A stretch of DNA of 64,000 nt from a virus. The translations under genes were made by a program, and so were the position numbers. Below the pieces are notes generated by a model, which saw only the letters and a list, made by a program, of their open reading frames with translations, had not been told where the DNA came from and searched no databases. The stretch covers positions 7,367-71,366 of the IMG/VR virus record IMGVR_UViG_3300017978_000154; one strand, 5' to 3'. Numbering within the stretch: the first letter of the stretch is position 1; every line of letters begins with the position of its first letter. This document shows, one piece after another, positions 1 to 64,000 of the stretch.

Positions 1-1218
1 CCAATGAAACTCGTTATCAATAGTGGCTAGTCTTTTGGAATACTCTTGATCATCCATCAAACGATAACCCCACTTTGTATAATCACTCATCGCTGAAGGC
101 TCTTCTAATTCATGATTGGGAATTAACAAGGGATAAATCACTAACGATTCGCCATTCCAGTTGTTAATCAACCATTGCCTTGTATCAAGTAAGGTATCAA
201 AGGTTTCATGTGGAAGACCTACAATCAAACTCAAAGTACCACGAAACAATCCATTACCAGTTTCTTTGAAATACTTCCGCACTTCAATTAAACCAGCTTT
301 CAATTTTTCACTATCAAACTTCTTACCAACTGAAGAAGCTGATGCATGGTTGAAAGATTCAACGCCATAGTGGTGACCACGAAAGTTCATACGAGCAAGA
401 TCAATTCGATCTTTTGGTCGGTTCACTAACAGGTCGGCTCTAACAAAGCCAGAGAAGAAAGGTTCAAATGGTAACTTTTCTACAACGTCAGCAAACTTGG
501 ATATTTTACTTGGTCTGTCGTTGAACGTTTCATCAGATACAGTATAGTTCTCTACACCCCACTTATCATAATTGATTCTCATTTCCAAGTCAAAATTATC
601 TGCGTCACGGCTTGTGTCTTCTTTTACACCAAGTAATGGAAAATTACAAAAATCGCACTTGAACAGACAACCTCTAGCAAATTCAACAGATAACCATTCT
701 TCTGGTTGTATAAAATCTCTTGCTTCATACAACACCGTCAAGTCTTTCATTGGCAGCGCTGGATATTCAACGTTTGCGTTTAGAATACGCTTTCCAGTAT
801 TGTACCAAAATCTAGGACGTTCACCATTACTAAATAACCACTTCAAAACAGCCAGAATAGCATTCTCACCAAAGCCTTGTATATAATAATCAATGGTTGA
901 CGAGTTGTACAAAGGATTCGTCGAGCTTCCACTGATAACTTTGATACCCCATTTATCTTTTGCCCATTGGAAGAATACATCCATGGAAGGTTCCCACCAT
1001 CCAAAAATATGGCTTGTTCCAAAGAACTTTGTGTTGCTTGTAACACGGCTGTTTGCGATAGCCTTCAATTCATCAAGCGACCAGTCTAACGCAAAATCAA
1101 TAACTTCAACATCCCAGTTGTTCTGTCTAAGAATATGAGCAACGCGATACACACCATTTGTTCTGTTTGATGCAAGCCTATCAATCGTCACTATATTAAA
1201 AAGCAGACAGTGGTTCAT
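1..1218 (-). CDS. Radical SAM enzyme with N-terminal B12-binding-like domain (class B rSAM-like). Partial: the C-terminus runs off the window
   Basis: Manual translation of the minus strand from the ATG at 1216-1218 gives MNHCLLFNIVTIDRLASNRTNGVYRVAHILRQNNWDVEVIDFAL... An N-terminal Rossmann-like B12-binding pattern is followed by ARGCLFKCDFCNF (CxxxCxxC radical SAM cluster motif). The ORF is open to position 1. The ATG overlaps the TAA of the upstream ORF (TAATG coupling). Not in the ORF track because it is edge-truncated. Confidence 0.6.
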   Translation of the reverse strand, partial: MNHCLLFNIVTIDRLASNRTNGVYRVAHILRQNNWDVEVIDFALDWSLDELKAIANSRVTSNTKFFGTSHIFGWWEPSMDVFFQWAKDKWGIKVISGSSTNPLYNSSTIDYYIQGFGENAILAVLKWLFSNGERPRFWYNTGKRILNANVEYPALPMKDLTVLYEARDFIQPEEWLSVEFARGCLFKCDFCNFPLLGVKEDTSRDADNFDLEMRINYDKWGVENYTVSDETFNDRPSKISKFADVVEKLPFEPFFSGFVRADLLVNRPKDRIDLARMNFRGHHYGVESFNHASASSVGKKFDSEKLKAGLIEVRKYFKETGNGLFRGTLSLIVGLPHETFDTLLDTRQWLINNWNGESLVIYPLLIPNHELEEPSAMSDYTKWGYRLMDDQEYSKRLATIDNEFHW

Positions 1219-1553
1219 TAGTTTCTACGCATTGTGGCAATTTCAATAGCTTGTTCATCAGAGAATATTGGAACAGCATTGGACTTGTGCATTGTACCAA
1301 TACCCTTGATCATCGTGCCAGTATATCGCGGAGTTTCTTTCTTAGTGCAATCGTGGAAGCCAGTATTCAAAGAAGGGATCTTTGCGGTTTCGCGCACATA
1401 AGGTTTAACTTGAGCGACAGGTTTGACAGTCTTAGCAACTGGTTTGGTCTCGTACTTCTTCAGTAGCTTTTCCCAAGATGCATCCAACTCGCGTTGCTTT
1501 GCTGTTGGTTTCTTGGCTTTACGTTTCTTAAAAGATGTATGAATAACTTGCAT
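1218..1553 (-). CDS. Hypothetical Lys-rich basic protein. ORF track 1218..1607; the likely start is the internal Met at 1553 (MQVIH...)
   Basis: ORF track, K-rich sequence. A sigma70-like promoter sits at 1560-1588 so the upstream part of the ORF is probably not translated. Confidence 0.3.
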   Translation of the reverse strand: MQVIHTSFKKRKAKKPTAKQRELDASWEKLLKKYETKPVAKTVKPVAQVKPYVRETAKIPSLNTGFHDCTKKETPRYTGTMIKGIGTMHKSNAVPIFSDEQAIEIATMRRN

Positions 1554-1559
1554 GATATA

Positions 1560-1588
1560 ATTATACCCTAACAGTTCTTGTAAGTCAA
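1560..1588 (-). promoter_or_regulatory. Sigma70-type promoter, TTGACT-N17-TATAAT read on the minus strand
   Basis: -10 is the reverse complement of attata at 1560-1565. -35 is the reverse complement of agtcaa at 1583-1588. Spacer is exactly 17 nt. Member of a repeated promoter family. Confidence 0.55.
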
Positions 1589-1751
1589 TTACTGAATTGT
1601 TTCCCAAATTGCGAACGGTGTTACCTCGTCGCAGATTTCCTCAAAGAGAGCATCTTCAAGTTCAAAGATCTCATCCATAGTGATATGTTCAACACTCAGT
1701 TGTCCATCAAAGACGGCTTGGATAATCATATCACGATCTTCAATAACAAAA

Positions 1752-2066
1752 TCAACTTGCATTTAGTTTAGCCTGTAGACGTTTTACTTCAGCTTTGAGG
1801 TTGCGGTTTTCATAATCAAGCCAACCGTACTTTGATTGAAGCTCTCTGAACTGAGCATCAAAGTCGCGATCAGCGTATGCTAGTTCTTCAACGGCACGAA
1901 TGATAAACTTACCACTCTCCCAGTCAAAGCCACTTGTGGCGCTCTTAACGGCAACCATGGGAATTGAACCAGCAGTTGCATAAGGTAGTTTAACCGCAAT
2001 GGTAACTTCATCGCCATCCTTGGCATACTGCAATGCGATTCTTAGATCTTCAACTTTCATCTTCAT
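1752..2066 (-). CDS. Hypothetical protein. Likely start MKMKVEDL at 2066, with a GAGGA RBS
   Basis: ORF track 1752..2183. The internal ATG is preceded by AGGA. Overlaps the end of the 2050..2241 ORF. Confidence 0.4.
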   Translation of the reverse strand: MKMKVEDLRIALQYAKDGDEVTIAVKLPYATAGSIPMVAVKSATSGFDWESGKFIIRAVEELAYADRDFDAQFRELQSKYGWLDYENRNLKAEVKRLQAKLNAS

Positions 2067-2241
2067 CCTCGTAAGGTTTGTAACCAACAACGTTACATAC
2101 ATCTGCAATAAATTCGTATGCGTTTTCAATAACCCAATCGCATTGGTAGACAGTTTCAGGGCTACCAATCTCTTGGTCTTCAACGAACTTCTTACAAACG
2201 TTCCAGAGTGCCATCAGTTCGGCATGAGTGGGTTCGTTCAT
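2050..2241 (-). CDS. Small acidic hypothetical protein (63 aa)
   Basis: ORF track. Translationally coupled to neighbours. Confidence 0.3.
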   Translation of the reverse strand: MNEPTHAELMALWNVCKKFVEDQEIGSPETVYQCDWVIENAYEFIADVCNVVGYKPYEDEDES

Positions 2242-2744
2242 ACATCACCTTCAAAATTGTCAGGAAGCCAAACACCACCGTCAGATAACCAACCACCAAC
2301 GGAAGTCTTTGGCTCATCACTATCATAAGTCAAACCAAGGGCTTTCATCATACGGTGCTTCACACGTAGATTAGGTTGACGGAAACGATCAGTCGCAGTA
2401 AACCCCATCATGGTAGCAACTTCAACCACAGCACCTGATCGGCAGATACCAGCGTGGCAATGAACAACAACGTTCATAGAGTTAGCCAAAGCATGTTGAA
2501 GCAGACGAACAATCTCATCAGCTTGTTCTTGGCTGATTTTGAAGTCATCATCGAAACCGTCTTCGTCTTCAGCATCCAAGAAGTCAAACTGGTGAACTTC
2601 TTTGAACGCAAATTTAGGGGTTGGGTGGTCTCCTGGAGGATCAGAGATTTGGATGAGCATAGAATTGGCACCACAGTCGTAGTGGAAACCATTTCTCACC
2701 GAATCACGGCTCACATTTTCAATCCAACGAATAGTCACTTTCAA
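2238..2744 (-). CDS. Cys-based phosphatase (dual-specificity/PTP-like, CX5R active-site loop)
   Basis: VVHCHAGICRSGAV matches the HC-X5-R(S/T) signature of protein-tyrosine/dual-specificity phosphatases and related RNA/polynucleotide phosphatases. Confidence 0.6.
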   Translation of the reverse strand: MKVTIRWIENVSRDSVRNGFHYDCGANSMLIQISDPPGDHPTPKFAFKEVHQFDFLDAEDEDGFDDDFKISQEQADEIVRLLQHALANSMNVVVHCHAGICRSGAVVEVATMMGFTATDRFRQPNLRVKHRMMKALGLTYDSDEPKTSVGGWLSDGGVWLPDNFEGDV

Positions 2745-2910
2745 TCTCCGTCAAGATGGTTTTATCATATACTTCTAGCAGATCTTCGTCTGAAATTTCT
2801 TTCAGTTCGTGTTCTGCAATCATAAACTTTTCCATCAGTTGCTCAGGGGTGAAAGCAAACAGGATATACTCAGTCATCAATTCGCGGAGGCTCATAATAT
2901 ATTGCTCCAA
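2719..2910 (-). CDS. Hypothetical small acidic protein
   Basis: ORF track only. Confidence 0.3.
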   Translation of the reverse strand: MEQYIMSLRELMTEYILFAFTPEQLMEKFMIAEHELKEISDEDLLEVYDKTILTEIESDYSLD

Positions 2911-3194
2911 GTTCTTAACTTTTCACGTTTCTTTTCAGAGGCATCAATCACATTATCCCAACGGATCAAACCCTTCTCGCGCATCAAGTCAAACATGCAG
3001 ACCAAGTCACCAATTTCTTCTTCAAGATGCTCACGATTAGTCTTTGGCTTTCCTGGCTTGTAGTTGTCGATACCGAAACGGTGAATCTTACTGATTGCCA
3101 CAACCACTTCTGCGCATTCTTCTTGCGCAATATCCATAATCTCTACTTCAACCGAGTTCATTATACAATTCCAATTCTTGTTCCATTTGTTCAC
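2892..3194 (-). CDS. MazG-like all-alpha nucleoside triphosphate pyrophosphohydrolase (candidate)
   Basis: Two EExxE/D-type helix motifs (QEECAEVVVAI ... EEEIGDLVCMFDLM) typical of the MazG/HisE all-alpha NTP-PPase fold. Size about 100 aa. Confidence 0.4.
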   Translation of the reverse strand: MNKWNKNWNCIMNSVEVEIMDIAQEECAEVVVAISKIHRFGIDNYKPGKPKTNREHLEEEIGDLVCMFDLMREKGLIRWDNVIDASEKKREKLRTWSNIL

Positions 3195-3330
3195 ACGTCC
3201 AACAATAATACAACCACTCTACGAATTCCTGATACTCGTCGTCAAGTTGAGCCTGACGGTCAGCTTCGGTAGCTTCTTGCAGTTCTAAGTTGATTTCTTT
3301 TATCGTCTTCATATAATGATTATACCCCAA
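3148..3330 (-). CDS. Hypothetical 60-aa acidic protein
   Basis: ORF track. Promoter immediately upstream. Confidence 0.3.
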   Translation of the reverse strand: MGYNHYMKTIKEINLELQEATEADRQAQLDDEYQEFVEWLYYCWTCEQMEQELELYNELG

Positions 3331-3347
3331 GACTTAATTAAAGTCAA
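3319..3347 (-). promoter_or_regulatory. Sigma70-type promoter TTGACT-N17-TATAAT (minus strand)
   Basis: Reverse complement of attata at 3319-3324 and of agtcaa at 3342-3347, 17-nt spacer. Confidence 0.55.
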
Positions 3348-3371
3348 GGGGTATTTTCGTAATACTAAAGT

Positions 3372-4772
3372 TTACTTGTTAGAGTTGGCTCGGACTTCCT
3401 CGAAGGTGTAATCCTTGCTCAAGTTACCATTCCAGTAGACTGGCACCAAAGCATTAGACCAACCACCGATACCTTTGTCAGACCAACCAGTTGGAGCAGT
3501 TACGCCAGAAGCGAACTCACCACCAGAGTTAGTCCAAAGGGTAACACGACCAGCTTTAGACTTCTTACCAGAGTCAGTAATAGGATCTTTCTGAACGTCA
3601 ACCCAAGTACCATTGATCAATGCAGCGGAACACTTCATTGCGAATCGTTGTGTGTCTCGATCAATTTGTTGGAGCAAGGCACCGCCCATACCGAATGCAA
3701 TATTGTCTGCTGACCAACCCATTGCCATGAAACGACCAAGGATGCTACGAATTGTCAATTCATTCACACCATCACCTTGAATCAGGCGAACATTGTTCAG
3801 GACTTTGAAACCTTTGGCATTGGTTGTGTATCCGAACTTTTGTCCAAGGATTCCAACGAGTTGGCCACAGACCATTTCAGGATCACCAGAGTCGGGTCGG
3901 ATAACCACTGTCGCACCAGAGGCGATAACCTCTTCCTTGAGTTCTTCACCCCAGAGTTTGCTTGCTGCATTAAAGATGTCATATGAGTCACTCACAACTG
4001 CCAAGATAGAACCTTCACGTCCGAATTGCTTCAGCATGTTACGGTATGCGTCTACTTCACCTGCACGACCCCAGCTGGTAATGGTGCTGTGTTCTGCGGC
4101 TGGAATTGAGAAACCTGCAACACCAGCATTGTAATACTCACGAGCATAAAGGACACCAGTGATAGTGTCACTACCCATAAAATTAACCAAGTGCGCTGCG
4201 CCACCAATCCCCGCAGATTCCATACTTGAAACACCACGGGCACCGAAATCATGCAACTTAAAATCAATACCAGCAGGGTCACCAGTCTTCTCCAAATATT
4301 CTTTGATAATGTTTTTGATAGTTTTGGACTGAGTGGCCACAGTGGTAGGATACCATACTGCGCGAAGCAAGGCAGTCTCAAGCCAAGTTGTCAACCAGAA
4401 ACATTCTGGGTCTGTGTTCTCGATAGTCGCCAGTACATTTTTGACAGGCACCACAGTGCCTTCAGGTACAGCACGAATGACCAAAGGTAAGAAACCTTGG
4501 TGCTGATCAAGGATGTATTGCCACGCTTCACGATTAAATGGTTCACCGTGGGCTGTAAGAATTTCATCTGCAACATCAATGTCGGCTTGTGTGATTGGTT
4601 CAAGTAAGTATTCCTTGATGAAGGCTTGGAGACCGAAGAACAGGGTTTGATCGTAGCGACCACCACGTGATTCGATGTAAGAGTAGATGCCAGTTGTACC
4701 AGCAGGATATTGTTTCATCATGCTGACTTTGTAGCTGTCAGTGTTGAGGATGATGTTTTTAGCGAGTTTCAT
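3372..4772 (-). CDS. nadV: Nicotinamide phosphoribosyltransferase (NAMPT/NadV)
   Basis: 466 aa, full-length NAMPT-family sequence with the GxGxxxxHxxxFxGSDT core region. AAGGAG RBS. Promoter at 4803-4831. Confidence 0.9.
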   Translation of the reverse strand: MKLAKNIILNTDSYKVSMMKQYPAGTTGIYSYIESRGGRYDQTLFFGLQAFIKEYLLEPITQADIDVADEILTAHGEPFNREAWQYILDQHQGFLPLVIRAVPEGTVVPVKNVLATIENTDPECFWLTTWLETALLRAVWYPTTVATQSKTIKNIIKEYLEKTGDPAGIDFKLHDFGARGVSSMESAGIGGAAHLVNFMGSDTITGVLYAREYYNAGVAGFSIPAAEHSTITSWGRAGEVDAYRNMLKQFGREGSILAVVSDSYDIFNAASKLWGEELKEEVIASGATVVIRPDSGDPEMVCGQLVGILGQKFGYTTNAKGFKVLNNVRLIQGDGVNELTIRSILGRFMAMGWSADNIAFGMGGALLQQIDRDTQRFAMKCSAALINGTWVDVQKDPITDSGKKSKAGRVTLWTNSGGEFASGVTAPTGWSDKGIGGWSNALVPVYWNGNLSKDYTFEEVRANSNK

Positions 4773-4802
4773 GATAAGCTCCTTATCGTTTGTTACAGTT
4801 TA

Positions 4803-4831
4803 ATTATACCTTATGCTTGAATTAAAGTCAA
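4803..4831 (-). promoter_or_regulatory. Sigma70-type promoter TTGACT-N17-TATAAT (minus strand)
   Basis: Reverse complement of attata at 4803-4808 and of agtcaa at 4826-4831, spacer 17. Confidence 0.6.
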
Positions 4832-5805
4832 GCGTTTTTTGCGAAGGCTGGAATCGGCATAACTCCAGTGACTTTCGATACGATGTCCTTATGGTCGTCG
4901 TACATCTCGATGTTGTTCAGTGCGTCGGTTAGTGGCACCCACTTACACAGAGCAGCATCGTCAGCACCATTGGCACGTGGCAGAGACCAGTCAGGGTTTG
5001 GACTGATACGCATATACACAGCCATGGTGTTGCGGGGAATACCGAACGAACGACTAGGGTCGTCAAACAATTCGGTCTTTACGATAGAGCCACGGAGAAC
5101 TTTCTCTGGGACTCGCACGTTTGTTTCTTCAATCAACTCTCGGATTGCACAATCGAGAAATGTTTCACGCTGATTGCGAAAACCTCCTGGAAGTGCCCAC
5201 GCACCTTTTCCTGGGGAGAACTTGCGTTGGATAAGCAAGATGTGACCTTGGCATTCAAGGATAGCATCGGAGCAGTTGAAGTTAAGGGTTTCTGGGAATG
5301 GATACCCAGCGAATAAGTCTTTTTCTTTGTCATAAAATGCACGGTCGCCACGTACAGTCTCAGGCATGAGCGGATCATTTTCTGCAAACATACGGTTGCG
5401 AATCTCTGTTGCGTTTACCGAGTATTGAGCCTCGATAGATTTAAATTTGAGTTCAGGGAACCACTTGAGATAGTCGTTACCATCTTTCATGTGACCGAAC
5501 AGGATCGGTGAGCCCATTTCAAAATGTTCGATAGTAGCACGTACATCGGACATCCATTGGGTGTTTGAATAGCGATAATCGTTTAGTGGGATGATTTCGT
5601 AGTTGGTGATGCGTTGAGCATGCAACTTAACTTGGAGCATTTGTTTGCGTTCAGCAAACGTCCAAGGGTTACGGATAGAACGGCATTGATTAGCCGAACC
5701 AACTAGAATGTACAGTTTCTGTACTTGGGATGCAGCCACTCCAAGAGCGTGGATGTGACCTTCGTGAACGGGCTGGAATCGCCCAATAAAAATACCAGTT
5801 TTCAT
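4828..5805 (-). CDS. natV: Bifunctional NMN adenylyltransferase / Nudix hydrolase (NatV-like)
   Basis: N-terminal HIGH motif GRFQPVHEGHIH (NadM-type NMNAT). C-terminal Nudix box GGFRNQRETFLDCAIRELIEETN. Start placed at MKTGIF (AGGAGA RBS) rather than the track start at 5832. Confidence 0.85.
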   Translation of the reverse strand: MKTGIFIGRFQPVHEGHIHALGVAASQVQKLYILVGSANQCRSIRNPWTFAERKQMLQVKLHAQRITNYEIIPLNDYRYSNTQWMSDVRATIEHFEMGSPILFGHMKDGNDYLKWFPELKFKSIEAQYSVNATEIRNRMFAENDPLMPETVRGDRAFYDKEKDLFAGYPFPETLNFNCSDAILECQGHILLIQRKFSPGKGAWALPGGFRNQRETFLDCAIRELIEETNVRVPEKVLRGSIVKTELFDDPSRSFGIPRNTMAVYMRISPNPDWSLPRANGADDAALCKWVPLTDALNNIEMYDDHKDIVSKVTGVMPIPAFAKNA

Positions 5806-5855
5806 TTTCTTATCTCCTAAGAATACATACAAGCAGACTACCTGCTCATTTCTAT

Positions 5856-6305
5856 TTAGCCATTTAATTTGGCCAGAATTTCAAGGTAGAACCGATGGTA
5901 CTTTTCCATCCGAACTAGATCCTTTTCAGTAACACCCTTCAATCGACGGATATCAGAGTTGTGACGCAAGTCAGCCATTTTAACCTTCATTGCATCAGTG
6001 TTAGAGAAGATGACTTCTTTGTATTCAGCGAGGGTTTGACCACGTTGCTTAGTTAGGCATCGTACAGCGGCAATAACACGCTCACTCATACCAATAGCTT
6101 TTAGATCTACAAAGGTTACATCGCAATCTTCTACAACATCGTGTAAAAGAGCCATACATTGTAACTCTTCATCGTCAGTCTTCAGGTAGTGCATAACCTT
6201 CAGTGGGTGAAGGATATAGGGAGCACCTCCCTTATCGAACTGACCGTGGTGAGAGTTAGTGGCCAGCAACAGGGCTTTATCAAGCATTTCACCTTTTTTC
6301 ATCAT
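5856..6305 (-). CDS. HD-domain small alarmone hydrolase-like protein (Rel/SpoT hydrolase-domain homolog)
   Basis: HHGQFDKGGAPYILHPLKV ... ALLHDVVEDC matches the Rel/SpoT (p)ppGpp hydrolase HD-domain signature (HxGQxRxSGEPY..HPL ... LLHDxVEDT). Confidence 0.65.
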   Translation of the reverse strand: MMKKGEMLDKALLLATNSHHGQFDKGGAPYILHPLKVMHYLKTDDEELQCMALLHDVVEDCDVTFVDLKAIGMSERVIAAVRCLTKQRGQTLAEYKEVIFSNTDAMKVKMADLRHNSDIRRLKGVTEKDLVRMEKYHRFYLEILAKLNG

Positions 6306-6328
6306 ACACTTCCCCTTTCCATAGTTTA

Positions 6329-6357
6329 ATTATACCATAGATAGGAATTAAAGTAAA
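6329..6357 (-). promoter_or_regulatory. Sigma70-type promoter TTTACT-N17-TATAAT (minus strand), proximal of a tandem pair
   Basis: Reverse complement of attata at 6329-6334 and of agtaaa at 6352-6357, spacer 17. Confidence 0.5.
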
Positions 6358-6405
6358 GGGATATTTGACTAATACTTTACACTTCTTATCAAACCCGACA
6401 CGGGT

Positions 6406-6434
6406 ATTATACGTCTGCAAGAACCAAAAGTAAA
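6406..6434 (-). promoter_or_regulatory. Sigma70-type promoter TTTACT-N17-TATAAT (minus strand), distal of the tandem pair
   Basis: Reverse complement of attata at 6406-6411 and of agtaaa at 6429-6434, spacer 17. Confidence 0.5.
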
Positions 6435-6491
6435 GTTTATCTTACAATAAATACAATTGCATACTTTTGTGCATTTTTATAGGAAGGTGAG

Positions 6492-7115
6492 ATGGAATTA
6501 ACACTACAACAATTAAAACAGTTGCTTCCAAAGAACCCTTACGTTGATCACTGGCATCACGCTTTATCGCAACTTTTGCCAGATTATGAGATCAACACTC
6601 CGCAGCGAATTGCAGCTTTTGTGGCTCAGTGCGCTCATGAATCGGGTGGATTTATGGTTCTAAAGGAAAACCTTAATTACAAGGCTGCAACACTTCGCAA
6701 GATTTTCCCAAAGTATTTCCCAACGGACGCTATGGCTGCAGAATATGCTTCAAAGCCAAATAAACAAGAAGCAATTGCTAACCTAGTTTATGCAAACCGC
6801 ATGGGTAATGGTGGTCCAGAGACTGGTGACGGTTATCGTTACTGTGGTCGTGGATTGATCCAACTAACAGGAAAGTCAAACTATTCATGGTTCGCTGCTT
6901 CCCTTGGTATTCCAGTCGAAGAGGCTGCTGAATATCTACAGACTTTTGAGGGTGCTGCTCAATCCGCTTGCTGGTTCTGGGAAACTAACAACCTAAACCA
7001 ATGGGCTGATAAGGGTGACATTCTTACATTGACTAAGAAGATCAACGGTGGTACTATCGGTCTAGAAGATCGTATCAAACACTATGAGCATGCTCTACAT
7101 GTAATGGGAGCCTAA
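6492..7115 (+). CDS. Endolysin, glycoside hydrolase family 19 (chitinase-type lysozyme)
   Basis: FVAQCAHESGGF and YRYCGRGLIQLTGKSNY match the GH19 signature motifs. AGGAAGGTGA RBS. First gene of the only plus-strand cluster. Confidence 0.85.
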   Translation: MELTLQQLKQLLPKNPYVDHWHHALSQLLPDYEINTPQRIAAFVAQCAHESGGFMVLKENLNYKAATLRKIFPKYFPTDAMAAEYASKPNKQEAIANLVYANRMGNGGPETGDGYRYCGRGLIQLTGKSNYSWFAASLGIPVEEAAEYLQTFEGAAQSACWFWETNNLNQWADKGDILTLTKKINGGTIGLEDRIKHYEHALHVMGA

Positions 7116-7116
7116 A

Positions 7117-7398
7117 ATGAACGACCGTAAGTTAGTCAGATGGTTGTTATTGCTTTTGCTATTGCCACTTGGTTTAGCCATGTGCAGTAAAGAGCAATTT
7201 CGCTATCCATGCCAAGACCCAGCTAACTGGGATAAAGAATTTTGTAAAATGCCTTTATGTGATGTGAATAGAACTTGTCCAGAACACATCTTTAAAGGTC
7301 AACGCGACCCGCGATTAGGACCACCAAAAGATGAAACTACTAAAACTGCTGTACAACCGATTACTCCAGCATCTCAAGGAGCAAACTGTGGAAAATAA
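7117..7398 (+). CDS. Small Cys-rich putative lipoprotein (signal peptide followed by a lipobox-like LAMC)
   Basis: Hydrophobic N-terminus LLLLLLLPLGLAMC, 6 Cys, Pro-rich C-terminus. Position in the lysis cassette. Confidence 0.4.
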   Translation: MNDRKLVRWLLLLLLLPLGLAMCSKEQFRYPCQDPANWDKEFCKMPLCDVNRTCPEHIFKGQRDPRLGPPKDETTKTAVQPITPASQGANCGK

Positions 7399-7867
7399 AG
7401 ACACATTTGTATATACTGAAGAACAACTGATGGCTCGCCTGAAGTTCTTCATCGGTATCTGCTTATCGCTTACACTATTCGGTATCGTGTTCGTTGTATT
7501 GTATTCTTTGATTTTTGTTACTCAACCGTTGAACGCTATCAGCCCAATCGACCAAAAGTTCTTTGAGTTGATTGTACCTATCGCTACATTCTTGACTGGT
7601 ACTCTATCAGGTATCATGCTTGCAGGTACTAAACCAGAAGACCAGAAGATGATGTTAGAAGCTCAGAAGCAAGCGCAATCAAACGCCGAAGCTGCCGCTA
7701 AGAACACTATCGCTCAAGCTGCTATTTTGAATCCAACTCCGCCACCAGCGCCAGTTGTGATTCAACAACCAATGTATCAGGCTCCACCAGCTAACTTTAC
7801 ACCACAAGTGTTAATGAGCTCAACTGGTAAACCAATGCCTGCACAACCTGATCACCAAGAGATCTAA
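7331..7867 (+). CDS. Membrane protein with 2 predicted TM helices and a Pro-rich C-terminus (lysis cassette component; start uncertain, may be the Met at 7430)
   Basis: Hydrophobic segments FFIGICLSLTLFGIVFVVLYSLIFV and LIVPIATFLTGTLSGIMLAG. Overlaps the preceding ORF in another frame. Confidence 0.4.
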   Translation: MKLLKLLYNRLLQHLKEQTVENKDTFVYTEEQLMARLKFFIGICLSLTLFGIVFVVLYSLIFVTQPLNAISPIDQKFFELIVPIATFLTGTLSGIMLAGTKPEDQKMMLEAQKQAQSNAEAAAKNTIAQAAILNPTPPPAPVVIQQPMYQAPPANFTPQVLMSSTGKPMPAQPDHQEI

Positions 7868-8098
7868 ATGGAATTTCTAAAGAGTATGTTACAAGACGGT
7901 CACAACGGCTCATGGAGCAGTAAGAGAGTGATCACGCTTTTGGCTTTTGTTATCGTTGGTGTATCATATTTGGCTGATCAGTTCACAATCTATAAAGCAA
8001 ATGAAACCTTATTCGATTCAATCATCTACTTGGTGATTGCTGGATTAGGTTTCACTGCTTCCGAAAAATTCGCAAAGAAGGAAAAATCAAATGAATAA
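7868..8098 (+). CDS. Holin-like small membrane protein (2 TM helices, charged C-terminus)
   Basis: 76 aa, two hydrophobic helices then KFAKKEKSNE. Directly downstream of the endolysin cassette genes. Confidence 0.4.
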   Translation: MEFLKSMLQDGHNGSWSSKRVITLLAFVIVGVSYLADQFTIYKANETLFDSIIYLVIAGLGFTASEKFAKKEKSNE

Positions 8099-8267
8099 GT
8101 TTCTAGCAATTCTATTGGCAAGCGTAATGTCTTTTGGCGTTATGGCTGCTGAAACTGAACGTGTTTGTATCGAAGTAAAAGATGCAAAGACTGGTAAGAT
8201 GAAAGAAGAATGTAAGGTGATTAAGAAGCACAAAAAACTTGAAGGCACCGAAGTGCCTAAGAAATAA
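8091..8267 (+). CDS. Small secreted protein, 58 aa (signal peptide). Below the ORF-track size cutoff
   Basis: Manual translation gives MNKFLAILLASVMSFGVMAAETERVCIEVKDAKTGKMKEECKVIKKHKKLEGTEVPKK. Followed immediately by a terminator. Confidence 0.35.
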   Translation: MNKFLAILLASVMSFGVMAAETERVCIEVKDAKTGKMKEECKVIKKHKKLEGTEVPKK

Positions 8268-8271
8268 AAAA

Positions 8272-8296
8272 GGGAGCTTAACGCTCCCTTTTTTAT
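8272..8296 (+). terminator. Rho-independent terminator (GGGAGC-ttaac-GCTCCC followed by TTTTTTATTT)
   Basis: Perfect 6-bp GC-rich stem plus T-run, seen directly. Ends the plus-strand lysis cluster. Confidence 0.7.
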
Positions 8297-8462
8297 TTGC
8301 GCATTTTAAACCAATATGTTGTTTGTAATACTCTCATCACGTGATCGCCAGTTGTGTTATTCCATTTAGCTGCCCACTCGACGAAATGTGACCAATCCCT
8401 TTCAGGATCCTCTTGCTCCTGACACCACGCTTGATACATATGGTGTAAAGTATAAGGTGTCA

Positions 8463-8984
8463 TTACTTAGCCAATGGATTGTCCAGCGCTCTTTGAATCT
8501 TACGATCCACGCTGTTGTCTAACGCTTTAAGTTCTTTACGAACTTCGTTTACGTCCTGAGTTGTTTCACGTTGGCTTTGCTTTGCGCCACGTTCTACTGA
8601 ATCAACAATACCTTCCAAACGACGAATGTCGCTCTTTAAGTCGTTCTTAATATCTTGCGTGTATTGAACAGACTTCTCAGACTTTTCCACTACGATATCC
8701 ATCTTAGCTTGTAGCTCTGATAGGTCAGGTGCAACATATTCAGCGATACGCTTCTTCATTGATTGATAATCTTTGTACGTTTCAAACGCACCGTACAAAC
8801 CACCAAGGATAGAAGAAACTAGAGTGAACGCTACCATTAACTTGGCTGGAGTAAATTCATACCCACCAATGCTAATAACAGTGTTTGCACTAGCATACTT
8901 CTTTACTGCATCTTCAGCAGCGTCAATCTTGGCATTGACATCTTTAATTTCTTCAGACATATTACTCTCCGTATTGTGAGCCAA
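8463..8984 (-). CDS. Membrane-anchored coiled-coil protein, hypothetical
   Basis: One TM segment (LMVAFTLVSSILGGLYGAF) followed by a heptad-rich charged region. Confidence 0.4.
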   Translation of the reverse strand: MAHNTESNMSEEIKDVNAKIDAAEDAVKKYASANTVISIGGYEFTPAKLMVAFTLVSSILGGLYGAFETYKDYQSMKKRIAEYVAPDLSELQAKMDIVVEKSEKSVQYTQDIKNDLKSDIRRLEGIVDSVERGAKQSQRETTQDVNEVRKELKALDNSVDRKIQRALDNPLAK

Positions 8985-10566
8985 CTAGCTCGTTATGTAG
9001 ACGATCGGATGGTCCATACAACCCCATGCCTAATCTTCTATTGTCTACGTTCTTTTGATTATTGTAGACAGTGAAAGGTTTATAACCAACAACGTCTGGC
9101 ACTACTGATTTACCATACGCATCAAATCCTGGCGTGAAACCCATAGCTTGGATTACCACGTTCTGTACTTGCTTCTGCGATTCCATGTCCGCAGCCTTAC
9201 CCATTTCATTGGCTAAGTTCTTACCCTTTTCAACCGCATCTTTCTTAGCAGCTTCTGCTCTACGTTCAGCTAACTGTTGACGAGCAGAAGGTTGAGGCTT
9301 CTCGCCACCTTGAGCTTGCTGAGGTGCTGGTGCAGCTGGTTTATCGGCAACTGCTGGCTTTTCCACTGCCGCTGGTGCTGGCGCAGGTGCCTGTACTAAA
9401 GGGACAGTGGCTGTTGCTGCTTGAGCTGGTGATGCTGAAGTGGCAGATGTGGTAACAACTTCATTAACTACTGGATCAGACACCACGGCAACTGCAGTAG
9501 TTTCTGTTGTAGTCGTTGGAGCCATTGCTGCAACTGTACCAGCTGTTGCTATTGTTGATGCTGTTCCTTGCTTTTCGAACAGCATTTTCTTGGCGTAAGC
9601 TGTAGCATAATTAGGGCAAGTTGTTGAGTACAATCCATTAAGATTGCACTGTTGTGTAAAATACGCTTGTTCATATCCTGGACAAGCAGAATTGTAGAGT
9701 GCATTCGTTGAGCATTGCTGATTGAAGTACGCTGTTTCATATCCTGGACAAGTAGTTGAGTAAAGAGGGTTAACAGAACACTGATAATTTAGGTACGCAT
9801 TAGCATATCCTGGGCAGCTTGGATCGTGTAAAGCATTAACTGTGCATTGCTGTGTAAAGTAAGCAGCAGCATATCCTGGACATTGTGGGCTATAAAGGGC
9901 ACTTGCAGAACATTGTAGGTTTAAATAAGCTGCAGCGTAACCTGAGCATGTAGTAGATGATAGCGGATCGGCTGCACATGTATCAACACCATAGTTCATT
10001 TTTAAACTAACGTTGCGAACCTTTGGTCCGTAGTAACCACCCCAGAAACCACCATCTCTGCCGCTGAACTGAACAGTTAAGTTACCAAAGTCAGAAGGAA
10101 CTCCTGGGTTCTCGTAGTTGACAGTACCACTGAAAGTAGTCCAGTCGAACTTGGTGTTATAAACCCAAGTGTCAGTTCTTCTTACTGAAGTGTTATTATA
10201 GTTTAGAGTGTAAACGTTTGCGTATAGTGTATCAACGCCACCTTGACGGTTATCGCCGTTCAGGTTGTTAATATCCCAAGAGTATGAATACCCTCTAACT
10301 TGTATACCTGAGCCAACGTTTGATAGTGCTTGATTGATTGCGAATGTCTGAGCGACAGTCGACTGCATATAACTGAAGTGGATTGTATTAGTGGCTGGGT
10401 CGTAAAGAGCTCCTGGACCACCAGTGCAACAATCATTTGGTTTTGAGCCTGTGACTACACCTGACCACGTATGAGCAGTCCCAGATGTAATTAGATTTGG
10501 CGTTGACTGATCCTGAGCGTGAGCGAAAGAAACTGTCAACCACAAAATGGCTAACAGCTTCTTCAT
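8962..10566 (-). CDS. Secreted protein with six tandem ~20-aa Cys-containing repeats (CPGYxxAYxxQQCxxNxLYSxx) and an Ala/Pro-rich C-terminal region
   Basis: N-terminal signal peptide MKKLLAILWLTVSFAHA. Repeats visible at protein and DNA level. Confidence 0.6.
   Translation of the reverse strand: MKKLLAILWLTVSFAHAQDQSTPNLITSGTAHTWSGVVTGSKPNDCCTGGPGALYDPATNTIHFSYMQSTVAQTFAINQALSNVGSGIQVRGYSYSWDINNLNGDNRQGGVDTLYANVYTLNYNNTSVRRTDTWVYNTKFDWTTFSGTVNYENPGVPSDFGNLTVQFSGRDGGFWGGYYGPKVRNVSLKMNYGVDTCAADPLSSTTCSGYAAAYLNLQCSASALYSPQCPGYAAAYFTQQCTVNALHDPSCPGYANAYLNYQCSVNPLYSTTCPGYETAYFNQQCSTNALYNSACPGYEQAYFTQQCNLNGLYSTTCPNYATAYAKKMLFEKQGTASTIATAGTVAAMAPTTTTETTAVAVVSDPVVNEVVTTSATSASPAQAATATVPLVQAPAPAPAAVEKPAVADKPAAPAPQQAQGGEKPQPSARQQLAERRAEAAKKDAVEKGKNLANEMGKAADMESQKQVQNVVIQAMGFTPGFDAYGKSVVPDVVGYKPFTVYNNQKNVDNRRLGMGLYGPSDRLHNELVGSQYGE
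9592..9978. repeat. Coding tandem repeat, about six units of 60-63 nt (atatcctggacaag... cores)
   Basis: Periodic recurrence of atatcctggaca/atatcctgggca at about 9665, 9733, 9793 and 9868, inside the 8962..10566 CDS. Confidence 0.7.
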
Positions 10567-11054
10567 TACTTCTTCTCAGGAGTTGGGACGATTGTATCGT
10601 CTTCTTTGATACGACCCTTTGCCTTCCAAATCTCTTTAGCGTTCTCGCCGATCTTACCTTGCACTGGGCATGGTGTACCTGCGTCTAACATAGCTTGGAA
10701 AACACGATCGTCTTGGCATAATGTTGCTACCGCTGCAACCTTCATACCCATATCATATAGATTCTTCGAAAGTTTGATTCTTTCGCAATTCATATCCCTA
10801 GTTGTACCACCCATAGAGATACCAAGAATCTGCGTCTGAACTGCACCACTTGCGGCAGTGGCACATACGTCATTATTAATTGTTGTGATTGCTGGAGCCA
10901 CGGCTGTTGGCGGTGGCGATTTTACTGTTGTAGTACTGTTGCTTGTAGTCTCAGAATAAGATCTACTTGTCGAATCAGTTACGATTGGGTCAACTGCCCA
11001 AGCGTTTAATGTAGTCATAACAAAAAGCGACATCACACATAGCTTTTTGTACAT
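10566..11054 (-). CDS. Secreted small protein (signal peptide, Ser/Thr-rich linker, 4-Cys C-terminal domain)
   Basis: MYKKLCVMSLFVMTTLNAWA signal-like N-terminus. Translationally coupled to the downstream repeat protein. Confidence 0.45.
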   Translation of the reverse strand: MYKKLCVMSLFVMTTLNAWAVDPIVTDSTSRSYSETTSNSTTTVKSPPPTAVAPAITTINNDVCATAASGAVQTQILGISMGGTTRDMNCERIKLSKNLYDMGMKVAAVATLCQDDRVFQAMLDAGTPCPVQGKIGENAKEIWKAKGRIKEDDTIVPTPEKK

Positions 11055-11202
11055 GGCTTTTGCCCTCCTAACTCCTCACCCTTGGAGCCAGACACAACCC
11101 GTCTGTTGTTATTATATTAGGTGATAACACTATTTAGGTATCCGCAGTCTTTGCAAACGTCCTTGAATAGGTTTAATGCTCCACAAAATTTACATTCATA
11201 CT

Positions 11203-12342
11203 TCATTTTTTATTCAACTTTTCAATATCGTCTTCGATAGTACCAACCTTGTTTAAGAAGGATTGTACTTTACGTTTCTTTTCTTGTTCCAACAGTTCTG
11301 ATTCGTATCTACCCATTTCTTTTTCGGTAGATTTAACACCAACTCTGCTGTAAAGTTCTGGTTCCCAGTCTTTCTTGACCTCAACCTCAACATGATCATC
11401 AAATAATAGATCGTCCTCAGTTTCTAAAACTTTAGGGCTTTCTTCACCTTTAATCTCTAACGTGCCTTCTTCTATACCTTTTTTGACGGCTTCCTGTAAT
11501 TCAGGGAAATCGCTTATTGGGCGAGGCTCCGTTAGATTTAACTCTTTGTTCTTATCAAAGAACTCTTGAAGAGGGTGTGGTTTTTCTTCACCCTTTTCTT
11601 TCTTCATCTGCCAGTTAGCGGCAATCAGCAATAGAACGGCTAGTGGATCAAACACTAGCACGATCATCATGATTACAATTCGGACGGCTTTTTCGAGTAT
11701 CTCTTCGCTGGCGCTTTCTTCGTAGATGAGCGCTGCGATGTATTTGATTGGTCCGACTTCGGCTTCGACTTTACGGACTTCGCTGGCGATTGGGGCTCTT
11801 TCTTCGTTGTACTTGGCGACCTTGGTTTGCGCTTCACCGATTTCGGAGAGGAGTCTTGCTCTTTCTTTTTGCTGCCCTCTACGGATGGCAACGGCTCTGT
11901 CTGCTCCACTGGCTTCGGTTGTTCTTGCGATGGTTTGATCAACTTGTTGATCCAGTTGAGAAATTTGCTTACGAGCTGCATCTATATTTTCCTTTTCAGT
12001 TTTAATTTTTTCATCTATCAGAGATAACTTAGCTGCAACGTCGCCAGTTGGGACTGCTTGGTCTAGGTGAGCTTTAGACAGATAACCAAAGATACCCATT
12101 GACGTTAGCATCATTAAGACTACCAACGCAACGGTGAAATAGCCCATCATTAGTTTTGGAATCTCTTTCCAGCTACGATATAGCCAAGATGCCACAACTA
12201 ATTTGGACACTTCAAGTAGAGAACCCATGATGAAAATTGGAATTGCGGCTGCAGCAAAGATCGCCACTAGACCCATGATCGAGTAGTAAGCTGCCACTGC
12301 GGATAAACCCAGTGCTGTTCCGAATAGTAAATATGCCATCAT
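11203..12342 (-). CDS. Polytopic membrane protein (about 4 TM) with a long coiled-coil and acidic C-terminus
   Basis: Hydrophobic N-terminal 120 aa followed by charged heptad-rich sequence. The overlapping 11673..11981 ORF in another frame is judged spurious. Confidence 0.45.
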   Translation of the reverse strand: MMAYLLFGTALGLSAVAAYYSIMGLVAIFAAAAIPIFIMGSLLEVSKLVVASWLYRSWKEIPKLMMGYFTVALVVLMMLTSMGIFGYLSKAHLDQAVPTGDVAAKLSLIDEKIKTEKENIDAARKQISQLDQQVDQTIARTTEASGADRAVAIRRGQQKERARLLSEIGEAQTKVAKYNEERAPIASEVRKVEAEVGPIKYIAALIYEESASEEILEKAVRIVIMMIVLVFDPLAVLLLIAANWQMKKEKGEEKPHPLQEFFDKNKELNLTEPRPISDFPELQEAVKKGIEEGTLEIKGEESPKVLETEDDLLFDDHVEVEVKKDWEPELYSRVGVKSTEKEMGRYESELLEQEKKRKVQSFLNKVGTIEDDIEKLNKK

Positions 12343-12764
12343 AGTTTATTTAAGATATGAGAACCATGAACACGAACGCTAATCTGTCCGTTGTAATAAT
12401 CCGTGGTTTCCAACACTCTCCTTGTAAATTGTTCGCGAGCCTCAACGTAAGAACATTCAGCTTTTGATTTACAGAAAAACAAAATCTCCCTGCGGAAGTT
12501 ATCCTTCCCAAGGAGCTCTACATCTTTATTTAGTTCTATGCTAGAGCCATAGTAGTCTAGCCAATCAGAGTCTATTTTTGACTTGATCTTCTTTTTCTTC
12601 TTAGTGCCGTTCTTTAAAGTGACGGTCTTATAAGAAGTCTTGCTAAACTTAGCAAGTTTCTTACCAATATATTTGCGATCGCTGGTGAGGTTTGTGATTA
12701 AGTATACAAACCCCACGCAGTCGTCTGGTAATTCAGTAATTTGTTCGTTATTATAAAGCCACAT
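12339..12764 (-). CDS. GIY-YIG-like domain protein (Seg/Tev-type homing endonuclease-like; possibly degenerate)
   Basis: GFVYLITNLTSDRKYIGKK matches the GIY-(10-11)-YIG spacing of I-TevI/Seg N-termini. The downstream catalytic R/H/E residues are not obvious. Confidence 0.4.
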   Translation of the reverse strand: MWLYNNEQITELPDDCVGFVYLITNLTSDRKYIGKKLAKFSKTSYKTVTLKNGTKKKKKIKSKIDSDWLDYYGSSIELNKDVELLGKDNFRREILFFCKSKAECSYVEAREQFTRRVLETTDYYNGQISVRVHGSHILNKL

Positions 12765-12792
12765 TGAATAAAATAGTTCGTAAAGAAACTAT

Positions 12793-12939
12793 TTATTCTT
12801 CGTGGTCTTCATCGTCTTCTTCGTAAATGTCCGCTGAACAAACAGGGCAGTAAACGATATCTTCTAGTCTTTCTTCAGACTTGATGATAATTTTACCGTA
12901 TGCCCCGCATTCTTGGCATTCAAAATGCTTAGTTGCCAT
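12793..12939 (-). CDS. Small zinc-ribbon protein, 48 aa (CxxC...CxxC)
   Basis: Manual translation gives MATKHFECQECGAYGKIIIKSEERLEDIVYCPVCSADIYEEDDEDHEE. Below the track cutoff. Confidence 0.35.
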   Translation of the reverse strand: MATKHFECQECGAYGKIIIKSEERLEDIVYCPVCSADIYEEDDEDHEE

Positions 12940-12947
12940 ATTTCCCC

Positions 12948-13403
12948 TTACAGAGCAAACACAATGTAAGCTCTAGCTGTTTTTGGTTTACACACATAAT
13001 CAACACCAGCTGGAATATAAACTAAATCGCCTGGCTCTAACAATCTTTCTTGATCATTAACACTTAGTTCGCTATGACCAATAGTGTTCCAAATAAGAAC
13101 ATCATTCTCGCTGGTGTATTTATAGTCACCCTTTGTTGTAAGGGTAACATACATATCAACACCTTTGATTTCCGCAGCAAGGTTTTCACTAAGATATTCT
13201 TTAACGGGAGCAATGCTGTCGATTTGATCAGCAACTGGAAGTTTATAGTACATGATACCAATTGGTTCTCCAACTTGGTTATCAGCACAGTGAGCCAGAT
13301 AACCAATTGCAGTTTCCCAAAGGAAAGTTGGTTGGATAGCTTTTGAAACTACCGTCGGAATCTTACCAGCGATTCGTTCGTTTAATTGCTCCATTAAGCC
13401 CAT
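12948..13403 (-). CDS. Cupin-like hypothetical protein
   Basis: GDLVYIPAGVDY beta-barrel cupin-type motif. Co-transcribed downstream of nrdB. Confidence 0.3.
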   Translation of the reverse strand: MGLMEQLNERIAGKIPTVVSKAIQPTFLWETAIGYLAHCADNQVGEPIGIMYYKLPVADQIDSIAPVKEYLSENLAAEIKGVDMYVTLTTKGDYKYTSENDVLIWNTIGHSELSVNDQERLLEPGDLVYIPAGVDYVCKPKTARAYIVFAL

Positions 13404-14374
13404 ACATCACTCCACGATCCAGTAAGTGCACCTTTAGCGTAGTCAGTAACACGGTTCTCGAAGAAGTTACCGTGCACAGGTGCGTTAATCATTTCTTCAA
13501 CCCATGGTAGTGGGTTCTTCTTAACTTTAAAGATACCCTTCATACCCAAAGAGATAAGACGACGATCAGCAATGTAACGGATATACTTCTTAACGTCTTC
13601 AGCAGACAGGTCTCTCATATCACCGCTTTGGTAGCACAAGTCGATAAACTTGTCTTCTAGTTCAACCATCTTTTCAGCGATTGAATAGATTTTGCCTTTG
13701 AGTTCGTCGTTCCAGATCTCTGGATTCTCTTTGACGTATTCCTTGAACAAGCGCATCATGTTCTCAGCATGCATCGTTTCGTCAACGATAGACCAAGTGA
13801 CGATTTGACCCATACCCTTCATCATACCGTGACGAGGGAAGTTCAATAGCATAATGAATGATGAGAACAACTGCATACCTTCAGTGAACGCTGAGAACAC
13901 GGCAATGTGTTCAGCAACGCTGGCAGCTGTACCGTTCTTGCTAGAGATATCTAACACATAGTCGTGCTTGTCTTTCATCTCTTGGTATTCCAAGAACTGA
14001 TTGTAAGTAGTCTCTGGTAAACCTAGTGTTTCAATCAAGTGAGAATATGCAGCAATGTGTAATGCTTCACGTGCAGCAAAGCCCATCAACATCATGCGGA
14101 TCTCAGGTTGAGGGAAATGAGGTAAGTAGTTATTTACATAACCACCAGCAACGTCAATGTCACCCTGTGTAAAGAAACGGAAGATGTTAGTTAGAAAAGT
14201 CTTTTCCTCAGCAGTCAAAGACTTCTTCCACTGTTTAACGTCTTCAGCCATAGGCACTTCAGTGTGGAGCCAGTGAGCTTGTTCGTGTTTCAACCAAGCC
14301 TCATATGCCCACGGATAGTTGAACGGTTTAAAGTTCGTTCTGCTATCGGTAAGTTTGTAATTCTTTTTAACCAT
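13394..14374 (-). CDS. nrdB: Ribonucleotide reductase class I small (beta) subunit
   Basis: Ferritin-like diiron motifs (REALH ... FTEGMQLFSSF ... DETMHAE). Adjacent to nrdA. Confidence 0.85.
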   Translation of the reverse strand: MVKKNYKLTDSRTNFKPFNYPWAYEAWLKHEQAHWLHTEVPMAEDVKQWKKSLTAEEKTFLTNIFRFFTQGDIDVAGGYVNNYLPHFPQPEIRMMLMGFAAREALHIAAYSHLIETLGLPETTYNQFLEYQEMKDKHDYVLDISSKNGTAASVAEHIAVFSAFTEGMQLFSSFIMLLNFPRHGMMKGMGQIVTWSIVDETMHAENMMRLFKEYVKENPEIWNDELKGKIYSIAEKMVELEDKFIDLCYQSGDMRDLSAEDVKKYIRYIADRRLISLGMKGIFKVKKNPLPWVEEMINAPVHGNFFENRVTDYAKGALTGSWSDVWA

Positions 14375-14562
14375 TATTCTTTGTCCAATTCTAATTCTAT
14401 CATTTCGTCCGTGATATGGACGCCAACAACTTCACGATAACCTTCTGGTGTTAATACAACCACTTTAACCTTTTTAAGAGTTTTGTGAATCTCACCGCTA
14501 TTCTTTGGGTAGAGAGCACACCAGTATTTTTTGATTTTATCAGAGATGTCGTAAGCGTCCAT
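14374..14562 (-). CDS. Hypothetical 62-aa protein between nrdA and nrdB
   Basis: ORF track. ATGA coupling at both ends. Confidence 0.3.
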   Translation of the reverse strand: MDAYDISDKIKKYWCALYPKNSGEIHKTLKKVKVVVLTPEGYREVVGVHITDEMIELELDKE

Positions 14563-14566
14563 GGGG

Positions 14567-16366
14567 TCATCCTTCGCAGGCTAGGCAGACTGATTCATCA
14601 CCAGTCATAGCAGTTAAGTCGATTTCTTTAATCACTTCACGTTCAATCTTCTTAGCAACTTTATCTGCCTTGGCGATCTTATCAGAACGACAATAATACA
14701 TAGTCTTCAGTTTTTCTTTCCATGCCATAAAGTGTACAGCGTGGATATATTTAATATGCGAGTCTGGTCTAAAGAAGACATTTAGAGACTGCGCTTGGTC
14801 TATATATACTTGCCTGTCTGCGGCGTGTTGAATGACCCAGCGCTGGTCAATTTCCATAGACGTCTTGAAAACATCTTTGTTCCAGTCGTCCATCCAATCC
14901 AAGTGCTGAACCGAACCATCATTCGCAATAATCGAACTCCAGATTTCTTGGGCATCCGCTTTAGGGTTTGTAGCCACATAATCATTAACTACCTTATCAA
15001 GATACTTGTTCTTATTCAAGTGAGAACCCGATAGAGTGTCTTGGCGATAAGCGTTGGCACGATAAGGTTCAATAGAAGGAGAAGTATTCCCCATGAGAAT
15101 GGAAGAAGAAGCATTGGGAGCAATAGCCATAAGATGACTAAAGCGATTCCCAGTACCAACTGCATCAGGAGCTTCGCCACGCTCAGATCCCAATTCTTTA
15201 TTTGCAACATCTAATTTACCTCTTACATAAGCAAAGATTTGTTTATTCTTACCAACAGCTAGGCTGGATTCCCATGGGATGCTGTTCTTTTGCAAGAAGG
15301 CATGGAAACCCAACGCACCGATACCGATGCTTCGTTCACGCATGGCGGAGAACTTTGCACGTTCGATTGAGGTAGGTGCATGATCAATAAAATGCTGAAG
15401 CACATTGTCAAGCATTTCTGCAACATCACGAAGGAAAGTAGGATCGTTTTTCCACTCATCATAGTATTCAAGGTTCAATGAAGACAAACAACAAACAGCT
15501 GTACGTTCTTCGTTGGTTGGTAAAATAATTTCTGAACACAAGTTTGATTGATGAACACGTAGACCTTTTTCATACAACCACTGTGGTAGTCTACGGTTAG
15601 ACTCATCAATGAAGTGAAGGTATGGCTCACCAGTTTGCATACGCATTTCTAAGATACGCTGCCATAGTTCTTTAGCTGATACAGTTTCACGGACTTCACT
15701 TGACGCTGGGTCAATTAGATTCCATGAGTCATCAGCATTATGATCAAGCATACAACGCTCGATGATTTCCATGAACGCATCAGGGATATTAATACCGTGG
15801 TGCATATTCAGGCAACGCATATTCTGGTCACCTGTTGGTTTGCGCATCTCTAAGAAGTTAATGATATCTGGATGACTAATATCGAGGTAAGCAGCATAAG
15901 AGCCACGACGAGTACGTCCCTGACGATAAGCCAAACTAGACGCATCGTACATTTTGAGGTGAGGCATAACTCCAGTCGATTTATCGTCCGCCGAACGGAT
16001 ACCAAAACCGATGCCAACACCACCGCCAAGCATAGAAAGCCAATTAGTTTCGCTAAGATTATCAACTAGACCCTCCGCTGTGTCTTCGATATAGTTGAGG
16101 AAGCAGCTGATAGGAAGACCACGCTTGCTGCGACCGAAAGAAAGGATAGGTGTAGAATATGAAAGCCAATGCTTGCTGGAATATTCATACAACCTTTGAG
16201 CGTGTTCTGGTGTGCTACCGAACATACTTGATACATACGCGAACCTTTCTTGAGGGGAGACTTCTTCCTCTCTCATATAACTTTCTTTTAGACGAATCTT
16301 CCCAAGTTCATCAAATAGATTATCTCGAGAATAGTCTACCTTAATGCCATGCACAACTTCTTGCAT
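14567..16366 (-). CDS. nrdA: Ribonucleotide reductase class I large (alpha) subunit, short form lacking an N-terminal ATP-cone
   Basis: SNLCSEI active-site Cys-Glu motif and a C-terminal Cys pair (CLACEG). 599 aa. Confidence 0.85.
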   Translation of the reverse strand: MQEVVHGIKVDYSRDNLFDELGKIRLKESYMREEEVSPQERFAYVSSMFGSTPEHAQRLYEYSSKHWLSYSTPILSFGRSKRGLPISCFLNYIEDTAEGLVDNLSETNWLSMLGGGVGIGFGIRSADDKSTGVMPHLKMYDASSLAYRQGRTRRGSYAAYLDISHPDIINFLEMRKPTGDQNMRCLNMHHGINIPDAFMEIIERCMLDHNADDSWNLIDPASSEVRETVSAKELWQRILEMRMQTGEPYLHFIDESNRRLPQWLYEKGLRVHQSNLCSEIILPTNEERTAVCCLSSLNLEYYDEWKNDPTFLRDVAEMLDNVLQHFIDHAPTSIERAKFSAMRERSIGIGALGFHAFLQKNSIPWESSLAVGKNKQIFAYVRGKLDVANKELGSERGEAPDAVGTGNRFSHLMAIAPNASSSILMGNTSPSIEPYRANAYRQDTLSGSHLNKNKYLDKVVNDYVATNPKADAQEIWSSIIANDGSVQHLDWMDDWNKDVFKTSMEIDQRWVIQHAADRQVYIDQAQSLNVFFRPDSHIKYIHAVHFMAWKEKLKTMYYCRSDKIAKADKVAKKIEREVIKEIDLTAMTGDESVCLACEG

Positions 16367-16382
16367 AGATTTCCTTTTTATT

Positions 16383-17063
16383 TTAATTATTGATAATGTC
16401 GTCTACCATAGGGAAGGCTTCAGCAATAGCTTTTGCACACTCTAGAGCGACGTCTCTATGTTCTTCTTGTGTACCGTTTTCTTTACGGAGTTGAATGTAG
16501 TGAATCCAACTGCGGATTGTACCATTCATGTATAAGCGACTTACTGTATTACCTTCTGGTAAGATAGCACGTGCTTGTTCTTTAGCAATACCCTTTTCAA
16601 TAGCTTCAGCATAAGTCGCCTTGACATAATCAATTAGAAACTTTTGCTTAGCATCCCACCACGCTTTTAGGGCAACGTCATTAGTGTGGATGGAGTTTTG
16701 ACGGTTCTTCTGGTCTTGTAGTCTAGCTTCTCTTAGGACAAAGTCTAAGTCCTTAGTTGGATCAGCATAACGTTGGCTGAACTCTTGGAATGAGAATGAA
16801 CGGTGACGAAGAATCTGTCGAGCGATATCACGAGTAGTTTCGATCTCTAGGCATGCTGAGACCATTTCAAGTGGAGACCAGTGTTGGTGTTTGATAAGAT
16901 ACTTGATTAACTTATCAGCTGTGTCCATATTAAATTGGTTAGATGGGTTGCTAACTCTAGCACAGAATGCAATAAGCTCCTGTGCATCGGTCAACCCTTC
17001 ATCATACATACCACGTGCGGGTTTAGAGTAACTAATTAATTTAACTTTCATACTTTTTTCCAA
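16383..17063 (-). CDS. thyX: Flavin-dependent thymidylate synthase ThyX
   Basis: RHRSFSFQEFSQRY matches the ThyX motif RHRx7-8S. 226 aa. Confidence 0.9.
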   Translation of the reverse strand: MEKSMKVKLISYSKPARGMYDEGLTDAQELIAFCARVSNPSNQFNMDTADKLIKYLIKHQHWSPLEMVSACLEIETTRDIARQILRHRSFSFQEFSQRYADPTKDLDFVLREARLQDQKNRQNSIHTNDVALKAWWDAKQKFLIDYVKATYAEAIEKGIAKEQARAILPEGNTVSRLYMNGTIRSWIHYIQLRKENGTQEEHRDVALECAKAIAEAFPMVDDIINN

Positions 17064-18076
17064 TCTGCGAATTTCAATTTAGCTTCCATACCTGCGAAGG
17101 TATTTGTATTTATGAGGTTCAAAACCTCACTTGGGGTTCTTCCAGCCTTGATCATGTCATTAATGTCTTTTTCTTCCACTGTATCTGGATACATAACAAC
17201 GTTATAACCAAGGTCAATATATTTACCAAGCTGGCGGACAATGTCTTTATTTCTTGGTTCGTTATCCATTACAAGCGTTGCATTAGTGAGAAGCTGACGA
17301 ATGATAGGGGTATCAAAACTTGCTCCTGAAACAGCGATTGCATTCGGAAGAAACAAACTGTCGATTGGTCCTTCCACCACGTAAATTCGTTTTGAGTAGT
17401 CAACTCTGTCAAGTCCATATATTTTCTCCACTTCTTCACCAACTTTGATGGTGTAATACTTAGGCGTCTCGTCGCCGTATGCTCGCGCACCGATGGCAAA
17501 ACATTTACCATGTTTGTTAAAATACGGGATGATCATGCGAGGATGGTCACCCTGAATAGGCTCTTCAAATTTAGGTTGAAATGAGTTTACAAACTTCTTG
17601 AACTTCGGAGCGAAGTAAAGAAGGTTCAACTTATCTTCTGGGATTTTACGGTTCAGTGCGTACTTTACCGCTGGGTGACTGCGATCTAAACGATCGAGTC
17701 TATGAACAGACGAAAGAACATCATCTTCCCATTCAAGCACAGCAGGTGCTTTAGTTTCGGGGATGAATTTACCAACGTCCTTGTGGTCAGTATACTTGGA
17801 TGCGTTTTCTTTGTAACGTTCCAATACATACTCATCGTACAGGCTTGCATTAACACGCTTCAGTAAGTTACCAAAGTTGCAAGACAAACCACAGTTGTGA
17901 CACTTATAAGTCAGACCACCCTTGAAGTTTAGGATGTAACCACGTGCCTTTGTTTTCTTGGTTGAGCTGTCACCGCACACTGGACACGAGAAGTTCCAAG
18001 TGTATGGTTTAACCTGTCTGAAGTTTCTTAGCTGCGCTCCAAGAATGGAGGCATATTTGACGTCAATGTATAACAT
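17048..18076 (-). CDS. DNA primase (T4 gp61-like)
   Basis: Zn-binding CPVCGDS...CHNCG followed by a Toprim-like core. Start taken at the ATG (MLYIDV); the track start at 18088 is a TTG. Confidence 0.85.
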   Translation of the reverse strand: MLYIDVKYASILGAQLRNFRQVKPYTWNFSCPVCGDSSTKKTKARGYILNFKGGLTYKCHNCGLSCNFGNLLKRVNASLYDEYVLERYKENASKYTDHKDVGKFIPETKAPAVLEWEDDVLSSVHRLDRLDRSHPAVKYALNRKIPEDKLNLLYFAPKFKKFVNSFQPKFEEPIQGDHPRMIIPYFNKHGKCFAIGARAYGDETPKYYTIKVGEEVEKIYGLDRVDYSKRIYVVEGPIDSLFLPNAIAVSGASFDTPIIRQLLTNATLVMDNEPRNKDIVRQLGKYIDLGYNVVMYPDTVEEKDINDMIKAGRTPSEVLNLINTNTFAGMEAKLKFADWKKV

Positions 18077-18104
18077 GATAACTCTCAACTAACATATAGG
18101 GTTA

Positions 18105-18133
18105 ATTATACCCTATATCATGATAAAAAGCAA
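18105..18133 (-). promoter_or_regulatory. Sigma70-type promoter TTGCTT-N17-TATAAT (minus strand) upstream of primase. The -35 region also resembles a T4 MotA-box (cTTGCTTttTa)
   Basis: Reverse complement of attata at 18105-18110 and of aagcaa at 18128-18133. Confidence 0.5.
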
Positions 18134-18140
18134 GTTTTAT

Positions 18141-18614
18141 TTAACCGAAGATCTTAGTGAATAGACCTGAGTTTCCAATAATAAACCCTAATACAATTGC
18201 ACCACCGACAATCATCCAACGCCAGTTTTCAAGAACGTCTACACGCTTTGTGATTTCTTTGATATCATAATCCATAGTTGCTGCAACTTTTTGAATATCT
18301 TCTTGAACAGCCTTTTGAATAGAATCATGCTGCTCTTTCGCCATAGCAGCAGATGCATTCATCTTATGTTCTAGTCTAGATTGTAACTGATCAATCTTTT
18401 CCACAACTTCCCTCGTCTGTGTAGTGATGCGAGAATGTATCTCTTTTATTTCTTCGTTTCTATACTCTGACACTTTTTCAATATTGTCTAAACGTTGTTC
18501 GTGTACTGCGAGAATCTTACCGATATCACCGCTAACCTGTGCAATCTTTTCGATTGATGTATCAAGTTTTGAAACCACGCTCTTCAAAACTTCAACTTCT
18601 GTTTCAATTGCCAT
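18141..18614 (-). CDS. Coiled-coil protein with a C-terminal TM anchor, hypothetical
   Basis: Heptad-rich sequence ending in WRWMIVGGAIVLGFIIG. Confidence 0.4.
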   Translation of the reverse strand: MAIETEVEVLKSVVSKLDTSIEKIAQVSGDIGKILAVHEQRLDNIEKVSEYRNEEIKEIHSRITTQTREVVEKIDQLQSRLEHKMNASAAMAKEQHDSIQKAVQEDIQKVAATMDYDIKEITKRVDVLENWRWMIVGGAIVLGFIIGNSGLFTKIFG

Positions 18615-19197
18615 TGTAGATTCTCTTTTGTTCGTTAACCCACTCTTGTAGCGATCTCAGTTGTTCTGCTACTTTGTGGTAGGTTGTGTAGTTTTCTGTG
18701 ATGGTTGTGGCAACTCCAGAGAGTTTAACTTCGGAGGCTCCTTCATTAGCGCCTCTGGAGGTGTCGGGAACTTCATTGCGACTGGCACTGTCGTGGAGCA
18801 AGACGAAACCATTAGGGATAACGCACTGACCATCAGCAGTCGCTGTAATAAGATTTGGAATTTGTTTTGCAATTAGATCACCTTTTTCTTTAACAACTTC
18901 AACTTTTGTAATGTACTTTGTAACAACCTTGGTGCTGGCTTCAGCAGAGGCTGCTTCTTTCTTGGCCATTTCTAACTTTACTTCGGCGACTCTAGCTTCC
19001 CAACGTTCTTGGTTGGATGCTCCACCCATCATGTACAAACCAAAGACCAAAGCTACGATAGATCCTACACGAATAGCTTTAAGGTATGTTGACACAAAAG
19101 GTATCTTACCTAAGAACTCTGTTGCTAAGAATGCAACAACACCAGCCAGAGAAACCAAGCTGAAAATCCATGAAGGTAAAAAGTCAAGAATCCACAT
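18604..19197 (-). CDS. i-spanin (Rz-like)
   Basis: N-terminal TM helices. The C-terminal region GQCVIPNG...YTTYHKVAEQLRSLQEWVNEQKR resembles the lambda Rz C-terminus (...YFTLRERLITMQKQLEGTQKYINEQCR). Contains an embedded +1-frame lipoprotein gene. Confidence 0.55.
   Translation of the reverse strand: MWILDFLPSWIFSLVSLAGVVAFLATEFLGKIPFVSTYLKAIRVGSIVALVFGLYMMGGASNQERWEARVAEVKLEMAKKEAASAEASTKVVTKYITKVEVVKEKGDLIAKQIPNLITATADGQCVIPNGFVLLHDSASRNEVPDTSRGANEGASEVKLSGVATTITENYTTYHKVAEQLRSLQEWVNEQKRIYNGN
18669..18872 (-). CDS. o-spanin (Rz1-like lipoprotein) embedded in the i-spanin gene
   Basis: MQNKFQILLQRLLMVSALSLMVSSCSTT gives a signal plus lipobox (VSSC). The mature part is Pro-rich, typical of Rz1. 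Confidence 0.5.
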   Translation of the reverse strand: MQNKFQILLQRLLMVSALSLMVSSCSTTVPVAMKFPTPPEALMKEPPKLNSLELPQPSQKTTQPTTK

Positions 19198-19739
19198 TAT
19201 CGAGCACCTGCAGTAATTTGTAGTGGGCGACGAACCACAGTACCTTTGTACTTCTTAAGATCTTTCTTCTCGATCTTTGGTTCGTTTACAGAAACTGGTC
19301 CACCAGTGTTATTAGTAGGTGGTCCACCAACAGCACCTTCGCCCTCTTCCTCTAGAAACTTGGCAACTATAATTTCTTCTTCAGCTAATGTAACATTAAG
19401 GTTTAGAAGTTTCTCATACTTGCCCTCAATATTCATTGTAGCCTTTGAACCAGAATCTAACTGCTCGCGAACTAACCAAAGTGCAGGGGAAAGAGCTTTA
19501 GTAAGGTTGAAGTCACCACGCTTTTCGTGCTGCTTCATAACCTTCTTTAAGATAACAACCAAGCGGTCAAGATAAGTGTATGCTTTCTTTTCTGCTTGGG
19601 TTTTTAGTTGGTGTGACTTCTTCAGTACGTTGCCGTCTTTATCAATGATACCTTGCTTGTATGCGTCCATGTTCTTAAAATCTGTTGAAAGCATTTTAAG
19701 AATCTTAAGAGCATATTGTCTATCGAGAAGCTGATTCAT
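19197..19739 (-). CDS. Hypothetical protein
   Basis: ORF track only. Confidence 0.35.
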   Translation of the reverse strand: MNQLLDRQYALKILKMLSTDFKNMDAYKQGIIDKDGNVLKKSHQLKTQAEKKAYTYLDRLVVILKKVMKQHEKRGDFNLTKALSPALWLVREQLDSGSKATMNIEGKYEKLLNLNVTLAEEEIIVAKFLEEEGEGAVGGPPTNNTGGPVSVNEPKIEKKDLKKYKGTVVRRPLQITAGAR

Positions 19740-20118
19740 TGGTAAATTTCCTTAGGACGGCAATAACTTTTTCGTCTAGTTTTATGTCAGAAAGTATGAT
19801 GTTGTATTCTGGTAAAGTTTCGGGCATATGTCCAAGATAAAGTAAGAACGTTACAAGAACATCCCACGAATCCTTGTCCACCTTATAGAATAACATACGG
19901 GTGGCATTTTGTCCGAAAACATTATATAGCACGATGATATGATTAAGGATCAACCGATCTTTTAAATCACCGTCTTTTTTGTAACGAGTTAATAACTTTT
20001 TAAGATACAGAAACTTCTTAAGATCTTCATCAAACTCTTCTAAACTATGACACTGCGGGTTATCGTAGTGATTCATAGCAAAGAGTAAAAAGTTATTCTC
20101 GTTCAATTTTTCAACCAT
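19720..20118 (-). CDS. Hypothetical protein
   Basis: ORF track only. Confidence 0.35.
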   Translation of the reverse strand: MVEKLNENNFLLFAMNHYDNPQCHSLEEFDEDLKKFLYLKKLLTRYKKDGDLKDRLILNHIIVLYNVFGQNATRMLFYKVDKDSWDVLVTFLLYLGHMPETLPEYNIILSDIKLDEKVIAVLRKFTNESASR

Positions 20119-20128
20119 ACTTTCTCAC

Positions 20129-20155
20129 ATAAAACGGGGGAGTCGAAACTCCCCC
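20129..20155 (-). terminator. Rho-independent terminator (GGGGGAG-tcgaaa-CTCCCCC plus T-run on the minus strand)
   Basis: 7-bp perfect GC stem downstream of the 20174..20740 gene. Confidence 0.6.
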
Positions 20156-20173
20156 AACTCATGATTATTTAGC

Positions 20174-20740
20174 TTAGTCGCCGAATGTTAGAGTAGCAAC
20201 ATCAGATGTTACTTCACCAGCACCGTTAGCAGAAGTAATCTTAACACGGTATTGGTCACCAGTGTTACCAGCTTCTTGAGCAGCAAGAACCAATGAATCG
20301 GCAGTTTCGCCATCTACATCAGACCAGTTACCTTCACCAACTGCCTTAACTTGCCATTGGTATGCTAGAGTACCACCACCAGAAGATACAGTAGCTGCAA
20401 CAGTGAATGTAGCTGCACCGTTTGCAGTTTCTTGATCAGCAGGTTGAGTACCGATAGTGATAGTGTAAGTAGCGTCAGCTGCCTTAGTATCATCAGCACG
20501 GTCACCAGCGTTAGCTGCTGTTTCTGCTAGAGCAACTAGACACTCAGCCTTATGGCGAGTAGTACCTTGTGAATCAGTGTAAGTGCTATACAACCACCAG
20601 CCACCGTGTGTAAGACCACGCTTCTTGTTTGTTGCTTGTTGAGCTTCAGTGATATCAACAAAGATACACTTTGCTAGATCAGCAGAGTTTAGGTATTTTG
20701 GACGAGAGTTATCTGCGTCAGTTTTTGCCCATAGTGTCAT
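20174..20740 (-). CDS. Ig-like domain protein (possible capsid decoration / Hoc-like)
   Basis: C-terminal TFTVAATVSSGGGTLAYQWQVK...YRVKITSANGAGEVTSDVATLTF is a bacterial Ig-like beta-sandwich pattern. Strong terminator downstream. Confidence 0.45.
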   Translation of the reverse strand: MTLWAKTDADNSRPKYLNSADLAKCIFVDITEAQQATNKKRGLTHGGWWLYSTYTDSQGTTRHKAECLVALAETAANAGDRADDTKAADATYTITIGTQPADQETANGAATFTVAATVSSGGGTLAYQWQVKAVGEGNWSDVDGETADSLVLAAQEAGNTGDQYRVKITSANGAGEVTSDVATLTFGD

Positions 20741-20754
20741 GGTATTCTCCTTGA

Positions 20755-21489
20755 TTATCTGTTAGAGTTTGGTAGGTTCAAAGAGTGAGTAGCAATACCA
20801 CCGTAAGACTTACCTTTTGTTACTTTTTGGTTTGCACCAGATTTAGAACCTGCTGGGCGACCACGACCACGCTTTGGAGCGTCAGCTGCTGGCTTTGCTG
20901 GCTTATCGTCTTCATCTTCACCTGCATCATAAGATGCGCCATATGAACGACCCTTAACAACAGTTCTGCCGCCAGGACCAGGTGTATACTCTAGAAGTTG
21001 CTCAACGAACTGAGCGTAAGTTAGTTTTTCAGACATGTTAGTCTCCTCTTTTTTAACAGTTTTTTTCTTAACATCTTTAGAAGCATCTGAGCACTTCTCT
21101 GCCATAATTTTACTGATCAATGCTTCTGCAATTTTTCTACCAGTAGCTTGTGCGCTACCAATAGCTGTACTGGCAGAACCAACAGGTTGATCGTTACCAG
21201 TAACAAATTCGATTTGTGCATTATTTGACTTCTTAACCTTTTTGGTATCAGAGATAGTATCAGACTGAGTTGGACCAGCTGAGTCTACTTTAGAATCACC
21301 ACTAGGTTGAATAGTACCTTCGTCGACCTTGTCTTTTGCATTACGAGTAAACTTCTCGTTATCGAAGTTCTGGCGCGAAGTAATAGCTGAAGTCTTTCTA
21401 CCAGACTTATCAGACTTTCTCCAAGCCTCTGGATCGAAAATAATACGTTCTTTACGATCGGCAGATACTGTATCTTCTTTTAATGACAT
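20755..21489 (-). CDS. Low-complexity charged protein with a C-terminal AT-hook (KRGRGRPAGSK)
   Basis: GRP core flanked by basic residues. Confidence 0.4.
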   Translation of the reverse strand: MSLKEDTVSADRKERIIFDPEAWRKSDKSGRKTSAITSRQNFDNEKFTRNAKDKVDEGTIQPSGDSKVDSAGPTQSDTISDTKKVKKSNNAQIEFVTGNDQPVGSASTAIGSAQATGRKIAEALISKIMAEKCSDASKDVKKKTVKKEETNMSEKLTYAQFVEQLLEYTPGPGGRTVVKGRSYGASYDAGEDEDDKPAKPAADAPKRGRGRPAGSKSGANQKVTKGKSYGGIATHSLNLPNSNR

Positions 21490-21490
21490 A

Positions 21491-21931
21491 TTAACCCTTT
21501 AAGATTGATTTTAAGAACCAACCATGTTTATCGTGAGTATCTAAGCGAGAAGCTGCAAAATCGGCAATACCTTGCTTATTAGCTGCTGTTGCTAACTCGA
21601 ATACTTTATTTAGGCTATCGATCACTTTAGAGTTTGCATCTAAAAGGTTTTGGAACATCTCATCGGCAGAAGAAGGTACGTCTGCGTCTTCCTCAATAGT
21701 TGAAGACTCTAGAAGGTCTTTAAGGCTATGCGGAGCATATTGACTGATAACACGGATACGTTCAGCTGATGGGTCAACTGCATCGTGTAGTTCTGTGTAC
21801 AGATCGTTTAGGAAATCGTGGTGTTGAATGAAGTCTCTACCTTCAACGTTCCAGTGATAAGAGTGCGCCTTGAAATACATAACGAACGTATTAGCAAGAG
21901 CGATGTGTAGAGATGCGGTTAGTTCTTCCAT
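21491..21931 (-). CDS. Hypothetical protein
   Basis: ORF track only. Confidence 0.35.
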   Translation of the reverse strand: MEELTASLHIALANTFVMYFKAHSYHWNVEGRDFIQHHDFLNDLYTELHDAVDPSAERIRVISQYAPHSLKDLLESSTIEEDADVPSSADEMFQNLLDANSKVIDSLNKVFELATAANKQGIADFAASRLDTHDKHGWFLKSILKG

Positions 21932-21932
21932 C

Positions 21933-22418
21933 TTAGCTTCCTACTGCAGTTGTGTTATCGTAAATAGAGAACTGAGAAGTTTCAACTTTAGAAGTCCAAC
22001 CCATTTTACGAAGTTTAAGAATACAGTGTCCTGGACCATCAAATACTAATCTAAAGTCTTTATCGGCATAGATACGATCAGCGAAACCGTGGTGATCAAA
22101 CTCGTGTTGACCGCAGTTAGTAAAGAAGTAATGGCTATGAACCAAACCAGTACCACCGTTTAGAATACGAGTGATATCAAGTTGTTTGTCTTTCTTAAGA
22201 CCCCACCAGATACCAGTAATGTAAACATGTGAACCTGTATACTGAGCAAAGTGTCCGTCAGATTCTGAAGAATCACCAGCGCCAGCGACATACACTTGCG
22301 TAGGAGTAGTCAACCAAGTGCTTAGACTTAGGTCAAGAGTTTCACCAGCAGACTCCATTGTATAGAACTTAACAACGGCTTCTGTCTCTGTGTTTTTAAG
22401 GATATGAATTTTTGACAT
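21933..22418 (-). CDS. Hypothetical protein
   Basis: ORF track only. Confidence 0.35.
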   Translation of the reverse strand: MSKIHILKNTETEAVVKFYTMESAGETLDLSLSTWLTTPTQVYVAGAGDSSESDGHFAQYTGSHVYITGIWWGLKKDKQLDITRILNGGTGLVHSHYFFTNCGQHEFDHHGFADRIYADKDFRLVFDGPGHCILKLRKMGWTSKVETSQFSIYDNTTAVGS

Positions 22419-22420
22419 TA

Positions 22421-24523
22421 TTAGATACCTGCTGGTTTAGTATATTTCTTGTGAGACATACGAGCTTTTTCTACTTGCTTAACGCGAGAAACCATACGTG
22501 CAGCTAGACGGTCTACAACTTTACGACGTTGTTGGATGAAACGCTCAACACGTTCTTTCTCACCAACGGAGATCTTAGAAGCATTTTGTCCTCTTAGAAG
22601 ACGCTTCTTAAGAGCAGAAACAGCCATACGACGAGCACGCTTGTTTGCCACTTGAGGTGTTGATAGCTGACGTAGAGCAACCTTCTCTCTACGCTCACGC
22701 TTAGTTTGACTGCGACGCATGCGGGCTTTAGCACGGATACGTTCAACTCTAGATAGAACTTCCATCAGAGCTTCTTCAGTAACTGAATCAAAGGCTTCTA
22801 TTTCTTCGCCAGTCTCATCGTCGATGATTGCTAGTTCTTCATCATCATATGCTTCAAAGAACTCATCAGATTCGTCAGACAAGCTCATTAGTTCGTTTTC
22901 GATTTCAACAATAGAAGCCTCGTTGACTAGAGCGTCTAGGTCATCGAATTGTTCTTTGACTGTCTCAAACTTTTCTTCATGCGGTTCTTGACCAGCTGTG
23001 TGAACCTTATCAACGTTTACAGTTTTAGTTTTTGGTTTAGCAGCTTGGGCTTCAGTTAATTTTGAATCTTTAGCTTGGTCTTTGAAACGCTTTAGTTGAG
23101 CAGTGCGTGTAGCTTGTTGCTCATCAGTTTCTTCTCTGAAGTGAGCGATAGCATTAGCTTTCTTACCTTTAGCACGTAGTGTCTTAGCGGCAGCTTGGGC
23201 TTGGTGACCGTTGTCGAACTTCTTCCATGGCTTACCGTCAATGTGAACAGTGTGTGGACGATCTAACAGAGACTTAGCTTTGAACTTTGGTTTTGGTTCG
23301 TTGTGGTACTCATCGTCTTCGCGAGGCTTCTTAGCAAATCCAGTACGGTTATCATCGTAGCCGTTACCTTCACCCAAGTGATACTTTACTTTACGGTGAC
23401 GCATACTGTGGTCAGTATGTAAGTGAGAGTTACCAACTAGACCATCTTTTACTTTATCAGCAATCTCAGTCTCATCTTTAGTCATTTGACCAGTAGACTT
23501 ACGGAAGTCACTTAGACTCATGATAGACTTAGCGATGTTATACTTCTTAGACTTATCAACAACTGGAGAATCTTTGCAACCGCATTCTTCTGGGATGTTC
23601 TTAAGATTCTGGCGCTCGCGTTCTTGTTGCTTGGCTAGGTCTTCTTTTTCCTTGGCTTGATCAAGAGCAAGTTTCATCTTCTCTGTATCAGCTTGTGCTT
23701 TCTTAGCTTCTTTGTTACCAGTGGCCAAACCAGTGGCTGCAGCAGCGTCAGCTTCTTGTAATAGTTTTTCGTCTAACATAAATTCTCTTTCGGTTAGTTG
23801 TACGTCTTGAATCCATTTACTCACTTTTAAACCAGCTTCATTCTGTAACAGCAAATGATTAGAGCCACGTTTGATAATTTTATATACTGTATTATCGCTT
23901 TCAACGATATCACCTTCGTTAAAAATCTCACCACGGAAATACTGTTCACGCAGGTCGTCCTTAACCAAGTTAATTTGTTCTCTGATTGGCTCAAGGTTCA
24001 AGCCAATACGAATATCATTCATTAGACGCTTACCGTCTAATTCTCTGACTGTTGTTGGTAGACTGTTTTTAAACGATACAAATTCACCCTTTGATGCCAA
24101 CTTCAATAGCTTGTCGTCTTCATCAGGGCAAGTATCGCCAGCCTTAACAATCTCAACATCAGTGATACCAACTTTCTTCAACGCTTTCTTATAGTATTCA
24201 ACGTTATCAGTTGGGGTCACTAAAGTAACACTCTTGTACTTTTTAAGGACAGAGCCGATAGCATCTATCTCTTTATGTACGAATTTTGTATTTGGGAATA
24301 GACTTCCCAAATACTGCATCTTTTTACTAATTTCTAATGGATTCTTTTTAGCGTCTTGTACCGAAGATACAAAAATGAAGTGATCAGCTTTGCGCTGACT
24401 CGCTAATTTACGGACTACCTTGATCTCAAGCTCATGACCCACGTTAGGGGGATTGAATCTTCCGCAGGTGAAAACCACGGACTTGGATGGTAGCTCGCTT
24501 AGGAGTTCTTTATAGTTCTTCAT
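22421..24523 (-). CDS. Large (700 aa) protein with an N-terminal HIGH-motif nucleotidyltransferase domain, a CTS-like N-terminus, a charged coiled-coil middle and an Arg-rich C-terminus. Candidate packaged internal protein
   Basis: MKNYKELLSE resembles T4 IP capsid-targeting sequences (MKTYQEFIAE). CGRFNPPNVGHE is a HxGH nucleotidyltransferase motif, paralogous to the C-terminal domain of the 592-aa protein. Confidence 0.5.
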   Translation of the reverse strand: MKNYKELLSELPSKSVVFTCGRFNPPNVGHELEIKVVRKLASQRKADHFIFVSSVQDAKKNPLEISKKMQYLGSLFPNTKFVHKEIDAIGSVLKKYKSVTLVTPTDNVEYYKKALKKVGITDVEIVKAGDTCPDEDDKLLKLASKGEFVSFKNSLPTTVRELDGKRLMNDIRIGLNLEPIREQINLVKDDLREQYFRGEIFNEGDIVESDNTVYKIIKRGSNHLLLQNEAGLKVSKWIQDVQLTEREFMLDEKLLQEADAAAATGLATGNKEAKKAQADTEKMKLALDQAKEKEDLAKQQERERQNLKNIPEECGCKDSPVVDKSKKYNIAKSIMSLSDFRKSTGQMTKDETEIADKVKDGLVGNSHLHTDHSMRHRKVKYHLGEGNGYDDNRTGFAKKPREDDEYHNEPKPKFKAKSLLDRPHTVHIDGKPWKKFDNGHQAQAAAKTLRAKGKKANAIAHFREETDEQQATRTAQLKRFKDQAKDSKLTEAQAAKPKTKTVNVDKVHTAGQEPHEEKFETVKEQFDDLDALVNEASIVEIENELMSLSDESDEFFEAYDDEELAIIDDETGEEIEAFDSVTEEALMEVLSRVERIRAKARMRRSQTKRERREKVALRQLSTPQVANKRARRMAVSALKKRLLRGQNASKISVGEKERVERFIQQRRKVVDRLAARMVSRVKQVEKARMSHKKYTKPAGI

Positions 24524-24562
24524 TTAATCCATCAATAATTAGTAACAGTATTATTTAGCGTA

Positions 24563-24964
24563 TTAGCAGTTCCACTTTCTTAAGGCAAGAGCCTTACGAG
24601 TAGGTTCGCCATTTGGTTTCTTCATTGGACCATCTACACCAGACATACGTGCACAGAAAGACTTGCGACGGTTAGCAGCTTTGCTGCCTTTCTTTAGTTT
24701 AGAAGGTGGAGTAGTTACAGGTGCCTTTAGGTTGCTACCGTGTTCGCGATTATAGGCATCGCGACCCTTTTGTGTAAGACCACCAGTTGCAGACTTATGT
24801 CCTTTAGCATCAGCAGTTGCTGCTTCATCCAGTTCGTTTTCTTCTTTAACTGGAACGCAGTTTGGAACTTTCTTACCGTTCTTTTCTTTCATACCGATGG
24901 CTTCATAACCAGTCCAGCATGGATCTTTTTTCTTTTCTTCTAGGTAGTCTTTAAACGAAATCAT
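24563..24964 (-). CDS. Small basic protein with a CTS-like N-terminus (MISFKDYLEE). Candidate internal protein
   Basis: N-terminal similarity to T4 IP capsid-targeting sequences with an L-x-E prohead-protease-type site. Lys/Arg-rich. Confidence 0.4.
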   Translation of the reverse strand: MISFKDYLEEKKKDPCWTGYEAIGMKEKNGKKVPNCVPVKEENELDEAATADAKGHKSATGGLTQKGRDAYNREHGSNLKAPVTTPPSKLKKGSKAANRRKSFCARMSGVDGPMKKPNGEPTRKALALRKWNC

Positions 24965-26739
24965 TTTGCCCCCATATGTTTTCTTAAATCATTATAAAGA
25001 GCAGACTTGTGTAAGTCTTTCATGTGTGTTGGTAAACCAGCGTGGAACTCTTTTTGTTTTCCAGCAGCTGCTAATTCGCGCATCTTAGTACCTGATACTC
25101 CAGCAGTACCCTCAGCGTCTGGGTCACGTTCACCAGATGAGTGAACTGTGATTGACTTGAACTTGTATGCGCCGTGTTTGTGTTCAGAACCGTCGTTATA
25201 CTTATTCAGTAACTTTTCGTATTCTTCTGTACGATCAGAACCAGCCACAACGTGTAAGTGACGAGTACCTTTAGCGTACATGTCAGCAGCATGGTGAAGA
25301 ATAGTTGGCTTCTCTTTAGAAGCAGCTTCAATGTTTGTTCCTGGGAAAGCGTTACGAGCGTGTGTTACTTTAACATCAGCAGGTAAAGGGTTTTTCTTTT
25401 CATCATGACTATGTGATAGCACAACCTTATGGTCACCGTTGTGAGTTTTGGCTACTTCTTTGACTTTGTTGATAACTTGTTCATGACCAACAGTTGGCGG
25501 GTTCATACGACCAAAGGCTAGAACGCCATGCTTCTCATCAGGTTCTTTTGAAGGAGTACGAGCCTTCAATAAGTTTTGACGGGCAAACTCTGCACGGTTG
25601 ACCAACTTAGTAGGTTCTGTAACACCATTATGTGTATGGTTATAAACGAAGCCTTCAGGTTTAGAAGCCTCGCCATTGATAGCGTGTTCGTAAGAACCTT
25701 CGTTAGATTCTAGAGACTTAACAAGTTCGTTCTTGGCAGACTGAAGGTGACCGTGCATCTTCAATAGGTTATCGTAGTGACCTTGGTTCTTCTTGATATG
25801 ATCCAAGTGACCTTTTAGTTCATCCAGTTTAGCGTTCTGAGCTTTTTCAGTCTTTAGCTTAGAAACCATCTTCTCATACTTACCAGCGATGTGAGTCTTC
25901 AAACCTTCAGCGTCTGGCGTAGTACCTTCGCGCACAGTTTGGTTGATGTATGTGGCTAGATGTCCACCGTCACCGTGGTGCATAGATGTAGCTTTGTACA
26001 TCTTTCCCTTATGCTCAGCGTGGATAGCACGAGCAGCGGACATATGTTTGTTGAATGAATCTTGAGACTGCTTAGAGTAGTGAGCACCAGAAGCATCATA
26101 ATCAGCAGTGTGATGGAATACGTCTGGGTGTTGTCCGAAATCACTTCCGGAAACATTATGGTGAGCAGACATGCTGCTTAGTTTATCACCTTCGTATTTG
26201 GTATGAACAACTACACCAATCTTAGACTTCTTAATAGCTTCAGCCTTTTCACCCTTGGCTGTATATGTGATAGTGTTAGGTGTAAACGAAACCTTATCAC
26301 CTTTCTTCTTTAAGTCATCGTGAGTAAACATCAAGTCGCCTTGATATACACCAGACTTTGGAGAAACTTTAGGGAAGTGCTTAAGAGCAGACTTTAGCTT
26401 ATCGGCTAGACCAGGAGCATGTCCGTGGTTAGCATCTACATCTTCTGGAGTGTAGTTAATCTTTGGGTTCTTATTGAACGCTGACTTAGATGCCACAAAG
26501 AACTTACCGTTCTCAGGGTGGTGACCAAACACAACTGATGGAGAACCATCATACTTCATTGTCATCTTATGAGACTGAAGCCCTTGTACAGTGTGATGGT
26601 GCGCAGCTTGAAGAGCACCATAAGCGTGTTCAAAGCCATCTTCTCCGTGTAGAAGTGGACGGTCTTCAGCGTGGTGAATGTGCTTTAGTTTAGCACCTTC
26701 CTCTTCAGCTTCTAATAAGAAATTTAGAAAATTGATCAT
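24961..26739 (-). CDS. His/Lys-rich 592-aa protein with a CTS-like N-terminus and a C-terminal HIGH-motif nucleotidyltransferase domain. Candidate packaged internal protein
   Basis: MINFLNFLLEA N-terminus. FGRMNPPTVGHEQ (HxGH) and VSGTKMRE (ISxTxxR-like) match the cytidylyltransferase/NMNAT-type fold motifs. Confidence 0.5.
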   Translation of the reverse strand: MINFLNFLLEAEEEGAKLKHIHHAEDRPLLHGEDGFEHAYGALQAAHHHTVQGLQSHKMTMKYDGSPSVVFGHHPENGKFFVASKSAFNKNPKINYTPEDVDANHGHAPGLADKLKSALKHFPKVSPKSGVYQGDLMFTHDDLKKKGDKVSFTPNTITYTAKGEKAEAIKKSKIGVVVHTKYEGDKLSSMSAHHNVSGSDFGQHPDVFHHTADYDASGAHYSKQSQDSFNKHMSAARAIHAEHKGKMYKATSMHHGDGGHLATYINQTVREGTTPDAEGLKTHIAGKYEKMVSKLKTEKAQNAKLDELKGHLDHIKKNQGHYDNLLKMHGHLQSAKNELVKSLESNEGSYEHAINGEASKPEGFVYNHTHNGVTEPTKLVNRAEFARQNLLKARTPSKEPDEKHGVLAFGRMNPPTVGHEQVINKVKEVAKTHNGDHKVVLSHSHDEKKNPLPADVKVTHARNAFPGTNIEAASKEKPTILHHAADMYAKGTRHLHVVAGSDRTEEYEKLLNKYNDGSEHKHGAYKFKSITVHSSGERDPDAEGTAGVSGTKMRELAAAGKQKEFHAGLPTHMKDLHKSALYNDLRKHMGAK

Positions 26740-26740
26740 A

Positions 26741-27976
26741 TTAGCTCAATGAGAATGTGCCAGCGACACCTTTGTGTGGACCAGAAGAACCCTTCATGGT
26801 GAAAGAACCAACGTTTGTTACTTTACCAGTCTTCTTATGGACACCTTTGATCACAGTAGAGATACCGCCATTGTGTACAACGTGTAGCTTATCAAAGTTG
26901 GCTAAGTGATCATCCGCAATACTGTGTGATGGAACAACGTGCGATTCAGCATCACCACTATCTTTTACTTTGGAGTGAGCAACGATATGCGGGATATGAG
27001 TTGGTGCGGATACGTGTTGACGAACAATATCACGTAACTCATCATCAGACTTCTTAGCCATACTTTCAGAGAAGTGTTTAGCCATGGCACGTTTAGCGTG
27101 CAGCGCTGATACCTCGGCAGTCGCTGCTCTTGTCTGAGCTTTCTGTTCAAACGCTGCTTGTTCAGTAGGCTTTAATGCGTCATGCGCAGAAATGTATTTT
27201 GCAAGATGTTCGTGTGTGACTTTATTCTTTGAACTTAGGGTCTTACCCTTTGCCAACAAACCTTCAAACTTAGAGTGTTCAGCACGAGCCTTATCAATAC
27301 CCATCTTATCAATTTTGTATTGAATGTGACGTTGAGTCGCTGGACCATTGTAACCAAGTTCTTCCATATGCGCATGGTGGTTGTCGGATAGCTTCTTTAA
27401 AGAACCCTTTTGAAGACCAGCAGTCTTCTCCATAGAATCTAGACCAGGATTGCGATAGTTTGGTTTATGTGAACCATACTTGGCAGATACACCAACGTGA
27501 CCAACAGTCTTACCGTCTTTATCGTGGACACGAACAATAACGTCAGCGTTGGAGTTTACGTCTTTAACACCAGTAGTCTTTTCGTGGTCTCCTGGCTTTC
27601 CTGGCTTATCAGCGTTTGATGTCCAGAATACTCGCCCGATGTGTTGACCTTCACCAACGTGTCCAGCTGACTTCAGGTGAGCGTGAATAGATTTAGCAGT
27701 TTGTTTTGCGTGTTCGTCGATCTGAGAGTATGCAGCGTCACCCATCTTTTTCTTAAGACGATCGTGAACTTGAGTTGGAGTACCAGCGTGGTCTTCGTTT
27801 TCAGACTCTGAGCGGTGATGTTCTGGAAGAGTTGAATCAGGGTGAAGATACTTCGCTAGAAGTAGTTCGTGCATTTTACCCTTGTCGTCGTTTTCAACAT
27901 CTTTAGTATGATTAGCTTCTAGGAGCAACTCTTCTTGAAGAAGCGATTCCTTTAAGAAACTTTTAAAATTTAACAT
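26741..27976 (-). CDS. His/Lys-rich 411-aa protein with a CTS-like N-terminus (MLNFKSFLKESLLQEELLLEA), paralogous in its N-terminus to the 592-aa protein
   Basis: Shared M-[LI]-N-F-x-x-F-L N-termini. Numerous His residues. Confidence 0.45.
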   Translation of the reverse strand: MLNFKSFLKESLLQEELLLEANHTKDVENDDKGKMHELLLAKYLHPDSTLPEHHRSESENEDHAGTPTQVHDRLKKKMGDAAYSQIDEHAKQTAKSIHAHLKSAGHVGEGQHIGRVFWTSNADKPGKPGDHEKTTGVKDVNSNADVIVRVHDKDGKTVGHVGVSAKYGSHKPNYRNPGLDSMEKTAGLQKGSLKKLSDNHHAHMEELGYNGPATQRHIQYKIDKMGIDKARAEHSKFEGLLAKGKTLSSKNKVTHEHLAKYISAHDALKPTEQAAFEQKAQTRAATAEVSALHAKRAMAKHFSESMAKKSDDELRDIVRQHVSAPTHIPHIVAHSKVKDSGDAESHVVPSHSIADDHLANFDKLHVVHNGGISTVIKGVHKKTGKVTNVGSFTMKGSSGPHKGVAGTFSLS

Positions 27977-28012
27977 TAGAATTCCTTTTGATCCATCAAT
28001 ATATCTTTATAT

Positions 28013-29338
28013 TTAGGCTGCGACCAAACCAACTAGTTCGGTCATCATCTTACCCTTTTCAATATAGTGGCGAACATAGTTGTTCTTTGTTTCACCCTTT
28101 AGTCTAACGGTGAATAAGATAGAACCTGTTTTCACGTCTTGAAATCTCACTTCTGGTTTACTTTTATTAGAAACAAAAACTGCTTTTAGTTCTCGGTTCT
28201 TTAGCCTTAGAGCTTGAGCTAAGTTACCAAACTTATAAATCATAGCCTCTTTGTTGCTTAATGATACCATATCCACTGTTGGATCATTTCTGGTTCCAAA
28301 ATACATCAGACCATCAGCAAGGCTCTTGTAAACTGCCTCTTGGTTAGAAGTCATCTTGCGGTTGAACTCAGCAACCATACCTTTGTACACCTCAGTATTT
28401 GCTGCAATTAATCCGTCTGATTTCAGAACCGTGTAATATTTCTTTTCTAGAGCTGGCGAGACTTTTAAATCTAAGAGAGTTTCCCAAAGGTCTTTTTGTT
28501 TATCTAAACCACCACCACCAACTTGGCCAAATTGTTTTGCGCCAGCTGCTTTTAGCGAAACGTTGATATTAACTTTCTTATTATCAATTTCAACGTAAAC
28601 GTCAACCTTGGTGTCATTCTGTGCAACTACACCAATTGCTTTTACTTCTATCCTGTTATATAAGCTGTTTTCATAAACAACTTTTGCGTTTGCAGCAACA
28701 GTAGTTGAGTTGGCGTACTTAACGCTGGAGTTAATAATACTTTTCAAGTTCTTAATATGACGAGGGTTCTTCAACGCTTTAATGTTAATAAGCGCAGAGT
28801 TTACTTCCCAGTACAAATCATCAACAACCTTTGGTTCTTTGTTTGGCGATTTTAATGGACCAATAACCTGTCTTGTGTCAGTATCGTTAAGACGTTTGAT
28901 CATATCCAATACGTCACTATCAATAACAGCTTGGTTCTTATTTAAGAATCGGCAAGCAATAGCTGCGCTAAAGATAATCTCAGCCATATCACCACGGTTG
29001 CTCTTACCACCGAAGTCTTCTGTCTTCATGATATCACTCAGAGGTACTAGAGCAGAAACTTGCCCGTTTCGTTCATACGTTAAGTTGATTTGCTTAAATG
29101 AAACTGAACCTGCTCGAATAACGTTGGCGATGTCAGCAGAGTCTGCCAAGTCAAGTGCGTTCTTAGAAACCAGTTTACCAGTACGTGGGTCTGGATAAGA
29201 GATTCGATTGAATGGTTGTTGTTTACCGTCCGCAGTGGTAAACGGAGATTTTACACCTTCAATCAGTTTTTCAAGCAGGGCAATGATACGTGTTTCGCCG
29301 TGCTTACCTTTAAAATCTTTTACAGCCAGTTTAGCCAT
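28013..29338 (-). CDS. Hypothetical 441-aa protein
   Basis: ORF track. No recognisable motif except a Gly-rich GQVGGGG segment. Confidence 0.4.
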   Translation of the reverse strand: MAKLAVKDFKGKHGETRIIALLEKLIEGVKSPFTTADGKQQPFNRISYPDPRTGKLVSKNALDLADSADIANVIRAGSVSFKQINLTYERNGQVSALVPLSDIMKTEDFGGKSNRGDMAEIIFSAAIACRFLNKNQAVIDSDVLDMIKRLNDTDTRQVIGPLKSPNKEPKVVDDLYWEVNSALINIKALKNPRHIKNLKSIINSSVKYANSTTVAANAKVVYENSLYNRIEVKAIGVVAQNDTKVDVYVEIDNKKVNINVSLKAAGAKQFGQVGGGGLDKQKDLWETLLDLKVSPALEKKYYTVLKSDGLIAANTEVYKGMVAEFNRKMTSNQEAVYKSLADGLMYFGTRNDPTVDMVSLSNKEAMIYKFGNLAQALRLKNRELKAVFVSNKSKPEVRFQDVKTGSILFTVRLKGETKNNYVRHYIEKGKMMTELVGLVAA

Positions 29339-29340
29339 TA

Positions 29341-30048
29341 CTATCCCTTATTGACATACTGACTATTTAGTTTATATTTCCTATCCCACTTAACAATATG
29401 CTGCATTAGTTTTGGTATGGCATAATTGTTTTTAAAATCGTAATCAAAGGTCTTAAGGATATAATGTAGCGTTGAAGAGTCTCGTTTGTTATTGACTCTG
29501 GCCAATAAAGTTTCTAATGAAACGTTTGGTCTGTTCATTTTAAAGTCTAGATAGACACAATGAGCGTATGCTTGTATCTCATCAAACTCAGATAGGTATG
29601 AACGTTCAGCGTCTTTTAGAGAGTGTCCAACCTTCTTGTGCGGTAGGACATAATTACTGTACTCGTCATTGCGACGATCGTACTGCATGAAGTGGATCAT
29701 CTCATGCATTAAGGTTTGTATGACACGGTACTTGAATTTGTTCCAAGTCTTGACTTCAAATTTATGTTTATCGAAGTCAAAAGAATATATCTGGATACAA
29801 CATTGACGGTCATCTGGAGAATACTCGCCACCGACAGCAACGTATTTTGACCACGATTTCTTCAGAGGTTGTCTGAACTCTACTTTAGTTCTCCACTTCT
29901 TAAAGTAGTTGGAGAGACCGACGGAGTTATTTTCATACTCGTCTAGGTCTCTCCATATTTTTGATGGGTTGAGTTTAGCTCGGAATGGACGCTCAGTGAA
30001 GTTGAGCATTTCCATCCAGTCAAAGTTAGATTGTTCTAGGAAATTCAT
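29341..30048 (-). CDS. Putative zinc metallopeptidase-like protein (HExxH)
   Basis: TLMHEMIHFMQY contains HEMIH. N-terminus MNFLEQ resembles the neighbouring CTS-like N-termini. Confidence 0.35.
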   Translation of the reverse strand: MNFLEQSNFDWMEMLNFTERPFRAKLNPSKIWRDLDEYENNSVGLSNYFKKWRTKVEFRQPLKKSWSKYVAVGGEYSPDDRQCCIQIYSFDFDKHKFEVKTWNKFKYRVIQTLMHEMIHFMQYDRRNDEYSNYVLPHKKVGHSLKDAERSYLSEFDEIQAYAHCVYLDFKMNRPNVSLETLLARVNNKRDSSTLHYILKTFDYDFKNNYAIPKLMQHIVKWDRKYKLNSQYVNKG

Positions 30049-30072
30049 TTGACCTCCTAGAAAGCCTAAACC

Positions 30073-30678
30073 TTACCCTAATTGTCCTTCTAGGAAGGCT
30101 AAGACTTTCGCTTGTTCCTCTAAGTTAGTATTTGCAAACTCAGTAATATAAGGCATCAAGTCAAAATTTGATAACAGGTTACTATATTTAGTTTCGCGAC
30201 CTCTTAGGAATTGCTCGGACTGATCAGAACCACGATCTTTATATCGCTGTTCGAGAACTGTCTTAGGTGCGTTCAGGAATACGATATGAAGCTCGGTATC
30301 TGGGAGACCCATGGCGAACTCTAGGAAAGACTGATTGAAGATACGGTCACCTTCAAATAGAACGTTACAGTTATGGGAAGCGATCCACTCCTGCATGGCT
30401 GGCTGAACTGCCATAGAAAGACGGTCGGTTCCAGCGAACACTTCGCCTTCTTCATACTTACCAAGGATGTATAGATCACGCTCAGTATTATACATGGCTG
30501 AAACTAGCTTGGCTGGTTCAACTGGTTGGAATACTTTACTTTCCATATACTTACGGAACAACGTGGTCTTGCCAGTTCCTGGGCTACCACCAACAGCAAT
30601 AAGTTTTCTCACTTTTTTCTCCGCTCTAATAAGTTGAATGGTGACTTCATCATTCGCTTTAATTTTATCAATGAACAT
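30073..30678 (-). CDS. P-loop kinase (candidate nucleic-acid/nucleotide kinase; candidate 5-hydroxymethylpyrimidine DNA kinase by context)
   Basis: Walker A AVGGSPGTGKTT. About 200 aa. Sits in an operon with the modification-type genes. Confidence 0.55.
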   Translation of the reverse strand: MFIDKIKANDEVTIQLIRAEKKVRKLIAVGGSPGTGKTTLFRKYMESKVFQPVEPAKLVSAMYNTERDLYILGKYEEGEVFAGTDRLSMAVQPAMQEWIASHNCNVLFEGDRIFNQSFLEFAMGLPDTELHIVFLNAPKTVLEQRYKDRGSDQSEQFLRGRETKYSNLLSNFDLMPYITEFANTNLEEQAKVLAFLEGQLG

Positions 30679-31105
30679 TATTCAGTAACTCTTTCAATTC
30701 TTCATCAGTGAATACCCAAACACGACCGATGAAGTGATGAACGTCAGCATCCTTATCGTGTTTCTTTTTGAACATAACCTTCTTGGCAATATCACGTGCT
30801 AAGTTCTTGGCGATGTTCTCTTTAATCTCAGAGGCATAATCAGGGGCAACCTCTTGTAGCTTCAATAGCTCTTGAGCAGTTACTTTATGATCAACAGCGA
30901 TACGGTTGAGGCTATGCTCATCCATAATCTCATCCACTGTGCGTGTAATCTTTGGGAGAGGTGTAGCAGCAGTCATAGCATTATGAGCCGACCAACTACT
31001 AATACCAATTGGTGCAAGACCGCTATTTGTTACAACAGAATAATTGCCGTCGCTTAATGTAAGACTTCCTTGCATCACATCATTTAATACGTCATCTGGG
31101 TTCAT
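30668..31105 (-). CDS. Hypothetical protein
   Basis: ORF track. Overlap-coupled to both neighbours. Confidence 0.35.
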   Translation of the reverse strand: MNPDDVLNDVMQGSLTLSDGNYSVVTNSGLAPIGISSWSAHNAMTAATPLPKITRTVDEIMDEHSLNRIAVDHKVTAQELLKLQEVAPDYASEIKENIAKNLARDIAKKVMFKKKHDKDADVHHFIGRVWVFTDEELKELLNNVH

Positions 31106-32121
31106 GTAAACATCTCCAATCCCATTAAGGGTTTTTCTTCATCTTCAAACATCCATTCTAAGTTATCTATTTTACCTGAGTTCAGGAAGAAAGTAAACTT
31201 TTCTTTATTGATGCCATTCTTGTGGTCTAGTCGCAAGTCGATTGTTTCATTTCGAGATTGCCACATAACATTCCAATCAATACCATACCATCCATCACCT
31301 TCAGCTTTGATAATCTCTTCAGCTTGACGGTCAAGGTAATATCCAAGATAGCGACCGTGCTTTGCTCTAAAGATTTTCTTGAAAGAACACAGACAGGTTT
31401 CCATAGTAAAGAAGTCAATTTGATTTGCTAGTTCAGGAAACCTGTCTAGCATTTCAACCCTGATTCCCTCGCCAAATGCTTCAAGGTCTCCATACTCGCT
31501 TCCAGTGAGTTTTCGATCAACATCGTTATCACGCCCAGCGGCAAAAAGTAATCCATTACGATGAGAACGGGAACCATCATAATCATCCAACATAAGAGAA
31601 CTAGGCTCAATGTTAATACCAGCAGTGTGCTTAAGATGCTGCATATAGAACCAAGTAGAATAACGACCAAACTTATGAAGCCTTGACTTAAGAACGCTCC
31701 ACAGAGCATCAAAGTTTTCTTTAGCATCACCGACGTAGTACGATTCGAGTGTTTCACGTTGAGTCTTCTTTCCAATAAAATTTTGATACGATTCAAACAT
31801 TGCTGGAAGATGACCCTTGTTCCATTTCGTATCAGTCTGGTAACGGAGTCGTTTGTAGTTGGTTGTATTCCATTGAGTGATACGATCTACCGTGGCAAGT
31901 TCGTAGTCAGGGAATTCGTTCTTAAGAACCCAAGCAGTTGGCAGTTGATATGTGTTACCATACAACCAAGCGAACCAAATACGTTCTTCGTCATTATGTT
32001 CATAACGTTTATGAAGATAGTTTGTAGCCCAAACCGCTGGGTCACAGTCATCATATTTCATTGACCATGCGTACCAGCGGATGAAGGCTTCTCTTCTGTT
32101 TTCTTTATTTCGATAATCCAT
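31102..32121 (-). CDS. Uncharacterised W/Y-rich 339-aa protein; candidate base-modifying transferase (aGPT-Pplase-like) by context only
   Basis: No catalytic motif recognised by eye. Placed between the P-loop kinase and the ParB-like gene in the same operon. Confidence 0.3.
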   Translation of the reverse strand: MDYRNKENRREAFIRWYAWSMKYDDCDPAVWATNYLHKRYEHNDEERIWFAWLYGNTYQLPTAWVLKNEFPDYELATVDRITQWNTTNYKRLRYQTDTKWNKGHLPAMFESYQNFIGKKTQRETLESYYVGDAKENFDALWSVLKSRLHKFGRYSTWFYMQHLKHTAGINIEPSSLMLDDYDGSRSHRNGLLFAAGRDNDVDRKLTGSEYGDLEAFGEGIRVEMLDRFPELANQIDFFTMETCLCSFKKIFRAKHGRYLGYYLDRQAEEIIKAEGDGWYGIDWNVMWQSRNETIDLRLDHKNGINKEKFTFFLNSGKIDNLEWMFEDEEKPLMGLEMFT

Positions 32122-33460
32122 CTCGTGTCACAATGTTGTGATTAAATGGGTGCGCAAAGAAGATGTTAATCTTACTTTTAACACCGTGTGTTAAAATATT
32201 ATCCAGCTTTTTAAGGACACTGTCAGCTTCTGTCAAATAACCAACGATACTCTTAAAGTGAATAATTATATTCGCTTCGTTCTTACCACCTTTAACGAAG
32301 TTCTCAACCGCATAAGCAATAGCACCACCAATACCACCGTTATTCACCCCATCAAGAGATTGGTAAATAACAGGCAGACCATTATTATGTGTAGATTGTT
32401 GCCAGTAACGAGCAAGAGTAGCAGTGCTGTAATCAATGAAGTTTTGTTCATTCTTTGAACGAGCAAGGGCTTCAGCGGTTGCTTCAGCTAACTGGTCGCA
32501 TTTACGAATGACGTCAGAGTTAAGCCACATACCACCCTTCTTAGTACCTTTACCACCAAGATCTTCTTTGGCGATTGCTTTGAAACCAACGCTGTCGAAA
32601 CTGTGTGATGGGTAACGTGCTTGAAGTTCGCGAAGACGCATCACCAAGTCATCAAGTGTATTACCAGTGCGTTCAGCTTCGACATGGTTCATCAAGTTGC
32701 CAAAGATATTGAAGTTATACGCATCATTATCAAAGTGAGAGTAATCAACTTTGATAACAGGGAATGTATCCCAACCAGCAACAGAAGCAGCATTGACACG
32801 ATGGTTACCATCAAGCAACATAATGATACGACCGTTGGCGTCAACTAAAACAATAACTGGGGTGATATGCTTTCTAGCAAATCCTGGCGTTTTAAACGCA
32901 GTAATCAGAGAAGAAAGTTTGTCTTGTTTTAACTTGAATGCACGTGCTTGGTTGTGGTTGGTTATGTATAGCGTATGTACAGATTCTTCTGTTACAGGGA
33001 ATTCTTCAGTACCACCTTCTTTCCATTTTTCAATGGCTTCAGTAACCTTTCCCCACAGTTCAATCAGTTCAGGTGTTTTGGTTTTCTTCTCGAGGATAAG
33101 GTCGCTTGGGTCAAACCACTCACCAGTTTCAACCCACTTTGTAACATTGTCAACATGTTCTTTTACTGGACGGAATGATCGAACGACGCCTGGTCCGCCA
33201 CCATTAGTTTTATTATAGAACTGTTTAGAATTCTTTGCGTCAAACAAACTCAAAAAGAAATACTCTTGGTTGTACATTTCTTCTTTTGTGCCGTGCGCAA
33301 GAATAACACGCTCAATTAGGTCTTGGTGGATGGCTTCTTTGAGGAACCGATTAGTCGAGGATGTAATGTAGTTATCAACGGTCACATCTCCGTTGTGCAC
33401 ACCAATATACTTTTCTTTGGTGTTTACATTAGTCAAGCCGTACAAAATCCAAGTAGACAT
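32105..33460 (-). CDS. ParB/Srx-like domain protein with a GIY-YIG-like N-terminal motif
   Basis: VLVDANGRIIMLLDGNHRVNAA is the ParB N-terminal-domain DGxHR signature. ILYGLTNVNTKEKYIG is a GIY-(n)-YIG-like N-terminus. Confidence 0.45.
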   Translation of the reverse strand: MSTWILYGLTNVNTKEKYIGVHNGDVTVDNYITSSTNRFLKEAIHQDLIERVILAHGTKEEMYNQEYFFLSLFDAKNSKQFYNKTNGGGPGVVRSFRPVKEHVDNVTKWVETGEWFDPSDLILEKKTKTPELIELWGKVTEAIEKWKEGGTEEFPVTEESVHTLYITNHNQARAFKLKQDKLSSLITAFKTPGFARKHITPVIVLVDANGRIIMLLDGNHRVNAASVAGWDTFPVIKVDYSHFDNDAYNFNIFGNLMNHVEAERTGNTLDDLVMRLRELQARYPSHSFDSVGFKAIAKEDLGGKGTKKGGMWLNSDVIRKCDQLAEATAEALARSKNEQNFIDYSTATLARYWQQSTHNNGLPVIYQSLDGVNNGGIGGAIAYAVENFVKGGKNEANIIIHFKSIVGYLTEADSVLKKLDNILTHGVKSKINIFFAHPFNHNIVTRDGLSK

Positions 33461-33487
33461 AATAAATCCTTTTCAAGTTATAGATAT

Positions 33488-33516
33488 ATTATACTATATT
33501 CTTGAATAAAAGTAAA
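33488..33516 (-). promoter_or_regulatory. Sigma70-type promoter TTTACT-N17-TATAAT (minus strand)
   Basis: Reverse complement of attata at 33488-33493 and of agtaaa at 33511-33516. Confidence 0.5.
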
Positions 33517-33521
33517 TACCC

Positions 33522-34073
33522 TCAAAACCCTTCTAGAGTCAGGGGTTTCTGGGCTTCAGCGAGGTCAAACACCTCTACGCAGCCACCTTTACCCTTTTTA
33601 TGGATGGCTCCGTTGATCATCTGGTCTGTATAGTCGTAGTCTCCCTCAAAGAAGGTATCACCATCAATTCTAAAAATACTCAGCTGACAACCAGACTTTT
33701 GTTTACCCCAGAACTTGAAACCAATCTTCTCATAGAAGCCAACTGATTCTGGTTCTGACGATACACGGAAGTACAACGCTTGTTTACTTTTAACATGACG
33801 AAGTGATGCTTCACATAATGCTTTGGCTGCTCCCTGACCCCTGTGTTTAGCAAAGGTATGAAGCAGTTGTAGATTAGCAACGAAAGGTTTACGCTTAGAG
33901 ATAGTGGTAATGATAGCAGCCATCAGTTCACCTTCTTCGTTGAAGGCACCGATACAATCATCCCACTGTTCCTGCATGTCTGCTTTGGCCACGAAAGTCT
34001 TAGCAAACTTGTCAGCCTTATCATCAGAGATAGCTTTTATGAATTGGTCACGAGTACACTTATTCAACTTCAA
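33522..34073 (-). CDS. GNAT family N-acetyltransferase
   Basis: HRGQGAAKAL matches the (R/Q)xxGxG/A acetyl-CoA binding motif in a typical about 180-aa fold. Confidence 0.65.
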   Translation of the reverse strand: MKLNKCTRDQFIKAISDDKADKFAKTFVAKADMQEQWDDCIGAFNEEGELMAAIITTISKRKPFVANLQLLHTFAKHRGQGAAKALCEASLRHVKSKQALYFRVSSEPESVGFYEKIGFKFWGKQKSGCQLSIFRIDGDTFFEGDYDYTDQMINGAIHKKGKGGCVEVFDLAEAQKPLTLEGF

Positions 34074-34932
34074 CGTATGTTCTCACTTTCTTACCACGTT
34101 CTTCTGGGTGTTTAGTCTTTTCCCAACCGATGAACTGAGCCAAGTCCCATTGCATTGGTGGGAACTTATAACCACGTTCAGAGATAAGCTCATTGACACT
34201 TGGACCATCATTCAATGCAGCATCAAGGAAGTCTTCAACAAAACGGAAGCATGATTCTAGTTCAGTACGATCTAACGTGCCACGGAACAATCGAAACTCT
34301 ACCGTGTCAATATGCTTCAACGCATACATGTTAATAGCGAAACGGAATGGACGACCCATTGATACACCATCTTTACCTGCGGCGTGCATCTTGATAAAAG
34401 AATCAAAGTCAGTTGCTAGGTTGATAATGTTATCGCTCATGTAGTCAGGCATTGGGCGACCACCATCAAACTTCAGATACATCTTAGAACCTTTGGCACC
34501 CTTCATCTGGTTGTGCTCAAAGAAGCCATATACATGTTCAATGGCTGCAGCTTGGTTCTCTTTGATGTATTTTGTTAGACGCTTCAGTGCATCAATATCA
34601 TCACGAAGACCTGGGACACGGCAATGAATATGGGTATGAGCAGTAACACCAACAGTTGGGTCGTGACCTTGTTCATTGAATAAATCTTTCAGTTCAAAAT
34701 AACGATCAACTTGGTCTTGCCAAGTTCTAGTTGGCTTGGTGTTAATCTCACCACCCATCGGCGGTTCAACACCCAACGGATCGGCGCACACGTTTGCGTA
34801 TGGTGCACGAAGGTTGATAATGTCACGCTCAGAGTATTCCCAAGAACCTAGTTGTTCCGGAATTGAAAAAGAGCGGGGAACATCTCCCCACTCTATCTCC
34901 ATGCCATATGTAAAATCACTTTTGTTGTACAT
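34060..34932 (-). CDS. Glutamine-synthetase-like amidoligase (putative amidoligase family)
   Basis: EIEWGD, HTHIH and FRLFRGTLD conserved-residue pattern of GS/GCS2-type amidoligases. Start placed at MYNKSDF (AAGGA RBS); track start at 34962. Confidence 0.45.
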   Translation of the reverse strand: MYNKSDFTYGMEIEWGDVPRSFSIPEQLGSWEYSERDIINLRAPYANVCADPLGVEPPMGGEINTKPTRTWQDQVDRYFELKDLFNEQGHDPTVGVTAHTHIHCRVPGLRDDIDALKRLTKYIKENQAAAIEHVYGFFEHNQMKGAKGSKMYLKFDGGRPMPDYMSDNIINLATDFDSFIKMHAAGKDGVSMGRPFRFAINMYALKHIDTVEFRLFRGTLDRTELESCFRFVEDFLDAALNDGPSVNELISERGYKFPPMQWDLAQFIGWEKTKHPEERGKKVRTYVEVE

Positions 34933-35623
34933 TCTGTAAATCCTTGTTTCCTGTTTTAACAAGTTGCATTCTCATAGTTAGACCAGAGTCAAACGTAATA
35001 TATGTGTCCATTGGAATTTCCATGTTTGGAAAATACAAATTAGCACGTTTGGCAATATCTGCTGTAGAGGTAATTATACTACCATTCGATAGAGTAGTCA
35101 AATATAATGGACGCTTACCATTGCGATAAACAGTCAACTCTTTAGGAGAAGCCGTGAGAGTACAAACTGCCATGGACATATTGTTGAACTCATCAAGAGG
35201 ATCGTTTGAATGCAGGACTAACTCAGAATCATTCTTTGTTGCGCAGTCATAACCATACAACTCTTTCCAGTGTTCTGGAAGCTCTTGAGTGATAACACCA
35301 TTGTGGACAATTGATTTGTCTGCATTGGCCATAGGTTGGTTATATTCCAAATCAGATGTCGAGTAACGACAGTGACCGATCAGATATAAGTTACCATCCT
35401 TGTTAATGAACTCTTTGAAGTTGTCGTTATGCATATGCTTCTCAACGAACTGATCCGCTGGGATAGCTTCCTTAATTGTAACAATATCATCAGTCCACTT
35501 TGGTAAGAATGACATACCTGTTGCGTGCATACCACGAATCTTAGACTCGACGAACACACGCTTCAGGGCTTCAAAATCCTTCAGAGAAGGATTCTTAATA
35601 ACTGCTCCAATTACGGCACACAT
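34916..35623 (-). CDS. Class-II (Ntn) glutamine amidotransferase domain protein
   Basis: MCAVIG: Cys directly after the initiator Met is the hallmark of GATase type 2 N-terminal nucleophile enzymes (PurF/GlmS/AsnB type). Confidence 0.6.
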   Translation of the reverse strand: MCAVIGAVIKNPSLKDFEALKRVFVESKIRGMHATGMSFLPKWTDDIVTIKEAIPADQFVEKHMHNDNFKEFINKDGNLYLIGHCRYSTSDLEYNQPMANADKSIVHNGVITQELPEHWKELYGYDCATKNDSELVLHSNDPLDEFNNMSMAVCTLTASPKELTVYRNGKRPLYLTTLSNGSIITSTADIAKRANLYFPNMEIPMDTYITFDSGLTMRMQLVKTGNKDLQNVQQK

Positions 35624-36996
35624 TAGGAAAAGAACTCATCTAGTGAAGAAGCATTAGATTCTGGATGCATCTTCAAGGTTTCTGCTTCGCCAACTTCTTT
35701 CTTACAGAAGTCATACCACTCTTGGCTTTCCCACATTCCAGCGTACACACCGTTAAAGCGTGGGCGATAATGAGGGTTGTTAACATCGTTCTTGCAGTGA
35801 TCAACGAACTTACGACGAGCATTTTCATACTCCATAGAACCAAGAGTCAACATACCTTCGTGGAAGAATGCAATGATAGAGATACGTTCAGCATTAGGGT
35901 CATCCAGAATCAATTCAGTATTACCATGCAGACCAGCCATGTTATTAACGAACAGTAAATCACCTGGACGAATGTTAACAGCATAACCAATCTCGGGGAA
36001 TACCAAGTAAGCACCTCTATAATTATCAGAGTTACTAAACACGCAGATATTAGCGAAACCATCATCCATATTTGCGGGGTCATAGTGGGCTGCAGTTCTG
36101 AAGTTACGGTTTACAGTAATTGTACTGAATGGAGTATTTGGGACCAAGAAGCGTGGATCAATCTTATCCGCAGCAGCTTTCTGGTTACCATAACGCCATG
36201 GCAACAATTCCTCAAACGCTTTAGACAAGTGTTGGAGATATGGATAAGACTTCTTGAACTTATCGAATTGCTTCTCAGTGTAAGAAGTTGCACGACCATA
36301 AGGGATACGTGGATAACGATCGTACCAACCAGCAATACCAGAGTTCACTGGGTTTGCATATGTAGTCTTGGAGATTAGGTTATCTTCAACCCAAGCTGCA
36401 TCGGCTGAAGCGTCAGCTGCAGGTTTACGGCGAGTTGTTTCAACCCAGTCATCAAATTGGAACCCAGCATCTGCAACCGAATCGCGAAGCCATACTTGAG
36501 CACGGTTAGACGCTTGGTCACGACCTTCGGCATATTTAGTTTGGATAGCTTCAATCGGGTCTTCACCCAACAAGTTACCAGCACCCTTCTTAAAGGCTTC
36601 AATGATATCCCATTGATACGCTGTAACCCAGTCGCGACCTTGTAGCTTCTCACCACGTGGACCAGCAGCAGTACCACGGTTCTGAGTTTCAGTAGCTGCG
36701 TCACGAAGACCTTCGTAAGCAGACTTTGTCATTTCATCACTGAAGTAGTTCTTACGGAACTTGAAAACAATCTTACGTTCATCAAGTGCCTTGGAGCAAC
36801 CACTACACGCCTTTTCACAATTTGGGTCAGACAGGTCAGTTGCACAAGAAGCAGGAAGGTACAAGTCCATGTCAGACTCAACCAATGTATGGTAATGGCG
36901 TTCATCAAGCCAAGTACCAACTAGGTCTGGACGAGGAACAACCTCAGGGGCTTCCAATACAACAACTTTCACATTTCTACCAGCATCAACACTCAT
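35623..36996 (-). CDS. 2-oxoglutarate/Fe(II)-dependent dioxygenase-like protein with an N-terminal Cys-cluster domain. Candidate nucleic-acid base hydroxylase
   Basis: AAHYDPANMDDG ... GLHGNTEL ... RISIIAFF gives an HxD...H...RxS double-stranded beta-helix pattern. N-terminal CATDLSDPNCEKACSGCSK. Confidence 0.5.
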   Translation of the reverse strand: MSVDAGRNVKVVVLEAPEVVPRPDLVGTWLDERHYHTLVESDMDLYLPASCATDLSDPNCEKACSGCSKALDERKIVFKFRKNYFSDEMTKSAYEGLRDAATETQNRGTAAGPRGEKLQGRDWVTAYQWDIIEAFKKGAGNLLGEDPIEAIQTKYAEGRDQASNRAQVWLRDSVADAGFQFDDWVETTRRKPAADASADAAWVEDNLISKTTYANPVNSGIAGWYDRYPRIPYGRATSYTEKQFDKFKKSYPYLQHLSKAFEELLPWRYGNQKAAADKIDPRFLVPNTPFSTITVNRNFRTAAHYDPANMDDGFANICVFSNSDNYRGAYLVFPEIGYAVNIRPGDLLFVNNMAGLHGNTELILDDPNAERISIIAFFHEGMLTLGSMEYENARRKFVDHCKNDVNNPHYRPRFNGVYAGMWESQEWYDFCKKEVGEAETLKMHPESNASSLDEFFS

Positions 36997-37007
36997 TTCG
37001 TTTCTCC

Positions 37008-38402
37008 TTAAAACTTAAATCCGCTAAAATTCTCAGACTGCATTCTGGAACCAAAACCACTCTTATCAAATAATGGTTTGTCATCTTTGACGTGTCCAGC
37101 GTCAGCCAAGCCTTCTTGGGCAGATGCTTCAACATCATATAATTTCATCTTACTTCTATCAATACCAACCACAAATCGTTTATAGTAATTTGGGTCGTTG
37201 TAACGGTTCTTCAACTGCTTGACGATAATCTGATTCAGGTTTTCTAGTTCTTCACTTGAAACCAAAGCAAACATAAAGTCAGCTGTCGCAGGTAGACCGA
37301 ACGATTCAGAAGTATCTTCAAGTCCTGGGTCTGAACTACCATATCCAGAACGGGTAGTTTGTGTGGCTGAAACAATGGGTACATTATATTCAACCGCTAG
37401 ACCACGAAGCTCTTCAGCAATCGCTTTCACAAACGTATATGAATTAACATTCGCACCAGCTTTCATCCTCTGAGAGGAACAAATATTTAGATAATCTATA
37501 AACACGATATCTGGAACAAATTCACGTTTGAGTTTAAGTTCTTCTAGCAATGCACGGAAGTGACCAGCATGAGCAGAAGCAGTTGGATATTCTTTGACGA
37601 TTAGTTTACCCTGTGTCTTTTTCTTCAGTTTATCAATGCGTGATTCAAAGATGTCTTTGTCGACAACCTTCAATTCATCCATAGTCAAGTTCAAAAGGTT
37701 TGCGTCAATACGTTCAGCGATACGTTCTTCTGACATTTCCATAGTAATGTAGAGAACGTTACGACCTGCAGTTAGTGCGCCAGCTGCAACGTGACACATA
37801 AACAAGGACTTACCAACACCAGTACCAGCCAGTGCGATGTTCAAAGTCTTACGGCTCAGACCACCCTTGGTAATCTTGTTGAACATATCCAAGTCGAATG
37901 GAATCTTCTCTTCAATGCGATGATAAAAGTCATAGCGATGAGCGAAGTCATCCAAGTAGTCGTGACCCACATGGCTGTCAAAAGATACAGCAAGTGCGTC
38001 AGATAATAGGTGAGGGATTGCGTCTTGTCCATGCGTGGGATCTTTACCCTCAAAGATCTTAATGGAGTTCATGATAGCCAAATAAACGGCTCGGTCTTTA
38101 CAGAACTTCTCAGTGCTTGTAAGTAACCAGTCTTCGTTTACGGGTGCCTTGACCAAAGTCTTGATGTACTCGCCAATGTCGCCAACTTCTTTGTCGGTAA
38201 CACCTTTTGCGTTTGAAACTTCAATCGCTAGAATTTCAGGTGTTAGGGATTTATTGTATTTGTTAAAGAAGTCGATGATCTCAGTGATGATCACCGATTC
38301 TTTACGATCGGAAAAATACTCACGCTTTAGGAATGGAATGACCTTACGACAATAGTGCTCATCATGAATCAAATTACTCAGAATTTGTTGTTCGATTCTC
38401 AT
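37008..38402 (-). CDS. Replicative DNA helicase (T4 gp41-like, DnaB family)
   Basis: N-terminus MRIEQQILSNLIHDEHYCRKVIPFL aligns with T4 gp41 MVEIILSHLIFDQAYFSKVWPYM. Walker A GTGVGKS. Confidence 0.85.
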   Translation of the reverse strand: MRIEQQILSNLIHDEHYCRKVIPFLKREYFSDRKESVIITEIIDFFNKYNKSLTPEILAIEVSNAKGVTDKEVGDIGEYIKTLVKAPVNEDWLLTSTEKFCKDRAVYLAIMNSIKIFEGKDPTHGQDAIPHLLSDALAVSFDSHVGHDYLDDFAHRYDFYHRIEEKIPFDLDMFNKITKGGLSRKTLNIALAGTGVGKSLFMCHVAAGALTAGRNVLYITMEMSEERIAERIDANLLNLTMDELKVVDKDIFESRIDKLKKKTQGKLIVKEYPTASAHAGHFRALLEELKLKREFVPDIVFIDYLNICSSQRMKAGANVNSYTFVKAIAEELRGLAVEYNVPIVSATQTTRSGYGSSDPGLEDTSESFGLPATADFMFALVSSEELENLNQIIVKQLKNRYNDPNYYKRFVVGIDRSKMKLYDVEASAQEGLADAGHVKDDKPLFDKSGFGSRMQSENFSGFKF

Positions 38403-38679
38403 CAGTTCCGCCAGTGTATACTATGTTATTCTTTAATAAGTTTTCTTCGAGTAGATCAATCAGAATATCGCCAATGTGATTTCTGAACTTGCTTGGATCA
38501 AGAACGCCAACTGGGTTCTCTTGAATGTCATATTCAAACTGAACACGCAGTTGGTCTTCTTCTTCAAGCAAACGAACTCTACCGTAAGTATAAATTATAC
38601 CTGAATACTCGTTGGAAGTCAAGCGAATTAACTGATTTCCTTCAACGTCTTCATCCAAGAGTTCGTATGCTTTGATCAT
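38374..38679 (-). CDS. Hypothetical protein at the position of T4 gene 40
   Basis: ORF track; synteny only. Confidence 0.35.
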   Translation of the reverse strand: MIKAYELLDEDVEGNQLIRLTSNEYSGIIYTYGRVRLLEEEDQLRVQFEYDIQENPVGVLDPSKFRNHIGDILIDLLEENLLKNNIVYTGGTDENRTTNSE

Positions 38680-39746
38680 TCTTCGTGGTCCAATTCAGCA
38701 AGTTCTTTGTCGATAGACTCATCACTTACCATTTCAATTTGACCAATTGAATACTTGTCCTTAACGAAGTCATAGAATGACTTTGTTTGTAACACTGGCA
38801 TCCAGAATTCTTTGGTATCGGTATCTTTGATTCGATACTTCTTGTCTTCGACTTCACCAGTCTCAACATTTACCTTTGAATACCAACCATTGCTAGGCTT
38901 GATAACATGTCCTGATTCGAGTGCAAGATCAAGTAGACCGCTCCACTTGCTAATACCACCGTCAAAAGATACGGACACAGGGATTTTAGATTTTTCTTTA
39001 ACATGACGAGATTTTTCAACGTTGATAATAAAGTTGTAGCCGACGACTTCAGTACCTTCTTTTTCTTGCTGACGACCTAAGATGTAGATGTTATCAGCAG
39101 AGTAATACGAACCAGTACCACCACCAACGATAGCTTTCGGGAACATACCAATTTCCATGTAGGTGTGGTTAACAACTACCATTGGAATATCTTTCAAAGT
39201 CAAGTGCGGTGTTACCATACGGAACAAAGACTTCAACTGTTTGGCACGGGACATATCCGCAACAGACTTACCGTCTAACGCATCTTCAACTTCTTTCTTA
39301 GAAGCCAAGTTACCGATAGAATCAATAACAATCATCACACGCTCACCACGTTCGATATTTTGTAATTGTTGCATACAGTCAAACTTCAACTGTTCGATGT
39401 CAGTGATTGGAGTATGGATAACCTTCTCAGTATCAATACCGAAAGCATCGAAGTAAGATTGTGGTGTACCAAACTCAGAGTCATAGAACAAGATAACTGA
39501 ATCTGGGTACTTGTCCTGATATGCTTTAGCCATCAGCAAAGAGAATGCAGTCTTAAAGTGCTTAGATGGACCAGCCCACATAGTTAGTCCAGGAGTCAAT
39601 CCACCATCAAAGCGACCAGATAAAGCCACGTTGATAACTGGGATTGAAGTTGGGATCATATCCTTCTTAGTGAAGAATTTAGATCCAGAAAGGATAGCAG
39701 TATCCTTGATTGTGGAGTTCTTTTTGATTTTGTCAAGTAAGCTCAT
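38676..39746 (-). CDS. uvsX: Recombinase UvsX (RecA/Rad51 family)
   Basis: MSLLDKIKKNSTIKDTAILSGSKFF aligns with the T4 UvsX N-terminus. Walker A region GPSKHFKT. Confidence 0.9.
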   Translation of the reverse strand: MSLLDKIKKNSTIKDTAILSGSKFFTKKDMIPTSIPVINVALSGRFDGGLTPGLTMWAGPSKHFKTAFSLLMAKAYQDKYPDSVILFYDSEFGTPQSYFDAFGIDTEKVIHTPITDIEQLKFDCMQQLQNIERGERVMIVIDSIGNLASKKEVEDALDGKSVADMSRAKQLKSLFRMVTPHLTLKDIPMVVVNHTYMEIGMFPKAIVGGGTGSYYSADNIYILGRQQEKEGTEVVGYNFIINVEKSRHVKEKSKIPVSVSFDGGISKWSGLLDLALESGHVIKPSNGWYSKVNVETGEVEDKKYRIKDTDTKEFWMPVLQTKSFYDFVKDKYSIGQIEMVSDESIDKELAELDHEE

Positions 39747-39997
39747 TATTCACCCTTCATAAATTTCAAAACAGCAGCTTCATTCATAACGCCAGAAACA
39801 CGACGTTGTTCTAAGCCTTTTTCATCCACCAAGATCATAGTGGGAACACCACGGATGCCATATTGTTTGGCTAACTCCATGTTATCATCAATATCAATTT
39901 CTTCCAACTGTACTGGAAGTTCTCCCATGTCACCAATAACGGTGCTCAATGCTTTACATGGTCCGCACCAAGATGCGCTAAATTTTAATACTTTCAT
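39746..39997 (-). CDS. Thioredoxin
   Basis: WCGPCK active site. Start placed at MKVLKF (AAAGGAAAT RBS). Confidence 0.8.
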   Translation of the reverse strand: MKVLKFSASWCGPCKALSTVIGDMGELPVQLEEIDIDDNMELAKQYGIRGVPTMILVDEKGLEQRRVSGVMNEAAVLKFMKGE

Positions 39998-40013
39998 ATA
40001 TTTCCTTTGTGTC

Positions 40014-42500
40014 TTATCCGAAGAAGTCTTCAAGGGATGCTGTTTCTTCAGCACGCCAGTTCAACGGTTCAATAATTGTTTTTAATGGTTCTACAAATGT
40101 CTTGTCAAATTGTGTGTCGTAGTCTATGAAAGAATCCAGCTTAAACTCTTTAGGGAGTTCTTGCAGGAAGGCGATGACGTTTTCGTGGAATGGGTTTGGA
40201 GTTCTTAGATAAACGAATTTAATCTTATCACCCTCACGAATCAATGGATATTTCTTGTCGATGCCAAATTTCTTAACGTAGTGATTATATAGTAGTGCTG
40301 CACGGACAGCAATCGGGCAACCCTTCTGATAGATCGGAGAACCAGCATACTGCTTCAAACCTGACACGCCACGAGGGAATGCGATAGCTTCAACAGGGTA
40401 TGTCAAGAACTCGTTCTTGTAATCAGCGATATACTTCTGTACAACCTTTTCACTGCCATCTAGAATAACGTTGATGGACTTCTTCAGTTCTTTACGAATA
40501 ACGGCTGGTGTCGAAGAACGAACCATCGCTAAACCAAGAACCTTTTGCTTTGGAGTTGCATACTGAACACCTTCAGAGTTATGCACGTTAAGCACATAGT
40601 TCTTCTTTGCAACCCAAAGACCTTTGTCAGCCAAAACTTCACGCTTCATAATCATCTTCTGAGAATATGCGTTCATGTACTCGGCAAGTTTCTGATAAGT
40701 TGTATCAATGAACGGTTGGAAGATATCTTCGCAAATCTTGTCCATGTACTTGATCTTACCATTTGTATCTTTATCACCAGCAAAGTGCTCAACCAATTCT
40801 TCCAATGTCAGATAGATTGAGTCAGTATCAATAGCGATAACAAAGTCTTTACCTTCGGTCTTTAGGATCTTGTTCAGGTATCGGTTGAACTCGTTGGCCA
40901 TCCATTGAATGGACAACTGTCCAGAAGTTGTAATACCCTCAGCCATACGAATATCGAAATAGCGGAAGTACTGGTTACCCATAGCACCGTAAGCAGAGTT
41001 CAAAGCAATCTTCATAGCCATCTGAAGGTTATTCAGTCGGCTGATTTCTTTGCGCAGGTCGTTATTACCTTTGTCGTGTTCATACTTTTGTTGAACACCA
41101 AGCATCTGCTTTTTGAACTTTGAACGGTTAGCATACATCTGTTCCATCAACTCAGGCATAAACCCTTTGATGTCTTTACGATAGCACCAACCATTTGCAG
41201 TTACGGTCAAATCACGTTTGTGTGCGTGTGATGTGTCAATCTCTTGATTGAGTAGTTTGTCAACAGTAACAGAGATCTTTTCATGAGTCAAAGTCTCAGG
41301 GGAGATATTGTACTGCATGATCAAGTGAGGATACAATGAGTTCAAGTCAAAAGAAACAACCCACTTATGTAAACCAACCTGTACGTCTTTAACGAAAGCA
41401 CCTTCAAACTGTTCAGACTTACCGCTGTGTTCTTTCATTGGGATAACAATGTTCTTCTTACGAAGGTGATTGTAGATGATAGCATCCCACATACGAACTT
41501 GCGAGTAGACGTCTTCGTAGTTAATTTTGGCTTGGTAAGCCATGGTCAAGTGAAGTTCGATTAGACGCATCTTATCTTCAAGACGGTCAACCAGTTCTAC
41601 GTCATGAATGTTATACTCAACGAACTGTTGCCAGTGGTTTGTATAGAAGTCACGGAAAGTATCACCAGGATTCTCTTTCTTCTTGTCGCCTAGTTCCTGC
41701 TCTGCAATGTAATCCAATCGGTAGGATTCTTGCTTGGAGTAAGTATACTTTTTGTACAACTCGAGATAGTCAAGCTGACTAATACCAGAAACATCATAGT
41801 GGATTTCTTCATTGCCTTTGATGAACGTTTTGCGTTCAGTAATCATACCCCATGGAGAGATCTTCTTGGCGAGTGCTTCGCCAAGTTCACGAATCATTCG
41901 ACGAATCAAATAAGGTGTGTCGAAGAAGTCGGTGTTCCAACCAGTAATAACGTCAGGGTAGTTTTGTTGCCACCAGATGATGAACTCTTTGAGCAAGTGT
42001 TGCTCTGAAGCGCAGTTGATGTAAACTACATCGTCACGATCATGAACGAAAGCACCAACACCGAAAGTGATGATGCGCTTTGATGTCAGGTCTTTGACCG
42101 TGATCAAGAGGATTTCTTCGTTAGCTGTGACAATGTTCGGGAAGCCTTCTTCAGTCTTGGTTTCGATGTCAATCGTAAAGACTTTGAGTTGTTCCATATC
42201 CCAGTTGATATCATAGTCGTATGTATCACTGATGTATTGCAGACCGTAGTTAGTCTGACCATAGACGTTGAAGCCTTGCACTCCATCGTAACGCTTCATG
42301 AAGTCGCGAGACTCACGAATGCTCCCTGGTTGCACTTCATCAACGTAAGTGCCATCCAAGGTTTGCCATTTAGATTTACCCTTTGCATTAACAAAAAGGG
42401 TTGGCATAAAATCAATGCGTCGCTGGTAAGGTCGTCCGTTTTCGTAACCACGAACTAAAACCTTATCACCAGCGACTTGTACGTTTGTATAAAATTCCAT
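40014..42500 (-). CDS. DNA polymerase, family B (T4 gp43-like)
   Basis: MEFYTNV N-terminus (T4: MKEFYISIE). Exo and pol motifs (DIETK.., YGAMG, DTDS). Start placed at the ATG overlapping the dexA stop (TAATG). Confidence 0.9.
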   Translation of the reverse strand: MEFYTNVQVAGDKVLVRGYENGRPYQRRIDFMPTLFVNAKGKSKWQTLDGTYVDEVQPGSIRESRDFMKRYDGVQGFNVYGQTNYGLQYISDTYDYDINWDMEQLKVFTIDIETKTEEGFPNIVTANEEILLITVKDLTSKRIITFGVGAFVHDRDDVVYINCASEQHLLKEFIIWWQQNYPDVITGWNTDFFDTPYLIRRMIRELGEALAKKISPWGMITERKTFIKGNEEIHYDVSGISQLDYLELYKKYTYSKQESYRLDYIAEQELGDKKKENPGDTFRDFYTNHWQQFVEYNIHDVELVDRLEDKMRLIELHLTMAYQAKINYEDVYSQVRMWDAIIYNHLRKKNIVIPMKEHSGKSEQFEGAFVKDVQVGLHKWVVSFDLNSLYPHLIMQYNISPETLTHEKISVTVDKLLNQEIDTSHAHKRDLTVTANGWCYRKDIKGFMPELMEQMYANRSKFKKQMLGVQQKYEHDKGNNDLRKEISRLNNLQMAMKIALNSAYGAMGNQYFRYFDIRMAEGITTSGQLSIQWMANEFNRYLNKILKTEGKDFVIAIDTDSIYLTLEELVEHFAGDKDTNGKIKYMDKICEDIFQPFIDTTYQKLAEYMNAYSQKMIMKREVLADKGLWVAKKNYVLNVHNSEGVQYATPKQKVLGLAMVRSSTPAVIRKELKKSINVILDGSEKVVQKYIADYKNEFLTYPVEAIAFPRGVSGLKQYAGSPIYQKGCPIAVRAALLYNHYVKKFGIDKKYPLIREGDKIKFVYLRTPNPFHENVIAFLQELPKEFKLDSFIDYDTQFDKTFVEPLKTIIEPLNWRAEETASLEDFFG

Positions 42501-43060
42501 TAACCTTTTCCATACATTAATTGCATAATATCGAGAGCGCAATCATGAACAGGGTGGTGTTTGATTACAGCGGCACGTTGGAAGTCAGGTTGATTAACCT
42601 CAACATATCCGTTAGTTGTACCGTATAAAATATCAACAGCTGTTCTTACATCTCTCCACATATTATACCCTGTAATTGGTTGGCAGTCAAATTTCTTTGC
42701 CAAGTGATCAATTACAATTTGATCCAGAGAACCACGAGCCCACATTGTTTTCTTTTGGGCATTTGGAACCTTGTTCATATAGTTATGCAAGACAGTGAAA
42801 CCCTGCTCAACTGTAAGGTCATCGGAAGAAGGTTCAAGAGCGCAACCTCGAACATACTCGTGTTGGTTCTTCCACCATTCAAGAGTACCAAGGTCAACTG
42901 CACGCTTTGCAGCGATCTGTTCTTTGGCTTTGAACTTTACAAAGCATGCTTTGTCTAACAGTTCTTGATATGTCTCACCACCTTCAAAGTAGATGAGACC
43001 AGCGGACAGTACCACAGAGTTGGAATCAACTCCAAGGGTTTCAACGTCAAACATAAACAT
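42500..43060 (-). CDS. dexA: 3'-5' exonuclease DexA-like (DnaQ fold)
   Basis: MFMFDVETLG (Exo I D-x-E) and HHPVHDCALD (Exo III) align with T4 DexA. Confidence 0.75.
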   Translation of the reverse strand: MFMFDVETLGVDSNSVVLSAGLIYFEGGETYQELLDKACFVKFKAKEQIAAKRAVDLGTLEWWKNQHEYVRGCALEPSSDDLTVEQGFTVLHNYMNKVPNAQKKTMWARGSLDQIVIDHLAKKFDCQPITGYNMWRDVRTAVDILYGTTNGYVEVNQPDFQRAAVIKHHPVHDCALDIMQLMYGKG

Positions 43061-43545
43061 TATCGTTCTACCTCTTCACCATCCTTCGTGAAGAAGGCTT
43101 TAATCTTTTGTTCTTTAGTCCAAGACTTAGTGTAGTCATTATCAACATCACACATAGCCAATGCTTCTTCTTCAGTCATAACTCTATGAGAAGAAATAAC
43201 TTCAGGTAGAGCAAGTTGAGAAAACTCTTTAGCTTCGTTGCAGGTCACAGTATCAAGAGCCCACTCTGGACTAGAGGCAGGGACTTGAACCATATAACGC
43301 ATACGGAAAGTCTGTAGTGCTTCAACCATCACCCAAACCTTTTCTTCTTCTTTCTTGGTCAAAGTCCAAGAACCGTCGCCGTTGTCTGTCCACTCGATCT
43401 CGTCGCCTTCTTTCCAACCGACTTGTTCCAAAGCCTCTGGCGGGAACTCAATAAACTGATCGCCAGTAGGCGACTCTTGAACTTCTAATGTCCACTTACT
43501 CATAATGAATCTCCATAAAATTAGTTTCTTCAGGCAGCAACTCAA
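43060..43545 (-). CDS. Hypothetical acidic protein
   Basis: ORF track only. Confidence 0.35.
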   Translation of the reverse strand: MSCCLKKLILWRFIMSKWTLEVQESPTGDQFIEFPPEALEQVGWKEGDEIEWTDNGDGSWTLTKKEEEKVWVMVEALQTFRMRYMVQVPASSPEWALDTVTCNEAKEFSQLALPEVISSHRVMTEEEALAMCDVDNDYTKSWTKEQKIKAFFTKDGEEVER

Positions 43546-43831
43546 GCGTCACACCCTCAGCTTCGCTGACTTCCTTCTGGAAACTAGCATAAACACCAGA
43601 GGTGTAACCACTCATACCATACCCGTTCTTATGGCAACGATACACGCTACCACTTGAACCATGGAACAGAAAAGTCTGTCCGTCTTCTTCAATCTTGGTT
43701 ACACCGCTGTTCAGCTTCCAACTGTCACCACGGGCATAACCACCATACCACGAACCGAGGATCTTATAAATCACTTCACCGTTGTGGTTAAACTTCAGCA
43801 TGACCCAACGGTCAGGATTATATTCACGCAT
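43496..43831 (-). CDS. Hypothetical protein
   Basis: ORF track only. Confidence 0.3.
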   Translation of the reverse strand: MREYNPDRWVMLKFNHNGEVIYKILGSWYGGYARGDSWKLNSGVTKIEEDGQTFLFHGSSGSVYRCHKNGYGMSGYTSGVYASFQKEVSEAEGVTLELLPEETNFMEIHYE

Positions 43832-44385
43832 TATTTTCTCTTTTGATATTCTTCTTCGTGCTTATCACACAAGGTACGAACCCAACCACCAGAACGTTGG
43901 CGACCAGTTTCACCACAAACTTCACATGTACGTCCAGCCCAAATCTCAGCCATTGTTTCTAGACCACGACAGTATTCATCACCACCTTCAAAGTAGAAAC
44001 GGAGTCCACCGAACTTCTCTTTGATCTGATGAACCTCAATATGATGAACATATGGCTCAGGTTCATATGGACCATTTTCCACATACTCTTGAGCACGTTC
44101 AATCATATATTGGCTTGGCTCTTTATCACCAGCGATAATCTTTAGCGTGGCATCATAACCTTTCTTGATGGCACGATTCAACATAAGATCATGCGCTCGA
44201 CGGCGACGTTTTGCAGCAACGTGGTTGTACATTTGATTCAGGAGCAATGTGGTGATATGATACCAACCTTCATTGATAGATACGCCACAATATACATTGC
44301 GCATTGCTCGTGGATAAATTTCTTCTAGACGCTTAATGAAAGCATCATACTTTTCAGCTTCGTTCATACTTACTCCGCATACCAA
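43831..44385 (-). CDS. Hypothetical protein with a C-terminal zinc-ribbon (CEVCG...C)
   Basis: ORF track; Cys pattern. Confidence 0.35.
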   Translation of the reverse strand: MVCGVSMNEAEKYDAFIKRLEEIYPRAMRNVYCGVSINEGWYHITTLLLNQMYNHVAAKRRRRAHDLMLNRAIKKGYDATLKIIAGDKEPSQYMIERAQEYVENGPYEPEPYVHHIEVHQIKEKFGGLRFYFEGGDEYCRGLETMAEIWAGRTCEVCGETGRQRSGGWVRTLCDKHEEEYQKRK

Positions 44386-44840
44386 ATCTCATCAAAACCT
44401 TCTTCTAAAGAAGGTGGCTCAGCTTCCAATTGAGAAGCCATCTTAGACACAACGTCCCATGGAACATTCTTTCCTGGGCGAGAAGCCAAACGCTTCTGTA
44501 ACTCTGCAGTCGGCGGTGTCTTAAACACAACTGCAATTTTGTAATACTCAGGCAACATGCGCAATTTCTTAGCACGTGTTTCTATTGTAGTTGAAGTTTG
44601 ATCCCAAATCAAATCTTTTTTGTTTGCTTGACAAATCAAGACTTGGTTAGCCATCAACTTCACGGCAATAGGCATATACTCTTGAAAGACTTCTGAGTAT
44701 GTTTTACCTTCTTGTTCTGCATAAGCATCCACGAATCGGTCAGTGGATACAATAGGCATATCTTTTGCCCACTTCTGATTAGCCACCCAAGTGGACTTAC
44801 CAGAACCAGGAACACCAACCAACACGTACATCTTATTCAT
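44370..44840 (-). CDS. P-loop kinase (AAA_33/polynucleotide-kinase-like kinase domain only)
   Basis: LVGVPGSGKSTW Walker A. 156 aa. Confidence 0.5.
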   Translation of the reverse strand: MNKMYVLVGVPGSGKSTWVANQKWAKDMPIVSTDRFVDAYAEQEGKTYSEVFQEYMPIAVKLMANQVLICQANKKDLIWDQTSTTIETRAKKLRMLPEYYKIAVVFKTPPTAELQKRLASRPGKNVPWDVVSKMASQLEAEPPSLEEGFDEIWYAE

Positions 44841-44841
44841 T

Positions 44842-45096
44842 TTACACCTTCAAAAACTTTCTAATCAGTTTATCTTTAATCATATCTGGAACACTTGTAT
44901 ATGGATATTCCAATTCAAAGGGGCAGCTGCCCACAATCTTCCAATCATTATGAACAAGGAAGTGTTTATAGATCTCTACATCTTCCTTGTTATTCATATC
45001 GAATTTACGACGTTCATTTAATTTGAGTGCTGGCATCTGCTTCATCCTTATCAAAACGAATTTCCAAAACGATAGGCAAGAACAACGATTCTTCAC
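44842..45096 (-). CDS. Hypothetical small protein
   Basis: ORF track only. Confidence 0.3.
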   Translation of the reverse strand: MKNRCSCLSFWKFVLIRMKQMPALKLNERRKFDMNNKEDVEIYKHFLVHNDWKIVGSCPFELEYPYTSVPDMIKDKLIRKFLKV

Positions 45097-46303
45097 CTGC
45101 TCGGTTACTGATACGCATATTGTACTTGACCGCTGCTACCTTACCGATGATTTCTTTACCAAGGGACTTGCGTTGAGCGTCAGTAAAACCTGAACCAACG
45201 GAAACCTTAATTACACCATCAGAAGATTCGCATTGAATAGCACCGAGCATACCAGCATACTTGCCAGTGCCCTCTTCGATGCCAACAATCTTCAGGTCAC
45301 ATTCAAGTTCACCCTTGAATTTAATCTGAGTCTTAGAACGTTTGTTTTCCCAGATACCTGCTTTATCTTTCAGAATGATACCTTCTTCGCCACGCTGAAG
45401 CATTTCTTCGAACAAGGCTTTGGCAGTTTCGTAGTCTTCAACTTCCCAGCTTTTAACAGTAGAAACCTTCTCGGGTTCAATCTTATTGATCAGGGTATTC
45501 AAAGAATTAAAGCGAGTGCCGTATGGAGTAGTGCATTCACCATCTTGAAAATACAAGAAGGGAATAACATCCCACACAGTTGCTCGAACAAGCGAGGCTT
45601 CGCCAGCAGAGATTGTTCCCTTGTTAGCTTTGTTCAGAATACCGTTACCTGTCTGGCGATCCAAGATCCCAGTATCACTAGTGACAAGCAACTCGCCATC
45701 AAACACGCAGTCAACGTCGCCAGCAAGAGCGATAAAGTCAGCGTCGAGATTTCCCAACAGTTGGATTTCTTTTCCATTTCGGCTCCGATATTCTACCTTA
45801 CCATCGCGAACGATTGCGTTGAAGCGCATACCGTCCATCTTGAGTTGTACCAGTGCGGGGAACTTTACTTTGTCCACCAGCTTTTGCTCGAACTGGCTGC
45901 ACAACATTACTGGATATTCTTTCAGCAAGCCAGTCCACACTGCGTTTGCGGTTGACGTTGATACTCCACATTTTAGATCCTTCTGAATGATTCGTTCAAT
46001 AACTTTAGCGTCTTCTGGTTCAAGCGACTCAAGAATGTTAGTCAGGTGCGCGATGGCTGCATTACCTGTAACGAAACGTTGAGACAAGTCATACAGTTTA
46101 TCAAGAGCCCAAGGAATGTTAGCAGTATCTGCGTTTCGTCCATACTTCGGAATCTTACGAATGTAAAACTGGGTGAAGGGGTCAAGGGCTAGACGAACAA
46201 CTTCACGAAGAACCTTATCATTGCGATTCGCTTCAAGTTGCTCAATCTTATAATTGCGCGAAGAGTTAGCAGCGAGTTGTTCAAAGAAAGCATTCAAATT
46301 CAT
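45014..46303 (-). CDS. ATP-dependent DNA ligase
   Basis: Adenylation motif LKMDGMR (KxDG). 429 aa, T4 gp30-like position after regA. Confidence 0.85.
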   Translation of the reverse strand: MNLNAFFEQLAANSSRNYKIEQLEANRNDKVLREVVRLALDPFTQFYIRKIPKYGRNADTANIPWALDKLYDLSQRFVTGNAAIAHLTNILESLEPEDAKVIERIIQKDLKCGVSTSTANAVWTGLLKEYPVMLCSQFEQKLVDKVKFPALVQLKMDGMRFNAIVRDGKVEYRSRNGKEIQLLGNLDADFIALAGDVDCVFDGELLVTSDTGILDRQTGNGILNKANKGTISAGEASLVRATVWDVIPFLYFQDGECTTPYGTRFNSLNTLINKIEPEKVSTVKSWEVEDYETAKALFEEMLQRGEEGIILKDKAGIWENKRSKTQIKFKGELECDLKIVGIEEGTGKYAGMLGAIQCESSDGVIKVSVGSGFTDAQRKSLGKEIIGKVAAVKYNMRISNRAGEESLFLPIVLEIRFDKDEADASTQIK

Positions 46304-46515
46304 TTTTTATCCTTAATTCCAGATTGGATCACTTTGAAAGTACGATAGCGTCGGTCAATACTAAGAGGCGTCTTTAGCATAACGAAGTCTTTAGGATTAT
46401 GCCACTTAAAGTATGCATAGATCTTGGACATGGAATCGTTCATAAGATATGTGTGGTTGGGTTGACGTGGTACGTCTTTCCAAACAGTGGTTTCTTTTAC
46501 TAGTTTCATAAGATA

Positions 46516-46544
46516 ATTATACCCTATTTCTGAATTAAAGTAAA
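46516..46544 (-). promoter_or_regulatory. Sigma70-type promoter TTTACT-N17-TATAAT (minus strand)
   Basis: Reverse complement of attata at 46516-46521 and of agtaaa at 46539-46544. Confidence 0.5.
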
Positions 46545-46560
46545 GCGATTTTTGATGTGA

Positions 46561-46590
46561 AAAAACCACCCGAGAGGGTGGTTTAGAGGG
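46561..46590 (-). terminator. Rho-independent terminator (ACCACCC-gaga-GGGTGGT plus T-run on the minus strand)
   Basis: 7-bp stem followed by TTTTTT on the minus strand. Downstream of the 46602..46919 gene. Confidence 0.6.
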
Positions 46591-46601
46591 CTTTAGAGGG
46601 C

Positions 46602-46919
46602 TTATCGGAGTCCAGCTAGGGCACTGGCTGGGGCGATCTCGATTCCAGCCCCAAAGATCCGATTATACTCGTTAATCATACTTTGTTCTGGGGTGGCTTC
46701 GGAAGCGATAGCACTCTTGTAAAGTTTTATATTACCATCAGCATATGGCATATATGGGGCAATTCCTACACCCATTTGTCCATTCTGAGTTGGCTGTAAC
46801 ATAATATTGGCTGGATTCTTTAATTCAAAATTGTCGTTATATTGATTATGAATCTCAGAGATTAATTCTTCACCGTTAATCAATTTAAATACTTTTACGT
46901 TGCTCATATTATTCCTCAA
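46602..46919 (-). CDS. Hypothetical protein
   Basis: ORF track only. Confidence 0.35.
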   Translation of the reverse strand: MRNNMSNVKVFKLINGEELISEIHNQYNDNFELKNPANIMLQPTQNGQMGVGIAPYMPYADGNIKLYKSAIASEATPEQSMINEYNRIFGAGIEIAPASALAGLR

Positions 46920-47115
46920 TAATTAATGTTTCAATAAAATCTGCGGCTTCATCATGATGTTTAAAATGTTTGATTATAATTTGTTCAGTAGCATAATAAT
47001 TCTGAGCAATTAACAAAACATGTTTTGTTTTAAACACGGATATCTTCAATACCCAATCACCACGTCGAACCGTAATGAAGGATAATAGATTTGGGGATAC
47101 TCTTGCTTTCATCAT
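46909..47115 (-). CDS. Hypothetical small protein
   Basis: ORF track only. Confidence 0.3.
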   Translation of the reverse strand: MMKARVSPNLLSFITVRRGDWVLKISVFKTKHVLLIAQNYYATEQIIIKHFKHHDEAADFIETLIIEE

Positions 47116-47123
47116 ACCTTTAT

Positions 47124-47687
47124 TTAGGTATGAGATTGTCGATTCCAGTAAAAGTCGAACAAACGATAGTTGTTCTTATAATACATATCGTACATGGCGA
47201 TTCTATCCATGTACGCATCTTTTAAGATAGTAGCTGGCGTTGCAGGTTCAACCTGAACGTTAGCATCTGTATCACCATAACCACTAACTACGGTCATCTC
47301 ATTCTTTCGAGCGATGTGACGCATAGCTGCGTTTTCAGTTAGGCAATGCATGAACACGTTGGTGATACCTTTTGTGCGCAACCATGTTACGGCTCTATCG
47401 AACATCTGTTGTGCCAAACCTTCACCACGGAAGTCTTCATCAACGCAACAACCTAGTTCAGCTTCATCGTTTACGATGGCAGCGTGGCAAGTAGCTACCA
47501 AATGTCCGTCAATATGATCAACACCAAACCACTTAGAGTCTTGTTCAAAAGACTTTGTAACATAATCTCTTATGTAATCATCATTGCACATCATACCAAA
47601 TCGTAGTCTACGATCTTCACCTTGGAGTGAAGTTAGATTATGAATAATACGTTGTGCATCTAGTACAGTTAATTTTCTTACTAACAT
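47124..47687 (-). CDS. GNAT family acetyltransferase (second copy in the window)
   Basis: DEDFRGEGLAQQMFDRAV matches the GNAT motif A. Confidence 0.55.
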   Translation of the reverse strand: MLVRKLTVLDAQRIIHNLTSLQGEDRRLRFGMMCNDDYIRDYVTKSFEQDSKWFGVDHIDGHLVATCHAAIVNDEAELGCCVDEDFRGEGLAQQMFDRAVTWLRTKGITNVFMHCLTENAAMRHIARKNEMTVVSGYGDTDANVQVEPATPATILKDAYMDRIAMYDMYYKNNYRLFDFYWNRQSHT

Positions 47688-47693
47688 AAAACG

Positions 47694-47718
47694 AAAGGGG
47701 AGTTTCCTCCCCTACCTC
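47694..47718 (-). terminator. Rho-independent terminator (GGGGAG-tttc-CTCCCC plus T-run on the minus strand) after Hsp20
   Basis: Seen directly. Confidence 0.55.
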
Positions 47719-48201
47719 TTAGTCGTTCAAGAATTGCTTTCCGCCACGTTCTTTGACTGCGACTTTCTTAGCCTTCTTTTCTTCTGGGATAAGACGCTCA
47801 AGAGCGATCTTAAGCATACCGTTGAAGATTTCAGCATCCTTAACTTCCACTTGGTCGTTAAGTGCGAAAGTACGAGTGAACGCACGAGCAGCGATACCCT
47901 TGAATAAGAAGTTGTCTTCTGGTTCAGTAGTATTAACATTACCCTTGACGATCAACTTACCACCATCAATCTCGATGTCCAAATCAGTCTGACCGAAGCC
48001 AGCGACAGCCATCTCAATGACGTAATGAGTCTCATCAATCTTCTTGATGTTGTATGGAGGATAGTTGGGGATGTTCTTGGTAATGTCGTCGTGCAGTTTC
48101 TGCATCTTTACCAATTGGTCATCGAAACCTACGAAGAACTTATCAAAGTCCTTGAAAGCGTCTTGACTAAAGAACGAAGGGATGAATTGTTTTCCTGTCA
48201 T
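47719..48201 (-). CDS. Small heat-shock protein, Hsp20/alpha-crystallin family
   Basis: ETHYVIEMAVAGFGQTDLDIEI ... FTRTFALNDQVEVKDAEIFNGMLKIAL matches the alpha-crystallin-domain pattern. Confidence 0.7.
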   Translation of the reverse strand: MTGKQFIPSFFSQDAFKDFDKFFVGFDDQLVKMQKLHDDITKNIPNYPPYNIKKIDETHYVIEMAVAGFGQTDLDIEIDGGKLIVKGNVNTTEPEDNFLFKGIAARAFTRTFALNDQVEVKDAEIFNGMLKIALERLIPEEKKAKKVAVKERGGKQFLND

Positions 48202-48345
48202 GGTTTTCTCCTATTAAGCGAGTTAATTAAACGACTACCCCGAAGGCATAGTCATCCTTGGTTTGTTTAACCAGAGCCAAGGCTGCTGGGCGACGCCTTA
48301 TACCGTGAACGTCAAACGGTTCCCAAGGTAGTGGGACAAAACTAT

Positions 48346-48735
48346 TTATTCGCTTTGTGGGCGAACTTTTTTACCAATGTTGTATTTGGCTACCAAATTC
48401 CATTCGCTCTTTTCTTTAAAAGCGACAACTTTGATTTGAGATAGAGATGCTTTCTGTTCTGCTTTACTAGCCTGTACGATCTTAATTAGATCCCAGTCTT
48501 GAAGCAAACCAGCGATAGCATTTCTACGCTCAATATCACCTGAAGTGATATTAGAATCTTTACCATCTAAGGCAAAGAGTTCTTTGAAGTGTACAATAAA
48601 ATAACGACCTTGCTTATGTAAGATATGGCAAGATTGGTATAGTGTGTTATCTTTCTTAGACGCAATACCGATACGTGTAAGAGTCTCACGAACCTTCAAG
48701 AAGTTATCTGGTTCAGCAAGAGTTACCTCTAGCAT
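48346..48735 (-). CDS. regA: Translational repressor RegA
   Basis: MLEVTLAEPDNFLKVRETLTRIGIASKKDNTLYQSCHIL aligns with T4 RegA MIEITLKKPEDFLKVKETLTRMGIANNKDKVLYQSCHIL. Confidence 0.75.
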   Translation of the reverse strand: MLEVTLAEPDNFLKVRETLTRIGIASKKDNTLYQSCHILHKQGRYFIVHFKELFALDGKDSNITSGDIERRNAIAGLLQDWDLIKIVQASKAEQKASLSQIKVVAFKEKSEWNLVAKYNIGKKVRPQSE

Positions 48736-48773
48736 AGAATCGGGTGTCCAGTCATAGTAAATCATTTCTGACA

Positions 48774-49154
48774 TTATTTTCCACCTTTATTTAATTTTTG
48801 TTTTATTTCATTCAATTGTTCATCGGAAAGGACGCTTAAAGCATCCTTGGCTTTTTCACTGGAATACCCGTAATATTCCTGAACCAACTTCAAAGATTCG
48901 GTGGCAGCTTCTGCTTTGTGCCACTTAGAGAACCTTTTCTTCTTGGTTACACTATTTAGTAAAAACGCAAATTGCCATTCGTTTGGAATAGAATGGTGTT
49001 GGTTCATAGTGTTAGCCTGAACAACTGTGTCGTGGAAATAAGATAGACCTCGATTGATCATGAAAGGTTTATATTCCTTGATCGCTTGAGGGTCGTTTTT
49101 AAATAAGTCTTCCTTGGTGGAATTAATTGCGTTGATAATATCAAAGATGTTCAT
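48774..49154 (-). CDS. Clamp loader small subunit (gp62-like)
   Basis: FMINRGLSYF and KRFSKWHK align with T4 gp62 FMVENALSQF and KRYGKWAK. Confidence 0.6.
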   Translation of the reverse strand: MNIFDIINAINSTKEDLFKNDPQAIKEYKPFMINRGLSYFHDTVVQANTMNQHHSIPNEWQFAFLLNSVTKKKRFSKWHKAEAATESLKLVQEYYGYSSEKAKDALSVLSDEQLNEIKQKLNKGGK

Positions 49155-49471
49155 GTTTTCAACTCAATTTCTTCAAGGTTGGATTCCCTGATTAGGAATT
49201 TCTTCCCTGGGAATCTCTTTTGAATAGCATCATCCAACTCCTCAAGAGTTGAACCTTGAGCAATGAATGTATCAGTCTCATCCGTGAACGCATAGATAAC
49301 CTCACCGTGACGTTCTAAGCGCATGCGCTCGGGTTTGTCAGCAGATTCTTCTTCAACTGCCTCTGCTTCTTCTAGAAGTTTATGAATGGTATTCATAGCG
49401 TGACGCTCACGCCCATTCCAACCAGCAATGAAACCAACAACAAGAGCACCTGCTAGAATTAAAAATTCCAT
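49151..49471 (-). CDS. Small membrane-anchored acidic protein inserted between gp44 and gp62
   Basis: N-terminal TM (MEFLILAGALVVGFIAGW). Overlap-coupled on both sides. Confidence 0.4.
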   Translation of the reverse strand: MEFLILAGALVVGFIAGWNGRERHAMNTIHKLLEEAEAVEEESADKPERMRLERHGEVIYAFTDETDTFIAQGSTLEELDDAIQKRFPGKKFLIRESNLEEIELKT

Positions 49472-49478
49472 GTTACCC

Positions 49479-50432
49479 TCACTTGAATTTACATTGTACC
49501 ATCAGTTCGGTCATAGCAGCCATGATGTTCAACTCATGATCGGCTACAAAAGCTGCCTTGTATTGATAGTCGGCAAGCACAAGAACCAAGTTAGGAATAG
49601 TAGAAGGCTCAATGTAGTCCATTGCGTTATCGTAGAACTCTCGGAACAAAGCAGTAGTATCTGCGTCTGCGTTCTTAGCAACCCACTTACGAACTTCTGT
49701 AAAGTCGCGATCCTTCATGAAGCCAACAAGCTGCTTAAATGAATCATGAGACATGTTCACCAAGATACCTGAGTCAATCTTACCAGACACAGAGTAGCGT
49801 TGAAGTTCGTTCAACACACGACGCCAGTCAGGGAAGTGCTTAGTAACAAGTTCAGCTACAACCTTTGGATCAAACTCCACGCCTTCTTGTTTAAGAATCT
49901 GAGTGGCACGCTTGAAGAACTGGGCAGCGATCTGTTGCTTGTCTTTGGTTTCAATTTTAAACTCTACAACCGCACAACGAGAATGCAGCGGTTCAATGAT
50001 CTTGTTCTTATAGTTACAAGTGAAGATGAAACGACAGTTAGCCGAGAACTCTTCCATGTAGTTACGAAGAGCAGGTTGCGTAGAGTTGGCTTGTAGATAG
50101 TCAGCTTCGTCTAAGATAACAACCTTCTTAGAGTCAGTCAAAGAAACGGATGTAGCAAAGCCTTTGATAGTTGTACGCAGGGTGTCGATGTGACCACCAG
50201 TGTCCGAACCGTTCAGGATAATATATTCAGCGCCAATCTCATTACACAAGGCTTTGGCAATAGTAGTCTTACCAATACCAGCTGTGCCACACAAAAGCAT
50301 ATGTGGGAGTTGACCTTGAGCGACGTAATCTTTAAAAGTTTTCTTCAATGCATCAGGAAGAATACAGTCGTCGATGTTTTGCGGGCGATACTTTTCAACC
50401 CACAAGAATTGGTCTTTTTGTTGTTCAATCAT
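49479..50432 (-). CDS. Clamp loader large subunit (gp44-like AAA+ ATPase)
   Basis: MIEQQKDQFLWVEKYRPQNIDDCILP aligns with T4 gp44 (EQKYRPSTIDECILP). Walker A GTAGIGKTT. Start at the internal ATG with a GGAG RBS. Confidence 0.85.
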   Translation of the reverse strand: MIEQQKDQFLWVEKYRPQNIDDCILPDALKKTFKDYVAQGQLPHMLLCGTAGIGKTTIAKALCNEIGAEYIILNGSDTGGHIDTLRTTIKGFATSVSLTDSKKVVILDEADYLQANSTQPALRNYMEEFSANCRFIFTCNYKNKIIEPLHSRCAVVEFKIETKDKQQIAAQFFKRATQILKQEGVEFDPKVVAELVTKHFPDWRRVLNELQRYSVSGKIDSGILVNMSHDSFKQLVGFMKDRDFTEVRKWVAKNADADTTALFREFYDNAMDYIEPSTIPNLVLVLADYQYKAAFVADHELNIMAAMTELMVQCKFK

Positions 50433-50451
50433 AATAACTCCATAATAAAAT

Positions 50452-50482
50452 AAAAATGGGGAGAGATTTCTCTCTCCCCAAA
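50452..50482 (-). terminator. Rho-independent terminator (GGGGAGAGA-tttc-TCTCTCCCC plus T-run on the minus strand) between gene 45 and gene 44
   Basis: 9-bp perfect stem; seen directly. Confidence 0.6.
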
Positions 50483-50491
50483 CAGTCACAC

Positions 50492-51157
50492 TTAGAAGTC
50501 GAAGGTGGAATCCGCTTCTACAGCAACATAATAAACCAAGTCACTGTTAGTGCTAGACTTGAAGCGAGAGATTTTCTTGCTTGAAACACTAACAGAATAA
50601 TCGCCAGGGATCATCTTTAAGTTTTCAACCTTCAAGTTTACCTTGAAAGTCTTATCAGTAGTACCAACTGGTTCACTGAACGAGTTACCAGTAGCATTCT
50701 TCTTATCACCAACAACGATAGTGATTTTACCAGCCTCACCAACGATAGAAACGTCAGAGGCTTTCAACACTGAAGATGTGCGTTGAATCATAGTCAACAT
50801 CTGGTTAGACAACTCGAAGTTAACTTCAGCTTCAGGGAAAGTGATGCTCTTAGTTGGAGCAGTCAAAACAGACGCATCAGCTGCGAAGTATTTGATGCTC
50901 ATGTTACCTTGGGTAATCTTACAAACCTTATCGCTAAACTCCAACTCAGGATCTTCGAAGATCGACATCGCGCCAAGGAATTCGTTAAGATCGTAGATAC
51001 CGAAGTCAACTGGGAAAGTCTCAGTAACAGTTACGTCAGACATAACGTTCTTCTGAGAAGAGATAGTGGAAAGTTTGCTACCAGCTTTCAAAAGCAAGTT
51101 GCTATTAATACCAGCATAGTTTTTAAAAAGTGCAAGGGTGTCTTTAGATAGTTTCAT
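50492..51157 (-). CDS. Sliding clamp (gp45-like)
   Basis: MKLSKDTLALFKNYAGINSNLLLKAG aligns with T4 gp45 MKLSKDTTALLKNFATINSGIMLKSG. C-terminus YYVAVEADSTFDF vs T4 YVVALEADSTHDF. Confidence 0.9.
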   Translation of the reverse strand: MKLSKDTLALFKNYAGINSNLLLKAGSKLSTISSQKNVMSDVTVTETFPVDFGIYDLNEFLGAMSIFEDPELEFSDKVCKITQGNMSIKYFAADASVLTAPTKSITFPEAEVNFELSNQMLTMIQRTSSVLKASDVSIVGEAGKITIVVGDKKNATGNSFSEPVGTTDKTFKVNLKVENLKMIPGDYSVSVSSKKISRFKSSTNSDLVYYVAVEADSTFDF

Positions 51158-51187
51158 TATTTCTCCATATTAAAAGGTATAGGTAGA

Positions 51188-51216
51188 ATTGTAGCTGGAA
51201 ACCAGCTACAAGTCAA
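51188..51216 (-). promoter_or_regulatory. Sigma70-type promoter TTGACT-N17-TACAAT (minus strand) with a perfect 8-bp hairpin (GTAGCTGG-ttt-CCAGCTAC) inside the spacer
   Basis: Reverse complement of attgta at 51188-51193 and of agtcaa at 51211-51216. Confidence 0.45.
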
Positions 51217-51218
51217 AT

Positions 51219-52562
51219 TTATTTGCTTACAAACTTATCCAGCAATTGCTTGCCGACTTCGCTTTGAGCAAGCCCTTCAAGAGCAGCACCTACATTGCTA
51301 CCACCTTGAGAGGTGAACAATTCACCAAGAGAACTGATACCACCAGTTACTGTACCGCTGTTAGCGATAACCTTGATGTCAGCCTTATCCAAAGCACGAG
51401 CTTGTTCAACACCGATAGCTTGATTAGCTTCAACCTGACGGATAGTGATAAGGTATTGTTGATAGCTTTGGTTTTCACCAATTTCTTTAGCCAGAACAAT
51501 CTGAGCCTCAACAGGGGCAAGTTGCAACAGCTTCTCAGCTTCAGCTTTAGCCTGACCGTTCACCAACACAGCCTCAGCTTTACGCTTTTCAGCTTCAAGT
51601 TGACCTTCAGCAACCAACACAGTCTTTTGCTTCTGACCTTCAGCAGAGATAACGTCAGTCTGCTTTTGTTCTTCAGCTTTAACCACGTTCACGTCTTTGG
51701 CGATTTCAGCCATCTTAACTTCTTGAACACGGGCAACTTCCATAGCTTTTTCGGTTGTAACCTTTTGCTGAGCCTTAATATCTTGTTGAGACATTTCATT
51801 AGCGATACCAACGGCTTTGTCTTTTTCAGCGGTACGGATACCAACTTGTTCAGCAGCCATTTGCTTGTTCAGTTCGATTTCTCGTGCTGCGTCAATTTCA
51901 GCGTTTTGGGCAGCCTTCATGTTAGAAGCCACAACGATACGAGATTCTTTCTCAATCTCAGACTTCTTCTTATCCATGATGTTCTGGATAACTTGGCTTT
52001 CTCGGCTGTCGCGAATGTCCATCAGTTCGATGTTCTTAACAGTAGTAACACCCCACGCCTTCAGTTGTTCATTAACTTCTTTGGTAAAGGCATCACCGAA
52101 CTCAGAACGACCTTGCATGATTTCTTCAATAGTCTTAGAAGCAAGGATGGTACGAGCAGCACCTTGAAGGATAGAAAGCAACTGAGCATTCAGTTCTTGA
52201 TAACCAGCAACACGTTGAGCAGCAACGTTAGAGTTTTCAATACGGAAGAACGCTTCTAGGTCAAGTACGAAAGGCAAGCGACCGTTGTCATATGCCTCAT
52301 AATCCTTCAAGCGAAGGCTGAACACAGACACAGGCAGTTTGATAACGTTGATACCAATTACAGGGATCCAAGCTGGCCACTCATAGTAAGTGTTACCTGC
52401 TTCTTGGTCTTTACCATAAGAAACGGTTTTACTTGCGCTCTGAATGATGTGTACTTCATTGGTGCTAACAACACGGCGAAGGTTAACAACCCAGATTGCA
52501 GAGATGACAACAGCGGCAATAGCCAAAACTGCCAGAACGGTAGGGATGATTGCGATTTCCAT
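51219..52562 (-). CDS. SPFH/Band-7 (flotillin-like) membrane protein
   Basis: N-terminal TM, SPFH-domain-like core, and a C-terminal EA/AEA-rich coiled-coil. The 337-aa antisense ORF 51246..52259 is judged spurious. Confidence 0.65.
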   Translation of the reverse strand: MEIAIIPTVLAVLAIAAVVISAIWVVNLRRVVSTNEVHIIQSASKTVSYGKDQEAGNTYYEWPAWIPVIGINVIKLPVSVFSLRLKDYEAYDNGRLPFVLDLEAFFRIENSNVAAQRVAGYQELNAQLLSILQGAARTILASKTIEEIMQGRSEFGDAFTKEVNEQLKAWGVTTVKNIELMDIRDSRESQVIQNIMDKKKSEIEKESRIVVASNMKAAQNAEIDAAREIELNKQMAAEQVGIRTAEKDKAVGIANEMSQQDIKAQQKVTTEKAMEVARVQEVKMAEIAKDVNVVKAEEQKQTDVISAEGQKQKTVLVAEGQLEAEKRKAEAVLVNGQAKAEAEKLLQLAPVEAQIVLAKEIGENQSYQQYLITIRQVEANQAIGVEQARALDKADIKVIANSGTVTGGISSLGELFTSQGGSNVGAALEGLAQSEVGKQLLDKFVSK

Positions 52563-52577
52563 TATATAATTTCCTGA

Positions 52578-52886
52578 TTAAATTTCTTTAGAATATTTCA
52601 CGTCATGTTCATACAAGAACATTAAGCAACACATTGCGTGAGCCAAGTGGTGAATACCAGATTCTGGGTCAACCTGTTCACCCATCTTCCATGCCCACAC
52701 GTGCCTTTGCATAGCAGCAAAGTAACGACGTTTGGAGTCAGGAACAAGCTGCCAATTATCGGGAGCATATTTCTGAGCACCAAACGTCAGAACCTTCACC
52801 ATTTCCTCTTGGGCTAGAGGTGGAATAAGATCGTAGCGAAGTTTGTCGCCATCGAACTTACGTCCAGTAGGAAGGTTTTCGCTCAT
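52578..52886 (-). CDS. Hypothetical protein
   Basis: ORF track only. Confidence 0.3.
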   Translation of the reverse strand: MSENLPTGRKFDGDKLRYDLIPPLAQEEMVKVLTFGAQKYAPDNWQLVPDSKRRYFAAMQRHVWAWKMGEQVDPESGIHHLAHAMCCLMFLYEHDVKYSKEI

Positions 52887-53146
52887 TATTGGCGAGTAAA
52901 CGCAGCTGAACCCATAACTGCATTTGCAAGAGCGACCATACGGCGAGATGGCTTACCAATGCGGTACTTAGTACCTTCAGTGCCGTCAGATAGAGTAACT
53001 TTGTTTGCGTAAACGCAATGACCTTGTTCACGGAGATAGTGAACTGCACGACCAGCATTCTTAATACCGAATGTGCCAGTGATTTGCTTCGAAGTCACTT
53101 CGTGACCGTTTTGGAGATGATTCAAAAGTTTAGCGTGTTTAGACAT
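52886..53146 (-). CDS. Small putative DNA-binding (winged-helix-like) protein
   Basis: HTH-like segment VTSKQITGTFGIKNAGRAVHYLREQG. Confidence 0.3.
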   Translation of the reverse strand: MSKHAKLLNHLQNGHEVTSKQITGTFGIKNAGRAVHYLREQGHCVYANKVTLSDGTEGTKYRIGKPSRRMVALANAVMGSAAFTRQ

Positions 53147-53219
53147 AAATGTCCTCCATAATATACCATCATGACGAAAGAACCGTGTAGGCGATGGTGT
53201 TACCTACACGGTGTGTGAA

Positions 53220-53741
53220 TTAGACTTCGATGCCGTTTTCACGGAGGATAGCGTTGAAGTCTTCGACGTCTTGGTCGTACTCCGCAGATTCCTCGATGAT
53301 ACGGTTCAAACGAGAACCACTGATATCACTTTCGTCCTCAGTTGCCTTTGCAGCAACTTTCTTAGCCTTCACAGGCTTAGTCTTAACAACCTTGGCTTGA
53401 GCCAGCTTGGCTACCTTTGCCTTGGCTTTCTTAACAGGGTTCAACTTAGCATCCATTTCTTGCTGGTATGCAGACAATTCTGCGGCAGTAGGAACTGGGA
53501 GTTGATACAAACCCTTCTCGATCTTATTGGCTTTGAACAGCCAGTTAGGATAGCCAATCTTCATAGCACCCTGCTCGCGCATTTGAGCGAGGTCTTGGGT
53601 GATGGATGTAACTTCCTTCAGTGTAATCTGACCTGTCTTTTTAAGAGCAGGGGTATGCTCGATGAGAGCAACAACACACTTCTTTTGAGCGAGAGAAAGA
53701 GCAGAGAACTTCAACATAATATATCCTTTATCAGTTTTCAA
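53220..53741 (-). CDS. Hypothetical protein with a Lys/Ala-rich histone-H1-like C-terminal tail
   Basis: KAKAKVAKLAQAKVVKTKPVKAKKVAAKA. Confidence 0.35.
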   Translation of the reverse strand: MKTDKGYIMLKFSALSLAQKKCVVALIEHTPALKKTGQITLKEVTSITQDLAQMREQGAMKIGYPNWLFKANKIEKGLYQLPVPTAAELSAYQQEMDAKLNPVKKAKAKVAKLAQAKVVKTKPVKAKKVAAKATEDESDISGSRLNRIIEESAEYDQDVEDFNAILRENGIEV

Positions 53742-53768
53742 GAAAGGGGAATTTCACCCCATACATTA

Positions 53769-53797
53769 ATTATACCTGAACTTTGAATTAAAGTCAA
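53769..53797 (-). promoter_or_regulatory. Sigma70-type promoter TTGACT-N17-TATAAT (minus strand)
   Basis: Reverse complement of attata at 53769-53774 and of agtcaa at 53792-53797. Confidence 0.55.
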
Positions 53798-53804
53798 GCG
53801 ATTT

Positions 53805-54959
53805 TTAGAACGGAATTTCTTCCGATTCTGGGTTGAGAGACACAGGTGCAACAGGGGTCACCTCTGGCTCAGGATTTGCAATCTTGTCATACAAGTCGAT
53901 GAATGCAGCTTTCGTTGCAGCATCGAAGCGATTGCAACAAAGTTCGATAGCCTTATCTTGTTTCTTGAAGATCGCAAAGGCACGAACGATGTGGGTCATA
54001 CGACGAGTCGTAATTGTTTCATCAACACCACCGTCATCGAAAGTCTTGCGGATAGCATCAGCCCACTTCACCAAGTTTTCGGCGAAGGTTTTATCCAGAC
54101 ATTCGTACGAGGTCATCAGGTTTTCAACAATCTTACCTTCAATCTTAGCTGAAGGATATTCTTGGTTGAACGTAACAGCGAAACGCTCCAAGAAGGCTTC
54201 GTTCAGAATGTTGGTACCAATATAGCGACCATCGTCTGAACCTTTACCCTTGGTGTTGGCAGTGGCGATAATGTTAAAACCCTTGGCTGGAACGATCATC
54301 TCGTTCTTCAGCTTGAAGTAGTATGGCTTGCCCTCGAGAATAGGTTGCAAGCAAAGCAGGGTGTTAGCAGCACCTGCGTCAATTTCGTCCAGCAACAGAG
54401 TAGTGCCAGAGCGCATAGCGATAAGAACTGGTCCTTCAACGATCTCAACGTTGCCTTCTTGCAAGGTCTTAGAACCAATCAGTTGTTCTTCGTCAACCAT
54501 CATGTTCAGGTTGACACGAATCAGGGGACGTTTGTGCTTGGCACAAATCTGTTCCACCATCGTGGACTTACCATTACCAGTTGGACCAGAAATGTAAGCA
54601 GGGTAAAAGATTTGAGACTTGATGATGTTCTCAAGATCGGTAAAGTTACCGAATGGAACAAAATTAGGGTCTTTCTTGGGGATCAACGACTCAGTGTTCG
54701 TATAGTCAACTTCAAATGAACTCACGGGTTCTTCCTTCATAACAACATTGGACTTGCTGCCAGAGACAGCATACAAGCCACGACCTACTTTATTGACCAT
54801 CAACCACTTTGGTTGCTTAGTCGTACCAAGTGCTTTCATAACTGACAGCAATTCTTGATTCTTTACAGTACCGCTGGACAGTGCGTCAGGGTACATTTCA
54901 TTCATCTTAGCCTCGAACTCGCTTTGAAACAGGGTGTCTTTACTCATCAAATTCTCCAT
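53805..54959 (-). CDS. CobS-like AAA+ ATPase (MoxR/AAA_5 class)
   Basis: Walker A ISGPTGNGKST. Walker B LLLDEID. Downstream vWA partner. Confidence 0.65.
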   Translation of the reverse strand: MENLMSKDTLFQSEFEAKMNEMYPDALSSGTVKNQELLSVMKALGTTKQPKWLMVNKVGRGLYAVSGSKSNVVMKEEPVSSFEVDYTNTESLIPKKDPNFVPFGNFTDLENIIKSQIFYPAYISGPTGNGKSTMVEQICAKHKRPLIRVNLNMMVDEEQLIGSKTLQEGNVEIVEGPVLIAMRSGTTLLLDEIDAGAANTLLCLQPILEGKPYYFKLKNEMIVPAKGFNIIATANTKGKGSDDGRYIGTNILNEAFLERFAVTFNQEYPSAKIEGKIVENLMTSYECLDKTFAENLVKWADAIRKTFDDGGVDETITTRRMTHIVRAFAIFKKQDKAIELCCNRFDAATKAAFIDLYDKIANPEPEVTPVAPVSLNPESEEIPF

Positions 54960-54980
54960 AATTTATCAGACTATACAAGT

Positions 54981-55009
54981 ATTATACCTGTTTTTGGAAT
55001 AAAAGTAAA
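54981..55009 (-). promoter_or_regulatory. Sigma70-type promoter TTTACT-N17-TATAAT (minus strand)
   Basis: Reverse complement of attata at 54981-54986 and of agtaaa at 55004-55009. Confidence 0.5.
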
Positions 55010-55048
55010 GCTCTTTTTTGAGACCTCAAGAGCCTTACTCCTACAGGT

Positions 55049-57184
55049 TTAGGCAACGTACCCGATGAATCGGCTCAGCAAGATTCGGCTGGTTTTCTTG
55101 GTATTCAGGAATTTTCCAAGATTTGTAGCCAAACGACGAGCCGACATATCCGAGTCAACAATCAGTTCGCTTTCGTCGATTTTAGTCGATTCAGCTGGGA
55201 CAATGAACAAGTCGTCGCGACCAGTACCTTGCATAGAGTAAAAACCTTGACGTTTGAACTCTTTACGCATCTCGTCAATAACGTTCTCTACATTACCATT
55301 AAATCCAAACAGGTTATCTTTGATGGCAGCATTCAAACTACTACGACGGTTTGAACAGATGTAGAAACCAATCGTGCGGATGTCATAACGGTCTTTGATC
55401 ATCTTCAACAAGGTTTCAGTTTGTTGACCAGCATCGTAACCGAACGGATAAGTCTTCTTTGTCACAGGGTCGCGCACAAGGTGCTTAACCTTGTTGCCAT
55501 AGCTATAACGGCTGATACCACCAGACGCTTGCAACGAGCCACCACAACCATCAGACAAAGTAATGAAGTTCATCTTTTCGATACGATTGTTCTTCATGTA
55601 CTCGCCGATGTTACTGTAAACCCACAACAAGGCTTCGTTCAACGGAGTACCACCAAGGTCGTAACCCTTATGCCAGAAAACACGTGGGTCAAGCAACTTC
55701 TTGATCATACCATTGAACTCAGAAGTAGACATACGGTTAGAGAACAATTCCAACAGATTGAAGTGACCAGCATCGATCACAGAATCAGTTGAGTCCTTAA
55801 TGATACGGTCGCGAAGTTGCGAAGACTTCTTGTATCGTTTATGATACACATCACTATCACGATCGACGTATTGGCTAGTGAAAGCAAATACACGGTATGG
55901 AATCTGCGCCTTGTTACAGAACATAGCAAGGTTGATAACCTGTTTGATTGTATCATCAATGACGTCAGCCATAGAACCAGACCAGTCGATCATCATAATC
56001 ATGCCGTGGTTTTTACCCTGCGGGATAGTAGTCACACGCTTGAACAAGTCGTCTTGCAGTTGGTAGGCAAAAACCTTACGCATATCCAAAGAACCAATCT
56101 TAGAAACCTGAGCACGCTTATACAGCTGAGCAGACTTCTTCATTTCAAATTCTTTGACCAAGTAGTTAACCGAACTCACGGAGTCAGTCTTGAACTTGTT
56201 TACAGCAGCAGTTTGCTTTTGAGCGAATTGTTCTTCAGACTTAGAACCATAAACACGGTTGTGATAATACGAACCAACGGAAACGTTGGTGAAGTCAAAG
56301 TCCAAGTCTTTCAAAACTTGTTTGTAACCAATGATTGGATCAAAGCCAAGCGGTTCAACTTTATGATAGCGATACTCAGTAGATTGATCAGCCAATTCTT
56401 CAAGACGTTCAGAGAACGCACGGTCGGTCACAGACTCAAGATCTTCTTCAGTTTGATTTTGACCAGCACCTTTACCCTTGGCAGACTTTTCACCTTCTTC
56501 GGGTTCACCGTCATCTTCTTCTGCATGCCAGTCGTCGCCGTCAATATCGAGGTCGTCGATATAATCAGGTTCACCGTCACCACCATCACCTTCATCTTCG
56601 CCAGCAGCTTCACGTTCTTGCTTTTTCTTTTCGGCTTGCTCTTTAGCAAACTTGTAGATGTCTTTAGCAAGTTCGATAACTTCGTCAATAGATTCAGTGC
56701 GTTCGGCACGGTTGACGAAAGGCTTTTCGTCTTGGTCAAACTTAACACCACACTGGAAACCTGCTTTGAAATACAGGTTGATGCGGTCAATAAGGTTGAG
56801 TGCGTCCAGAGAAGCAACTTTGGAAACACCAAAGAAGTCCTTGTCGTTGAGTTGCTTGTAACCTTCGTTCATGCGCTTGCGCAGACCAGGATACTTGCGT
56901 TTGATGAGCTTCTCAATACGAACATCTTCAAGAATGTTCATGTATGATTTCAGCTTGGGTTGTTCCTGAATAGGTTTGATGTATTTGTCGAGGGTATAGA
57001 GAGCGTGACCAACTTCATGACCCACGAGCATATCCTCGATCTCAGGGGTCATGTCCTTCCACATCGGAAGGGTCAGTACACGTGATTTGATATCAAAAGA
57101 CGCAGTCGGTGCGTTGCTACGAACAACAGTCAGGTTCTCAGTAGCAAGCAGTCGAGCGGAAAGGTCGGTTGCCTTAATTTCCAT
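55049..57184 (-). CDS. CobT-like von Willebrand factor A domain protein with an acidic insert
   Basis: MIDAS motif MMIDWSGSM (DxSGS). Acidic stretch DDLDIDGDDWHAEEDDGEPEEGE. The large antisense ORF 55817..56947 is judged spurious. Confidence 0.65.
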   Translation of the reverse strand: MEIKATDLSARLLATENLTVVRSNAPTASFDIKSRVLTLPMWKDMTPEIEDMLVGHEVGHALYTLDKYIKPIQEQPKLKSYMNILEDVRIEKLIKRKYPGLRKRMNEGYKQLNDKDFFGVSKVASLDALNLIDRINLYFKAGFQCGVKFDQDEKPFVNRAERTESIDEVIELAKDIYKFAKEQAEKKKQEREAAGEDEGDGGDGEPDYIDDLDIDGDDWHAEEDDGEPEEGEKSAKGKGAGQNQTEEDLESVTDRAFSERLEELADQSTEYRYHKVEPLGFDPIIGYKQVLKDLDFDFTNVSVGSYYHNRVYGSKSEEQFAQKQTAAVNKFKTDSVSSVNYLVKEFEMKKSAQLYKRAQVSKIGSLDMRKVFAYQLQDDLFKRVTTIPQGKNHGMIMMIDWSGSMADVIDDTIKQVINLAMFCNKAQIPYRVFAFTSQYVDRDSDVYHKRYKKSSQLRDRIIKDSTDSVIDAGHFNLLELFSNRMSTSEFNGMIKKLLDPRVFWHKGYDLGGTPLNEALLWVYSNIGEYMKNNRIEKMNFITLSDGCGGSLQASGGISRYSYGNKVKHLVRDPVTKKTYPFGYDAGQQTETLLKMIKDRYDIRTIGFYICSNRRSSLNAAIKDNLFGFNGNVENVIDEMRKEFKRQGFYSMQGTGRDDLFIVPAESTKIDESELIVDSDMSARRLATNLGKFLNTKKTSRILLSRFIGYVA

Positions 57185-57207
57185 AATAAACTCCTATCAA
57201 TACAAGT

Positions 57208-57236
57208 ATTATAGCTCATTTTGGAATAAAAGGCAA
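57208..57236 (-). promoter_or_regulatory. Sigma70-type promoter TTGCCT-N17-TATAAT (minus strand)
   Basis: Reverse complement of attata at 57208-57213 and of aggcaa at 57231-57236. Confidence 0.5.
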
Positions 57237-57260
57237 GCGATTTCTTGAACCCCTGTAGAA

Positions 57261-58982
57261 TCAAGGGGTTGCGATGACCGAAAAGTCGTTACGCTTCTCG
57301 AATTTGATGACCGAACGGAACTTATCGAACAGCTGATCACCCTTATGGGAGATAACAAAGACGTTGGAGTTTTCACCCAAAGTATTCATTAGATTCAAGA
57401 AGTAGTCAGTACCAGCTGTGTCTAACGAAGAATCAAAGATCTCATCCAACAGCAACAGGTTAGTGTTCACCGAGTTCTTCATCTTAGCAATTTGACGCCA
57501 AGTGAAAAGGATAGACAAGTCGATGCGCATCTTTTCACCTTCAGAGAAACTAGCATAAGTAAAGTCATCGCGGAAACGACTCTTCACAGATTCATTGAAA
57601 GACTCATCAAGTTCAAAGTGAATGTAAGCATCCATTGCTTGGAGATACTTGTTGATGAGTTTATTCATCACGGGTAAGTATTCACGGATGATAGCTGTCT
57701 TAATGCCAGTATCTTTTAACAACAACGAAGCAACTTCTTCAAGGTTACGATGTTCTTGAAGAGCAGTCTTGGATTTGATCTTACCCATAGCATCTTCAGC
57801 TAACTGTTTCAGCTTGGCTTTCTCTTCATCAAGATTTGTCGTGTTCGTTTGATGAGTTTCAATCTCTCTTTCGAGGGAAGTAATCTGTTTGTTAATAAGG
57901 GTGATAGCGGAGTTCTTTGTTGATAACTCGATGTTCTTTTCTGTAATCTGGTCCAACACTTCGTTAATGTTAGATAGTCTTTCATTGAGAGACCCAAGAA
58001 CGGTTTCGAGTTCAGCAACTTTAGAATTTTGATCATCAACCTTTGCGTTGAGATCGCTGAGGATTGACTCTTTGTGTTCATGGGGGATACCCTGAGCACA
58101 AGAGGGGCATACATCATGTGAAGTAAAAAATTCTTTATGGTGTTCTGCTGTTTCAATCTTGTTGTGCAGCTTACTTCTGATTGACTTTGCCTTTTCGATA
58201 TCTTCTTGTACTTTCTTCTTGTCCTCAATCTGATTCTTAAGATTTCCAATTTGTCCGATAAGCTCATCAACCTCGAGTTGATTTCGCTCAACTTCTTTAG
58301 CGCTGCTTGCGATTTTCTCTTGGATGGATCTAATATTATCTGCCCTCGCATCCGAGATAGTTTTAATAATTGCATTTTGTGCTTCGACTTTAGTTTTTGC
58401 ATTCGCAATCTCGGTTTCGATCCTAGCAATTTCTGCCTTCGTATCACTAGCCTTCTCCTTCAATAACTGATTCATGGTAGAGAAGATACGAATATCAAGA
58501 ATGTCCTCAATAACTTCTCTACGTTGTGCTGAAGACAACTGCATGAATGGAACAAAAGAAGCTGAGCCTAAGATAACAACCTGTGTGAAGGTTTTGTAGT
58601 TCAGCTTTAAAATTTGCTGCTCAAGAACCTTTTGATAATCTTTAGCAGCAGCGTCTTGGTTGATGAGTTCGTCATCGCACCAGATTTCAAACTTGTTAGG
58701 TTTGATACCACGGATAACTTTATATGACTTACCATGTACACTGAATAGAATCTCAACCAAGCAGTTCTTACCGTTGATCGAGTTAATTAGCTGACCCTTG
58801 TTAATATTTCTAAAGGGTTTGCCAAACAAAGCAAAGCACAATGCGTCTAAGATAGTAGACTTACCTTCACCGTTCTTACCAATGATAAGAGTAGTGGTGG
58901 ATTTGTTTAGCAGAACTTTGTTGGCAGAATTACCAGTTGATAAAAAGTTTTTCCATTCAATGGATTCAAATACAATCATCAA
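57261..58982 (-). CDS. Recombination endonuclease subunit gp46 (SbcC/Rad50-like ATPase)
   Basis: Walker A IGKNGEGKST, long coiled-coil, C-terminal signature/Walker B LLLLDE. Confidence 0.85.
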   Translation of the reverse strand: MMIVFESIEWKNFLSTGNSANKVLLNKSTTTLIIGKNGEGKSTILDALCFALFGKPFRNINKGQLINSINGKNCLVEILFSVHGKSYKVIRGIKPNKFEIWCDDELINQDAAAKDYQKVLEQQILKLNYKTFTQVVILGSASFVPFMQLSSAQRREVIEDILDIRIFSTMNQLLKEKASDTKAEIARIETEIANAKTKVEAQNAIIKTISDARADNIRSIQEKIASSAKEVERNQLEVDELIGQIGNLKNQIEDKKKVQEDIEKAKSIRSKLHNKIETAEHHKEFFTSHDVCPSCAQGIPHEHKESILSDLNAKVDDQNSKVAELETVLGSLNERLSNINEVLDQITEKNIELSTKNSAITLINKQITSLEREIETHQTNTTNLDEEKAKLKQLAEDAMGKIKSKTALQEHRNLEEVASLLLKDTGIKTAIIREYLPVMNKLINKYLQAMDAYIHFELDESFNESVKSRFRDDFTYASFSEGEKMRIDLSILFTWRQIAKMKNSVNTNLLLLDEIFDSSLDTAGTDYFLNLMNTLGENSNVFVISHKGDQLFDKFRSVIKFEKRNDFSVIATP

Positions 58983-60034
58983 ACAACCTCAACGTTGACG
59001 GCTTCAGTATATAAAGCACGCATATATGTTTTAATCTTTTCTTTATCTAAATCAGTTTCAATAGAGTCAACGTAGTGACCAAGAACTGACAAGGTATCCT
59101 CAAGGTTGATTGACTCATCAATTTCACCCTCTTGGAATTCAGACATATCTTCCACGACCTTAATATCGTGGCAACCCTTATTATATAACTTTTGAACGAA
59201 GCGGTCAAATTTATAATAGTCAGTCTTGTTTACAACTACAAGTTTGACATACTTACCTTGTAAGTCTAATGTATCTAGATCGACAGGCTCTTGCTCTTTA
59301 TCGTTATATTCGACTCGGGCAAACATACTATAAGGATTTCGGATGAAGGTGAGCTTTCTACTTCCAAGATCAAACAGGTGAAACCCTCGGGGATCGTTGT
59401 AGTCTTGCCAAGTAAGTTCATAGGGGTTTCCGACGTAGTAGATATGCCCATCATCAGACTTGTGATGATAATGCCCGCTAAAAACCATATCAAACTTATC
59501 GAATGTTTCTTTAGAAAGACCATCATGAGATTCCATACCTCTATACATTGCAAAGCCTGCGATTTCAAAGTGACCCATACAGATTTCAGCTTTGGTATCA
59601 TTGATAGTGTCGATAGAGTCTTTGTAGTTCTCTGGACAAATCCAAGGCATCATACAGATTGGGGTTTCATCAACGTAGATTGTAGCAGGGTGATCAATCA
59701 CGTTGATATTGTCATACTCGCGCAATAGCAAGTCTGGTGAGTTTACGTCATTGGTATTTTTGAAGTAAGTATCGTGGTTACCAGCAAGCATATGAACAGT
59801 GATACCTGCGTTAGCAAGACGATCAAAAAACATCGCTTTCGCTCTTTGGAGTGCGTAGAAGTTAACATACTTGCGACGATCAAAGGTGTCACCAAGAACA
59901 AGAACGGTATTAATGTTATGTTCAGCAAGTGTAGGAAAGAAGACGTCATTATAAAACTTCTCAAAGTAATCTAGGAATGCGATACTATCGTTGCGAGCGC
60001 CAAAGTGTTGGTCTGTGATAATTGCTACCTTCAT
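58979..60034 (-). CDS. Recombination endonuclease subunit gp47 (SbcD/Mre11-like phosphoesterase)
   Basis: MKVAIITDQHFG, GDTFD, GNHD, GHYH calcineurin-like motifs. Confidence 0.85.
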   Translation of the reverse strand: MKVAIITDQHFGARNDSIAFLDYFEKFYNDVFFPTLAEHNINTVLVLGDTFDRRKYVNFYALQRAKAMFFDRLANAGITVHMLAGNHDTYFKNTNDVNSPDLLLREYDNINVIDHPATIYVDETPICMMPWICPENYKDSIDTINDTKAEICMGHFEIAGFAMYRGMESHDGLSKETFDKFDMVFSGHYHHKSDDGHIYYVGNPYELTWQDYNDPRGFHLFDLGSRKLTFIRNPYSMFARVEYNDKEQEPVDLDTLDLQGKYVKLVVVNKTDYYKFDRFVQKLYNKGCHDIKVVEDMSEFQEGEIDESINLEDTLSVLGHYVDSIETDLDKEKIKTYMRALYTEAVNVEVV

Positions 60035-60588
60035 TCTTCTACACCTTCCTCACCATAGTTGTTAGTGTCTTCAATAAACTCATCAAGAGTGTTTGTCTTT
60101 GCTTTCTTTTTCTTTTCTTTACGTTGAATAAAAGAATCGTCAAACGTTCCATGCTGCTGCATGAACTCTAGATATTGGTTGTGGTATTCACCATCATCAC
60201 CTTCTTGTAACTCGAAAGCGTCGAACGGCATGTTCTGAATTAACATACCCTTGATATATGATTGCTTCTTTTCTTTAGCGATCCTGCGAAGAAAAGCGTA
60301 GTAGATAATTTGGGTGAAGTATGCGAATGGGTTGCTTGATTTATCAGGGTTGAAGTTGTCCAAGTATTGGATGCAGTTTTCAATCCCATCAAGTACCATG
60401 TCGTCTCGATAAGAATAATTGATAAAGTTGGGTTTGTATGCTAAGTGGTTAGCAATTTTGAGAATACAGTCACCAACGTAGTTTGGAATAATCGGTTTTG
60501 GTAACCCAGCTTCTTTTGCTTTTTCTACATTTTCCTTATGGGCAATAAGGGCAGCGAGAAAGTCTGCGTTGTTTACATAGTGTGCCAT
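60031..60588 (-). CDS. Late-transcription sigma factor gp55
   Basis: 185 aa. YVNNADFLAALIAHKE vs T4 gp55 YVNNKELLQAIIDWKT. Same length as T4 gp55. Confidence 0.8.
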   Translation of the reverse strand: MAHYVNNADFLAALIAHKENVEKAKEAGLPKPIIPNYVGDCILKIANHLAYKPNFINYSYRDDMVLDGIENCIQYLDNFNPDKSSNPFAYFTQIIYYAFLRRIAKEKKQSYIKGMLIQNMPFDAFELQEGDDGEYHNQYLEFMQQHGTFDDSFIQRKEKKKKAKTNTLDEFIEDTNNYGEEGVEE

Positions 60589-60626
60589 TAAATATATTTC
60601 CTCTTTTAAAATAGAGGCATGTTCAT

Positions 60627-60655
60627 ATTATAGTTGATAGCACTACAAAAGGCAA
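60627..60655 (-). promoter_or_regulatory. Sigma70-type promoter TTGCCT-N17-TATAAT (minus strand) for gp55
   Basis: Reverse complement of attata at 60627-60632 and of aggcaa at 60650-60655. Confidence 0.5.
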
Positions 60656-60759
60656 GTTTTTATATCTTGAGAACTTACAAGAACTAGAGGATCAAAATAT
60701 ATTTGCCTTTTACTTGCCACCCCAATATAATAACCGTGTTGGGTTTGATATGAGTGATT

Positions 60760-61230
60760 CTAATGTACTGTATCGTTACCTTCCATAACGGAAAGCATAA
60801 CGTCTAGTTCTTCTTCTGGAATGTCTCCTCCAGCGATAGCTTCAAGCATCTCGATCCTTCGGTTGATCTCGTCTATCGTGAGATGCTCTGCATCGTCGAA
60901 GTATTCGCTGAGCTTCTCTTGGATGGAAGATCTCGTTGTTGGAATCAACGCTTCTTCGTAAGACTTTATAAAGTTTTTGTAATGCGAGATAAATTGCGAA
61001 TGCAACTTCTTAATGTAAACGATATGTCCCTTTTCAAGAACGAACGTTGTCGCATCAGAGAACTGGCATAGTGGAGATGCCGATATTGATTCTCGTCCCA
61101 GCTCTGGGATTATTGTAGTCTTGATTTGAATAGGGTAATCAATCTTGACATGTTTCTCGTCTTCACCCTCAAAAGTTGCCATTACTGTTTCACCAGAAAT
61201 TAGTTTGACAACAACATACTGCTTATCCAT
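60760..61230 (-). CDS. Hypothetical protein
   Basis: ORF track only. Confidence 0.35.
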   Translation of the reverse strand: MDKQYVVVKLISGETVMATFEGEDEKHVKIDYPIQIKTTIIPELGRESISASPLCQFSDATTFVLEKGHIVYIKKLHSQFISHYKNFIKSYEEALIPTTRSSIQEKLSEYFDDAEHLTIDEINRRIEMLEAIAGGDIPEEELDVMLSVMEGNDTVH

Positions 61231-62743
61231 ATAAGTTCACTTCCACCATTTTCAATTTAAATTCTTCTTCAACATACGTTTTGTAGCGTTCAGCTGCATG
61301 ATTCAACGTATGATTCTTCCAAGACTTCCAATGCAAGTCATCTGCAATATCGTACAAGTTGCAGGCAACCTTTCCATCTTTCAAACGCAAACCTCTACCA
61401 ATAGATTGAAGGTTACGAATCTTTGACTTACTTGGCGAAGCAAAGATAACGTTCTCAATAGAAGGAATATTAATACCTGTCGAGAAAGTTCCATATGAAG
61501 CGATGATAATCGCATCACTTTCTTTTTCTGTAATATGACGAATTGATTCACGATCAGTAACGTCAGTGCCACCGTGTACAAAGAATACGTGGCGACCTTC
61601 CTTTACTTTATTACTTATAAGATCGTATAGAACTTTGCCGTGCTTTTCAACGTATTGAAAAAGAACCAGCGTATTGCCGTTAGAATTTACTGCCAGGTTA
61701 CGGATAAACTTGTTACGCTTTTCATTGCCAACAAGAAAGTCCATTTCATCTTGGTATGTGTTCTTATTACGTTCTTTACGAATCTCTTCGCTATATTTCA
61801 TTATCAGACACGTTATATTTAGCGCAGATAATTTCCCTGAATCCATTAGTGCTTTGGTAGTGGTTACACGGTGTACTGGTCCAAACACACCTTCAAGCAC
61901 TAGCTGGTGAATCTTCTTGTTATCTAACGTGCCAGTTGTACCAATACGGTGCTCAACTGTATCAAGTTTCTCCATGATAGTTGTCAACGATTTAGCTTTA
62001 AATTGGTGAGCCTCATCACCAAAGATAACATCAAACTGTTTGAACCATGACTTAGGTTGCAGGTAGATAGACTGCCATGTAGTGATCAGTACGTCTTTGG
62101 TAAACTCTTTAGGGAAACCGCTGTATAGTTTCTGACAGTGGTTCTTAACATCAAAACCGTTAGCTGAAGAGTAGTCTTCAAAGTCAGCATACATTTGCTC
62201 AACAAGCGAAGTAGTTGGTACAATCAAAACGATCTTACGTTTGTTATTGATATGCCAACGCATTGTGCTGTAAATGATTAGCGACTTACCTGATGCCGTT
62301 GGAGATAACAGTAATGTACGTTGCTTATTCAAAGCAGTGTATACAGCTTCAAGTTGATAGTCTCGGATTTCAATAGGTTGTCCGCGACCTCTTAAGTTTA
62401 ACCAATCGGTAAACTCTTTGATGACGTCCATACTAACTTCTTCATTGCCACCAAACACTCTACCTTTTGATTGTAATTCATAACCGTTACGTTCACAGAA
62501 CTTCTCTAGGTATTCATACAAACCAATGTATAAGGTTTTACGGAATTGATCATACAAGCGTACCTTACCGTCCCACAACCGTGCTTTAAATTGTGGAGTA
62601 AACCTTGCTCCTGGGTATTCGTAAGTAAAGAAGTCTGCTAGTTCTTGTTCAACGGAAGCGTCGCCAAAAACACGCATGTAAACTTCATCTAGTTTTTCTG
62701 CGTATAAAGTAGTCATTACATACCAGCTAAGAATCTCTTCCAC
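61223..62743 (-). CDS. uvsW: UvsW helicase (SF2, DEAH)
   Basis: FTPQFKARLWDGKVRLYD...LEKFCERNGY aligns with T4 UvsW FNPRFRYGNWDGRIRLLD...IKKFCDNFGY. LLLSPTASGKS and GDEAHQF motifs. Confidence 0.85.
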   Translation of the reverse strand: MEEILSWYVMTTLYAEKLDEVYMRVFGDASVEQELADFFTYEYPGARFTPQFKARLWDGKVRLYDQFRKTLYIGLYEYLEKFCERNGYELQSKGRVFGGNEEVSMDVIKEFTDWLNLRGRGQPIEIRDYQLEAVYTALNKQRTLLLSPTASGKSLIIYSTMRWHINNKRKIVLIVPTTSLVEQMYADFEDYSSANGFDVKNHCQKLYSGFPKEFTKDVLITTWQSIYLQPKSWFKQFDVIFGDEAHQFKAKSLTTIMEKLDTVEHRIGTTGTLDNKKIHQLVLEGVFGPVHRVTTTKALMDSGKLSALNITCLIMKYSEEIRKERNKNTYQDEMDFLVGNEKRNKFIRNLAVNSNGNTLVLFQYVEKHGKVLYDLISNKVKEGRHVFFVHGGTDVTDRESIRHITEKESDAIIIASYGTFSTGINIPSIENVIFASPSKSKIRNLQSIGRGLRLKDGKVACNLYDIADDLHWKSWKNHTLNHAAERYKTYVEEEFKLKMVEVNLYG

Positions 62744-63153
62744 TCAATGGCGGATTTAATTTGCCAGTCTCTGGCTTTAAGCTGTCCTAAGATAGATTCT
62801 AAAAGATAAATCATTGTTTCAAGGTACTCTGCTCGAACCTTTAATGTGCATAGTTCAGAGTCACCGTTTAAGAACTCGTCCATTTCGTTCTTTAAAGGTT
62901 TAACACCTTGCCACTGATTCCAACCAAGCTGCTGCAGTTCATCTCTACCAAGTTCACCTCGATAGTAGCGGAATTTGTTTTTACGGAGTTGATTGTAGTC
63001 TGCTTGAAGTTTAGTGTATTTGAGCTTTACACCAATAAGTAACTTCAAGTATTTGGAATGTAGTTTTGGGGTATGGGTTGCATTCTCGCCGAGATAATTG
63101 TCATCAATCACGGCATCCTTTTCCCATTCATTTTGTATCTCATCAAGTGTCAT
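62716..63153 (-). CDS. uvsY: UvsY recombination mediator
   Basis: MTLDEIQNEWEKDAVIDDNYL...SKYLKL pattern matches T4 UvsY MRLEDLQEELKKDVFIDSTKL...SKWLNK. Confidence 0.65.
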   Translation of the reverse strand: MTLDEIQNEWEKDAVIDDNYLGENATHTPKLHSKYLKLLIGVKLKYTKLQADYNQLRKNKFRYYRGELGRDELQQLGWNQWQGVKPLKNEMDEFLNGDSELCTLKVRAEYLETMIYLLESILGQLKARDWQIKSAIEWKRFLAGM

Positions 63154-63177
63154 AATATCTCCACGCCTTCGGCGAAA

Positions 63178-63714
63178 TTAAGTATTGTCTATTGTAAAGT
63201 ATGAATATTTAAAAGTTGCAGAACCAATCACATAGTTAACGTCCATCGCTGTCGCTTCAAACTGAACAGGGTCTAAAGAGATAGGGAAGATGTCGTAAAA
63301 CTTAAATGAATTAGTTGGGTTGTTTTGAGCATCTAAAACCGATACAGTTGCATCAGAATAGTTTCTAGCTAACTCAGAGTATATAGTACCGTTTTGCGAG
63401 TTCATATAATTTGAGTATTGAATATGATCTTCTGGATAACCTAAAGCTACCATCCAATTGAAGATAGACTTATAATTTGACATCTTATCATCAACTAGGA
63501 ACTGAAGAGTCAATTCAGAGAACGTCATAATTTCACCTGGGATTGGCGTATTAATGAACGGTGTCGCTCTATCAATAGATGCTAGTGTGATTGATGGGAT
63601 CGTAACACGTTGACAAAAGAAAGAAACTTCAGGTAATTTTGAAATGCTGAAGTTAAATCCGTTGGGTGATAACGGGTTAAGATTGTTTGGGTATAGAGAA
63701 TCAGATAGTGCCAT
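63178..63714 (-). CDS. Structural protein with a tail-tube (gp19-like) fold signature; tentative
   Basis: FNFSISKLPEVSFFCQRVTIPSI vs T4 gp19 FQVEISYLGQNFTFQCKATALPAGI. Confidence 0.35.
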   Translation of the reverse strand: MALSDSLYPNNLNPLSPNGFNFSISKLPEVSFFCQRVTIPSITLASIDRATPFINTPIPGEIMTFSELTLQFLVDDKMSNYKSIFNWMVALGYPEDHIQYSNYMNSQNGTIYSELARNYSDATVSVLDAQNNPTNSFKFYDIFPISLDPVQFEATAMDVNYVIGSATFKYSYFTIDNT

Positions 63715-63719
63715 ACTTG

Positions 63720-63727
63720 TATTTATA
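63720..63727 (-). promoter_or_regulatory. T4 late-promoter-like TATAAATA box (minus strand)
   Basis: Reverse complement of tatttata. Lies only 5 nt from the ATG at 63714, so its functional assignment is doubtful. Confidence 0.25.
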
Positions 63728-63740
63728 CTCCATGAAAAAG

Positions 63741-63765
63741 GGGATCCCGAAAGATCCCCTGAAAT
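63741..63765 (-). terminator. Rho-independent terminator (GGGGATC-ccgaaa-GATCCCC plus TTTTTC on the minus strand)
   Basis: 7-bp stem seen directly. Downstream of the partial CDS ending at 63809. Confidence 0.5.
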
Positions 63766-63808
63766 TACCGCTTCTACGTCGGCTTCTTTAAAACCGACTT
63801 AGCCGATT

Positions 63809-64000
63809 ACATTAGGTTAGTAACCTTAACTTTACGGTAGTAGTAGTTAGCATCAGCAGTCAAGTTGTCTTGACCGTTAGTGCCGTCATCCAAGTTAATG
63901 AATGGGTTAGCAACTAGACCGTAACGAGTCTTGAAACCAATTTTAGGTTGGAAGCTGTTAGGATCAACAGCGCGAACCATTTGCAATGGAACGTATGGGC
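63809..64000 (-). CDS. 3' end of a CDS entering from the right edge (C-terminus ...ADANYYYRKVKVTNLM)
   Basis: Manual minus-strand translation is open from 64000 to the TAA at 63809-63811. Not in the track because it is edge-truncated. Confidence 0.4.

Follow-up and report, generated by a model that had tools for sequence, protein, structure and literature searches.

Organisation of the locus

The window analysed here, the whole of a 64,000-nt stretch of IMG/VR record IMGVR_UViG_3300017978_000154 (positions 7,367 to 71,366), contains 87 open reading frames (ORFs) and derives from a T4-like myovirus that has not been cultured; among the isolates of the phage collection, the Kyanoviridae are closest to it. 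Four adjacent minus-strand ORFs, encoding proteins of 411, 592, 133 and 700 aa, had been singled out in a first-pass annotation for T4-like capsid-targeting N-termini; all four are present, with the following features ('tag' denotes the N-terminal sequence of about ten residues).

22421-24523, minus: 700-aa protein; tag MKNYKELLSE, second HIGH-type nucleotidyltransferase and small β-domain (aa 1-250), long charged low-complexity middle, Arg-rich tail
22424..22771, minus: Arg-rich C-terminal tail of the 700-aa protein (about aa 585-700)
24552..24558, minus: CTAAATA, 29 nt upstream of the 700-aa start codon
24563-24964, minus: 133-aa basic protein; tag MISFKDYLEE, Cys mini-domain (aa 13-47), DUF6321 (aa 56-131)
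24961-26739, minus: 592-aa fusion protein, N-terminus MINFLNFLLEA; tag MINFLNFLLE, acidic linker, DUF6267 (aa 17-395), HIGH-type nucleotidyltransferase (aa about 400-592)
24964..25542, minus: C-terminal HIGH-superfamily nucleotidyltransferase domain of the 592-aa protein, motifs GRMNPPTVGHE and GVSGTKMR
25555..26691, minus: DUF6267 domain of the 592-aa protein
26741-27976, minus: 411-aa protein, N-terminus MLNFKSFLKESLLQEELLLEA; tag (aa 1-10), second L-L-E site (aa 18-20), nuclease-fold body
27947..27976, minus: capsid-targeting-like tag MLNFKSFLKE (codons 1-10 of the 411-aa gene)
28010..28016, minus: CTAAATA, 34 nt upstream of the 411-aa start codon
28013..29338, minus: 441-aa protein (phrog_3560), directly upstream of the 411-aa gene
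29364..29370, minus: CTAAATA, 26 nt upstream of the 441-aa gene

The locus lies between the replication genes gp41 and gp61, away from the head genes, which counts against packaging of its products. A DNA hypermodification cassette, overlooked in the first-pass annotation, is immediately upstream of the four-gene block, and elsewhere the same phage encodes NadV and NMNAT/Nudix, separate genes that serve NAD salvage. The gp21, gp22 and gp23 head module is outside the window; T4-like synteny and the relatives suggest that the phage has one. The 441-aa protein has no tag, so whether it belongs to the cassette is uncertain; its slot varies among relatives.

The initial description of the four products as His/Lys-rich holds for histidine in the 592-aa and 411-aa proteins (9.3% and 9.0%; window proteome, 2.5%), but the 700-aa and 133-aa proteins (2.4% and 1.5% His) are instead rich in Lys and Arg (19% and 22%). 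Most of the 592-aa protein is DUF6267, which the first-pass annotation missed, rather than His-rich low-complexity sequence.

The N-terminal tag

The N-terminal arrangement M-x-x-[F/Y]-x-x-[F/Y/L]-L-x-E is present in 4/87 window ORFs, precisely the four adjacent genes, and in none of the other 83, which bears out the original observation. With 10 occurrences of the core motif over 19,966 positions, the Poisson probability of at least four N-terminal matches is about 3e-5, a value that ignores the adjacency of the genes. Since the search pattern (^M.{1,4}[FY]..[FYLMW][LIV].E) was written after the sequences had been seen, it was tried on other genomes. Among the 132 ORFs of a 70-kb portion of T4 it matches ipII and ipIII only, and among all 215 ORFs of the Melnitz genome its sole match is the gene that opens the syntenic cassette.

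The T4 ipII and ipIII products begin MKTYQEFIAE, and that of ipI MKTFKEF. In T4, targeting depends on tag positions 4 and 7, processing depends on positions 8 and 10, and gp21 cleaves after L/I-x-E (PMC9026906); the tags described here fit these experimentally mapped determinants, which argues for T4-type targeting. Specificity of the gp21-type protease looks conserved in relatives, judging from alignments: Melnitz encodes gp22 and gp21, the latter 38% identical to T4 gp21, and the gp23 sequence FLTE|A of T4 is matched in the alignment by FLSE|A of Melnitz.

The tag is kept across hundreds of orthologues, including 118/120 members of the 411-aa family. Among 120 homologues of the 592-aa protein (59-99% identity), F-x-x-[FY]-L-x-E is retained by almost every full-length sequence. 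T4 itself maintains the F/Y-x-x-F/Y-L-x-E register, as do orthologues with as little as about 30% identity. Variable-length linkers follow the tag, which is disordered in both AF2 models. It also behaves as a module: 68/149 diverse DUF6267 representatives carry it and the remainder begin directly at the conserved KLKHLEHxED, unrelated proteins bear it in HTVC008M, Melnitz, C48C1, S-SM1 and Syn9, and in an hhalign comparison of the 411-aa family with Melnitz_15 the tag is the only aligned part. Counting against packaging, some long-transferase orthologues have no E at position 10 (MKDYRQFIKQ; HTVC008M MKTLKELLRK).

Domains carried behind the tag

The body of the 411-aa protein, whose nature the first-pass annotation missed, has a PD-(D/E)XK nuclease fold with invariant E37, D145 and S164-x-K166; on the basis of the model it is a predicted restriction-endonuclease-like nuclease with an MspI/HinP1I-like fold. 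Identity to MspI and HinP1I is 10-13%, and, unlike these enzymes, the 411-aa protein has extra helical and C-terminal β domains, is phage-encoded and carries a capsid-targeting tag. No partner methyltransferase for it was identified within the window. An active nuclease within a DNA-filled head would need a protection mechanism, a consideration that weighs against packaging.

The 592-aa protein matches Pfam DUF6267 (321 bits), phrog_455 (379 bits) and phrog_3041, 'cytidyltransferase' (206 bits); its AF2 model has a pLDDT of 87, with residues 1-16 disordered. DUF6267 is a family of 1,982 representative clusters, and an alignment of 83 diverse members reveals near-invariant K62-x-D64-G65, K85, Q133-G-D135, E362-G-x-V365 and K378...R382. 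These residues may be collinear with motifs I, Ia, III, IV and V of ligases and capping enzymes, and the domain is possibly a ligase-like covalent nucleotidyltransferase. HMMER comparisons of DUF6267 with PDB and Pfam found no ligase, and hhalign against T4 Rnl1, Rnl2 and DNA ligase was not significant, with the best local matches on motifs IV/V and III.

HIGH-type nucleotidyltransferase domains had been proposed for the 592-aa and 700-aa proteins, and both are confirmed by profile and fold; the motifs then quoted (CGRFNPPNVGHE, FGRMNPPTVGHE and VSGTKMRE) are present. GRMNPPTVGHE and GVSGTKMR are invariant within the C-terminal transferase family of the 592-aa protein, and catalytic motifs (GRMNPPTxGHE and GxSGTKxR for the transferases) are invariant in both enzyme families over hundreds of sequences. 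Identity of the transferase domains to NMNAT, NadD, PPAT and glycerol-3-phosphate cytidylyltransferase (HIGH/HUP) is 12-18%, a match below Pfam's threshold, and they are distinct from the bona fide NMNAT/Nudix gene of the same phage.

The 700-aa protein matches phrog_3041 (104 bits), phrog_395 (99 bits) and Pfam PF01467 (18.4 bits). Clade relatives share 40-47% identity with it in the N- and C-terminal parts, whilst the middle is variable, the protein being 799 or 826 aa in near-identical contigs. The Arg-rich tail noted earlier is real; it matches phrog_23027 (E 2.6e-5) and, weakly, a free-standing 123-aa tagged protein of Phage C48C1 (E 0.002), and is a probable nucleic-acid-binding module. 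The 133-aa protein matches Pfam DUF6321 (94 bits), and its Cys mini-domain is embedded in the long transferases of Melnitz, C48C1 and one further relative (L013).

Natural fusions join the nuclease, DUF6267 and transferase domains, which suggests that they are functionally linked: P0382 combines a 411-family nuclease domain with DUF6267 (hhalign probability 98.7%, E 2.7e-16), and P0262 and P0377 join transferase and DUF6267 in either order.

Late-promoter-like motifs

CTAAATA, the late promoter of Aeh1 (PMC1524935), precedes the 441-, 411- and 700-aa genes and keeps its position in relatives that are 61-71% identical, pointing to late expression of the cassette. A similar motif is located 25-42 nt upstream of the block in four relatives (L008, L011-L013), and upstream of the long-transferase orthologue at -37 (L011), -26 (L012) and -30 (L013). 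Melnitz_15 has TATAAATA at -46, and the gp22, gp23, portal and sheath genes of Melnitz are likewise preceded by [CTA]TAAATA-type motifs. Across the window, CTAAATA is mildly enriched (15 observed, 10.1 ± 3 expected), which counts against the packaging interpretation.

Tagged orthologues in cyanophage virions

The transferase domains are homologous (29-40% identity) to cyanophage T4-GC190 (S-SM1 SSM1_190, Syn9 gp184, S-CREM2 ORF154), which occupies the same syntenic locus and in S-SM1 (MKKFSAFLNE) and Syn9 (gp184, MKKFSAFLSE) bears the same kind of tag. The portion of Table S8 of Sullivan 2010 (PMC3037559) considered here lists, for S-SM1 virions, 25 peptide counts for the GC190 cytidylyltransferase and 12, 10, 7 and 17 for its neighbours GC1453, GC1454, GC1455 and GC425; the five genes are contiguous. 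GC1455 also has a tag-like N-terminus (MLSFKELQE). The untagged DUF6267 neighbour GC71 is not listed in that portion; GC1453, which is listed there, has no tag either, and this counts against packaging by the tag. Cytidylyltransferase is present in S-CREM2 virions and, according to the S-CREM2 paper of 2023, is often detected in cyanophage virion proteomes (PMC10665884). Within the material consulted, GC190 was not detected in S-PM2 or Syn9 virions, though Syn9 gp184 is tagged. Whilst S-SM1 GC190 and S-CREM2 ORF154 were detected by mass spectrometry, packaging in the present phage is deduced from its genes. In most cyanophages transferase and DUF6267 (T4-GC71) are separate genes, with DUF6267 untagged; the present phage has a duplicated transferase, of which one copy is fused behind a tagged DUF6267 and the other has a long charged extension.

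Conservation of the tag, its presence on unrelated proteins, the promoter context and the published virion proteomics of a tagged orthologue strongly support the view that the four proteins carry T4-type capsid-targeting sequences.

Alternative explanations

The proteins could be ordinary cytoplasmic enzymes of NAD/nucleotide metabolism, DNA modification or repair, with an N-terminus used for localisation to a replication/modification complex, partner binding or regulated turnover, and with virion detection due to carry-over. The position in a replication and nucleotide-metabolism region directly after the hypermodification cassette, the caution of the S-CREM2 authors about possible co-purification, and the lack of GC190 from two of three early cyanophage proteomes, so far as covered here, would fit. 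We nevertheless consider this unlikely: the tag agrees with the T4 sequence at all experimentally important positions, its protease site would be purposeless in a cytoplasmic enzyme, the linkers behind it are disposable, and the 411-aa family has a second L-x-E site. In addition, the five S-SM1 proteins from one locus have counts comparable to true structural proteins in the portion of the table considered, late-promoter-like motifs lie upstream, and NAD salvage is already covered by NadV and NMNAT/Nudix.

Prohead-targeted proteins might also act there, as core/scaffold accessories or DNA-condensing counter-ions like gp67, gp68 and IPIII, with vestigial enzyme folds, and be largely degraded, or inert once injected. 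The strongly basic 700-aa and 133-aa proteins, the Arg-rich tail, 12 internal L/I-x-E sites in the 700-aa protein and the head-assembly defects of T4 IPIII mutants (PMC9026906) are in keeping with this. It appears quite improbable given the invariance of catalytic motifs over hundreds of sequences (transferase; nuclease E37/D145/S164-x-K166; DUF6267 KxDG), and the few internal sites elsewhere (one in the 592-aa protein, two beyond the leader region of the 411-aa protein) suggest survival of maturation. Chance likeness, a by-product of AT-rich early codons that favour translation (K, N, F, I, L, Y, E), or recent 5′-end duplication is scarcely credible. All tag residues do have AT-rich codons and the pattern was defined post hoc, but the 83 other ORFs do not show it, its register persists in distant orthologues and T4, the four bodies are unrelated save for two transferase domains, and DUF6267 proteins have or lack the tag as a unit; the conservation data effectively refute this account.

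Proposed mechanism and relation to known systems

We think it fairly probable that the four genes form an internal-protein cassette of a T4-like myovirus, whose tagged enzymes are packaged and injected. The tag (position 4 aromatic, position 7 hydrophobic or aromatic, L-x-E at 8-10) would bind the scaffolding core, as in T4 IPII/IPIII, so that the protein is built into the prohead; a gp21-type protease would cleave after L-x-E, and the mature protein would remain in the head with the DNA and enter the host with it.

With T4 IPI, IPII and IPIII the cassette shares the short tag, hypervariable unrelated bodies behind it and gene clustering. However, the T4 proteins are of 95-193 aa, whereas three of the four here are far larger enzymes or fusions of 411-700 aa, which counts against the analogy; IPI is an anti-restriction inhibitor, and T4 belongs to the Straboviridae, a lineage distant from the Kyanoviridae. 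T4 Alt, an ADP-ribosyltransferase of 682 aa, is a large head-borne, injected enzyme with a propeptide removed by gp21, and its T4 record annotates capsid presence and host entry with DNA; its leader (MELITELFDE) differs and fails the pattern used here, and its chemistry is ADP-ribosylation rather than the nucleotidyl transfer and nuclease activity predicted here. phiKZ, 201phi2-1 and SPN3US have many large head proteins, some enzymatic (e.g. a virion RNA polymerase), with propeptides cut after Glu by a gp21-related protease and redundant cleavage sites, but their motif is S/A-x-E and they do not have the short transferable N-terminal tag of T4.

The first-pass proposal of packaged nucleotidyltransferases as a novel class was thus overstated, and its interpretation is partly supported: packaged transferases are not wholly new, given the cytidylyltransferase reported in cyanophage virions since 2010 (PMC3037559, as consulted) and the precedent of Alt. 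What appears new is the tie to a targeting tag, which none of the papers searched makes for GC190, together with the nuclease cargo.

Because the tagged cargo comprises a nuclease, two nucleotide-transferring enzymes (a DUF6267-HIGH transferase fusion and a second HIGH transferase with an Arg-rich tail) and basic, probably DNA-binding modules, along with the small basic DUF6321 protein, the phage probably injects ready-made enzymes together with its DNA. As a working guess, this pre-made set would act, at the very onset of infection, on nucleic acid or on nucleotide cofactors, and the nuclease may cut unmodified host or competitor DNA whilst the hypermodified phage DNA is spared.

Four adjacent genes share a probable T4-type capsid-targeting N-terminus

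The four open reading frames (ORFs) that the first-pass annotation had placed side by side, with their N-termini and HIGH motifs, are all present as it described them, on the minus strand:

22421-24523, minus strand, 700-aa protein with a HIGH-type transferase domain
24563-24964, minus strand, 133-aa protein (DUF6321)
24961-26739, minus strand, 592-aa protein (tag, DUF6267 and a HIGH-type transferase domain)
26741-27976, minus strand, 411-aa protein with a PD-(D/E)XK fold

The shared N-terminal tag was expressed as a pattern (M, 1-4 residues, F/Y, any two residues, a hydrophobic residue, L/I/V, any residue, E) which, having been devised after the sequences were seen, was tested on other genomes. 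It matches 4 of the 87 ORFs in the window, these being the four adjacent genes; the core motif occurs 10 times in 19,966 positions, which gives 0.17 expected N-terminal matches (P ~3e-5, adjacency not counted). Run on 70 kb of T4 (132 ORFs), it returns ipII and ipIII and nothing else, both of which have an experimentally defined targeting sequence (PMC9026906). Across the whole genome of the Methylophilales phage Melnitz (215 ORFs) the sole match is the gene that opens the syntenic cassette, and a looser pattern adds a single further match, the transferase gene. The N-terminal similarity is genuine and lies far beyond chance.

Within the T4 targeting sequence, MKTYQEFIAE, residues 4 and 7 mainly drive targeting and residues 8 and 10 processing, with the prohead protease gp21 cleaving after L/I-x-E (PMC9026906). 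In each of the four window proteins there is F/Y at position 4, F/Y/L at position 7, L at position 8 and E at position 10, and their tags close (positions 8-10) with LSE, LEE, LLE or LKE, such that each carries both the targeting tag and the protease site of the T4 internal proteins. They differ from these in size: T4 IPI-III are 95-193 aa, whereas only the 133-aa protein is that small, the others being 411-700 aa. Size is not limiting, as T4 Alt, at 682 aa, shows. Capsid targeting is the best-supported reading of the tagged genes, and we consider it likely.

Phage lineage and position of the locus

The window encodes the gp43 polymerase, UvsX, gp41, gp61, ribonucleotide reductase, the sliding clamp and its loader, gp46/47, gp55 and a tail-tube protein; its source is an uncultured T4-like myovirus. 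No near-identical DNA was found among isolated phages, the closest isolates by protein being Kyanoviridae (cyanomyoviruses, Pelagibacter phage HTVC008M, Melnitz and Phage C48C1), to which the 592-aa protein is 32-36% and gp41 60-64% identical. The window and the Kyanoviridae have a common gene order: gp43, uvsX, gp41, the tagged locus, a 'head protein' (T4-GC537), gp61 and nrd. The same locus is found on metagenomic contigs of 98-174 kb at 61-100% identity; it was recovered with a cluster member of the 592-aa protein on a 167-174 kb contig, and no exact copy of the 592-aa protein itself is on record. In the tail-tube gene (63178-63727, minus strand; phrog_45, E 3.9e-35) a perfect TATAAATA lies only ~5 nt before the called start codon, and the real start is probably further downstream than called.

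The tag behaves as a module

Of 120 homologues in the family of the 411-aa protein, 118 keep the core motif, and another LL(L/V)E site (LLE or LVE) usually precedes the conserved body. Nearly all full-length members of the 592-aa family (59-99% identity) have F-x-x-[FY]-L-x-E, followed by a variable acidic linker and then by an invariant KLKHIxHAEDRP. The tag is carried by 68 of 149 diverse DUF6267 proteins, each taken from a different 50%-identity cluster, in some cases in forms near-identical to that of T4 (MKTFVEFITE, MKSYTEFVAE); the remainder start straight at KLKHLEHxED. The tag has pLDDT <50 in both AF2 models (592-aa and 411-aa proteins). Judged by these tag, linker and bare-start patterns of the homologues and by the AF2 confidence, the tag is modular and comes or goes as one unit.

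At this locus in HTVC008M, Melnitz and C48C1, several unrelated proteins also bear the tag (MLDFKNFITE, MLSFKQFVSE, MITFKKYLEE, MQGFKTFLSE, MKKFSEIIEA). Aligned against its positional counterpart in Melnitz, the 411-aa family profile matches over the tag alone, and no homology was detected between this family and the same-slot tagged proteins of Melnitz or HTVC008M, or the untagged 441-aa protein encoded directly upstream of the block (28013-29338, minus strand). The tag is absent from cyanophage DUF6267 proteins and from the short S-MbCM7 form of the transferase. The idea that cyanophage orthologues have no tag was dropped, since S-SM1 GC190 and Syn9 gp184 are tagged.

Just downstream of the block lie a Dps/ferritin-like protein (21491-21931, minus strand; PF00210, 82 bits; phrog 'DNA binding protein'), conserved in five relatives' loci (L008, L010-L013), and a 244-aa protein (20755-21489, minus strand) with a C-terminal AT-hook-like RGRGRPAG. 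Longer homologues of the latter in three metagenomic loci (L011:15497-16723, L012:14657-16354, L013:15537-17282) start in a tag-like manner (MKFKSFMESL, MDYKSFMEAL or MQFKSFMEML) and contain an EF-hand-like loop, DKNKNGKIDAHDF; these homologues may be further internal proteins.

Virion proteins, late-promoter-like motifs and protease specificity in relatives

The cyanophage core 'citidylyltransferase' T4-GC190 was detected in purified S-SM1 virions by Sullivan et al. 2010, with 25 peptide counts in Table S8, compared with 8 for gp21, 18 for gp20 and 22 for gp22; GC425 gave 17 (PMC3037559). GC190, GC1453, GC1454, GC1455 and GC425 are encoded by neighbouring genes, SSM1_188 to SSM1_195, which are syntenic with the window block.

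Table. N-termini and virion detection of S-SM1 proteins (peptide counts from the portions of Table S8 of PMC3037559 consulted)
GC190: MKKFSAFLNE-A, full tag; in virions, 25 counts
GC1455: MLSFKELQE; in virions, 7 counts
GC1454: MNLNELPD, L-N-E at positions 3-5; in virions, 10 counts
GC1453: untagged; in virions, 12 counts
GC71 (DUF6267): untagged; no entry in these portions

S-CREM2 virions likewise contain a cytidylyltransferase, and such proteins are often detected in cyanophage virion proteomes, with the authors cautioning that they may co-purify (PMC10665884). Syn9 gp184, tagged like S-SM1 GC190, was undetected in an earlier virion proteome (PMC3037559).

The sequence CTAAATA, which in the T4-like phage Aeh1 is the consensus for late promoters (PMC1524935), precedes the start codons of the 441-, 411- and 700-aa genes by 26, 34 and 29 nt, respectively. 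In three relatives (61-71% identity) both the block and the long-transferase gene are again preceded by [C/T]TAAATA, 25-42 nt ahead of their starts. A perfect TATAAATA stands at -46 from the first cassette gene of Melnitz (Melnitz_15), and [CTA]TAAATA-type motifs are also found ahead of the Melnitz genes for gp22, gp23, sheath and portal. We treat CTAAATA as supporting evidence, short of proof, because it is only mildly enriched across the window (15 observed, 10.1 +/- 3 expected). TATAAATA was rejected as the window's own late promoter, there being just 2 matches, not above chance; CTAAATA fits better.

The head module of this phage lies beyond the window. Its relative Melnitz encodes gp22 and gp21, the latter 38% identical to T4 gp21. 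The gp23 maturation site FLTE/A of T4 aligns with FLSE/A of Melnitz (slash, cleavage point), and this suggests that prohead protease specificity is conserved in the lineage.

The HIGH-type transferase domains

PHROG 'cytidyltransferase' profiles match residues 400-592 of the 592-aa protein (206 bits) and residues 1-250 of the 700-aa protein (104 bits); the matches to Pfam PF01467 (CTP_transf_like), at 18.8 and 18.4 bits, stay below its gathering threshold of 21. Both domains have the Rossmann-like HUP fold of the HIGH nucleotidyltransferase superfamily. GRMNPPTVGHE and GVSGTKMR are invariant in one family alignment (A1; family forms GRMNPPTxGHE and GxSGTKxR), and the 700-aa protein has GRFNPPNVGHE and LPTTVRE. 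The superfamily motifs, (H/T)xGH and ISxTxxR, are thus present, the first His being replaced by Thr or Asn in the window domains. We take 'cytidyltransferase' as an annotation label only.

A primary role of both domains in NAD salvage is unlikely. The phage has separate genes for a 466-aa, NadV-like phosphoribosyltransferase of the PRK09198 family (647 bits) and a bifunctional NMNAT/Nudix protein (239 bits), encoded as a pair (3372-5832, minus strand) distinct from both HIGH-type transferases, and the transferase paralogues are therefore unnecessary for this purpose. This pair resembles the phage NAD+-reconstitution pathway that acts against NAD-depleting defences. In the S-PM2 record LN828717.1 (93503-95203) DUF6267 and transferase align to the window protein as one piece, and in the reference NC_006820.1 they are split into two ORFs with odd starts; the single piece could be a fusion like that of the window, or reflect a frameshift or annotation problem.

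DUF6267, the small basic protein and domain fusions

DUF6267 (residues 17-395 of the 592-aa protein, 321 bits) belongs to a family of ~2,000 representative clusters. Its near-invariant residues (K62-x-D-G, K85, Q-G-D135, E362-G-x-V, K378...R382) run in the same order as motifs I, Ia, III, IV and V that define ligases and capping enzymes. In hhalign comparisons with T4 Rnl1, Rnl2 and DNA ligase the best local segments fall on motifs III, IV and V, at a non-significant probability (<1%), and no significant profile or fold similarity to ligases was found. For that reason we put forward a ligase-like covalent nucleotidyltransferase as a hypothesis for DUF6267.

The 133-aa protein is basic, with a Cys mini-domain that in other phages sits inside long transferase proteins. 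The Arg-rich tail of the 700-aa protein bears a weak resemblance to a free-standing 123-aa tagged C48C1 protein; a weak match to ribosomal protein S7 (E 0.13) was discarded as compositional. The description of the four proteins as His-rich fits two of them, those of 592 and 411 aa (9% His, background 2.5%); in the other two, of 700 and 133 aa, it is Lys and Arg that are abundant. Many histidines of the 592- and 411-aa proteins are invariant (KLKHIHHAEDRP, NHGHAPG, HHRSESEN..HAGTP), metal binding and pH sensing being possibilities.

Natural fusions suggest a functional link between nuclease, DUF6267 and transferase. In one homologue (P0382) a nuclease domain of the 411-aa family is fused to DUF6267 (probability 98.7%), and two others (P0262, P0377) join transferase and DUF6267 in either order; a further fusion protein (P0287) has an additional Pol-beta-type nucleotidyltransferase. 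PDB sequence searches with single proteins and with family profiles (A1, A2 and A3, the last an alignment of 83 diverse DUF6267 members) returned nothing useful, and the four proteins gave no meaningful matches to PADLOC defence models or NCBIfam.

A predicted restriction-enzyme-like nuclease beside a DNA hypermodification cassette

The 411-aa protein has the alpha-beta-beta-beta-alpha-beta core of the PD-(D/E)XK fold. E37 lies in helix 1, D145 opens strand 146-151 and S164-A-K166 falls within strand 157-167; these residues, which give the catalytic D...(D/E/S/N/Q)-x-K arrangement, are invariant in 50 sequences. HinP1I, which recognises GCGC, is one of the two best structural matches, and we take the active-site spacing to match that of HinP1I as well. 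No methyltransferase partner was seen among the window genes scanned. In Melnitz (L014:4010-5227, MZ577097.1) a C5 methyltransferase resembling M.HhaI, a GCGC-specific enzyme, is encoded just downstream of the DNA polymerase gene, ~7 kb upstream of the tagged cassette.

Immediately upstream of the tagged genes lies a DNA hypermodification cassette (30073-36996, minus strand) that is conserved in relatives:

35623-36996, minus strand, Tet_JBP dioxygenase
34916-35623, minus strand, GATase_6 (glutamine amidotransferase)
33522-34073, minus strand, GNAT acetyltransferase
31102-32121, minus strand, amino-acid:DNA transferase (PF18724)
30073-30678, minus strand, P-loop Nucleotide Kinase3

The cassette could protect phage DNA from the 411-aa nuclease; hypermodified phage DNA, if real, would explain how nuclease and DNA share a capsid, and the arrangement suggests, by inference only, that the nuclease acts on unmodified DNA after injection.

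The cassette holds further genes of unknown function, and some relatives have an extra radical-SAM or second 2OG oxygenase gene. Between cassette and tagged block, in the window as in relatives (233-242 aa), is a 235-aa protein (29341-30048, minus strand) with an HExxH motif (LMHEMIHF) and a weak SprT-like match (E 0.022). Elsewhere in the window, adjacent ORFs of 534 and 162 aa (8962-11054, minus strand) begin with signal-peptide-like sequences, MKKLLAILWLTVSFAHA and MYKKLCVMSLFVMTTLNAWA, which suggests phage-encoded exported proteins.

Implications for a proposed injected proteome

A bolder extension of capsid targeting, which we regard as improbable at present, is that this clade and many uncultured T4-like phages with tagged DUF6267 inject a pre-assembled toolkit that includes offensive, virion-borne restriction. 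A restriction-enzyme-like nuclease, the ligase-like DUF6267 and a HIGH-type nucleotidyltransferase, domains which some phages combine in single proteins, would be delivered with the genome. Upon entry, unmodified DNA of the host or of rivals would be cut by the nuclease, to which the hypermodified phage DNA would be immune. Ahead of any phage gene expression, DUF6267 and the transferase would act as a pair on nucleic-acid ends or cofactors, to nucleotidylate, seal or repair them.

The suggestion that packaged nucleotidyltransferases form a wholly novel class of internal protein went too far: both T4 Alt and the cyanophage cytidylyltransferase associated with virions are precedents. In the literature searched, nothing connects these proteins to a capsid-targeting sequence and DUF6267 is not mentioned. 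By that measure, three elements appear to be new: that a T4-type targeting tag can be recognised throughout this lineage of phages, that the tag is used as a module on cargo as different as DUF6267, the transferase and the restriction-enzyme-like protein, and that domain fusions point to joint action of these enzymes.

Should the tag function in the T4 manner, sequence alone could reveal which proteins are injected by a very large group of phages that dominates ocean and lake ecosystems and includes cyanomyoviruses, pelagimyophages and their uncultured relatives. Two conserved cyanophage genes that have long lacked an explanation, T4-GC71/DUF6267 and the 'cytidylyltransferase', a cyanophage core gene (PMC3037559), would gain a testable role as enzymes acting at the instant of infection. 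The tag could also serve to load foreign proteins into non-coliphage heads, and a virion-borne restriction-like nuclease beside a hypermodification cassette would, if true, represent a novel means of phage offence or a weapon against competitors.

Follow-up and report, generated by a model that had tools for sequence, protein, structure and literature searches.

The locus analysed here raises the question whether the genes that follow the replicative helicase gene of an uncultured T4-like phage encode a DNA base hypermodification pathway and, if so, on which base it acts and which of the genes belong to it. The window, which is the whole stretch of 64,000 nucleotides that was analysed, comes from a phage whose gp43 is at most 55% identical to that of any phage record. 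An earlier note on this DNA had read the locus in terms of thymidine hypermodification, and profile searches of the cassette proteins favoured DNA-hypermodification families, as Tet_JBP, PF18751 kinase, PF18724 amino acid:DNA transferase (AADT), GATase, Amidoligase_2-like and GNAT profiles all support that reading. We consider it probable, with good confidence, that the cassette is an operon for hypermodifying thymidine after replication, of the type 5-hydroxymethyluracil (5hmU) to phosphate to amino-adduct, located right after gp41.

Gene content and layout of the cassette

All seven minus-strand ORFs listed in the earlier note were found at their positions when the ORFs of the window were checked, but the list omitted an eighth minus-strand ORF of 145 aa (30668-31105) and ended at the kinase, while a ninth gene on the same strand (29341-30048), encoding a HExxH (zincin-like) protein of 235 aa, follows the kinase. 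Since this gene trails the kinase in 56/56 related loci, we count the HExxH protein as probably an additional member of the cassette. The cassette had been placed between gp41 and gp61. The gene for the gp41-type helicase (37008-38402, minus strand; phrog_19, 7.4e-132) indeed abuts it and forms its conserved upstream anchor, but the gp61 primase gene is distant, at 17048-18088; the gap between gp41 and gp61 therefore amounts to about 19 kb, of which the cassette fills just the gp41-proximal 7-8 kb. The proposed coupling by overlaps was seen as overlaps of 1-47 nt with one break, the 61-nt gap on the minus strand at 33461-33521 ahead of the ParB-like gene, which is the only real intergenic gap of the cassette. 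Within the gap, TTTACT-17-TATAAT at 33516-33488 resembles a sigma-70 promoter, though a single consensus match of this kind is not significant by itself (25 observed vs 21.8 expected).

The first gene after gp41 (35623-36996, minus strand, 457 aa), described earlier as 2OG-Fe(II)-oxygenase-like, encodes a TET/JBP-family Fe(II)/2OG 5-methylpyrimidine dioxygenase (5mYOX), with a Pfam Tet_JBP match of 81.6 bits (cut-off 34.9; 5e-23) over residues 236-380 and a full-length match to phrog_24024 (4.8e-144). Its N-terminal region, about 235 aa long, is conserved, and the protein is extended at the C-terminus; H304-x-D306, H357 and R371 are invariant across 15 homologues, and the best cultured relatives, at 41-43% identity, come from Caulobacter phage Cr30 and Stenotrophomonas phage DLP6. 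The next gene (34916-35623, minus strand, 235 aa), starting with MCAVIG, encodes a stand-alone class-II (Ntn) glutamine amidotransferase (glutaminase) domain as claimed (GATase_6 41.6 bits, cut-off 27, 1.5e-10; GATase_7 2.6e-6; Pfam); Cys2, R86, N108-G109 and D132 show conservation of at least 97% among 60 homologues, and the protein keeps all glutamine-binding residues without a fused synthase domain. The gene at 31102-32121 (minus strand, 339 aa), listed earlier as an uncharacterised W/Y-rich protein, is real but not uncharacterised, as its product matches Pfam ADDT PF18724 with 77.3 bits (cut-off 26.2; 1.8e-21), the family of AADTs formerly called aGPT-Pplase clade 2. It is predicted from this match to be the key amino-acid:DNA transferase of the cassette, and by tblastn it finds 379 phage records, among them ViI-like Ackermannviridae, at about 27% identity. 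The P-loop kinase (30073-30678, minus strand, 201 aa) belongs to the 5-hmdU DNA kinase (5-HMUDK) family (Ploopntkinase3 PF18751, 37.4 bits, cut-off 27, 2.5e-9), and its Walker A motif G31-x-P-G-T-G-K37-T38 is conserved in 67 homologues. The 145-aa ORF has counterparts by tblastn in 71 related loci, at a median identity of 50%, and gave no match in Pfam or PHROG profile searches.

Conservation among relatives and the swappable slot

The cassette lies downstream of gp41 in at least 421 IMG/VR contigs, in which AADT relatives were confirmed by tblastn; the best 80 of the 421 AADT relatives are 75-99% identical. We fetched 86 loci, 83 of which are relatives of this clade. Among related loci with enough sequence, the kinase was present in 47/47, the dioxygenase and the GATase each in 36/36 and gp41 in 22/22, and the gene order was fixed as gp41-TET-GAT-slot-AADT-(orf145)-KIN-HExxH. 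As the core of dioxygenase, GATase, AADT, kinase and HExxH genes co-occurs in 100% of these informative loci, it is confirmed that the arrangement is not due to chance.

Between the GATase and the AADT, in contrast to this core, the gene content varies. In the window this slot holds an amidoligase gene (34060-34932, minus strand, 290 aa, with ATG at 34932) and a GNAT acyltransferase gene (33522-34073, minus strand, 183 aa). A TTG at 34962 would give the amidoligase 300 aa (34060-34962), while public gene callers choose the ATG. Its earlier assignment as GS-like proved right on weak support, the sole Pfam match being Amidoligase_2, whose cut-off of 22 bits it misses with 15.5 bits; a protein from a sister locus (L016:2677-3678), 30% identical to it over 269 aa (E = 1e-22), scores 34.5 bits and passes that cut-off, and 16/19 members of the family match the profile, which points to a divergent Amidoligase_2-like (GS/GCS2-type) carboxylate-amine ligase. 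A search for relatives of the amidoligase with a solved structure returned none. The GNAT was correctly named (Acetyltransf_10 47.8 bits, 1.8e-12; Acetyltransf_1 5.7e-8; Pfam). An amidoligase was found in 24/60 loci: the slot contained GNAT alone in 36, the window-type amidoligase with GNAT in 21, so that GNAT accompanies this amidoligase in 21/21 loci, and a GT1, Amidoligase_2 and LMW phosphatase set with no GNAT in 3. Some relatives have small 2OG oxygenase or radical-SAM genes inserted near the slot, and dioxygenases at least 95% identical to that of the window co-occur with differing tailoring sets.

The Pfam description of Amidoligase_2 predicts peptide or protein modification, and Iyer et al. 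are said to have predicted the same in 2009 for amidoligase and GAT-II-like neighbourhoods. Protein, peptide or small-molecule targets have thus been proposed previously for such pairs on other mobile elements, and the glutaminase, amidoligase and GNAT could in principle have such targets here and be mere neighbours of a simpler TET-kinase-AADT pathway. We find this improbable, as the three genes, flanked by those of the dioxygenase and the AADT, overlap in a way that couples their translation, the glutaminase and AADT occur together in 36/36 loci including those that lack an amidoligase, the slot alternatives (GNAT alone, glycosyltransferase with phosphatase, 2OG oxygenases, radical SAM) are typical of base tailoring, and in PaMx11 a GNAT is already known to acetylate a DNA base (PMC8989533). 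The slot is swappable and probably holds tailoring enzymes.

The GIY-YIG-ParB gene

The gene at 32105-33460 (minus strand, 451 aa), earlier called ParB-like for its DGNHR motif, encodes a three-part protein with an N-terminal GIY-YIG-like, a central ParB/Srx NTP-binding and a C-terminal alpha/beta domain, and profile searches support the ParB/Srx fold (Q171-x-R173, G218-N-H-R221). It was also taken to be a fixed partner, which did not hold. Since the gene is found in only 8/60 loci and its alleles are swapped independently of the dioxygenase, we regard it as an optional, mobile-like module subject to horizontal exchange. The clade does not require the protein. Compared with the window, L084 has a dioxygenase of 98% and an amidoligase of 100% identity but a ParB of 26%, while L066 and L084 share 48% in the dioxygenase and 93% in ParB; L017 and L006 have dioxygenases at least 95% identical to that of the window and lack the gene altogether. 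Against relatives 85-98% identical, DNA identity ends at the start codon of the ParB gene and returns at that of the AADT gene, and inside the ParB gene nucleotide identity is higher than in its flanks. Elsewhere the GNAT/AADT junction holds an HNH gene (2 loci) or an unrelated 192-aa ORF (3 loci) or is empty (7 loci), and the sole intergenic gap of the cassette, with its promoter-like site, belongs to this gene.

These observations favour another reading, to which we give a substantial chance, though somewhat short of even, that the gene is no part of the pathway and has settled in the GNAT/AADT junction either as a free-standing selfish gene of the homing-endonuclease type or as one for a nuclease against unmodified host or competitor DNA. 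With the free-standing homing endonucleases of T4-like phages (Seg; I-TevI catalytic domain) it shares the GIY-YIG fold, sporadic occurrence between conserved genes, sharp insertion borders, a promoter-like element of its own and horizontal transfer between related phages. On the other hand, the catalytic Arg that is near-universal in GIY-YIG nucleases is not conserved in its alleles, and its C-terminal part consists of the ParB NTP-binding and an unknown domain, with no known Seg DNA-binding module. All alleles have a common three-domain architecture and position and are found only within this one cassette, and they retain the NTP-binding residues QxR and GxxR at just 19-28% identity. Furthermore, ParB homologues beside TET/GATase/kinase/AADT clusters experimentally activate T-dioxygenases (PMC13229309). 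Separately, a genuine SegE-like gene is present elsewhere in the window, at 12339-12764.

A possible role of the GIY-YIG-ParB protein is to assist the dioxygenase on duplex DNA. O'Toole et al. (PNAS 2026) described ParB-dependent phage T-dioxygenases as "consistently linked" to GATases, P-loop kinases and AADTs, and some clade C1 5mYOXs without ParB had shown no detectable activity in earlier assays (PMC13229309). The present cassette has in common with clade C1 a TET/JBP dioxygenase with a C-terminal extension and no neighbouring C5-methyltransferase, a co-located ParB/Srx-fold protein retaining the NTP-binding residues, and linkage to a GATase, a PF18751 kinase and a PF18724 AADT (PMC13229309). 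It differs in that the ParB domain is central, after the extra GIY-YIG-like domain, that the ParB gene lies four genes from the dioxygenase, occurs in about 13% of clade members and has alleles that do not track the dioxygenase, and that the dioxygenase is extended at its N-terminus by about 235 aa, while the O'Toole enzymes total about 290-300 aa (PMC13229309).

Proposed thymidine pathway and known systems

The window encodes a ThyX flavin-dependent thymidylate synthase (16383-17063, minus strand; Pfam Thy1, 2.3e-43), which shows that the phage makes ordinary dTMP. No Pfam C5-methyltransferase match was found among the ORFs scanned in the window, which covers 64 kb of the approximately 170-kb genome, and the PCQxFS or ThyA-like motif was absent from 1869 ORFs of the window and the 86 fetched loci. 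Taken together with ThyX, this fits a route from T through 5hmU and phosphomethyl-U to an amino adduct and its tailoring. Phage clade C1/C2 5mYOXs are demonstrated T-dioxygenases (PMC13229309). We regard it as very improbable that the dioxygenase acts, TET-like, on 5-methylcytosine and that the cassette hypermodifies cytosine instead of thymine: 5mC dioxygenases exist among TET_JBP enzymes, and the phage enzymes tested in vitro could also oxidise 5mC according to O'Toole et al. (PMC13229309), but no C5-methyltransferase was found in the scanned window or the 86 loci, 5hmdU is the only substrate on which members of the kinase and AADT families were characterised (PMC8989533), and 5mYOXs of phages without an adjacent C5-methyltransferase proved to be T-dioxygenases (PMC13229309).

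In the proposed thymidine pathway, ThyX-derived dTTP would be incorporated as normal and the dioxygenase would oxidise thymine in DNA to 5hmU, a substrate that we infer for this dioxygenase clade from homologues shown to act so. The PF18751 kinase would phosphorylate the hydroxymethyl group, by analogy with M6, ViI and PaMx11, for which 5-HMUDK and AADT functions were reconstituted (PMC8989533), the AADT would exchange the phosphate for a nitrogen or oxygen nucleophile, and the genes of the variable slot, here the ATP-dependent amidoligase and the GNAT, would tailor the adduct. Since the glutaminase is universal in the clade, keeps its glutamine-binding residues and has no fused synthase, our specific guess is that it may provide the kinase/AADT step with ammonia, in line with the way amidotransferases work, by kinase activation followed by amination. 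This would yield 5-aminomethyl-dU, which the GNAT would acylate in the commonest relatives and which in this phage the amidoligase would first lengthen through an amide linkage, with acylation by the GNAT to follow. Among characterised AADTs the nucleophile is Gly, Ser or putrescine and not ammonia (PMC8989533), and the radical-SAM genes of some relatives recall the glycine-adduct route of M6, which would make an amino-acid adduct more likely than one from ammonia.

The kinase-then-AADT logic is common to the 5hmdU pathways of M6, ViI, PaMx11 and PhiW-14 (Lee et al. 2018/2021), and the GNAT as last tailoring enzyme parallels PaMx11 gp48, which makes 5-acetylaminomethyl-dU. In contrast to the present proposal, 5hmdU arises in these phages before replication through a ThyA-like dUMP hydroxymethylase, and the tailoring enzymes are a PLP decarboxylase, a radical-SAM isomerase or an FAD lyase; glutaminases and amidoligases, both of which are in the window, are used by none of them. 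The statement that the combination matches no characterised one was overstated, as Lee et al. 2021 (PMC8989533) and O'Toole et al. 2026 (PMC13229309) report such clusters. The metavirome contigs of Lee et al. (NAR 2021; sequences 22-25), mined from IMG/VR, the source of our 421 relatives, have the same Pfam set, with 5-HMUDK, aGPT-Pplase2, amidoligase and glutaminotransferase genes and TET_JBP replacing the dUMP hydroxymethylase; no product and no role of the amidoligase or glutaminase was assigned there (PMC8989533). Clusters of this kind are thus already described in viral metagenomes. To the clusters of Lee et al. (PMC8989533) we add the fixed position after gp41, the invariant HExxH partner and the swappable slot. 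The clade is abundant and consists of uncultured T4-like phages, in which the position of the operon is constant, right after gp41.

Organization of the cassette and its conservation in an uncultured clade

All seven minus-strand genes that the earlier note had listed as a candidate DNA hypermodification cassette were found as open reading frames, and profile searches bore out its oxygenase, glutaminase, GNAT and kinase calls. The cassette begins directly after the gp41-type helicase gene (37008-38402, minus strand, as are all cassette genes) with a TET/JBP dioxygenase (TET, 457 aa, 35623-36996; Tet_JBP, 81.6 bits against a cut-off of 34.9), a predicted glutaminase of 235 aa that begins MCAVIG (GATase, 34916-35623; GATase_6, 41.6 bits against a cut-off of 27, and also GATase_7), a predicted amidoligase of 300 aa (34060-34962), or of 290 aa from the ATG at 34932 used by public gene callers, and a GNAT of 183 aa (33522-34073; Acetyltransf_10, 47.8 bits). 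These are followed by a ParB-like protein of 451 aa with a DGNHR motif (32105-33460), which has a ParB/Srx fold and an N-terminal GIY-YIG-like domain, and by a 339-aa protein (31102-32121) that had been described as W/Y-rich and uncharacterised and which instead proved to be an amino acid:DNA transferase (AADT), matching the ADDT family PF18724, formerly aGPT-Pplase2, at 77.3 bits against a cut-off of 26.2. The P-loop kinase (201 aa, 30073-30678; Ploopntkinase3, PF18751, 37.4 bits against a cut-off of 27) is separated from the AADT by a 145-aa open reading frame (orf145, 30668-31105) which was missing from the original list, and a protein with an HExxH motif (235 aa, 29341-30048), found after the kinase in relatives, lies next. 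The proposed overlap coupling holds, with adjacent genes overlapping by 1-47 nt, except at a single 61-nt gap ahead of the ParB gene, which contains a TTTACT-17-TATAAT match and a Shine-Dalgarno-like site. As for the placement between gp41 and gp61, the cassette does adjoin gp41, but the gp61 primase gene lies at 17048-18088 (minus strand), so that the interval measures about 19 kb and the cassette is only its gp41-proximal part; the remainder encodes DUF6267/cytidylyltransferase-like proteins, a DUF6321 protein, a ferritin-like protein and unknowns.

Directly after the HExxH gene, at 26741-29338 (minus strand), lie two unknowns of 441 aa (phrog_3560) and 411 aa (no match), which are variably present or replaced in relatives, so that the cassette is bordered on its downstream side by another variable zone. 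The region 22421-26739 (minus strand) encodes proteins of 700 and 592 aa, both with cytidylyltransferase-like PHROG matches and the latter with DUF6267, and between them a small DUF6321 protein; parts of this region are duplicated and rearranged in related loci. Elsewhere in the window we noticed an NAD+ salvage pair at 3372-5832 (minus strand), comprising NAMPT (NAPRTase and NAMPT_N, 466 aa) and a bifunctional cytidylyltransferase-like/NUDIX protein (334 aa), auxiliary metabolic genes of a kind known from some large T4-like phages. An SPFH/Band-7 protein (447 aa), an AAA_5 ATPase (384 aa) and an unannotated 711-aa protein stand in a row at 51219-57184 (minus strand), with an Hsp20 gene at 47719-48201 and a second GNAT at 47124-47687. 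A Rv2179c-like 3'-5' exoribonuclease, an AAA_33 P-loop kinase (156 aa), which has no obvious link to the cassette, and an ATP-dependent DNA ligase are encoded at 42500-46303 (minus strand), between gp43 and the clamp-loader genes.

At least 421 relatives of the AADT were confirmed by tblastn in IMG/VR, and the best 80 of them, 75-99% identical, were kept. The gp43 protein is at most 55% identical to that of any deposited phage, the nearest being Kyanoviridae-type cyanophages, and the source clade is abundant, uncultured and T4-like. Neither megablast nor blastn at word size 11 returned any DNA match in the phage collection, and the cassette is without a close cultured relative. All members of the clade keep to one order, gp41-TET-GATase-[slot]-AADT-(orf145)-kinase-HExxH protein, where the slot is a variable stretch between GATase and AADT. 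Counted in loci long enough to tell, gp41 was present in 22/22, TET and GATase each in 36/36, the kinase in 47/47 and the HExxH protein in 56/56, and for this reason we assign the last of these to the conserved unit; a confident AF2 model of this protein gave no informative structural neighbour. A cultured T4-like phage, Caulobacter phage Cr30 (KF301602.1, 49383-70636), encodes a 43%-identical dioxygenase annotated as 'SNF2 DNA repair protein', and near it a strong AADT (179 bits), a weak TET-associated-glycosyltransferase-like protein, a myo-inositol-1-phosphate synthase, a dATP/dGTP diphosphohydrolase domain protein and a kinase-like protein. Cr30 is tractable as a relative, and an uncharacterised modification of thymine may be present in its DNA.

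Proposed oxidation and activation of thymine

The window encodes the flavin-dependent thymidylate synthase ThyX (16383-17063, minus strand; Pfam Thy1, 2.3e-43), whose gene shares 16 nt with the end of the gp61 primase gene and precedes nrdA and nrdB. Ordinary dTMP is therefore made, and for its synthesis the phage depends on the flavin-dependent route. No Pfam match to a C5-methyltransferase or ThyA-like protein was found among the 60 window ORFs scanned, and a crude motif check of 1869 ORFs, taken from the window and 86 fetched loci, detected neither a PCQxFS nor a ThyA-type motif. The source of 5hmdU in this cassette would be a TET_JBP protein with an intact HxD/H/R signature (H304-x-D306, H357 and R371, invariant in 15 homologues), ThyX standing in place of a ThyA-like enzyme. 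Since TET_JBP and ThyX occur together without any ThyA-like motif or match, we consider that the cassette fits the TET variant of the 5hmdU pathway and not the classical one, in which a ThyA-like dUMP hydroxymethylase supplies 5hmdU (Lee et al. 2018/2021). The gene content fits thymine oxidation in finished DNA, a reaction which has been demonstrated for phage 5-methylpyrimidine dioxygenases (5mYOX) of clades C1 and C2 (O'Toole et al. 2026, PMC13229309) and proposed for metavirome contigs in which TET_JBP replaces the dUMP hydroxymethylase beside the 5hmdU DNA kinase and AADT (Lee et al. 2021, PMC8989533). The two following activities of the pathway are likewise predicted: the 201-aa protein is a probable 5hmdU kinase of the PF18751 family by its profile score and conserved Walker A motif, and the 339-aa protein is a putative AADT of PF18724 with about 27% identity to homologues in ViI-like phages.

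Among the conserved genes TET evolves fastest, with a median identity to the window of 49% as against 78% for gp41 and AADT, and TET sequences of clade members fall into at least six clusters which largely track the tailoring type. Gene replacement could account for this divergence, as could diversifying selection that acts on sequence specificity. Dioxygenases at least 95% identical to that of the window occur in one locus (L017) with amidoligase and GNAT and no ParB gene, and in another (L006) with a glycosyltransferase set in the slot.

The tailoring slot and the proposed chemistry

In the predicted glutaminase M1-C2, R86, N108-G109 and D132 are at least 97% conserved across 60 homologues. 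We take these to be the class-II glutamine-binding and catalytic positions, corresponding to C1, R73, N98-G99 and D123 of GlmS, and on this residue pattern the 235-aa protein appears to be a true glutaminase. It consists of the glutaminase domain alone, with no fused synthase (ammonia-acceptor) domain, and the acceptor must therefore be a separate protein. The sole Pfam match of the amidoligase is to Amidoligase_2 (PF12224), at 15.5 bits and thus below the cut-off of 22; 16 of 19 members of its family do match this model. A transitive link is given by a sister-locus protein that matches Amidoligase_2 at 34.5 bits, to which it is 30% identical (E = 1e-22) and with which it shares the motifs GxExE, GGEINTxPT, HxHI and EFRxF, so that the 290-aa protein is best described as a predicted divergent member of Amidoligase_2. 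A family-profile search of the PDB found no solved relative of the amidoligase, and single-sequence PDB searches with the amidoligase, ParB, HExxH protein, AADT, GATase and TET returned nothing useful.

The contents of the slot were tallied in 60 loci. A single GNAT-like gene of about 220 aa occupies it in 36 (one with an added small 2OG oxygenase gene), amidoligase and GNAT in 21, and a glycosyltransferase-like gene with Amidoligase_2 and an LMW phosphatase in three. The amidoligase and GNAT pair is accompanied by nothing more in seven loci, by the ParB gene in eight, by an unrelated 192-aa ORF in three, by an HNH gene in two and by small 2OG oxygenases in one. The third type of slot, as seen at L016:1584-4094 and also in L006 and L010, opens with a GT1-like glycosyltransferase (weak match), followed by a bona fide Amidoligase_2 protein (34.5 bits) and an LMW phosphotyrosine-phosphatase-like protein (5.9e-17); in L006 this set stands beside a dioxygenase 95% identical to the window's. 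Some relatives carry a 2OG-FeII_Oxy_5 gene between TET and GATase, and small oxygenases of this family (168-198 aa) occur at differing points of the cassette in several relatives (L025:8061-8657, L054:8038-8544 and L054:9438-10001). Furthermore, a radical-SAM gene of 476-498 aa, whose product has a CxxxCxxC motif (Pfam 1.1e-13), lies between AADT and kinase in some relatives (L045:11020-12450, L072:11017-12513 and also L039), which suggests carbon-centred tailoring of the adduct in phages carrying it. These natural variants (GNAT only; amidoligase and GNAT; glycosyltransferase, amidoligase and phosphatase; with radical SAM, small 2OG oxygenases and ParB present or absent in each) provide a ready comparison set for assigning tailoring enzymes by heterologous reconstitution.

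By homology with described systems (PMC8989533, PMC13229309), the dioxygenase would convert T to 5hmU, the kinase would phosphorylate this to 5-phosphomethyl-U, the phosphate would be displaced by a nucleophile at the AADT and the resulting adduct would then be tailored. As the glutaminase is invariant, keeps its glutamine-binding residues, lacks a synthase domain and is present also without the amidoligase, its acceptor should be a core protein. In the simplest chemistry we infer, ammonia would attack the phosphorylated hydroxymethyl group at the AADT to give 5-aminomethyl-dU, a route differing from that of PaMx11; GNAT-only variants would then make N-acyl-aminomethyl-dU, and the amidoligase and GNAT of the window a longer, amide-linked and acylated side chain unlike those of known DNA bases. 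Alternatively, amidoligase and glutaminase together may amidate the carboxylate of an amino acid that the AADT has added. On this reading the glutaminase would lack a partner in most clade members, although the radical-SAM genes of some relatives do recall the glycine-adduct route of M6. The ammonia route, joined to the idea that the GATase-AADT slot is a natural swap site at which tailoring enzymes and a mobile GIY-YIG-ParB gene vary the DNA chemistry, is put forward tentatively, as a specific proposal that we consider rather unlikely to be correct.

The GIY-YIG-ParB gene and the meaning of the cassette

The ParB gene, always located directly upstream of AADT, has alleles that align over their full length with one architecture and are yet only 19-28% identical. 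When the window is compared with relatives whose flanks match its own at 85-98% identity, DNA identity ends at the ParB start codon and returns at the AADT start codon. Locus L084 is nearly identical to the window in TET (98%), GATase (100%), amidoligase (100%), GNAT (99%) and AADT (98%), while its ParB is 26% identical; conversely L066 and L084 share 93% identity in ParB, as against 48% in TET, 65% in GATase, 83% in amidoligase, 66% in GNAT and 78% in AADT, and at the nucleotide level the two are 55-73% identical in the GNAT gene but reach 83-93% within the ParB gene. These borders, the uncoupling of allele from backbone and the rise of identity within the gene together imply that the ParB gene is exchanged horizontally as a unit. 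In this it resembles the free-standing homing-endonuclease genes of T4-like phages, being inserted sporadically and with sharp borders between conserved genes, and in two loci an HNH gene occupies the same GNAT/AADT junction; the ParB gene is possibly a purely selfish module. Against this, the NTP-binding residues Q171-x-R173 and G218-x-x-R221 are kept across all alleles, the arginine near-universal in GIY-YIG nucleases is not conserved among them, and ParB homologues from TET/GATase/kinase/AADT neighbourhoods activate T-dioxygenases on duplex DNA (PMC13229309). As an internal contrast to its GIY-YIG-like domain, a SegE-type homing endonuclease (SegE_GIY-YIG, 2.3e-32) is encoded at 12339-12764 (minus strand), about 630 nt downstream of nrdB (13394-14374).

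As in the ParB-dependent subclass of O'Toole et al. (2026), the ParB homologue is co-located with the dioxygenase, has an NTP-binding domain (PF02195 fold) and shares its neighbourhood with GATase, P-loop kinase and AADT, where no C5-methyltransferase is adjacent; it departs from that subclass, whose ParB proteins consist solely of an N-terminal NTP-binding domain and a C-terminal dimerisation domain, in the extra N-terminal GIY-YIG-like domain before the NTP-binding domain, a fusion not mentioned in the main text of a 2025 survey of ParB-fold fusions. By locus comparison, dioxygenases at least 95% identical occur at loci lacking ParB, and ParB alleles do not co-vary with TET. Because the alleles are uncoupled from TET and backbone we reject strict cognate pairing for this clade, and conclude that the ParB gene is probably a facultative accessory, which may help the dioxygenase, behave selfishly or do both, and not a strict cognate partner of the dioxygenase. 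This bears on the question raised in 2026 of whether such proteins serve as dedicated activators, each of its cognate T-dioxygenase, or are modules that can be interchanged and may be selfish.

The combination of genes, which the earlier note could not match to any characterised pathway, is already in the literature at the level of gene neighbourhoods. Contigs from IMG/VR and GOV that carry it were reported by Lee et al. 2021 (PMC8989533), who describe the amidoligase and glutaminotransferase as having "functions not yet known", and O'Toole et al. 2026 (PMC13229309), whose Pfam models are those matched in the window cassette, described a ParB-dependent subclass "consistently linked" with GATases, P-loop kinases and AADTs and credit Iyer et al. 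2013 with having already illustrated ParB homologues in such clusters. To this the present analysis adds that the cassette has a fixed location after gp41 throughout a large T4-like clade, that the HExxH protein is an invariant partner, that the tailoring enzymes occupy a swappable slot, and that the ParB protein has a GIY-YIG-ParB architecture and alleles which are exchanged independently of the dioxygenase. The cassette is a good target for the discovery of a new base, though it will not surprise a specialist. If the proposal is true, widespread uncultured T4-like phages would protect or mark their DNA with an undescribed thymine derivative, made by a stand-alone glutaminase and an Amidoligase_2 ligase, enzyme types without an assigned role in any DNA-modification pathway.

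What the first reader, a model, noticed from the sequence alone, without database searches (positions are those of the whole stretch)
35623..36996. 2OG/Fe(II) dioxygenase-like protein with an N-terminal Cys cluster as candidate nucleobase hydroxylase
The C-terminal half shows an HxD...H...RxS pattern (HYDPANMDDG ... HGNTEL ... RISIIAFF) typical of double-stranded beta-helix dioxygenases. The N-terminal 260 aa carry C-x8-C-x3-C-x2-C, a possible Zn or nucleic-acid binding module. No dUMP/dCMP hydroxymethylase (ThyA-like) is visible in the window, so an oxygenase of this kind could provide the primary oxidised base (for example T to 5hmU, JBP-like) that the downstream kinase and transferase would act on.
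Basis: inference. Interest (0 to 1): 0.65.

Follow-up and report, generated by a model that had tools for sequence, protein, structure and literature searches.

The report
Phage TET/JBP-type thymine dioxygenase gene
This gene of an uncultured T4-like phage encodes a TET/JBP-family DNA base oxygenase that most likely turns thymine in the phage's own DNA into 5-hydroxymethyluracil, the first step of a DNA "hypermodification" pathway; the reading is right, but this kind of system was already predicted in 2021 and shown experimentally in 2026.

The parts
35623..36996 (-). Tet_JBP-family (5mYOX) Fe(II)/2OG dioxygenase gene, 457 aa. A GGAG Shine-Dalgarno lies 7 nt upstream of the ATG, directly after the DnaB stop codon. 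Its stop codon overlaps the next gene's start (TAATG).
36796..36846 (-). Cys4 loop C51-x8-C60-x3-C64-x2-C67. The spacers vary. The loop has low model confidence and is absent in P0108 and DLP6.
36367..36639 (-). Helical insertion, aa 120-210. It is the least conserved segment and folds on its own. It probably corresponds to the 'variable insertion' domain of published phage 5mYOXs, but is about twice as long.
36286..36366 (-). Most conserved stretch, aa 211-237 (TTYANPVNSGIAGWYDRYPRIPYGRAT). It lies just ahead of the Pfam domain and is shared with the roughly 300-aa phage Tet/JBP proteins.
35857..36291 (-). Pfam Tet_JBP oxygenase domain, aa 236-380. It carries the Fe(II) ligands H304, D306 and H357 and the 2OG-binding residue R371 (RxS).
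35626..35856 (-). Conserved helical C-terminal extension, aa 381-457.
34916..35623 (-). Class-II (Ntn) glutamine amidotransferase domain protein, 235 aa.
34060..34962 (-). Amidoligase_2-like protein, 300 aa. The Pfam hit here is weak; the family call is clearer in relatives.
33522..34073 (-). GNAT acetyltransferase, 183 aa.
32105..33460 (-). Protein with a GIY-YIG-like N-terminus, a ParB/Srx-like N-domain (DGNHR) and an unknown C-terminal half, 451 aa. It occurs only sporadically among related loci.
31102..32121 (-). Amino acid:DNA transferase (Pfam ADDT = aGPT-Pplase), 339 aa. It is about 28% identical to the clade-2 enzyme of ViI-like phages.
30668..31105 (-). Conserved 145-aa protein of unknown function between the transferase and the kinase.
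30073..30678 (-). P-loop nucleobase kinase (Pfam Ploopntkinase3), 201 aa, a candidate 5-hmdU DNA kinase.
29341..30048 (-). 235-aa protein with an HEMIH motif (weak SprT-like hit) that travels with the cluster in relatives.
16383..17063 (-). ThyX flavin-dependent thymidylate synthase. The phage makes dTMP, so thymine is available in its DNA.

Best explanation
The gene encodes a phage 5-methylpyrimidine dioxygenase of the TET/JBP family. It binds Fe(II) through H304, D306 and H357 and binds 2-oxoglutarate through R371. After replication it hydroxylates the C5-methyl group of thymine in the phage's own DNA to give 5-hydroxymethyluracil. The co-transcribed P-loop kinase then phosphorylates that hydroxyl to give 5-PmdU. 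The amino-acid:DNA transferase displaces the phosphate with an amino acid. The GATase, amidoligase and GNAT then tailor the appended group into a still unknown hypermodified thymidine that presumably shields the DNA from host nucleases. Shown here: family membership, fold, conservation of the catalytic residues, operon structure, conserved synteny, and the absence of any methyltransferase or hydroxymethylase family hit in the ORFs scanned. Inferred: the substrate (T rather than 5mC), the order of the steps, and the biological role.
For: Family and fold:
- Pfam Tet_JBP 81.6 bits, cut-off 34.9.
- A profile of the family hits TET2 in the PDB at E=1e-5, with AHxDxxNMxxG aligned.
- AF2 model pLDDT 80.5.
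- H304, D306, H357 and R371 are invariant in 46 sequences.

Operon:
- The genes from DnaB to the SprT-like gene are packed with overlaps or small gaps. The TET stop overlaps the GATase start.

Synteny:
- Of 32 related viral loci with at least 5 kb downstream of the TET gene, 20 have GATase plus ADDT and 22 have the kinase.
- An 86%-identical relative carries precomputed Pfam labels Tet_JBP, GATase_6, Amidoligase_2, ADDT and Ploopntkinase3 in the same order.

Fusions:
- A Tet_JBP+Ploopntkinase3 fusion (P0243) and Tet_JBP+TAGT glycosyltransferase fusions exist.

Substrate:
- No C5-MT and no ThyA-like family was hit in 79 scanned ORFs.
- ThyX is present.

Literature:
- M6 gp54 and its homologues phosphorylate 5-hmdU in DNA (PMC8989533).
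- Metavirome contigs that lack a dUMP hydroxymethylase carry Tet_JBP next to T-hypermodification genes.
- Phage 5mYOXs oxidise T to 5hmU in vivo and in vitro, and one subclass is 'consistently linked' with GATases, P-loop kinases and AADTs (PMC13229309).
Against: The window covers only 64 kb of a genome that is probably 150-170 kb, so a C5-methyltransferase or a dUMP hydroxymethylase could lie outside it. The base-contacting position 3 residues after the HxD is Asn (N309), as in TET2, so the motif alone does not separate T from 5mC. Burke et al. also raised the possibility that a kinase plus aGPT-Pplase could act on 5hmC. Some clade C1 phage enzymes without a ParB were inactive in E. coli assays.
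Confidence: 0.75

Rival explanations
1. It is a thymine dioxygenase that is inactive on double-stranded DNA by itself. It needs the ParB-like protein encoded four genes downstream (32105..33460) as an activator, like the published ParB-dependent subclass (5mYOX176/ParB176). This is a variant of the mechanism rather than a different identity.
For: - A protein with a ParB/Srx-type N-domain (DGNHR) sits inside the operon. The supporting hits are weak: ParB_N E=0.031, TIGR00180 6e-4, PHROG ParB 6e-4. Nine of 19 family members hit ParB_N, the best at 4e-5.
- The published ParB-dependent subclass has the same neighbours (GATase, P-loop kinase, AADT) and a C-terminal extension. This protein has a conserved 77-aa C-terminal extension.
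Against: - The ParB-like gene is found in only 6 of 82 related loci, and only 21 homologues turn up among 5.8 billion proteins, against 2272 for the dioxygenase.
- An 86%-identical dioxygenase sits in an operon with no ParB.
- The gene has a GIY-YIG homing-endonuclease-like N-terminus (PHROG 314, 1e-10), so it may be a selfish insertion.
- A profile of the family finds no ParB in the PDB.
- The published 5mYOX-associated ParBs are described as an NBD plus a CTD, with no nuclease domain mentioned.
Confidence: 0.25
2. It is a TET-type 5-methylcytosine dioxygenase. A cytosine-C5 methyltransferase from the host, or encoded outside the window, supplies 5mC. The enzyme makes 5hmC, which the kinase and transferase then hypermodify.
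For: - The closest solved structures are 5mC dioxygenases.
- The TET2-like Asn is kept at HxD+3.
- Characterised phage TETs of clades A and B act on 5mC, and Burke et al. suggested that a P-loop kinase plus aGPT-Pplase might process 5hmC in some contigs.
- 5mYOX97 and 5mYOX176 oxidise both T and 5mC in vitro.
Against: - No DNA methyltransferase family was hit in 79 scanned ORFs of the window.
- None appears in the precomputed Pfam labels of the two related loci read in full, nor among the ten flanking ORFs of L014 and L017 that were scanned.
- Phage 5mC-TETs have an adjacent cognate C5-MT, and only 6% of mined 5mYOX pathways co-occur with one.
- The ADDT is homologous to the thymidine-pathway enzyme of ViI-like phages.
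- The phage carries its own ThyX.
Confidence: 0.1
3. It is a 2OG oxygenase acting on something other than DNA bases (RNA, a free nucleotide, a protein or a small molecule), or it is a catalytically dead structural relative.
For: Only generic points support this. 2OG oxygenases are versatile, no biochemical data exist for this 450-aa subfamily, and some related clade C1 enzymes were inactive in heterologous assays.
Against: - All Fe and 2OG ligands are invariant.
- The gene has conserved linkage, and occasional fusion, with DNA-base kinases, DNA transferases and TET-associated glycosyltransferases.
- It sits within the replication module next to DnaB, UvsX and the DNA polymerase.
Confidence: 0.04

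Closest known systems
Phage thymine dioxygenases (5mYOX clades C1 and C2; e.g. 5mYOX176/ParB176, 5mYOX97, TET89), O'Toole et al. PNAS 2026 (PMC13229309) and Burke et al. PNAS 2021 (PMC8256090)
   Same: Both are Tet_JBP-domain enzymes of phage origin with no adjacent C5-MT. The neighbourhood matches: GATase, P-loop kinase, AADT and, in this window, a ParB-like gene. Both have an insertion ahead of the DSBH core and a C-terminal extension. Roughly 280-aa viral Tet/JBP models superpose inside this model at TM 0.81. Proteins of about 300 aa share 35-41% identity over residues 204-397.
   Different: This protein is 457 aa, against about 290-300 aa for the characterised enzymes. It has an extra 70-aa N-terminal segment carrying a Cys4 loop. 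Its helical insertion is about 90 aa, against 26-62 aa. ParB is sporadic in this lineage. No member of this 450-aa T4-like-phage group is known to me to have been assayed.
Metavirome Tet/JBP-containing thymidine-hypermodification clusters (Lee et al. NAR 2021, PMC8989533, Fig. 2 sequences 22-25)
   Same: The logic is the same: there is no dUMP hydroxymethylase, and a Tet_JBP protein sits next to the 5-HMUDK kinase, the aGPT-Pplase, and amidoligase and glutamine-amidotransferase genes.
   Different: That paper only described the gene neighbourhoods. Whether this exact locus type is among its four examples cannot be checked here.
Trypanosomatid JBP1/JBP2 thymidine hydroxylases (base J pathway)
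   Same: The proposed chemistry is the same (T to 5hmU in DNA), and the product is then derivatised. Relatives of this protein pair with, or are fused to, a TET-associated glycosyltransferase, which is a base-J-like route.
   Different: Pfam finds no J-binding domain and no SNF2 domain here. The label 'SNF2 DNA repair protein' on the Cr30, DLP6 and S-CBWM1 homologues is not supported. In this window the product is expected to be phosphorylated and aminated rather than glucosylated.
TET2, NgTET1 and CcTet 5-methylcytosine dioxygenases
   Different: Sequence identity is only 10-15%. The TET2 Cys-rich domain is absent, and there is no associated methyltransferase. The probable substrate is T rather than 5mC.
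dUMP-hydroxymethylase-based thymidine hypermodification of phages ViI, M6, SP10 and PhiW-14
   Same: The downstream steps match: a 5-hmdU DNA kinase and then an amino-acid:DNA transferase. The ADDT here is about 28% identical over its full length to the clade-2 enzyme of ViI-like phages.
   Different: In those phages 5hmU enters the DNA before replication, as a nucleotide made by a ThyA-like enzyme. Here no such enzyme is seen, ThyX makes dTMP, and the hydroxyl is probably installed on the polymer by the dioxygenase.

Membership tests
TET/JBP (Pfam PF12851, 5mYOX superfamily) | Match to the family HMM above the curated threshold | tested here: met
   81.6 bits against a gathering score of 34.9, E=5e-23, covering model positions 19-164 of 164. 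All top 120 homologues carry PF12851.
TET/JBP (Pfam PF12851, 5mYOX superfamily) | HxD...H Fe(II) triad and a 2OG-binding Arg, conserved across the family | tested here: met
   H304, D306, H357 and R371 are invariant in 46 sequences. The coordinates were verified.
TET/JBP (Pfam PF12851, 5mYOX superfamily) | Double-stranded beta-helix fold closer to TET structures than to other 2OG oxygenases | tested here: met
TET/JBP (Pfam PF12851, 5mYOX superfamily) | Oxidation of a 5-methylpyrimidine within DNA | not testable with these tools
   Needs an enzyme assay or nucleoside mass spectrometry.
Phage T-dioxygenases (5mYOX clades C1/C2, O'Toole 2026) | No neighbouring cytosine-C5 methyltransferase | tested here: met
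   No DNA methyltransferase family was hit in 79 ORFs across the 64-kb window. None is listed in related locus L084.
Phage T-dioxygenases (5mYOX clades C1/C2, O'Toole 2026) | Linkage to thymidine-hypermodification genes (GATase, P-loop kinase, AADT) | tested here: met
   All three are in the same operon. The linkage is conserved in 20-22 of 32 loci with enough flank.
Phage T-dioxygenases (5mYOX clades C1/C2, O'Toole 2026) | Clustering with 5mYOX176, 5mYOX97 or TET89 in a sequence network or tree | not testable with these tools
   The reference sequences are in supplements that are not held.
ParB-dependent subclass of phage T-dioxygenases | Co-localised ParB homologue (NBD plus CTD) required for activity on dsDNA | tested here: inconclusive
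   A ParB_N-like protein is in the operon. However, it carries a GIY-YIG-like N-terminus, occurs in only 6 of 82 related loci, and is absent next to an 86%-identical dioxygenase.
ParB-dependent subclass of phage T-dioxygenases | C-terminal extension beyond the last conserved core residue | tested here: met
   There are 77 residues after the RISIIAFFHE strand. They are predicted helical and include 11 invariant positions.
Phage 5mC dioxygenases (clades A/B, Burke 2021) | Adjacent cognate C5-methyltransferase supplying 5mC | tested here: not met
   No methyltransferase family hit in the window.
JBP2 / 'SNF2 DNA repair protein' (the label on the cultured-phage homologues) | SWI2/SNF2 ATPase domain | tested here: not met
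   Apart from Tet_JBP, the only Pfam hit is a sub-threshold TauD match. The SNF2-type hits in the window belong to UvsW at 61223..62743.

The most novel reading that the evidence does not exclude
The roughly 450-aa proteins found in T4-like aquatic and soil phages may form a third, structurally distinct subclass of phage thymine dioxygenase. Its marks are an added N-terminal segment with a Cys4 (possibly Zn) loop, a doubled helical insertion and a C-terminal extension. It would work without a ParB partner, is wired into the replisome operon (DNA polymerase, UvsX, DnaB, then TET), and would prime a thymidine hypermodification not yet described chemically: an amino-acid adduct further amidated and/or acetylated by the GATase, amidoligase and GNAT cassette. 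That cassette, like the dioxygenase allele itself, is swapped between otherwise nearly identical phages.
Probability: 0.35. Interest if true: 0.55.

Novelty: new member of a known kind. Interest (0 to 1): 0.35.

Why it matters
Post-replicative thymine oxidation lets a phage hypermodify its DNA without re-engineering its nucleotide pool. It is also the presumed evolutionary source of the eukaryotic TET and JBP enzymes. This locus gives a clean, complete example inside a T4-like replication module, with a thymidylate synthase (ThyX) in the same window and none of the known alternative sources of hydroxymethyl-pyrimidine detected. It also shows that the dioxygenase allele and the tailoring cassette are exchanged as modules between near-identical phages. 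The practical value lies in candidate enzymes for 5hmU installation and for new DNA base chemistries. The conceptual novelty is limited, because the pathway logic is published.

Tried and rejected
1. + strand reading of the stated coordinates: full of stops. The gene is on the minus strand.
3. Foldseek against afdb50, to compare with JBP models: the library was unavailable.
4. Direct comparison with 5mYOX176, 5mYOX97 and TET89: no supplementary sequence files are held for the three papers.
5. A profile of the ParB-like family against PDB sequences: no meaningful hit.
6. Exact-sequence look-up of the window protein: not on record.
7. The DLP6 paper, for evidence of restriction-resistant DNA: the relevant sentence is garbled in the held text and gives no usable result.
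8. Cr30 annotation: only about 70 of 156 kb were read. A ThyA-type 'thymidylate synthase' and a dCMP deaminase are present, and no methyltransferase is listed in that part. The annotations are old and unreliable (TET labelled 'SNF2', kinase labelled 'terminase small subunit'), so I did not rely on them.
9. The 'SNF2 DNA repair protein' label: rejected, because there is no SNF2 domain. I first suspected that the roughly 1100-aa relatives were JBP2-like. They turned out to be Tet_JBP+TAGT fusions from metagenomes.
10. Predicting T versus 5mC from the HxD+3 residue: it is Asn in 34 and Asp in 12 of the 46 aligned family members. This is not decisive.
Full report
OBSERVATION. The stated coordinates hold a single long ORF, but it is on the minus strand: 35623..36996, ATG start, 457 aa. 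The plus strand is full of stops.
- HYD (H304, D306; nt 36079-36087)
- HGNTEL...ER (H357 to R371)
- RISIIAFF
- C51-x8-C60-x3-C64-x2-C67 (nt 36796-36846)

A GGAG Shine-Dalgarno lies 7 nt upstream of the ATG, directly after the stop codon of the DnaB-type helicase gene. The ORF's stop codon overlaps the start of the next gene (TAATG).

FAMILY AND FOLD. The protein matches Pfam Tet_JBP (PF12851) at 81.6 bits, against a gathering score of 34.9. The match covers residues 236-380 and nearly the whole model. It also matches PHROG 24024, a family of unknown function, at E=5e-144. A search of 5.8 billion proteins returned 2272 relatives at E<=1e-3. The best 120 are 447-482 aa apart from a few truncated entries, and all carry PF12851. 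In 46 aligned sequences H304, D306, H357 and R371 are invariant. A profile of the family hits only TET2 among PDB sequences (E=1e-5), aligning AHYDPANMDDG with AHRDLHNMQNG.

- then a gap to ALKBH3 (11.7), FTO, AlkB and the prolyl hydroxylases (about 10)

ARCHITECTURE. The 'N-terminal 260 aa' is not a separate module.
- In the full-length model, residues 1-100 are confident apart from the Cys loop. Folded alone as residues 1-240, residues 1-119 fall below pLDDT 50, and only a helical unit at about 120-210 stays confident. So residues 1-100 pack onto the dioxygenase core.
- Column conservation agrees. Residues 120-210 are the least conserved (0.56, 2 invariant positions of 91). Residues 211-237 are the most conserved (0.92).
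- Viral Tet/JBP models of about 280 aa fit inside this model at TM 0.81, normalised to their own length.
- In a search of 1.84 billion cluster representatives, most relatives are 280-340 aa and align to residues ~204-397 at 35-41% identity. About 25 clusters of 430-480 aa align end to end.
- The published phage thymine dioxygenases are about 290-300 aa, with a 'variable insertion' of 26-62 residues and, in one subclass, a C-terminal extension.

This protein therefore looks like that core plus three additions: an extra N-terminal segment carrying the Cys4 loop, an insertion about twice as long, and a conserved 77-residue C-terminal extension.

The four Cys are kept in 45 of 46 sequences, but the whole loop is missing in P0108 and in phage DLP6. 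It is modelled with low confidence. A structural metal site is possible. An essential catalytic or DNA-binding role is unlikely.

CONTEXT IN THE WINDOW. The window is the replication and nucleotide-metabolism region of an uncultured T4-like phage. It encodes DNA polymerase, UvsX, DnaB-type helicase, clamp and clamp loader, RegA, ligase, UvsW, UvsY, gp46/47-like proteins and ribonucleotide reductase.

Directly downstream of the dioxygenase, on the same strand, the genes lie with overlaps or small gaps:
- class-II glutamine amidotransferase domain, 34916..35623
- Amidoligase_2-like protein, 34060..34962
- GNAT acetyltransferase, 33522..34073
- GIY-YIG-like / ParB-N-like protein, 32105..33460
- amino-acid:DNA transferase (Pfam ADDT, E=1.8e-21), 31102..32121
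- 145-aa protein of unknown function, 30668..31105
- Ploopntkinase3 kinase, 30073..30678
- 235-aa HEMIH-motif protein, 29341..30048

The ADDT is about 28% identical over its full length to the clade-2 aGPT-Pplase of ViI-like phages. Pfam scans of 79 ORFs found no DNA methyltransferase family and no ThyA-like family. A ThyX thymidylate synthase is present at 16383..17063 (2.3e-43). The phage therefore makes dTMP, and thymine should be present in its DNA.

CONTEXT IN RELATIVES. Eighty related viral contigs were fetched. The conserved gene order is UvsX, DnaB, TET, GATase, a variable cassette, ADDT, a small ORF, kinase, and the HEMIH protein.
- Of 32 loci with at least 5 kb downstream, 20 have the GATase and ADDT, and 22 have the kinase.
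- An 86%-identical relative on an 83-kb contig has precomputed labels Tet_JBP, GATase_6, a 362-aa unknown, Amidoligase_2, an LMWPc phosphatase, ADDT and Ploopntkinase3. It has no GNAT and no ParB.
- The modules are shuffled. L033 and L031 have flanking genes 91-95% identical to the window, but a dioxygenase only 53% identical (an 'HYDAGDL' allele in place of 'HYDPANM'). L003 keeps the dioxygenase (95%) and the ADDT (97%), but its GATase is 55% and its amidoligase 28% identical. Both dioxygenase alleles thus appear to feed the same downstream enzymes.
- Other relatives, about 55% identical, sit elsewhere in T4-like genomes. They pair with a TET-associated glycosyltransferase (L014) or with a kinase alone (L017).
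- Fusion proteins exist: Tet_JBP+TAGT, and Tet_JBP+Ploopntkinase3 (P0243). The kinase fusion is independent evidence that the dioxygenase product is the kinase substrate.

MECHANISM AND SUBSTRATE. The most likely mechanism has four steps. First, Fe(II)/2OG-dependent hydroxylation of thymine C5-methyl in replicated phage DNA gives 5hmU. Second, the P-loop kinase phosphorylates it to 5-PmdU. Third, the ADDT substitutes the phosphate with an amino acid. Fourth, the GATase, amidoligase and GNAT tailor the adduct.

The kinase and transferase chemistry is established for homologues in phages M6, ViI, SP10 and PhiW-14 (PMC8989533). Phage Tet/JBP enzymes have been shown to oxidise T to 5hmU in vivo and in vitro. 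One subclass was reported to be 'consistently linked' with GATases, P-loop kinases and AADTs (PMC13229309).

T rather than 5mC is inferred from context: no methyltransferase family hit, ThyX present, and a thymidine-pathway transferase. It is not inferred from the active-site sequence, because the base-contacting position HxD+3 is Asn, as in TET2.

THE ParB QUESTION. The published ParB-dependent subclass needs a ParB-like activator on double-stranded DNA. The window has a ParB-N-like protein inside the operon, supported by several weak but concordant hits. Nine of 19 family members hit ParB_N, the best at 4e-5.

Against a required partnership:
- The protein has a GIY-YIG homing-endonuclease-like N-terminus.
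- Only 21 homologues turn up in 5.8 billion proteins.
- It occurs in 6 of 82 related loci.
- It is absent beside an 86%-identical dioxygenase.

I rate a required ParB partnership as possible but less likely than stand-alone activity.

COMPARISON WITH WHAT IS KNOWN, AND NOVELTY. Lee et al. 2021 already described metavirome contigs that lack a dUMP hydroxymethylase and carry a Tet_JBP gene beside the 5-HMUDK kinase, aGPT-Pplase, amidoligase and glutamine-amidotransferase genes. They proposed in-situ T to 5hmU conversion. O'Toole et al. 2026 proved thymine dioxygenase activity for phage enzymes of this superfamily. The finding is therefore a correct identification of a new member of a known kind.

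Several things remain uncharacterised:
- the 450-aa architecture typical of T4-like phages (Cr30, DLP6 and C48C1 carry 41-43% identical copies, mislabelled 'SNF2 DNA repair protein')
- the role of the Cys4 loop
- whether ParB matters in this lineage
- the chemical identity of the final base

LIMITS.
- No activity can be measured here.
- The window is only part of the genome.
- The afdb50 fold library was unavailable.

Noticed in passing
L033 and L031, compared with window 34916-38402: There is allelic replacement of the dioxygenase. The flanking genes (DnaB, GATase, amidoligase, GNAT, ADDT) are 90-96% identical to the window, but the Tet_JBP gene is only 53% identical ('HYDAGDL' allele against 'HYDPANM'). 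In L003 the reverse holds: the dioxygenase is 95% and the ADDT 97% identical, but the GATase is 55% and the amidoligase 28%. Modules are exchanged between near-identical phages.
   Followed up: partly
window 32105-33460 (-): A 451-aa protein combines a GIY-YIG homing-endonuclease-like N-terminus, a ParB/Srx-type N-domain (DGNHR) and an unknown C-terminal half. The family is tiny (21 homologues), and it always sits between the GNAT and the ADDT where present. It could be a selfish endonuclease or a 5mYOX-associated ParB.
   Followed up: partly
P0243, P0179, P0221, P0248, P0162, P0172 (metagenomic relatives): Natural fusions exist: Tet_JBP+Ploopntkinase3, Tet_JBP+TET-associated glycosyltransferase (up to 1145 aa, with about 500 aa of unassigned sequence in between), and tandem double Tet_JBP proteins.
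   Followed up: partly
L014 10001-13077 and L017 10001-11928: In other T4-like contigs a roughly 55%-identical dioxygenase sits between the UvsY and tail-tube genes and the gp23 capsid gene. It pairs with a TAGT glycosyltransferase (a base-J-like route) or with a kinase alone.
   Followed up: partly
L084 12077-14548: An 86%-identical relative replaces the window's amidoligase, GNAT and ParB cassette with a 362-aa unknown protein, an Amidoligase_2 protein and a low-molecular-weight phosphatase (LMWPc). This suggests a different final modification.
   Followed up: no
window 26741-29338 (-): Two large ORFs (411 and 441 aa) have no Pfam, NCBIfam or PHROG assignment. They follow the kinase and HEMIH genes and recur downstream of the cluster in several relatives, so they may be further pathway components.
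   Followed up: no
window 3372-5832 (-): An NAD+ salvage pair is present: a nicotinamide phosphoribosyltransferase (NAMPT) and a bifunctional NMN adenylyltransferase/NUDIX protein.
   Followed up: no
window 22421-26739 (-): Two large proteins carry weak cytidylyltransferase-like domains: one of 700 aa, and one of 592 aa with DUF6267 (E=1.5e-95). A DUF6321 protein lies between them. Their function is unknown.
   Followed up: no
window 55049-57184 (-) and 55817-56947 (+): A 711-aa ORF with no family hit carries a 376-aa ORF on the opposite strand, also without hits.
   Followed up: no
window 52578-52886 (-), 21491-21931 (-), 39746-40054 (-), 12339-12764 (-): Small accessory genes: a dATP/dGTP diphosphohydrolase N-domain protein (1.8e-36), a ferritin-like protein, a thioredoxin-like protein (WCGPC) between UvsX and the DNA polymerase, and a SegE-type GIY-YIG endonuclease.
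   Followed up: no
L001 (Caulobacter phage Cr30), L002 (Stenotrophomonas phage DLP6), S-CBWM1: The homologues in cultured phages are annotated 'SNF2 DNA repair protein', and the Cr30 kinase homologue is annotated 'terminase small subunit' (gp114). Both labels look wrong. Cr30 also carries a distant ADDT-like gene (29% identity) and the kinase within 9 kb of its Tet_JBP gene.
   Followed up: partly
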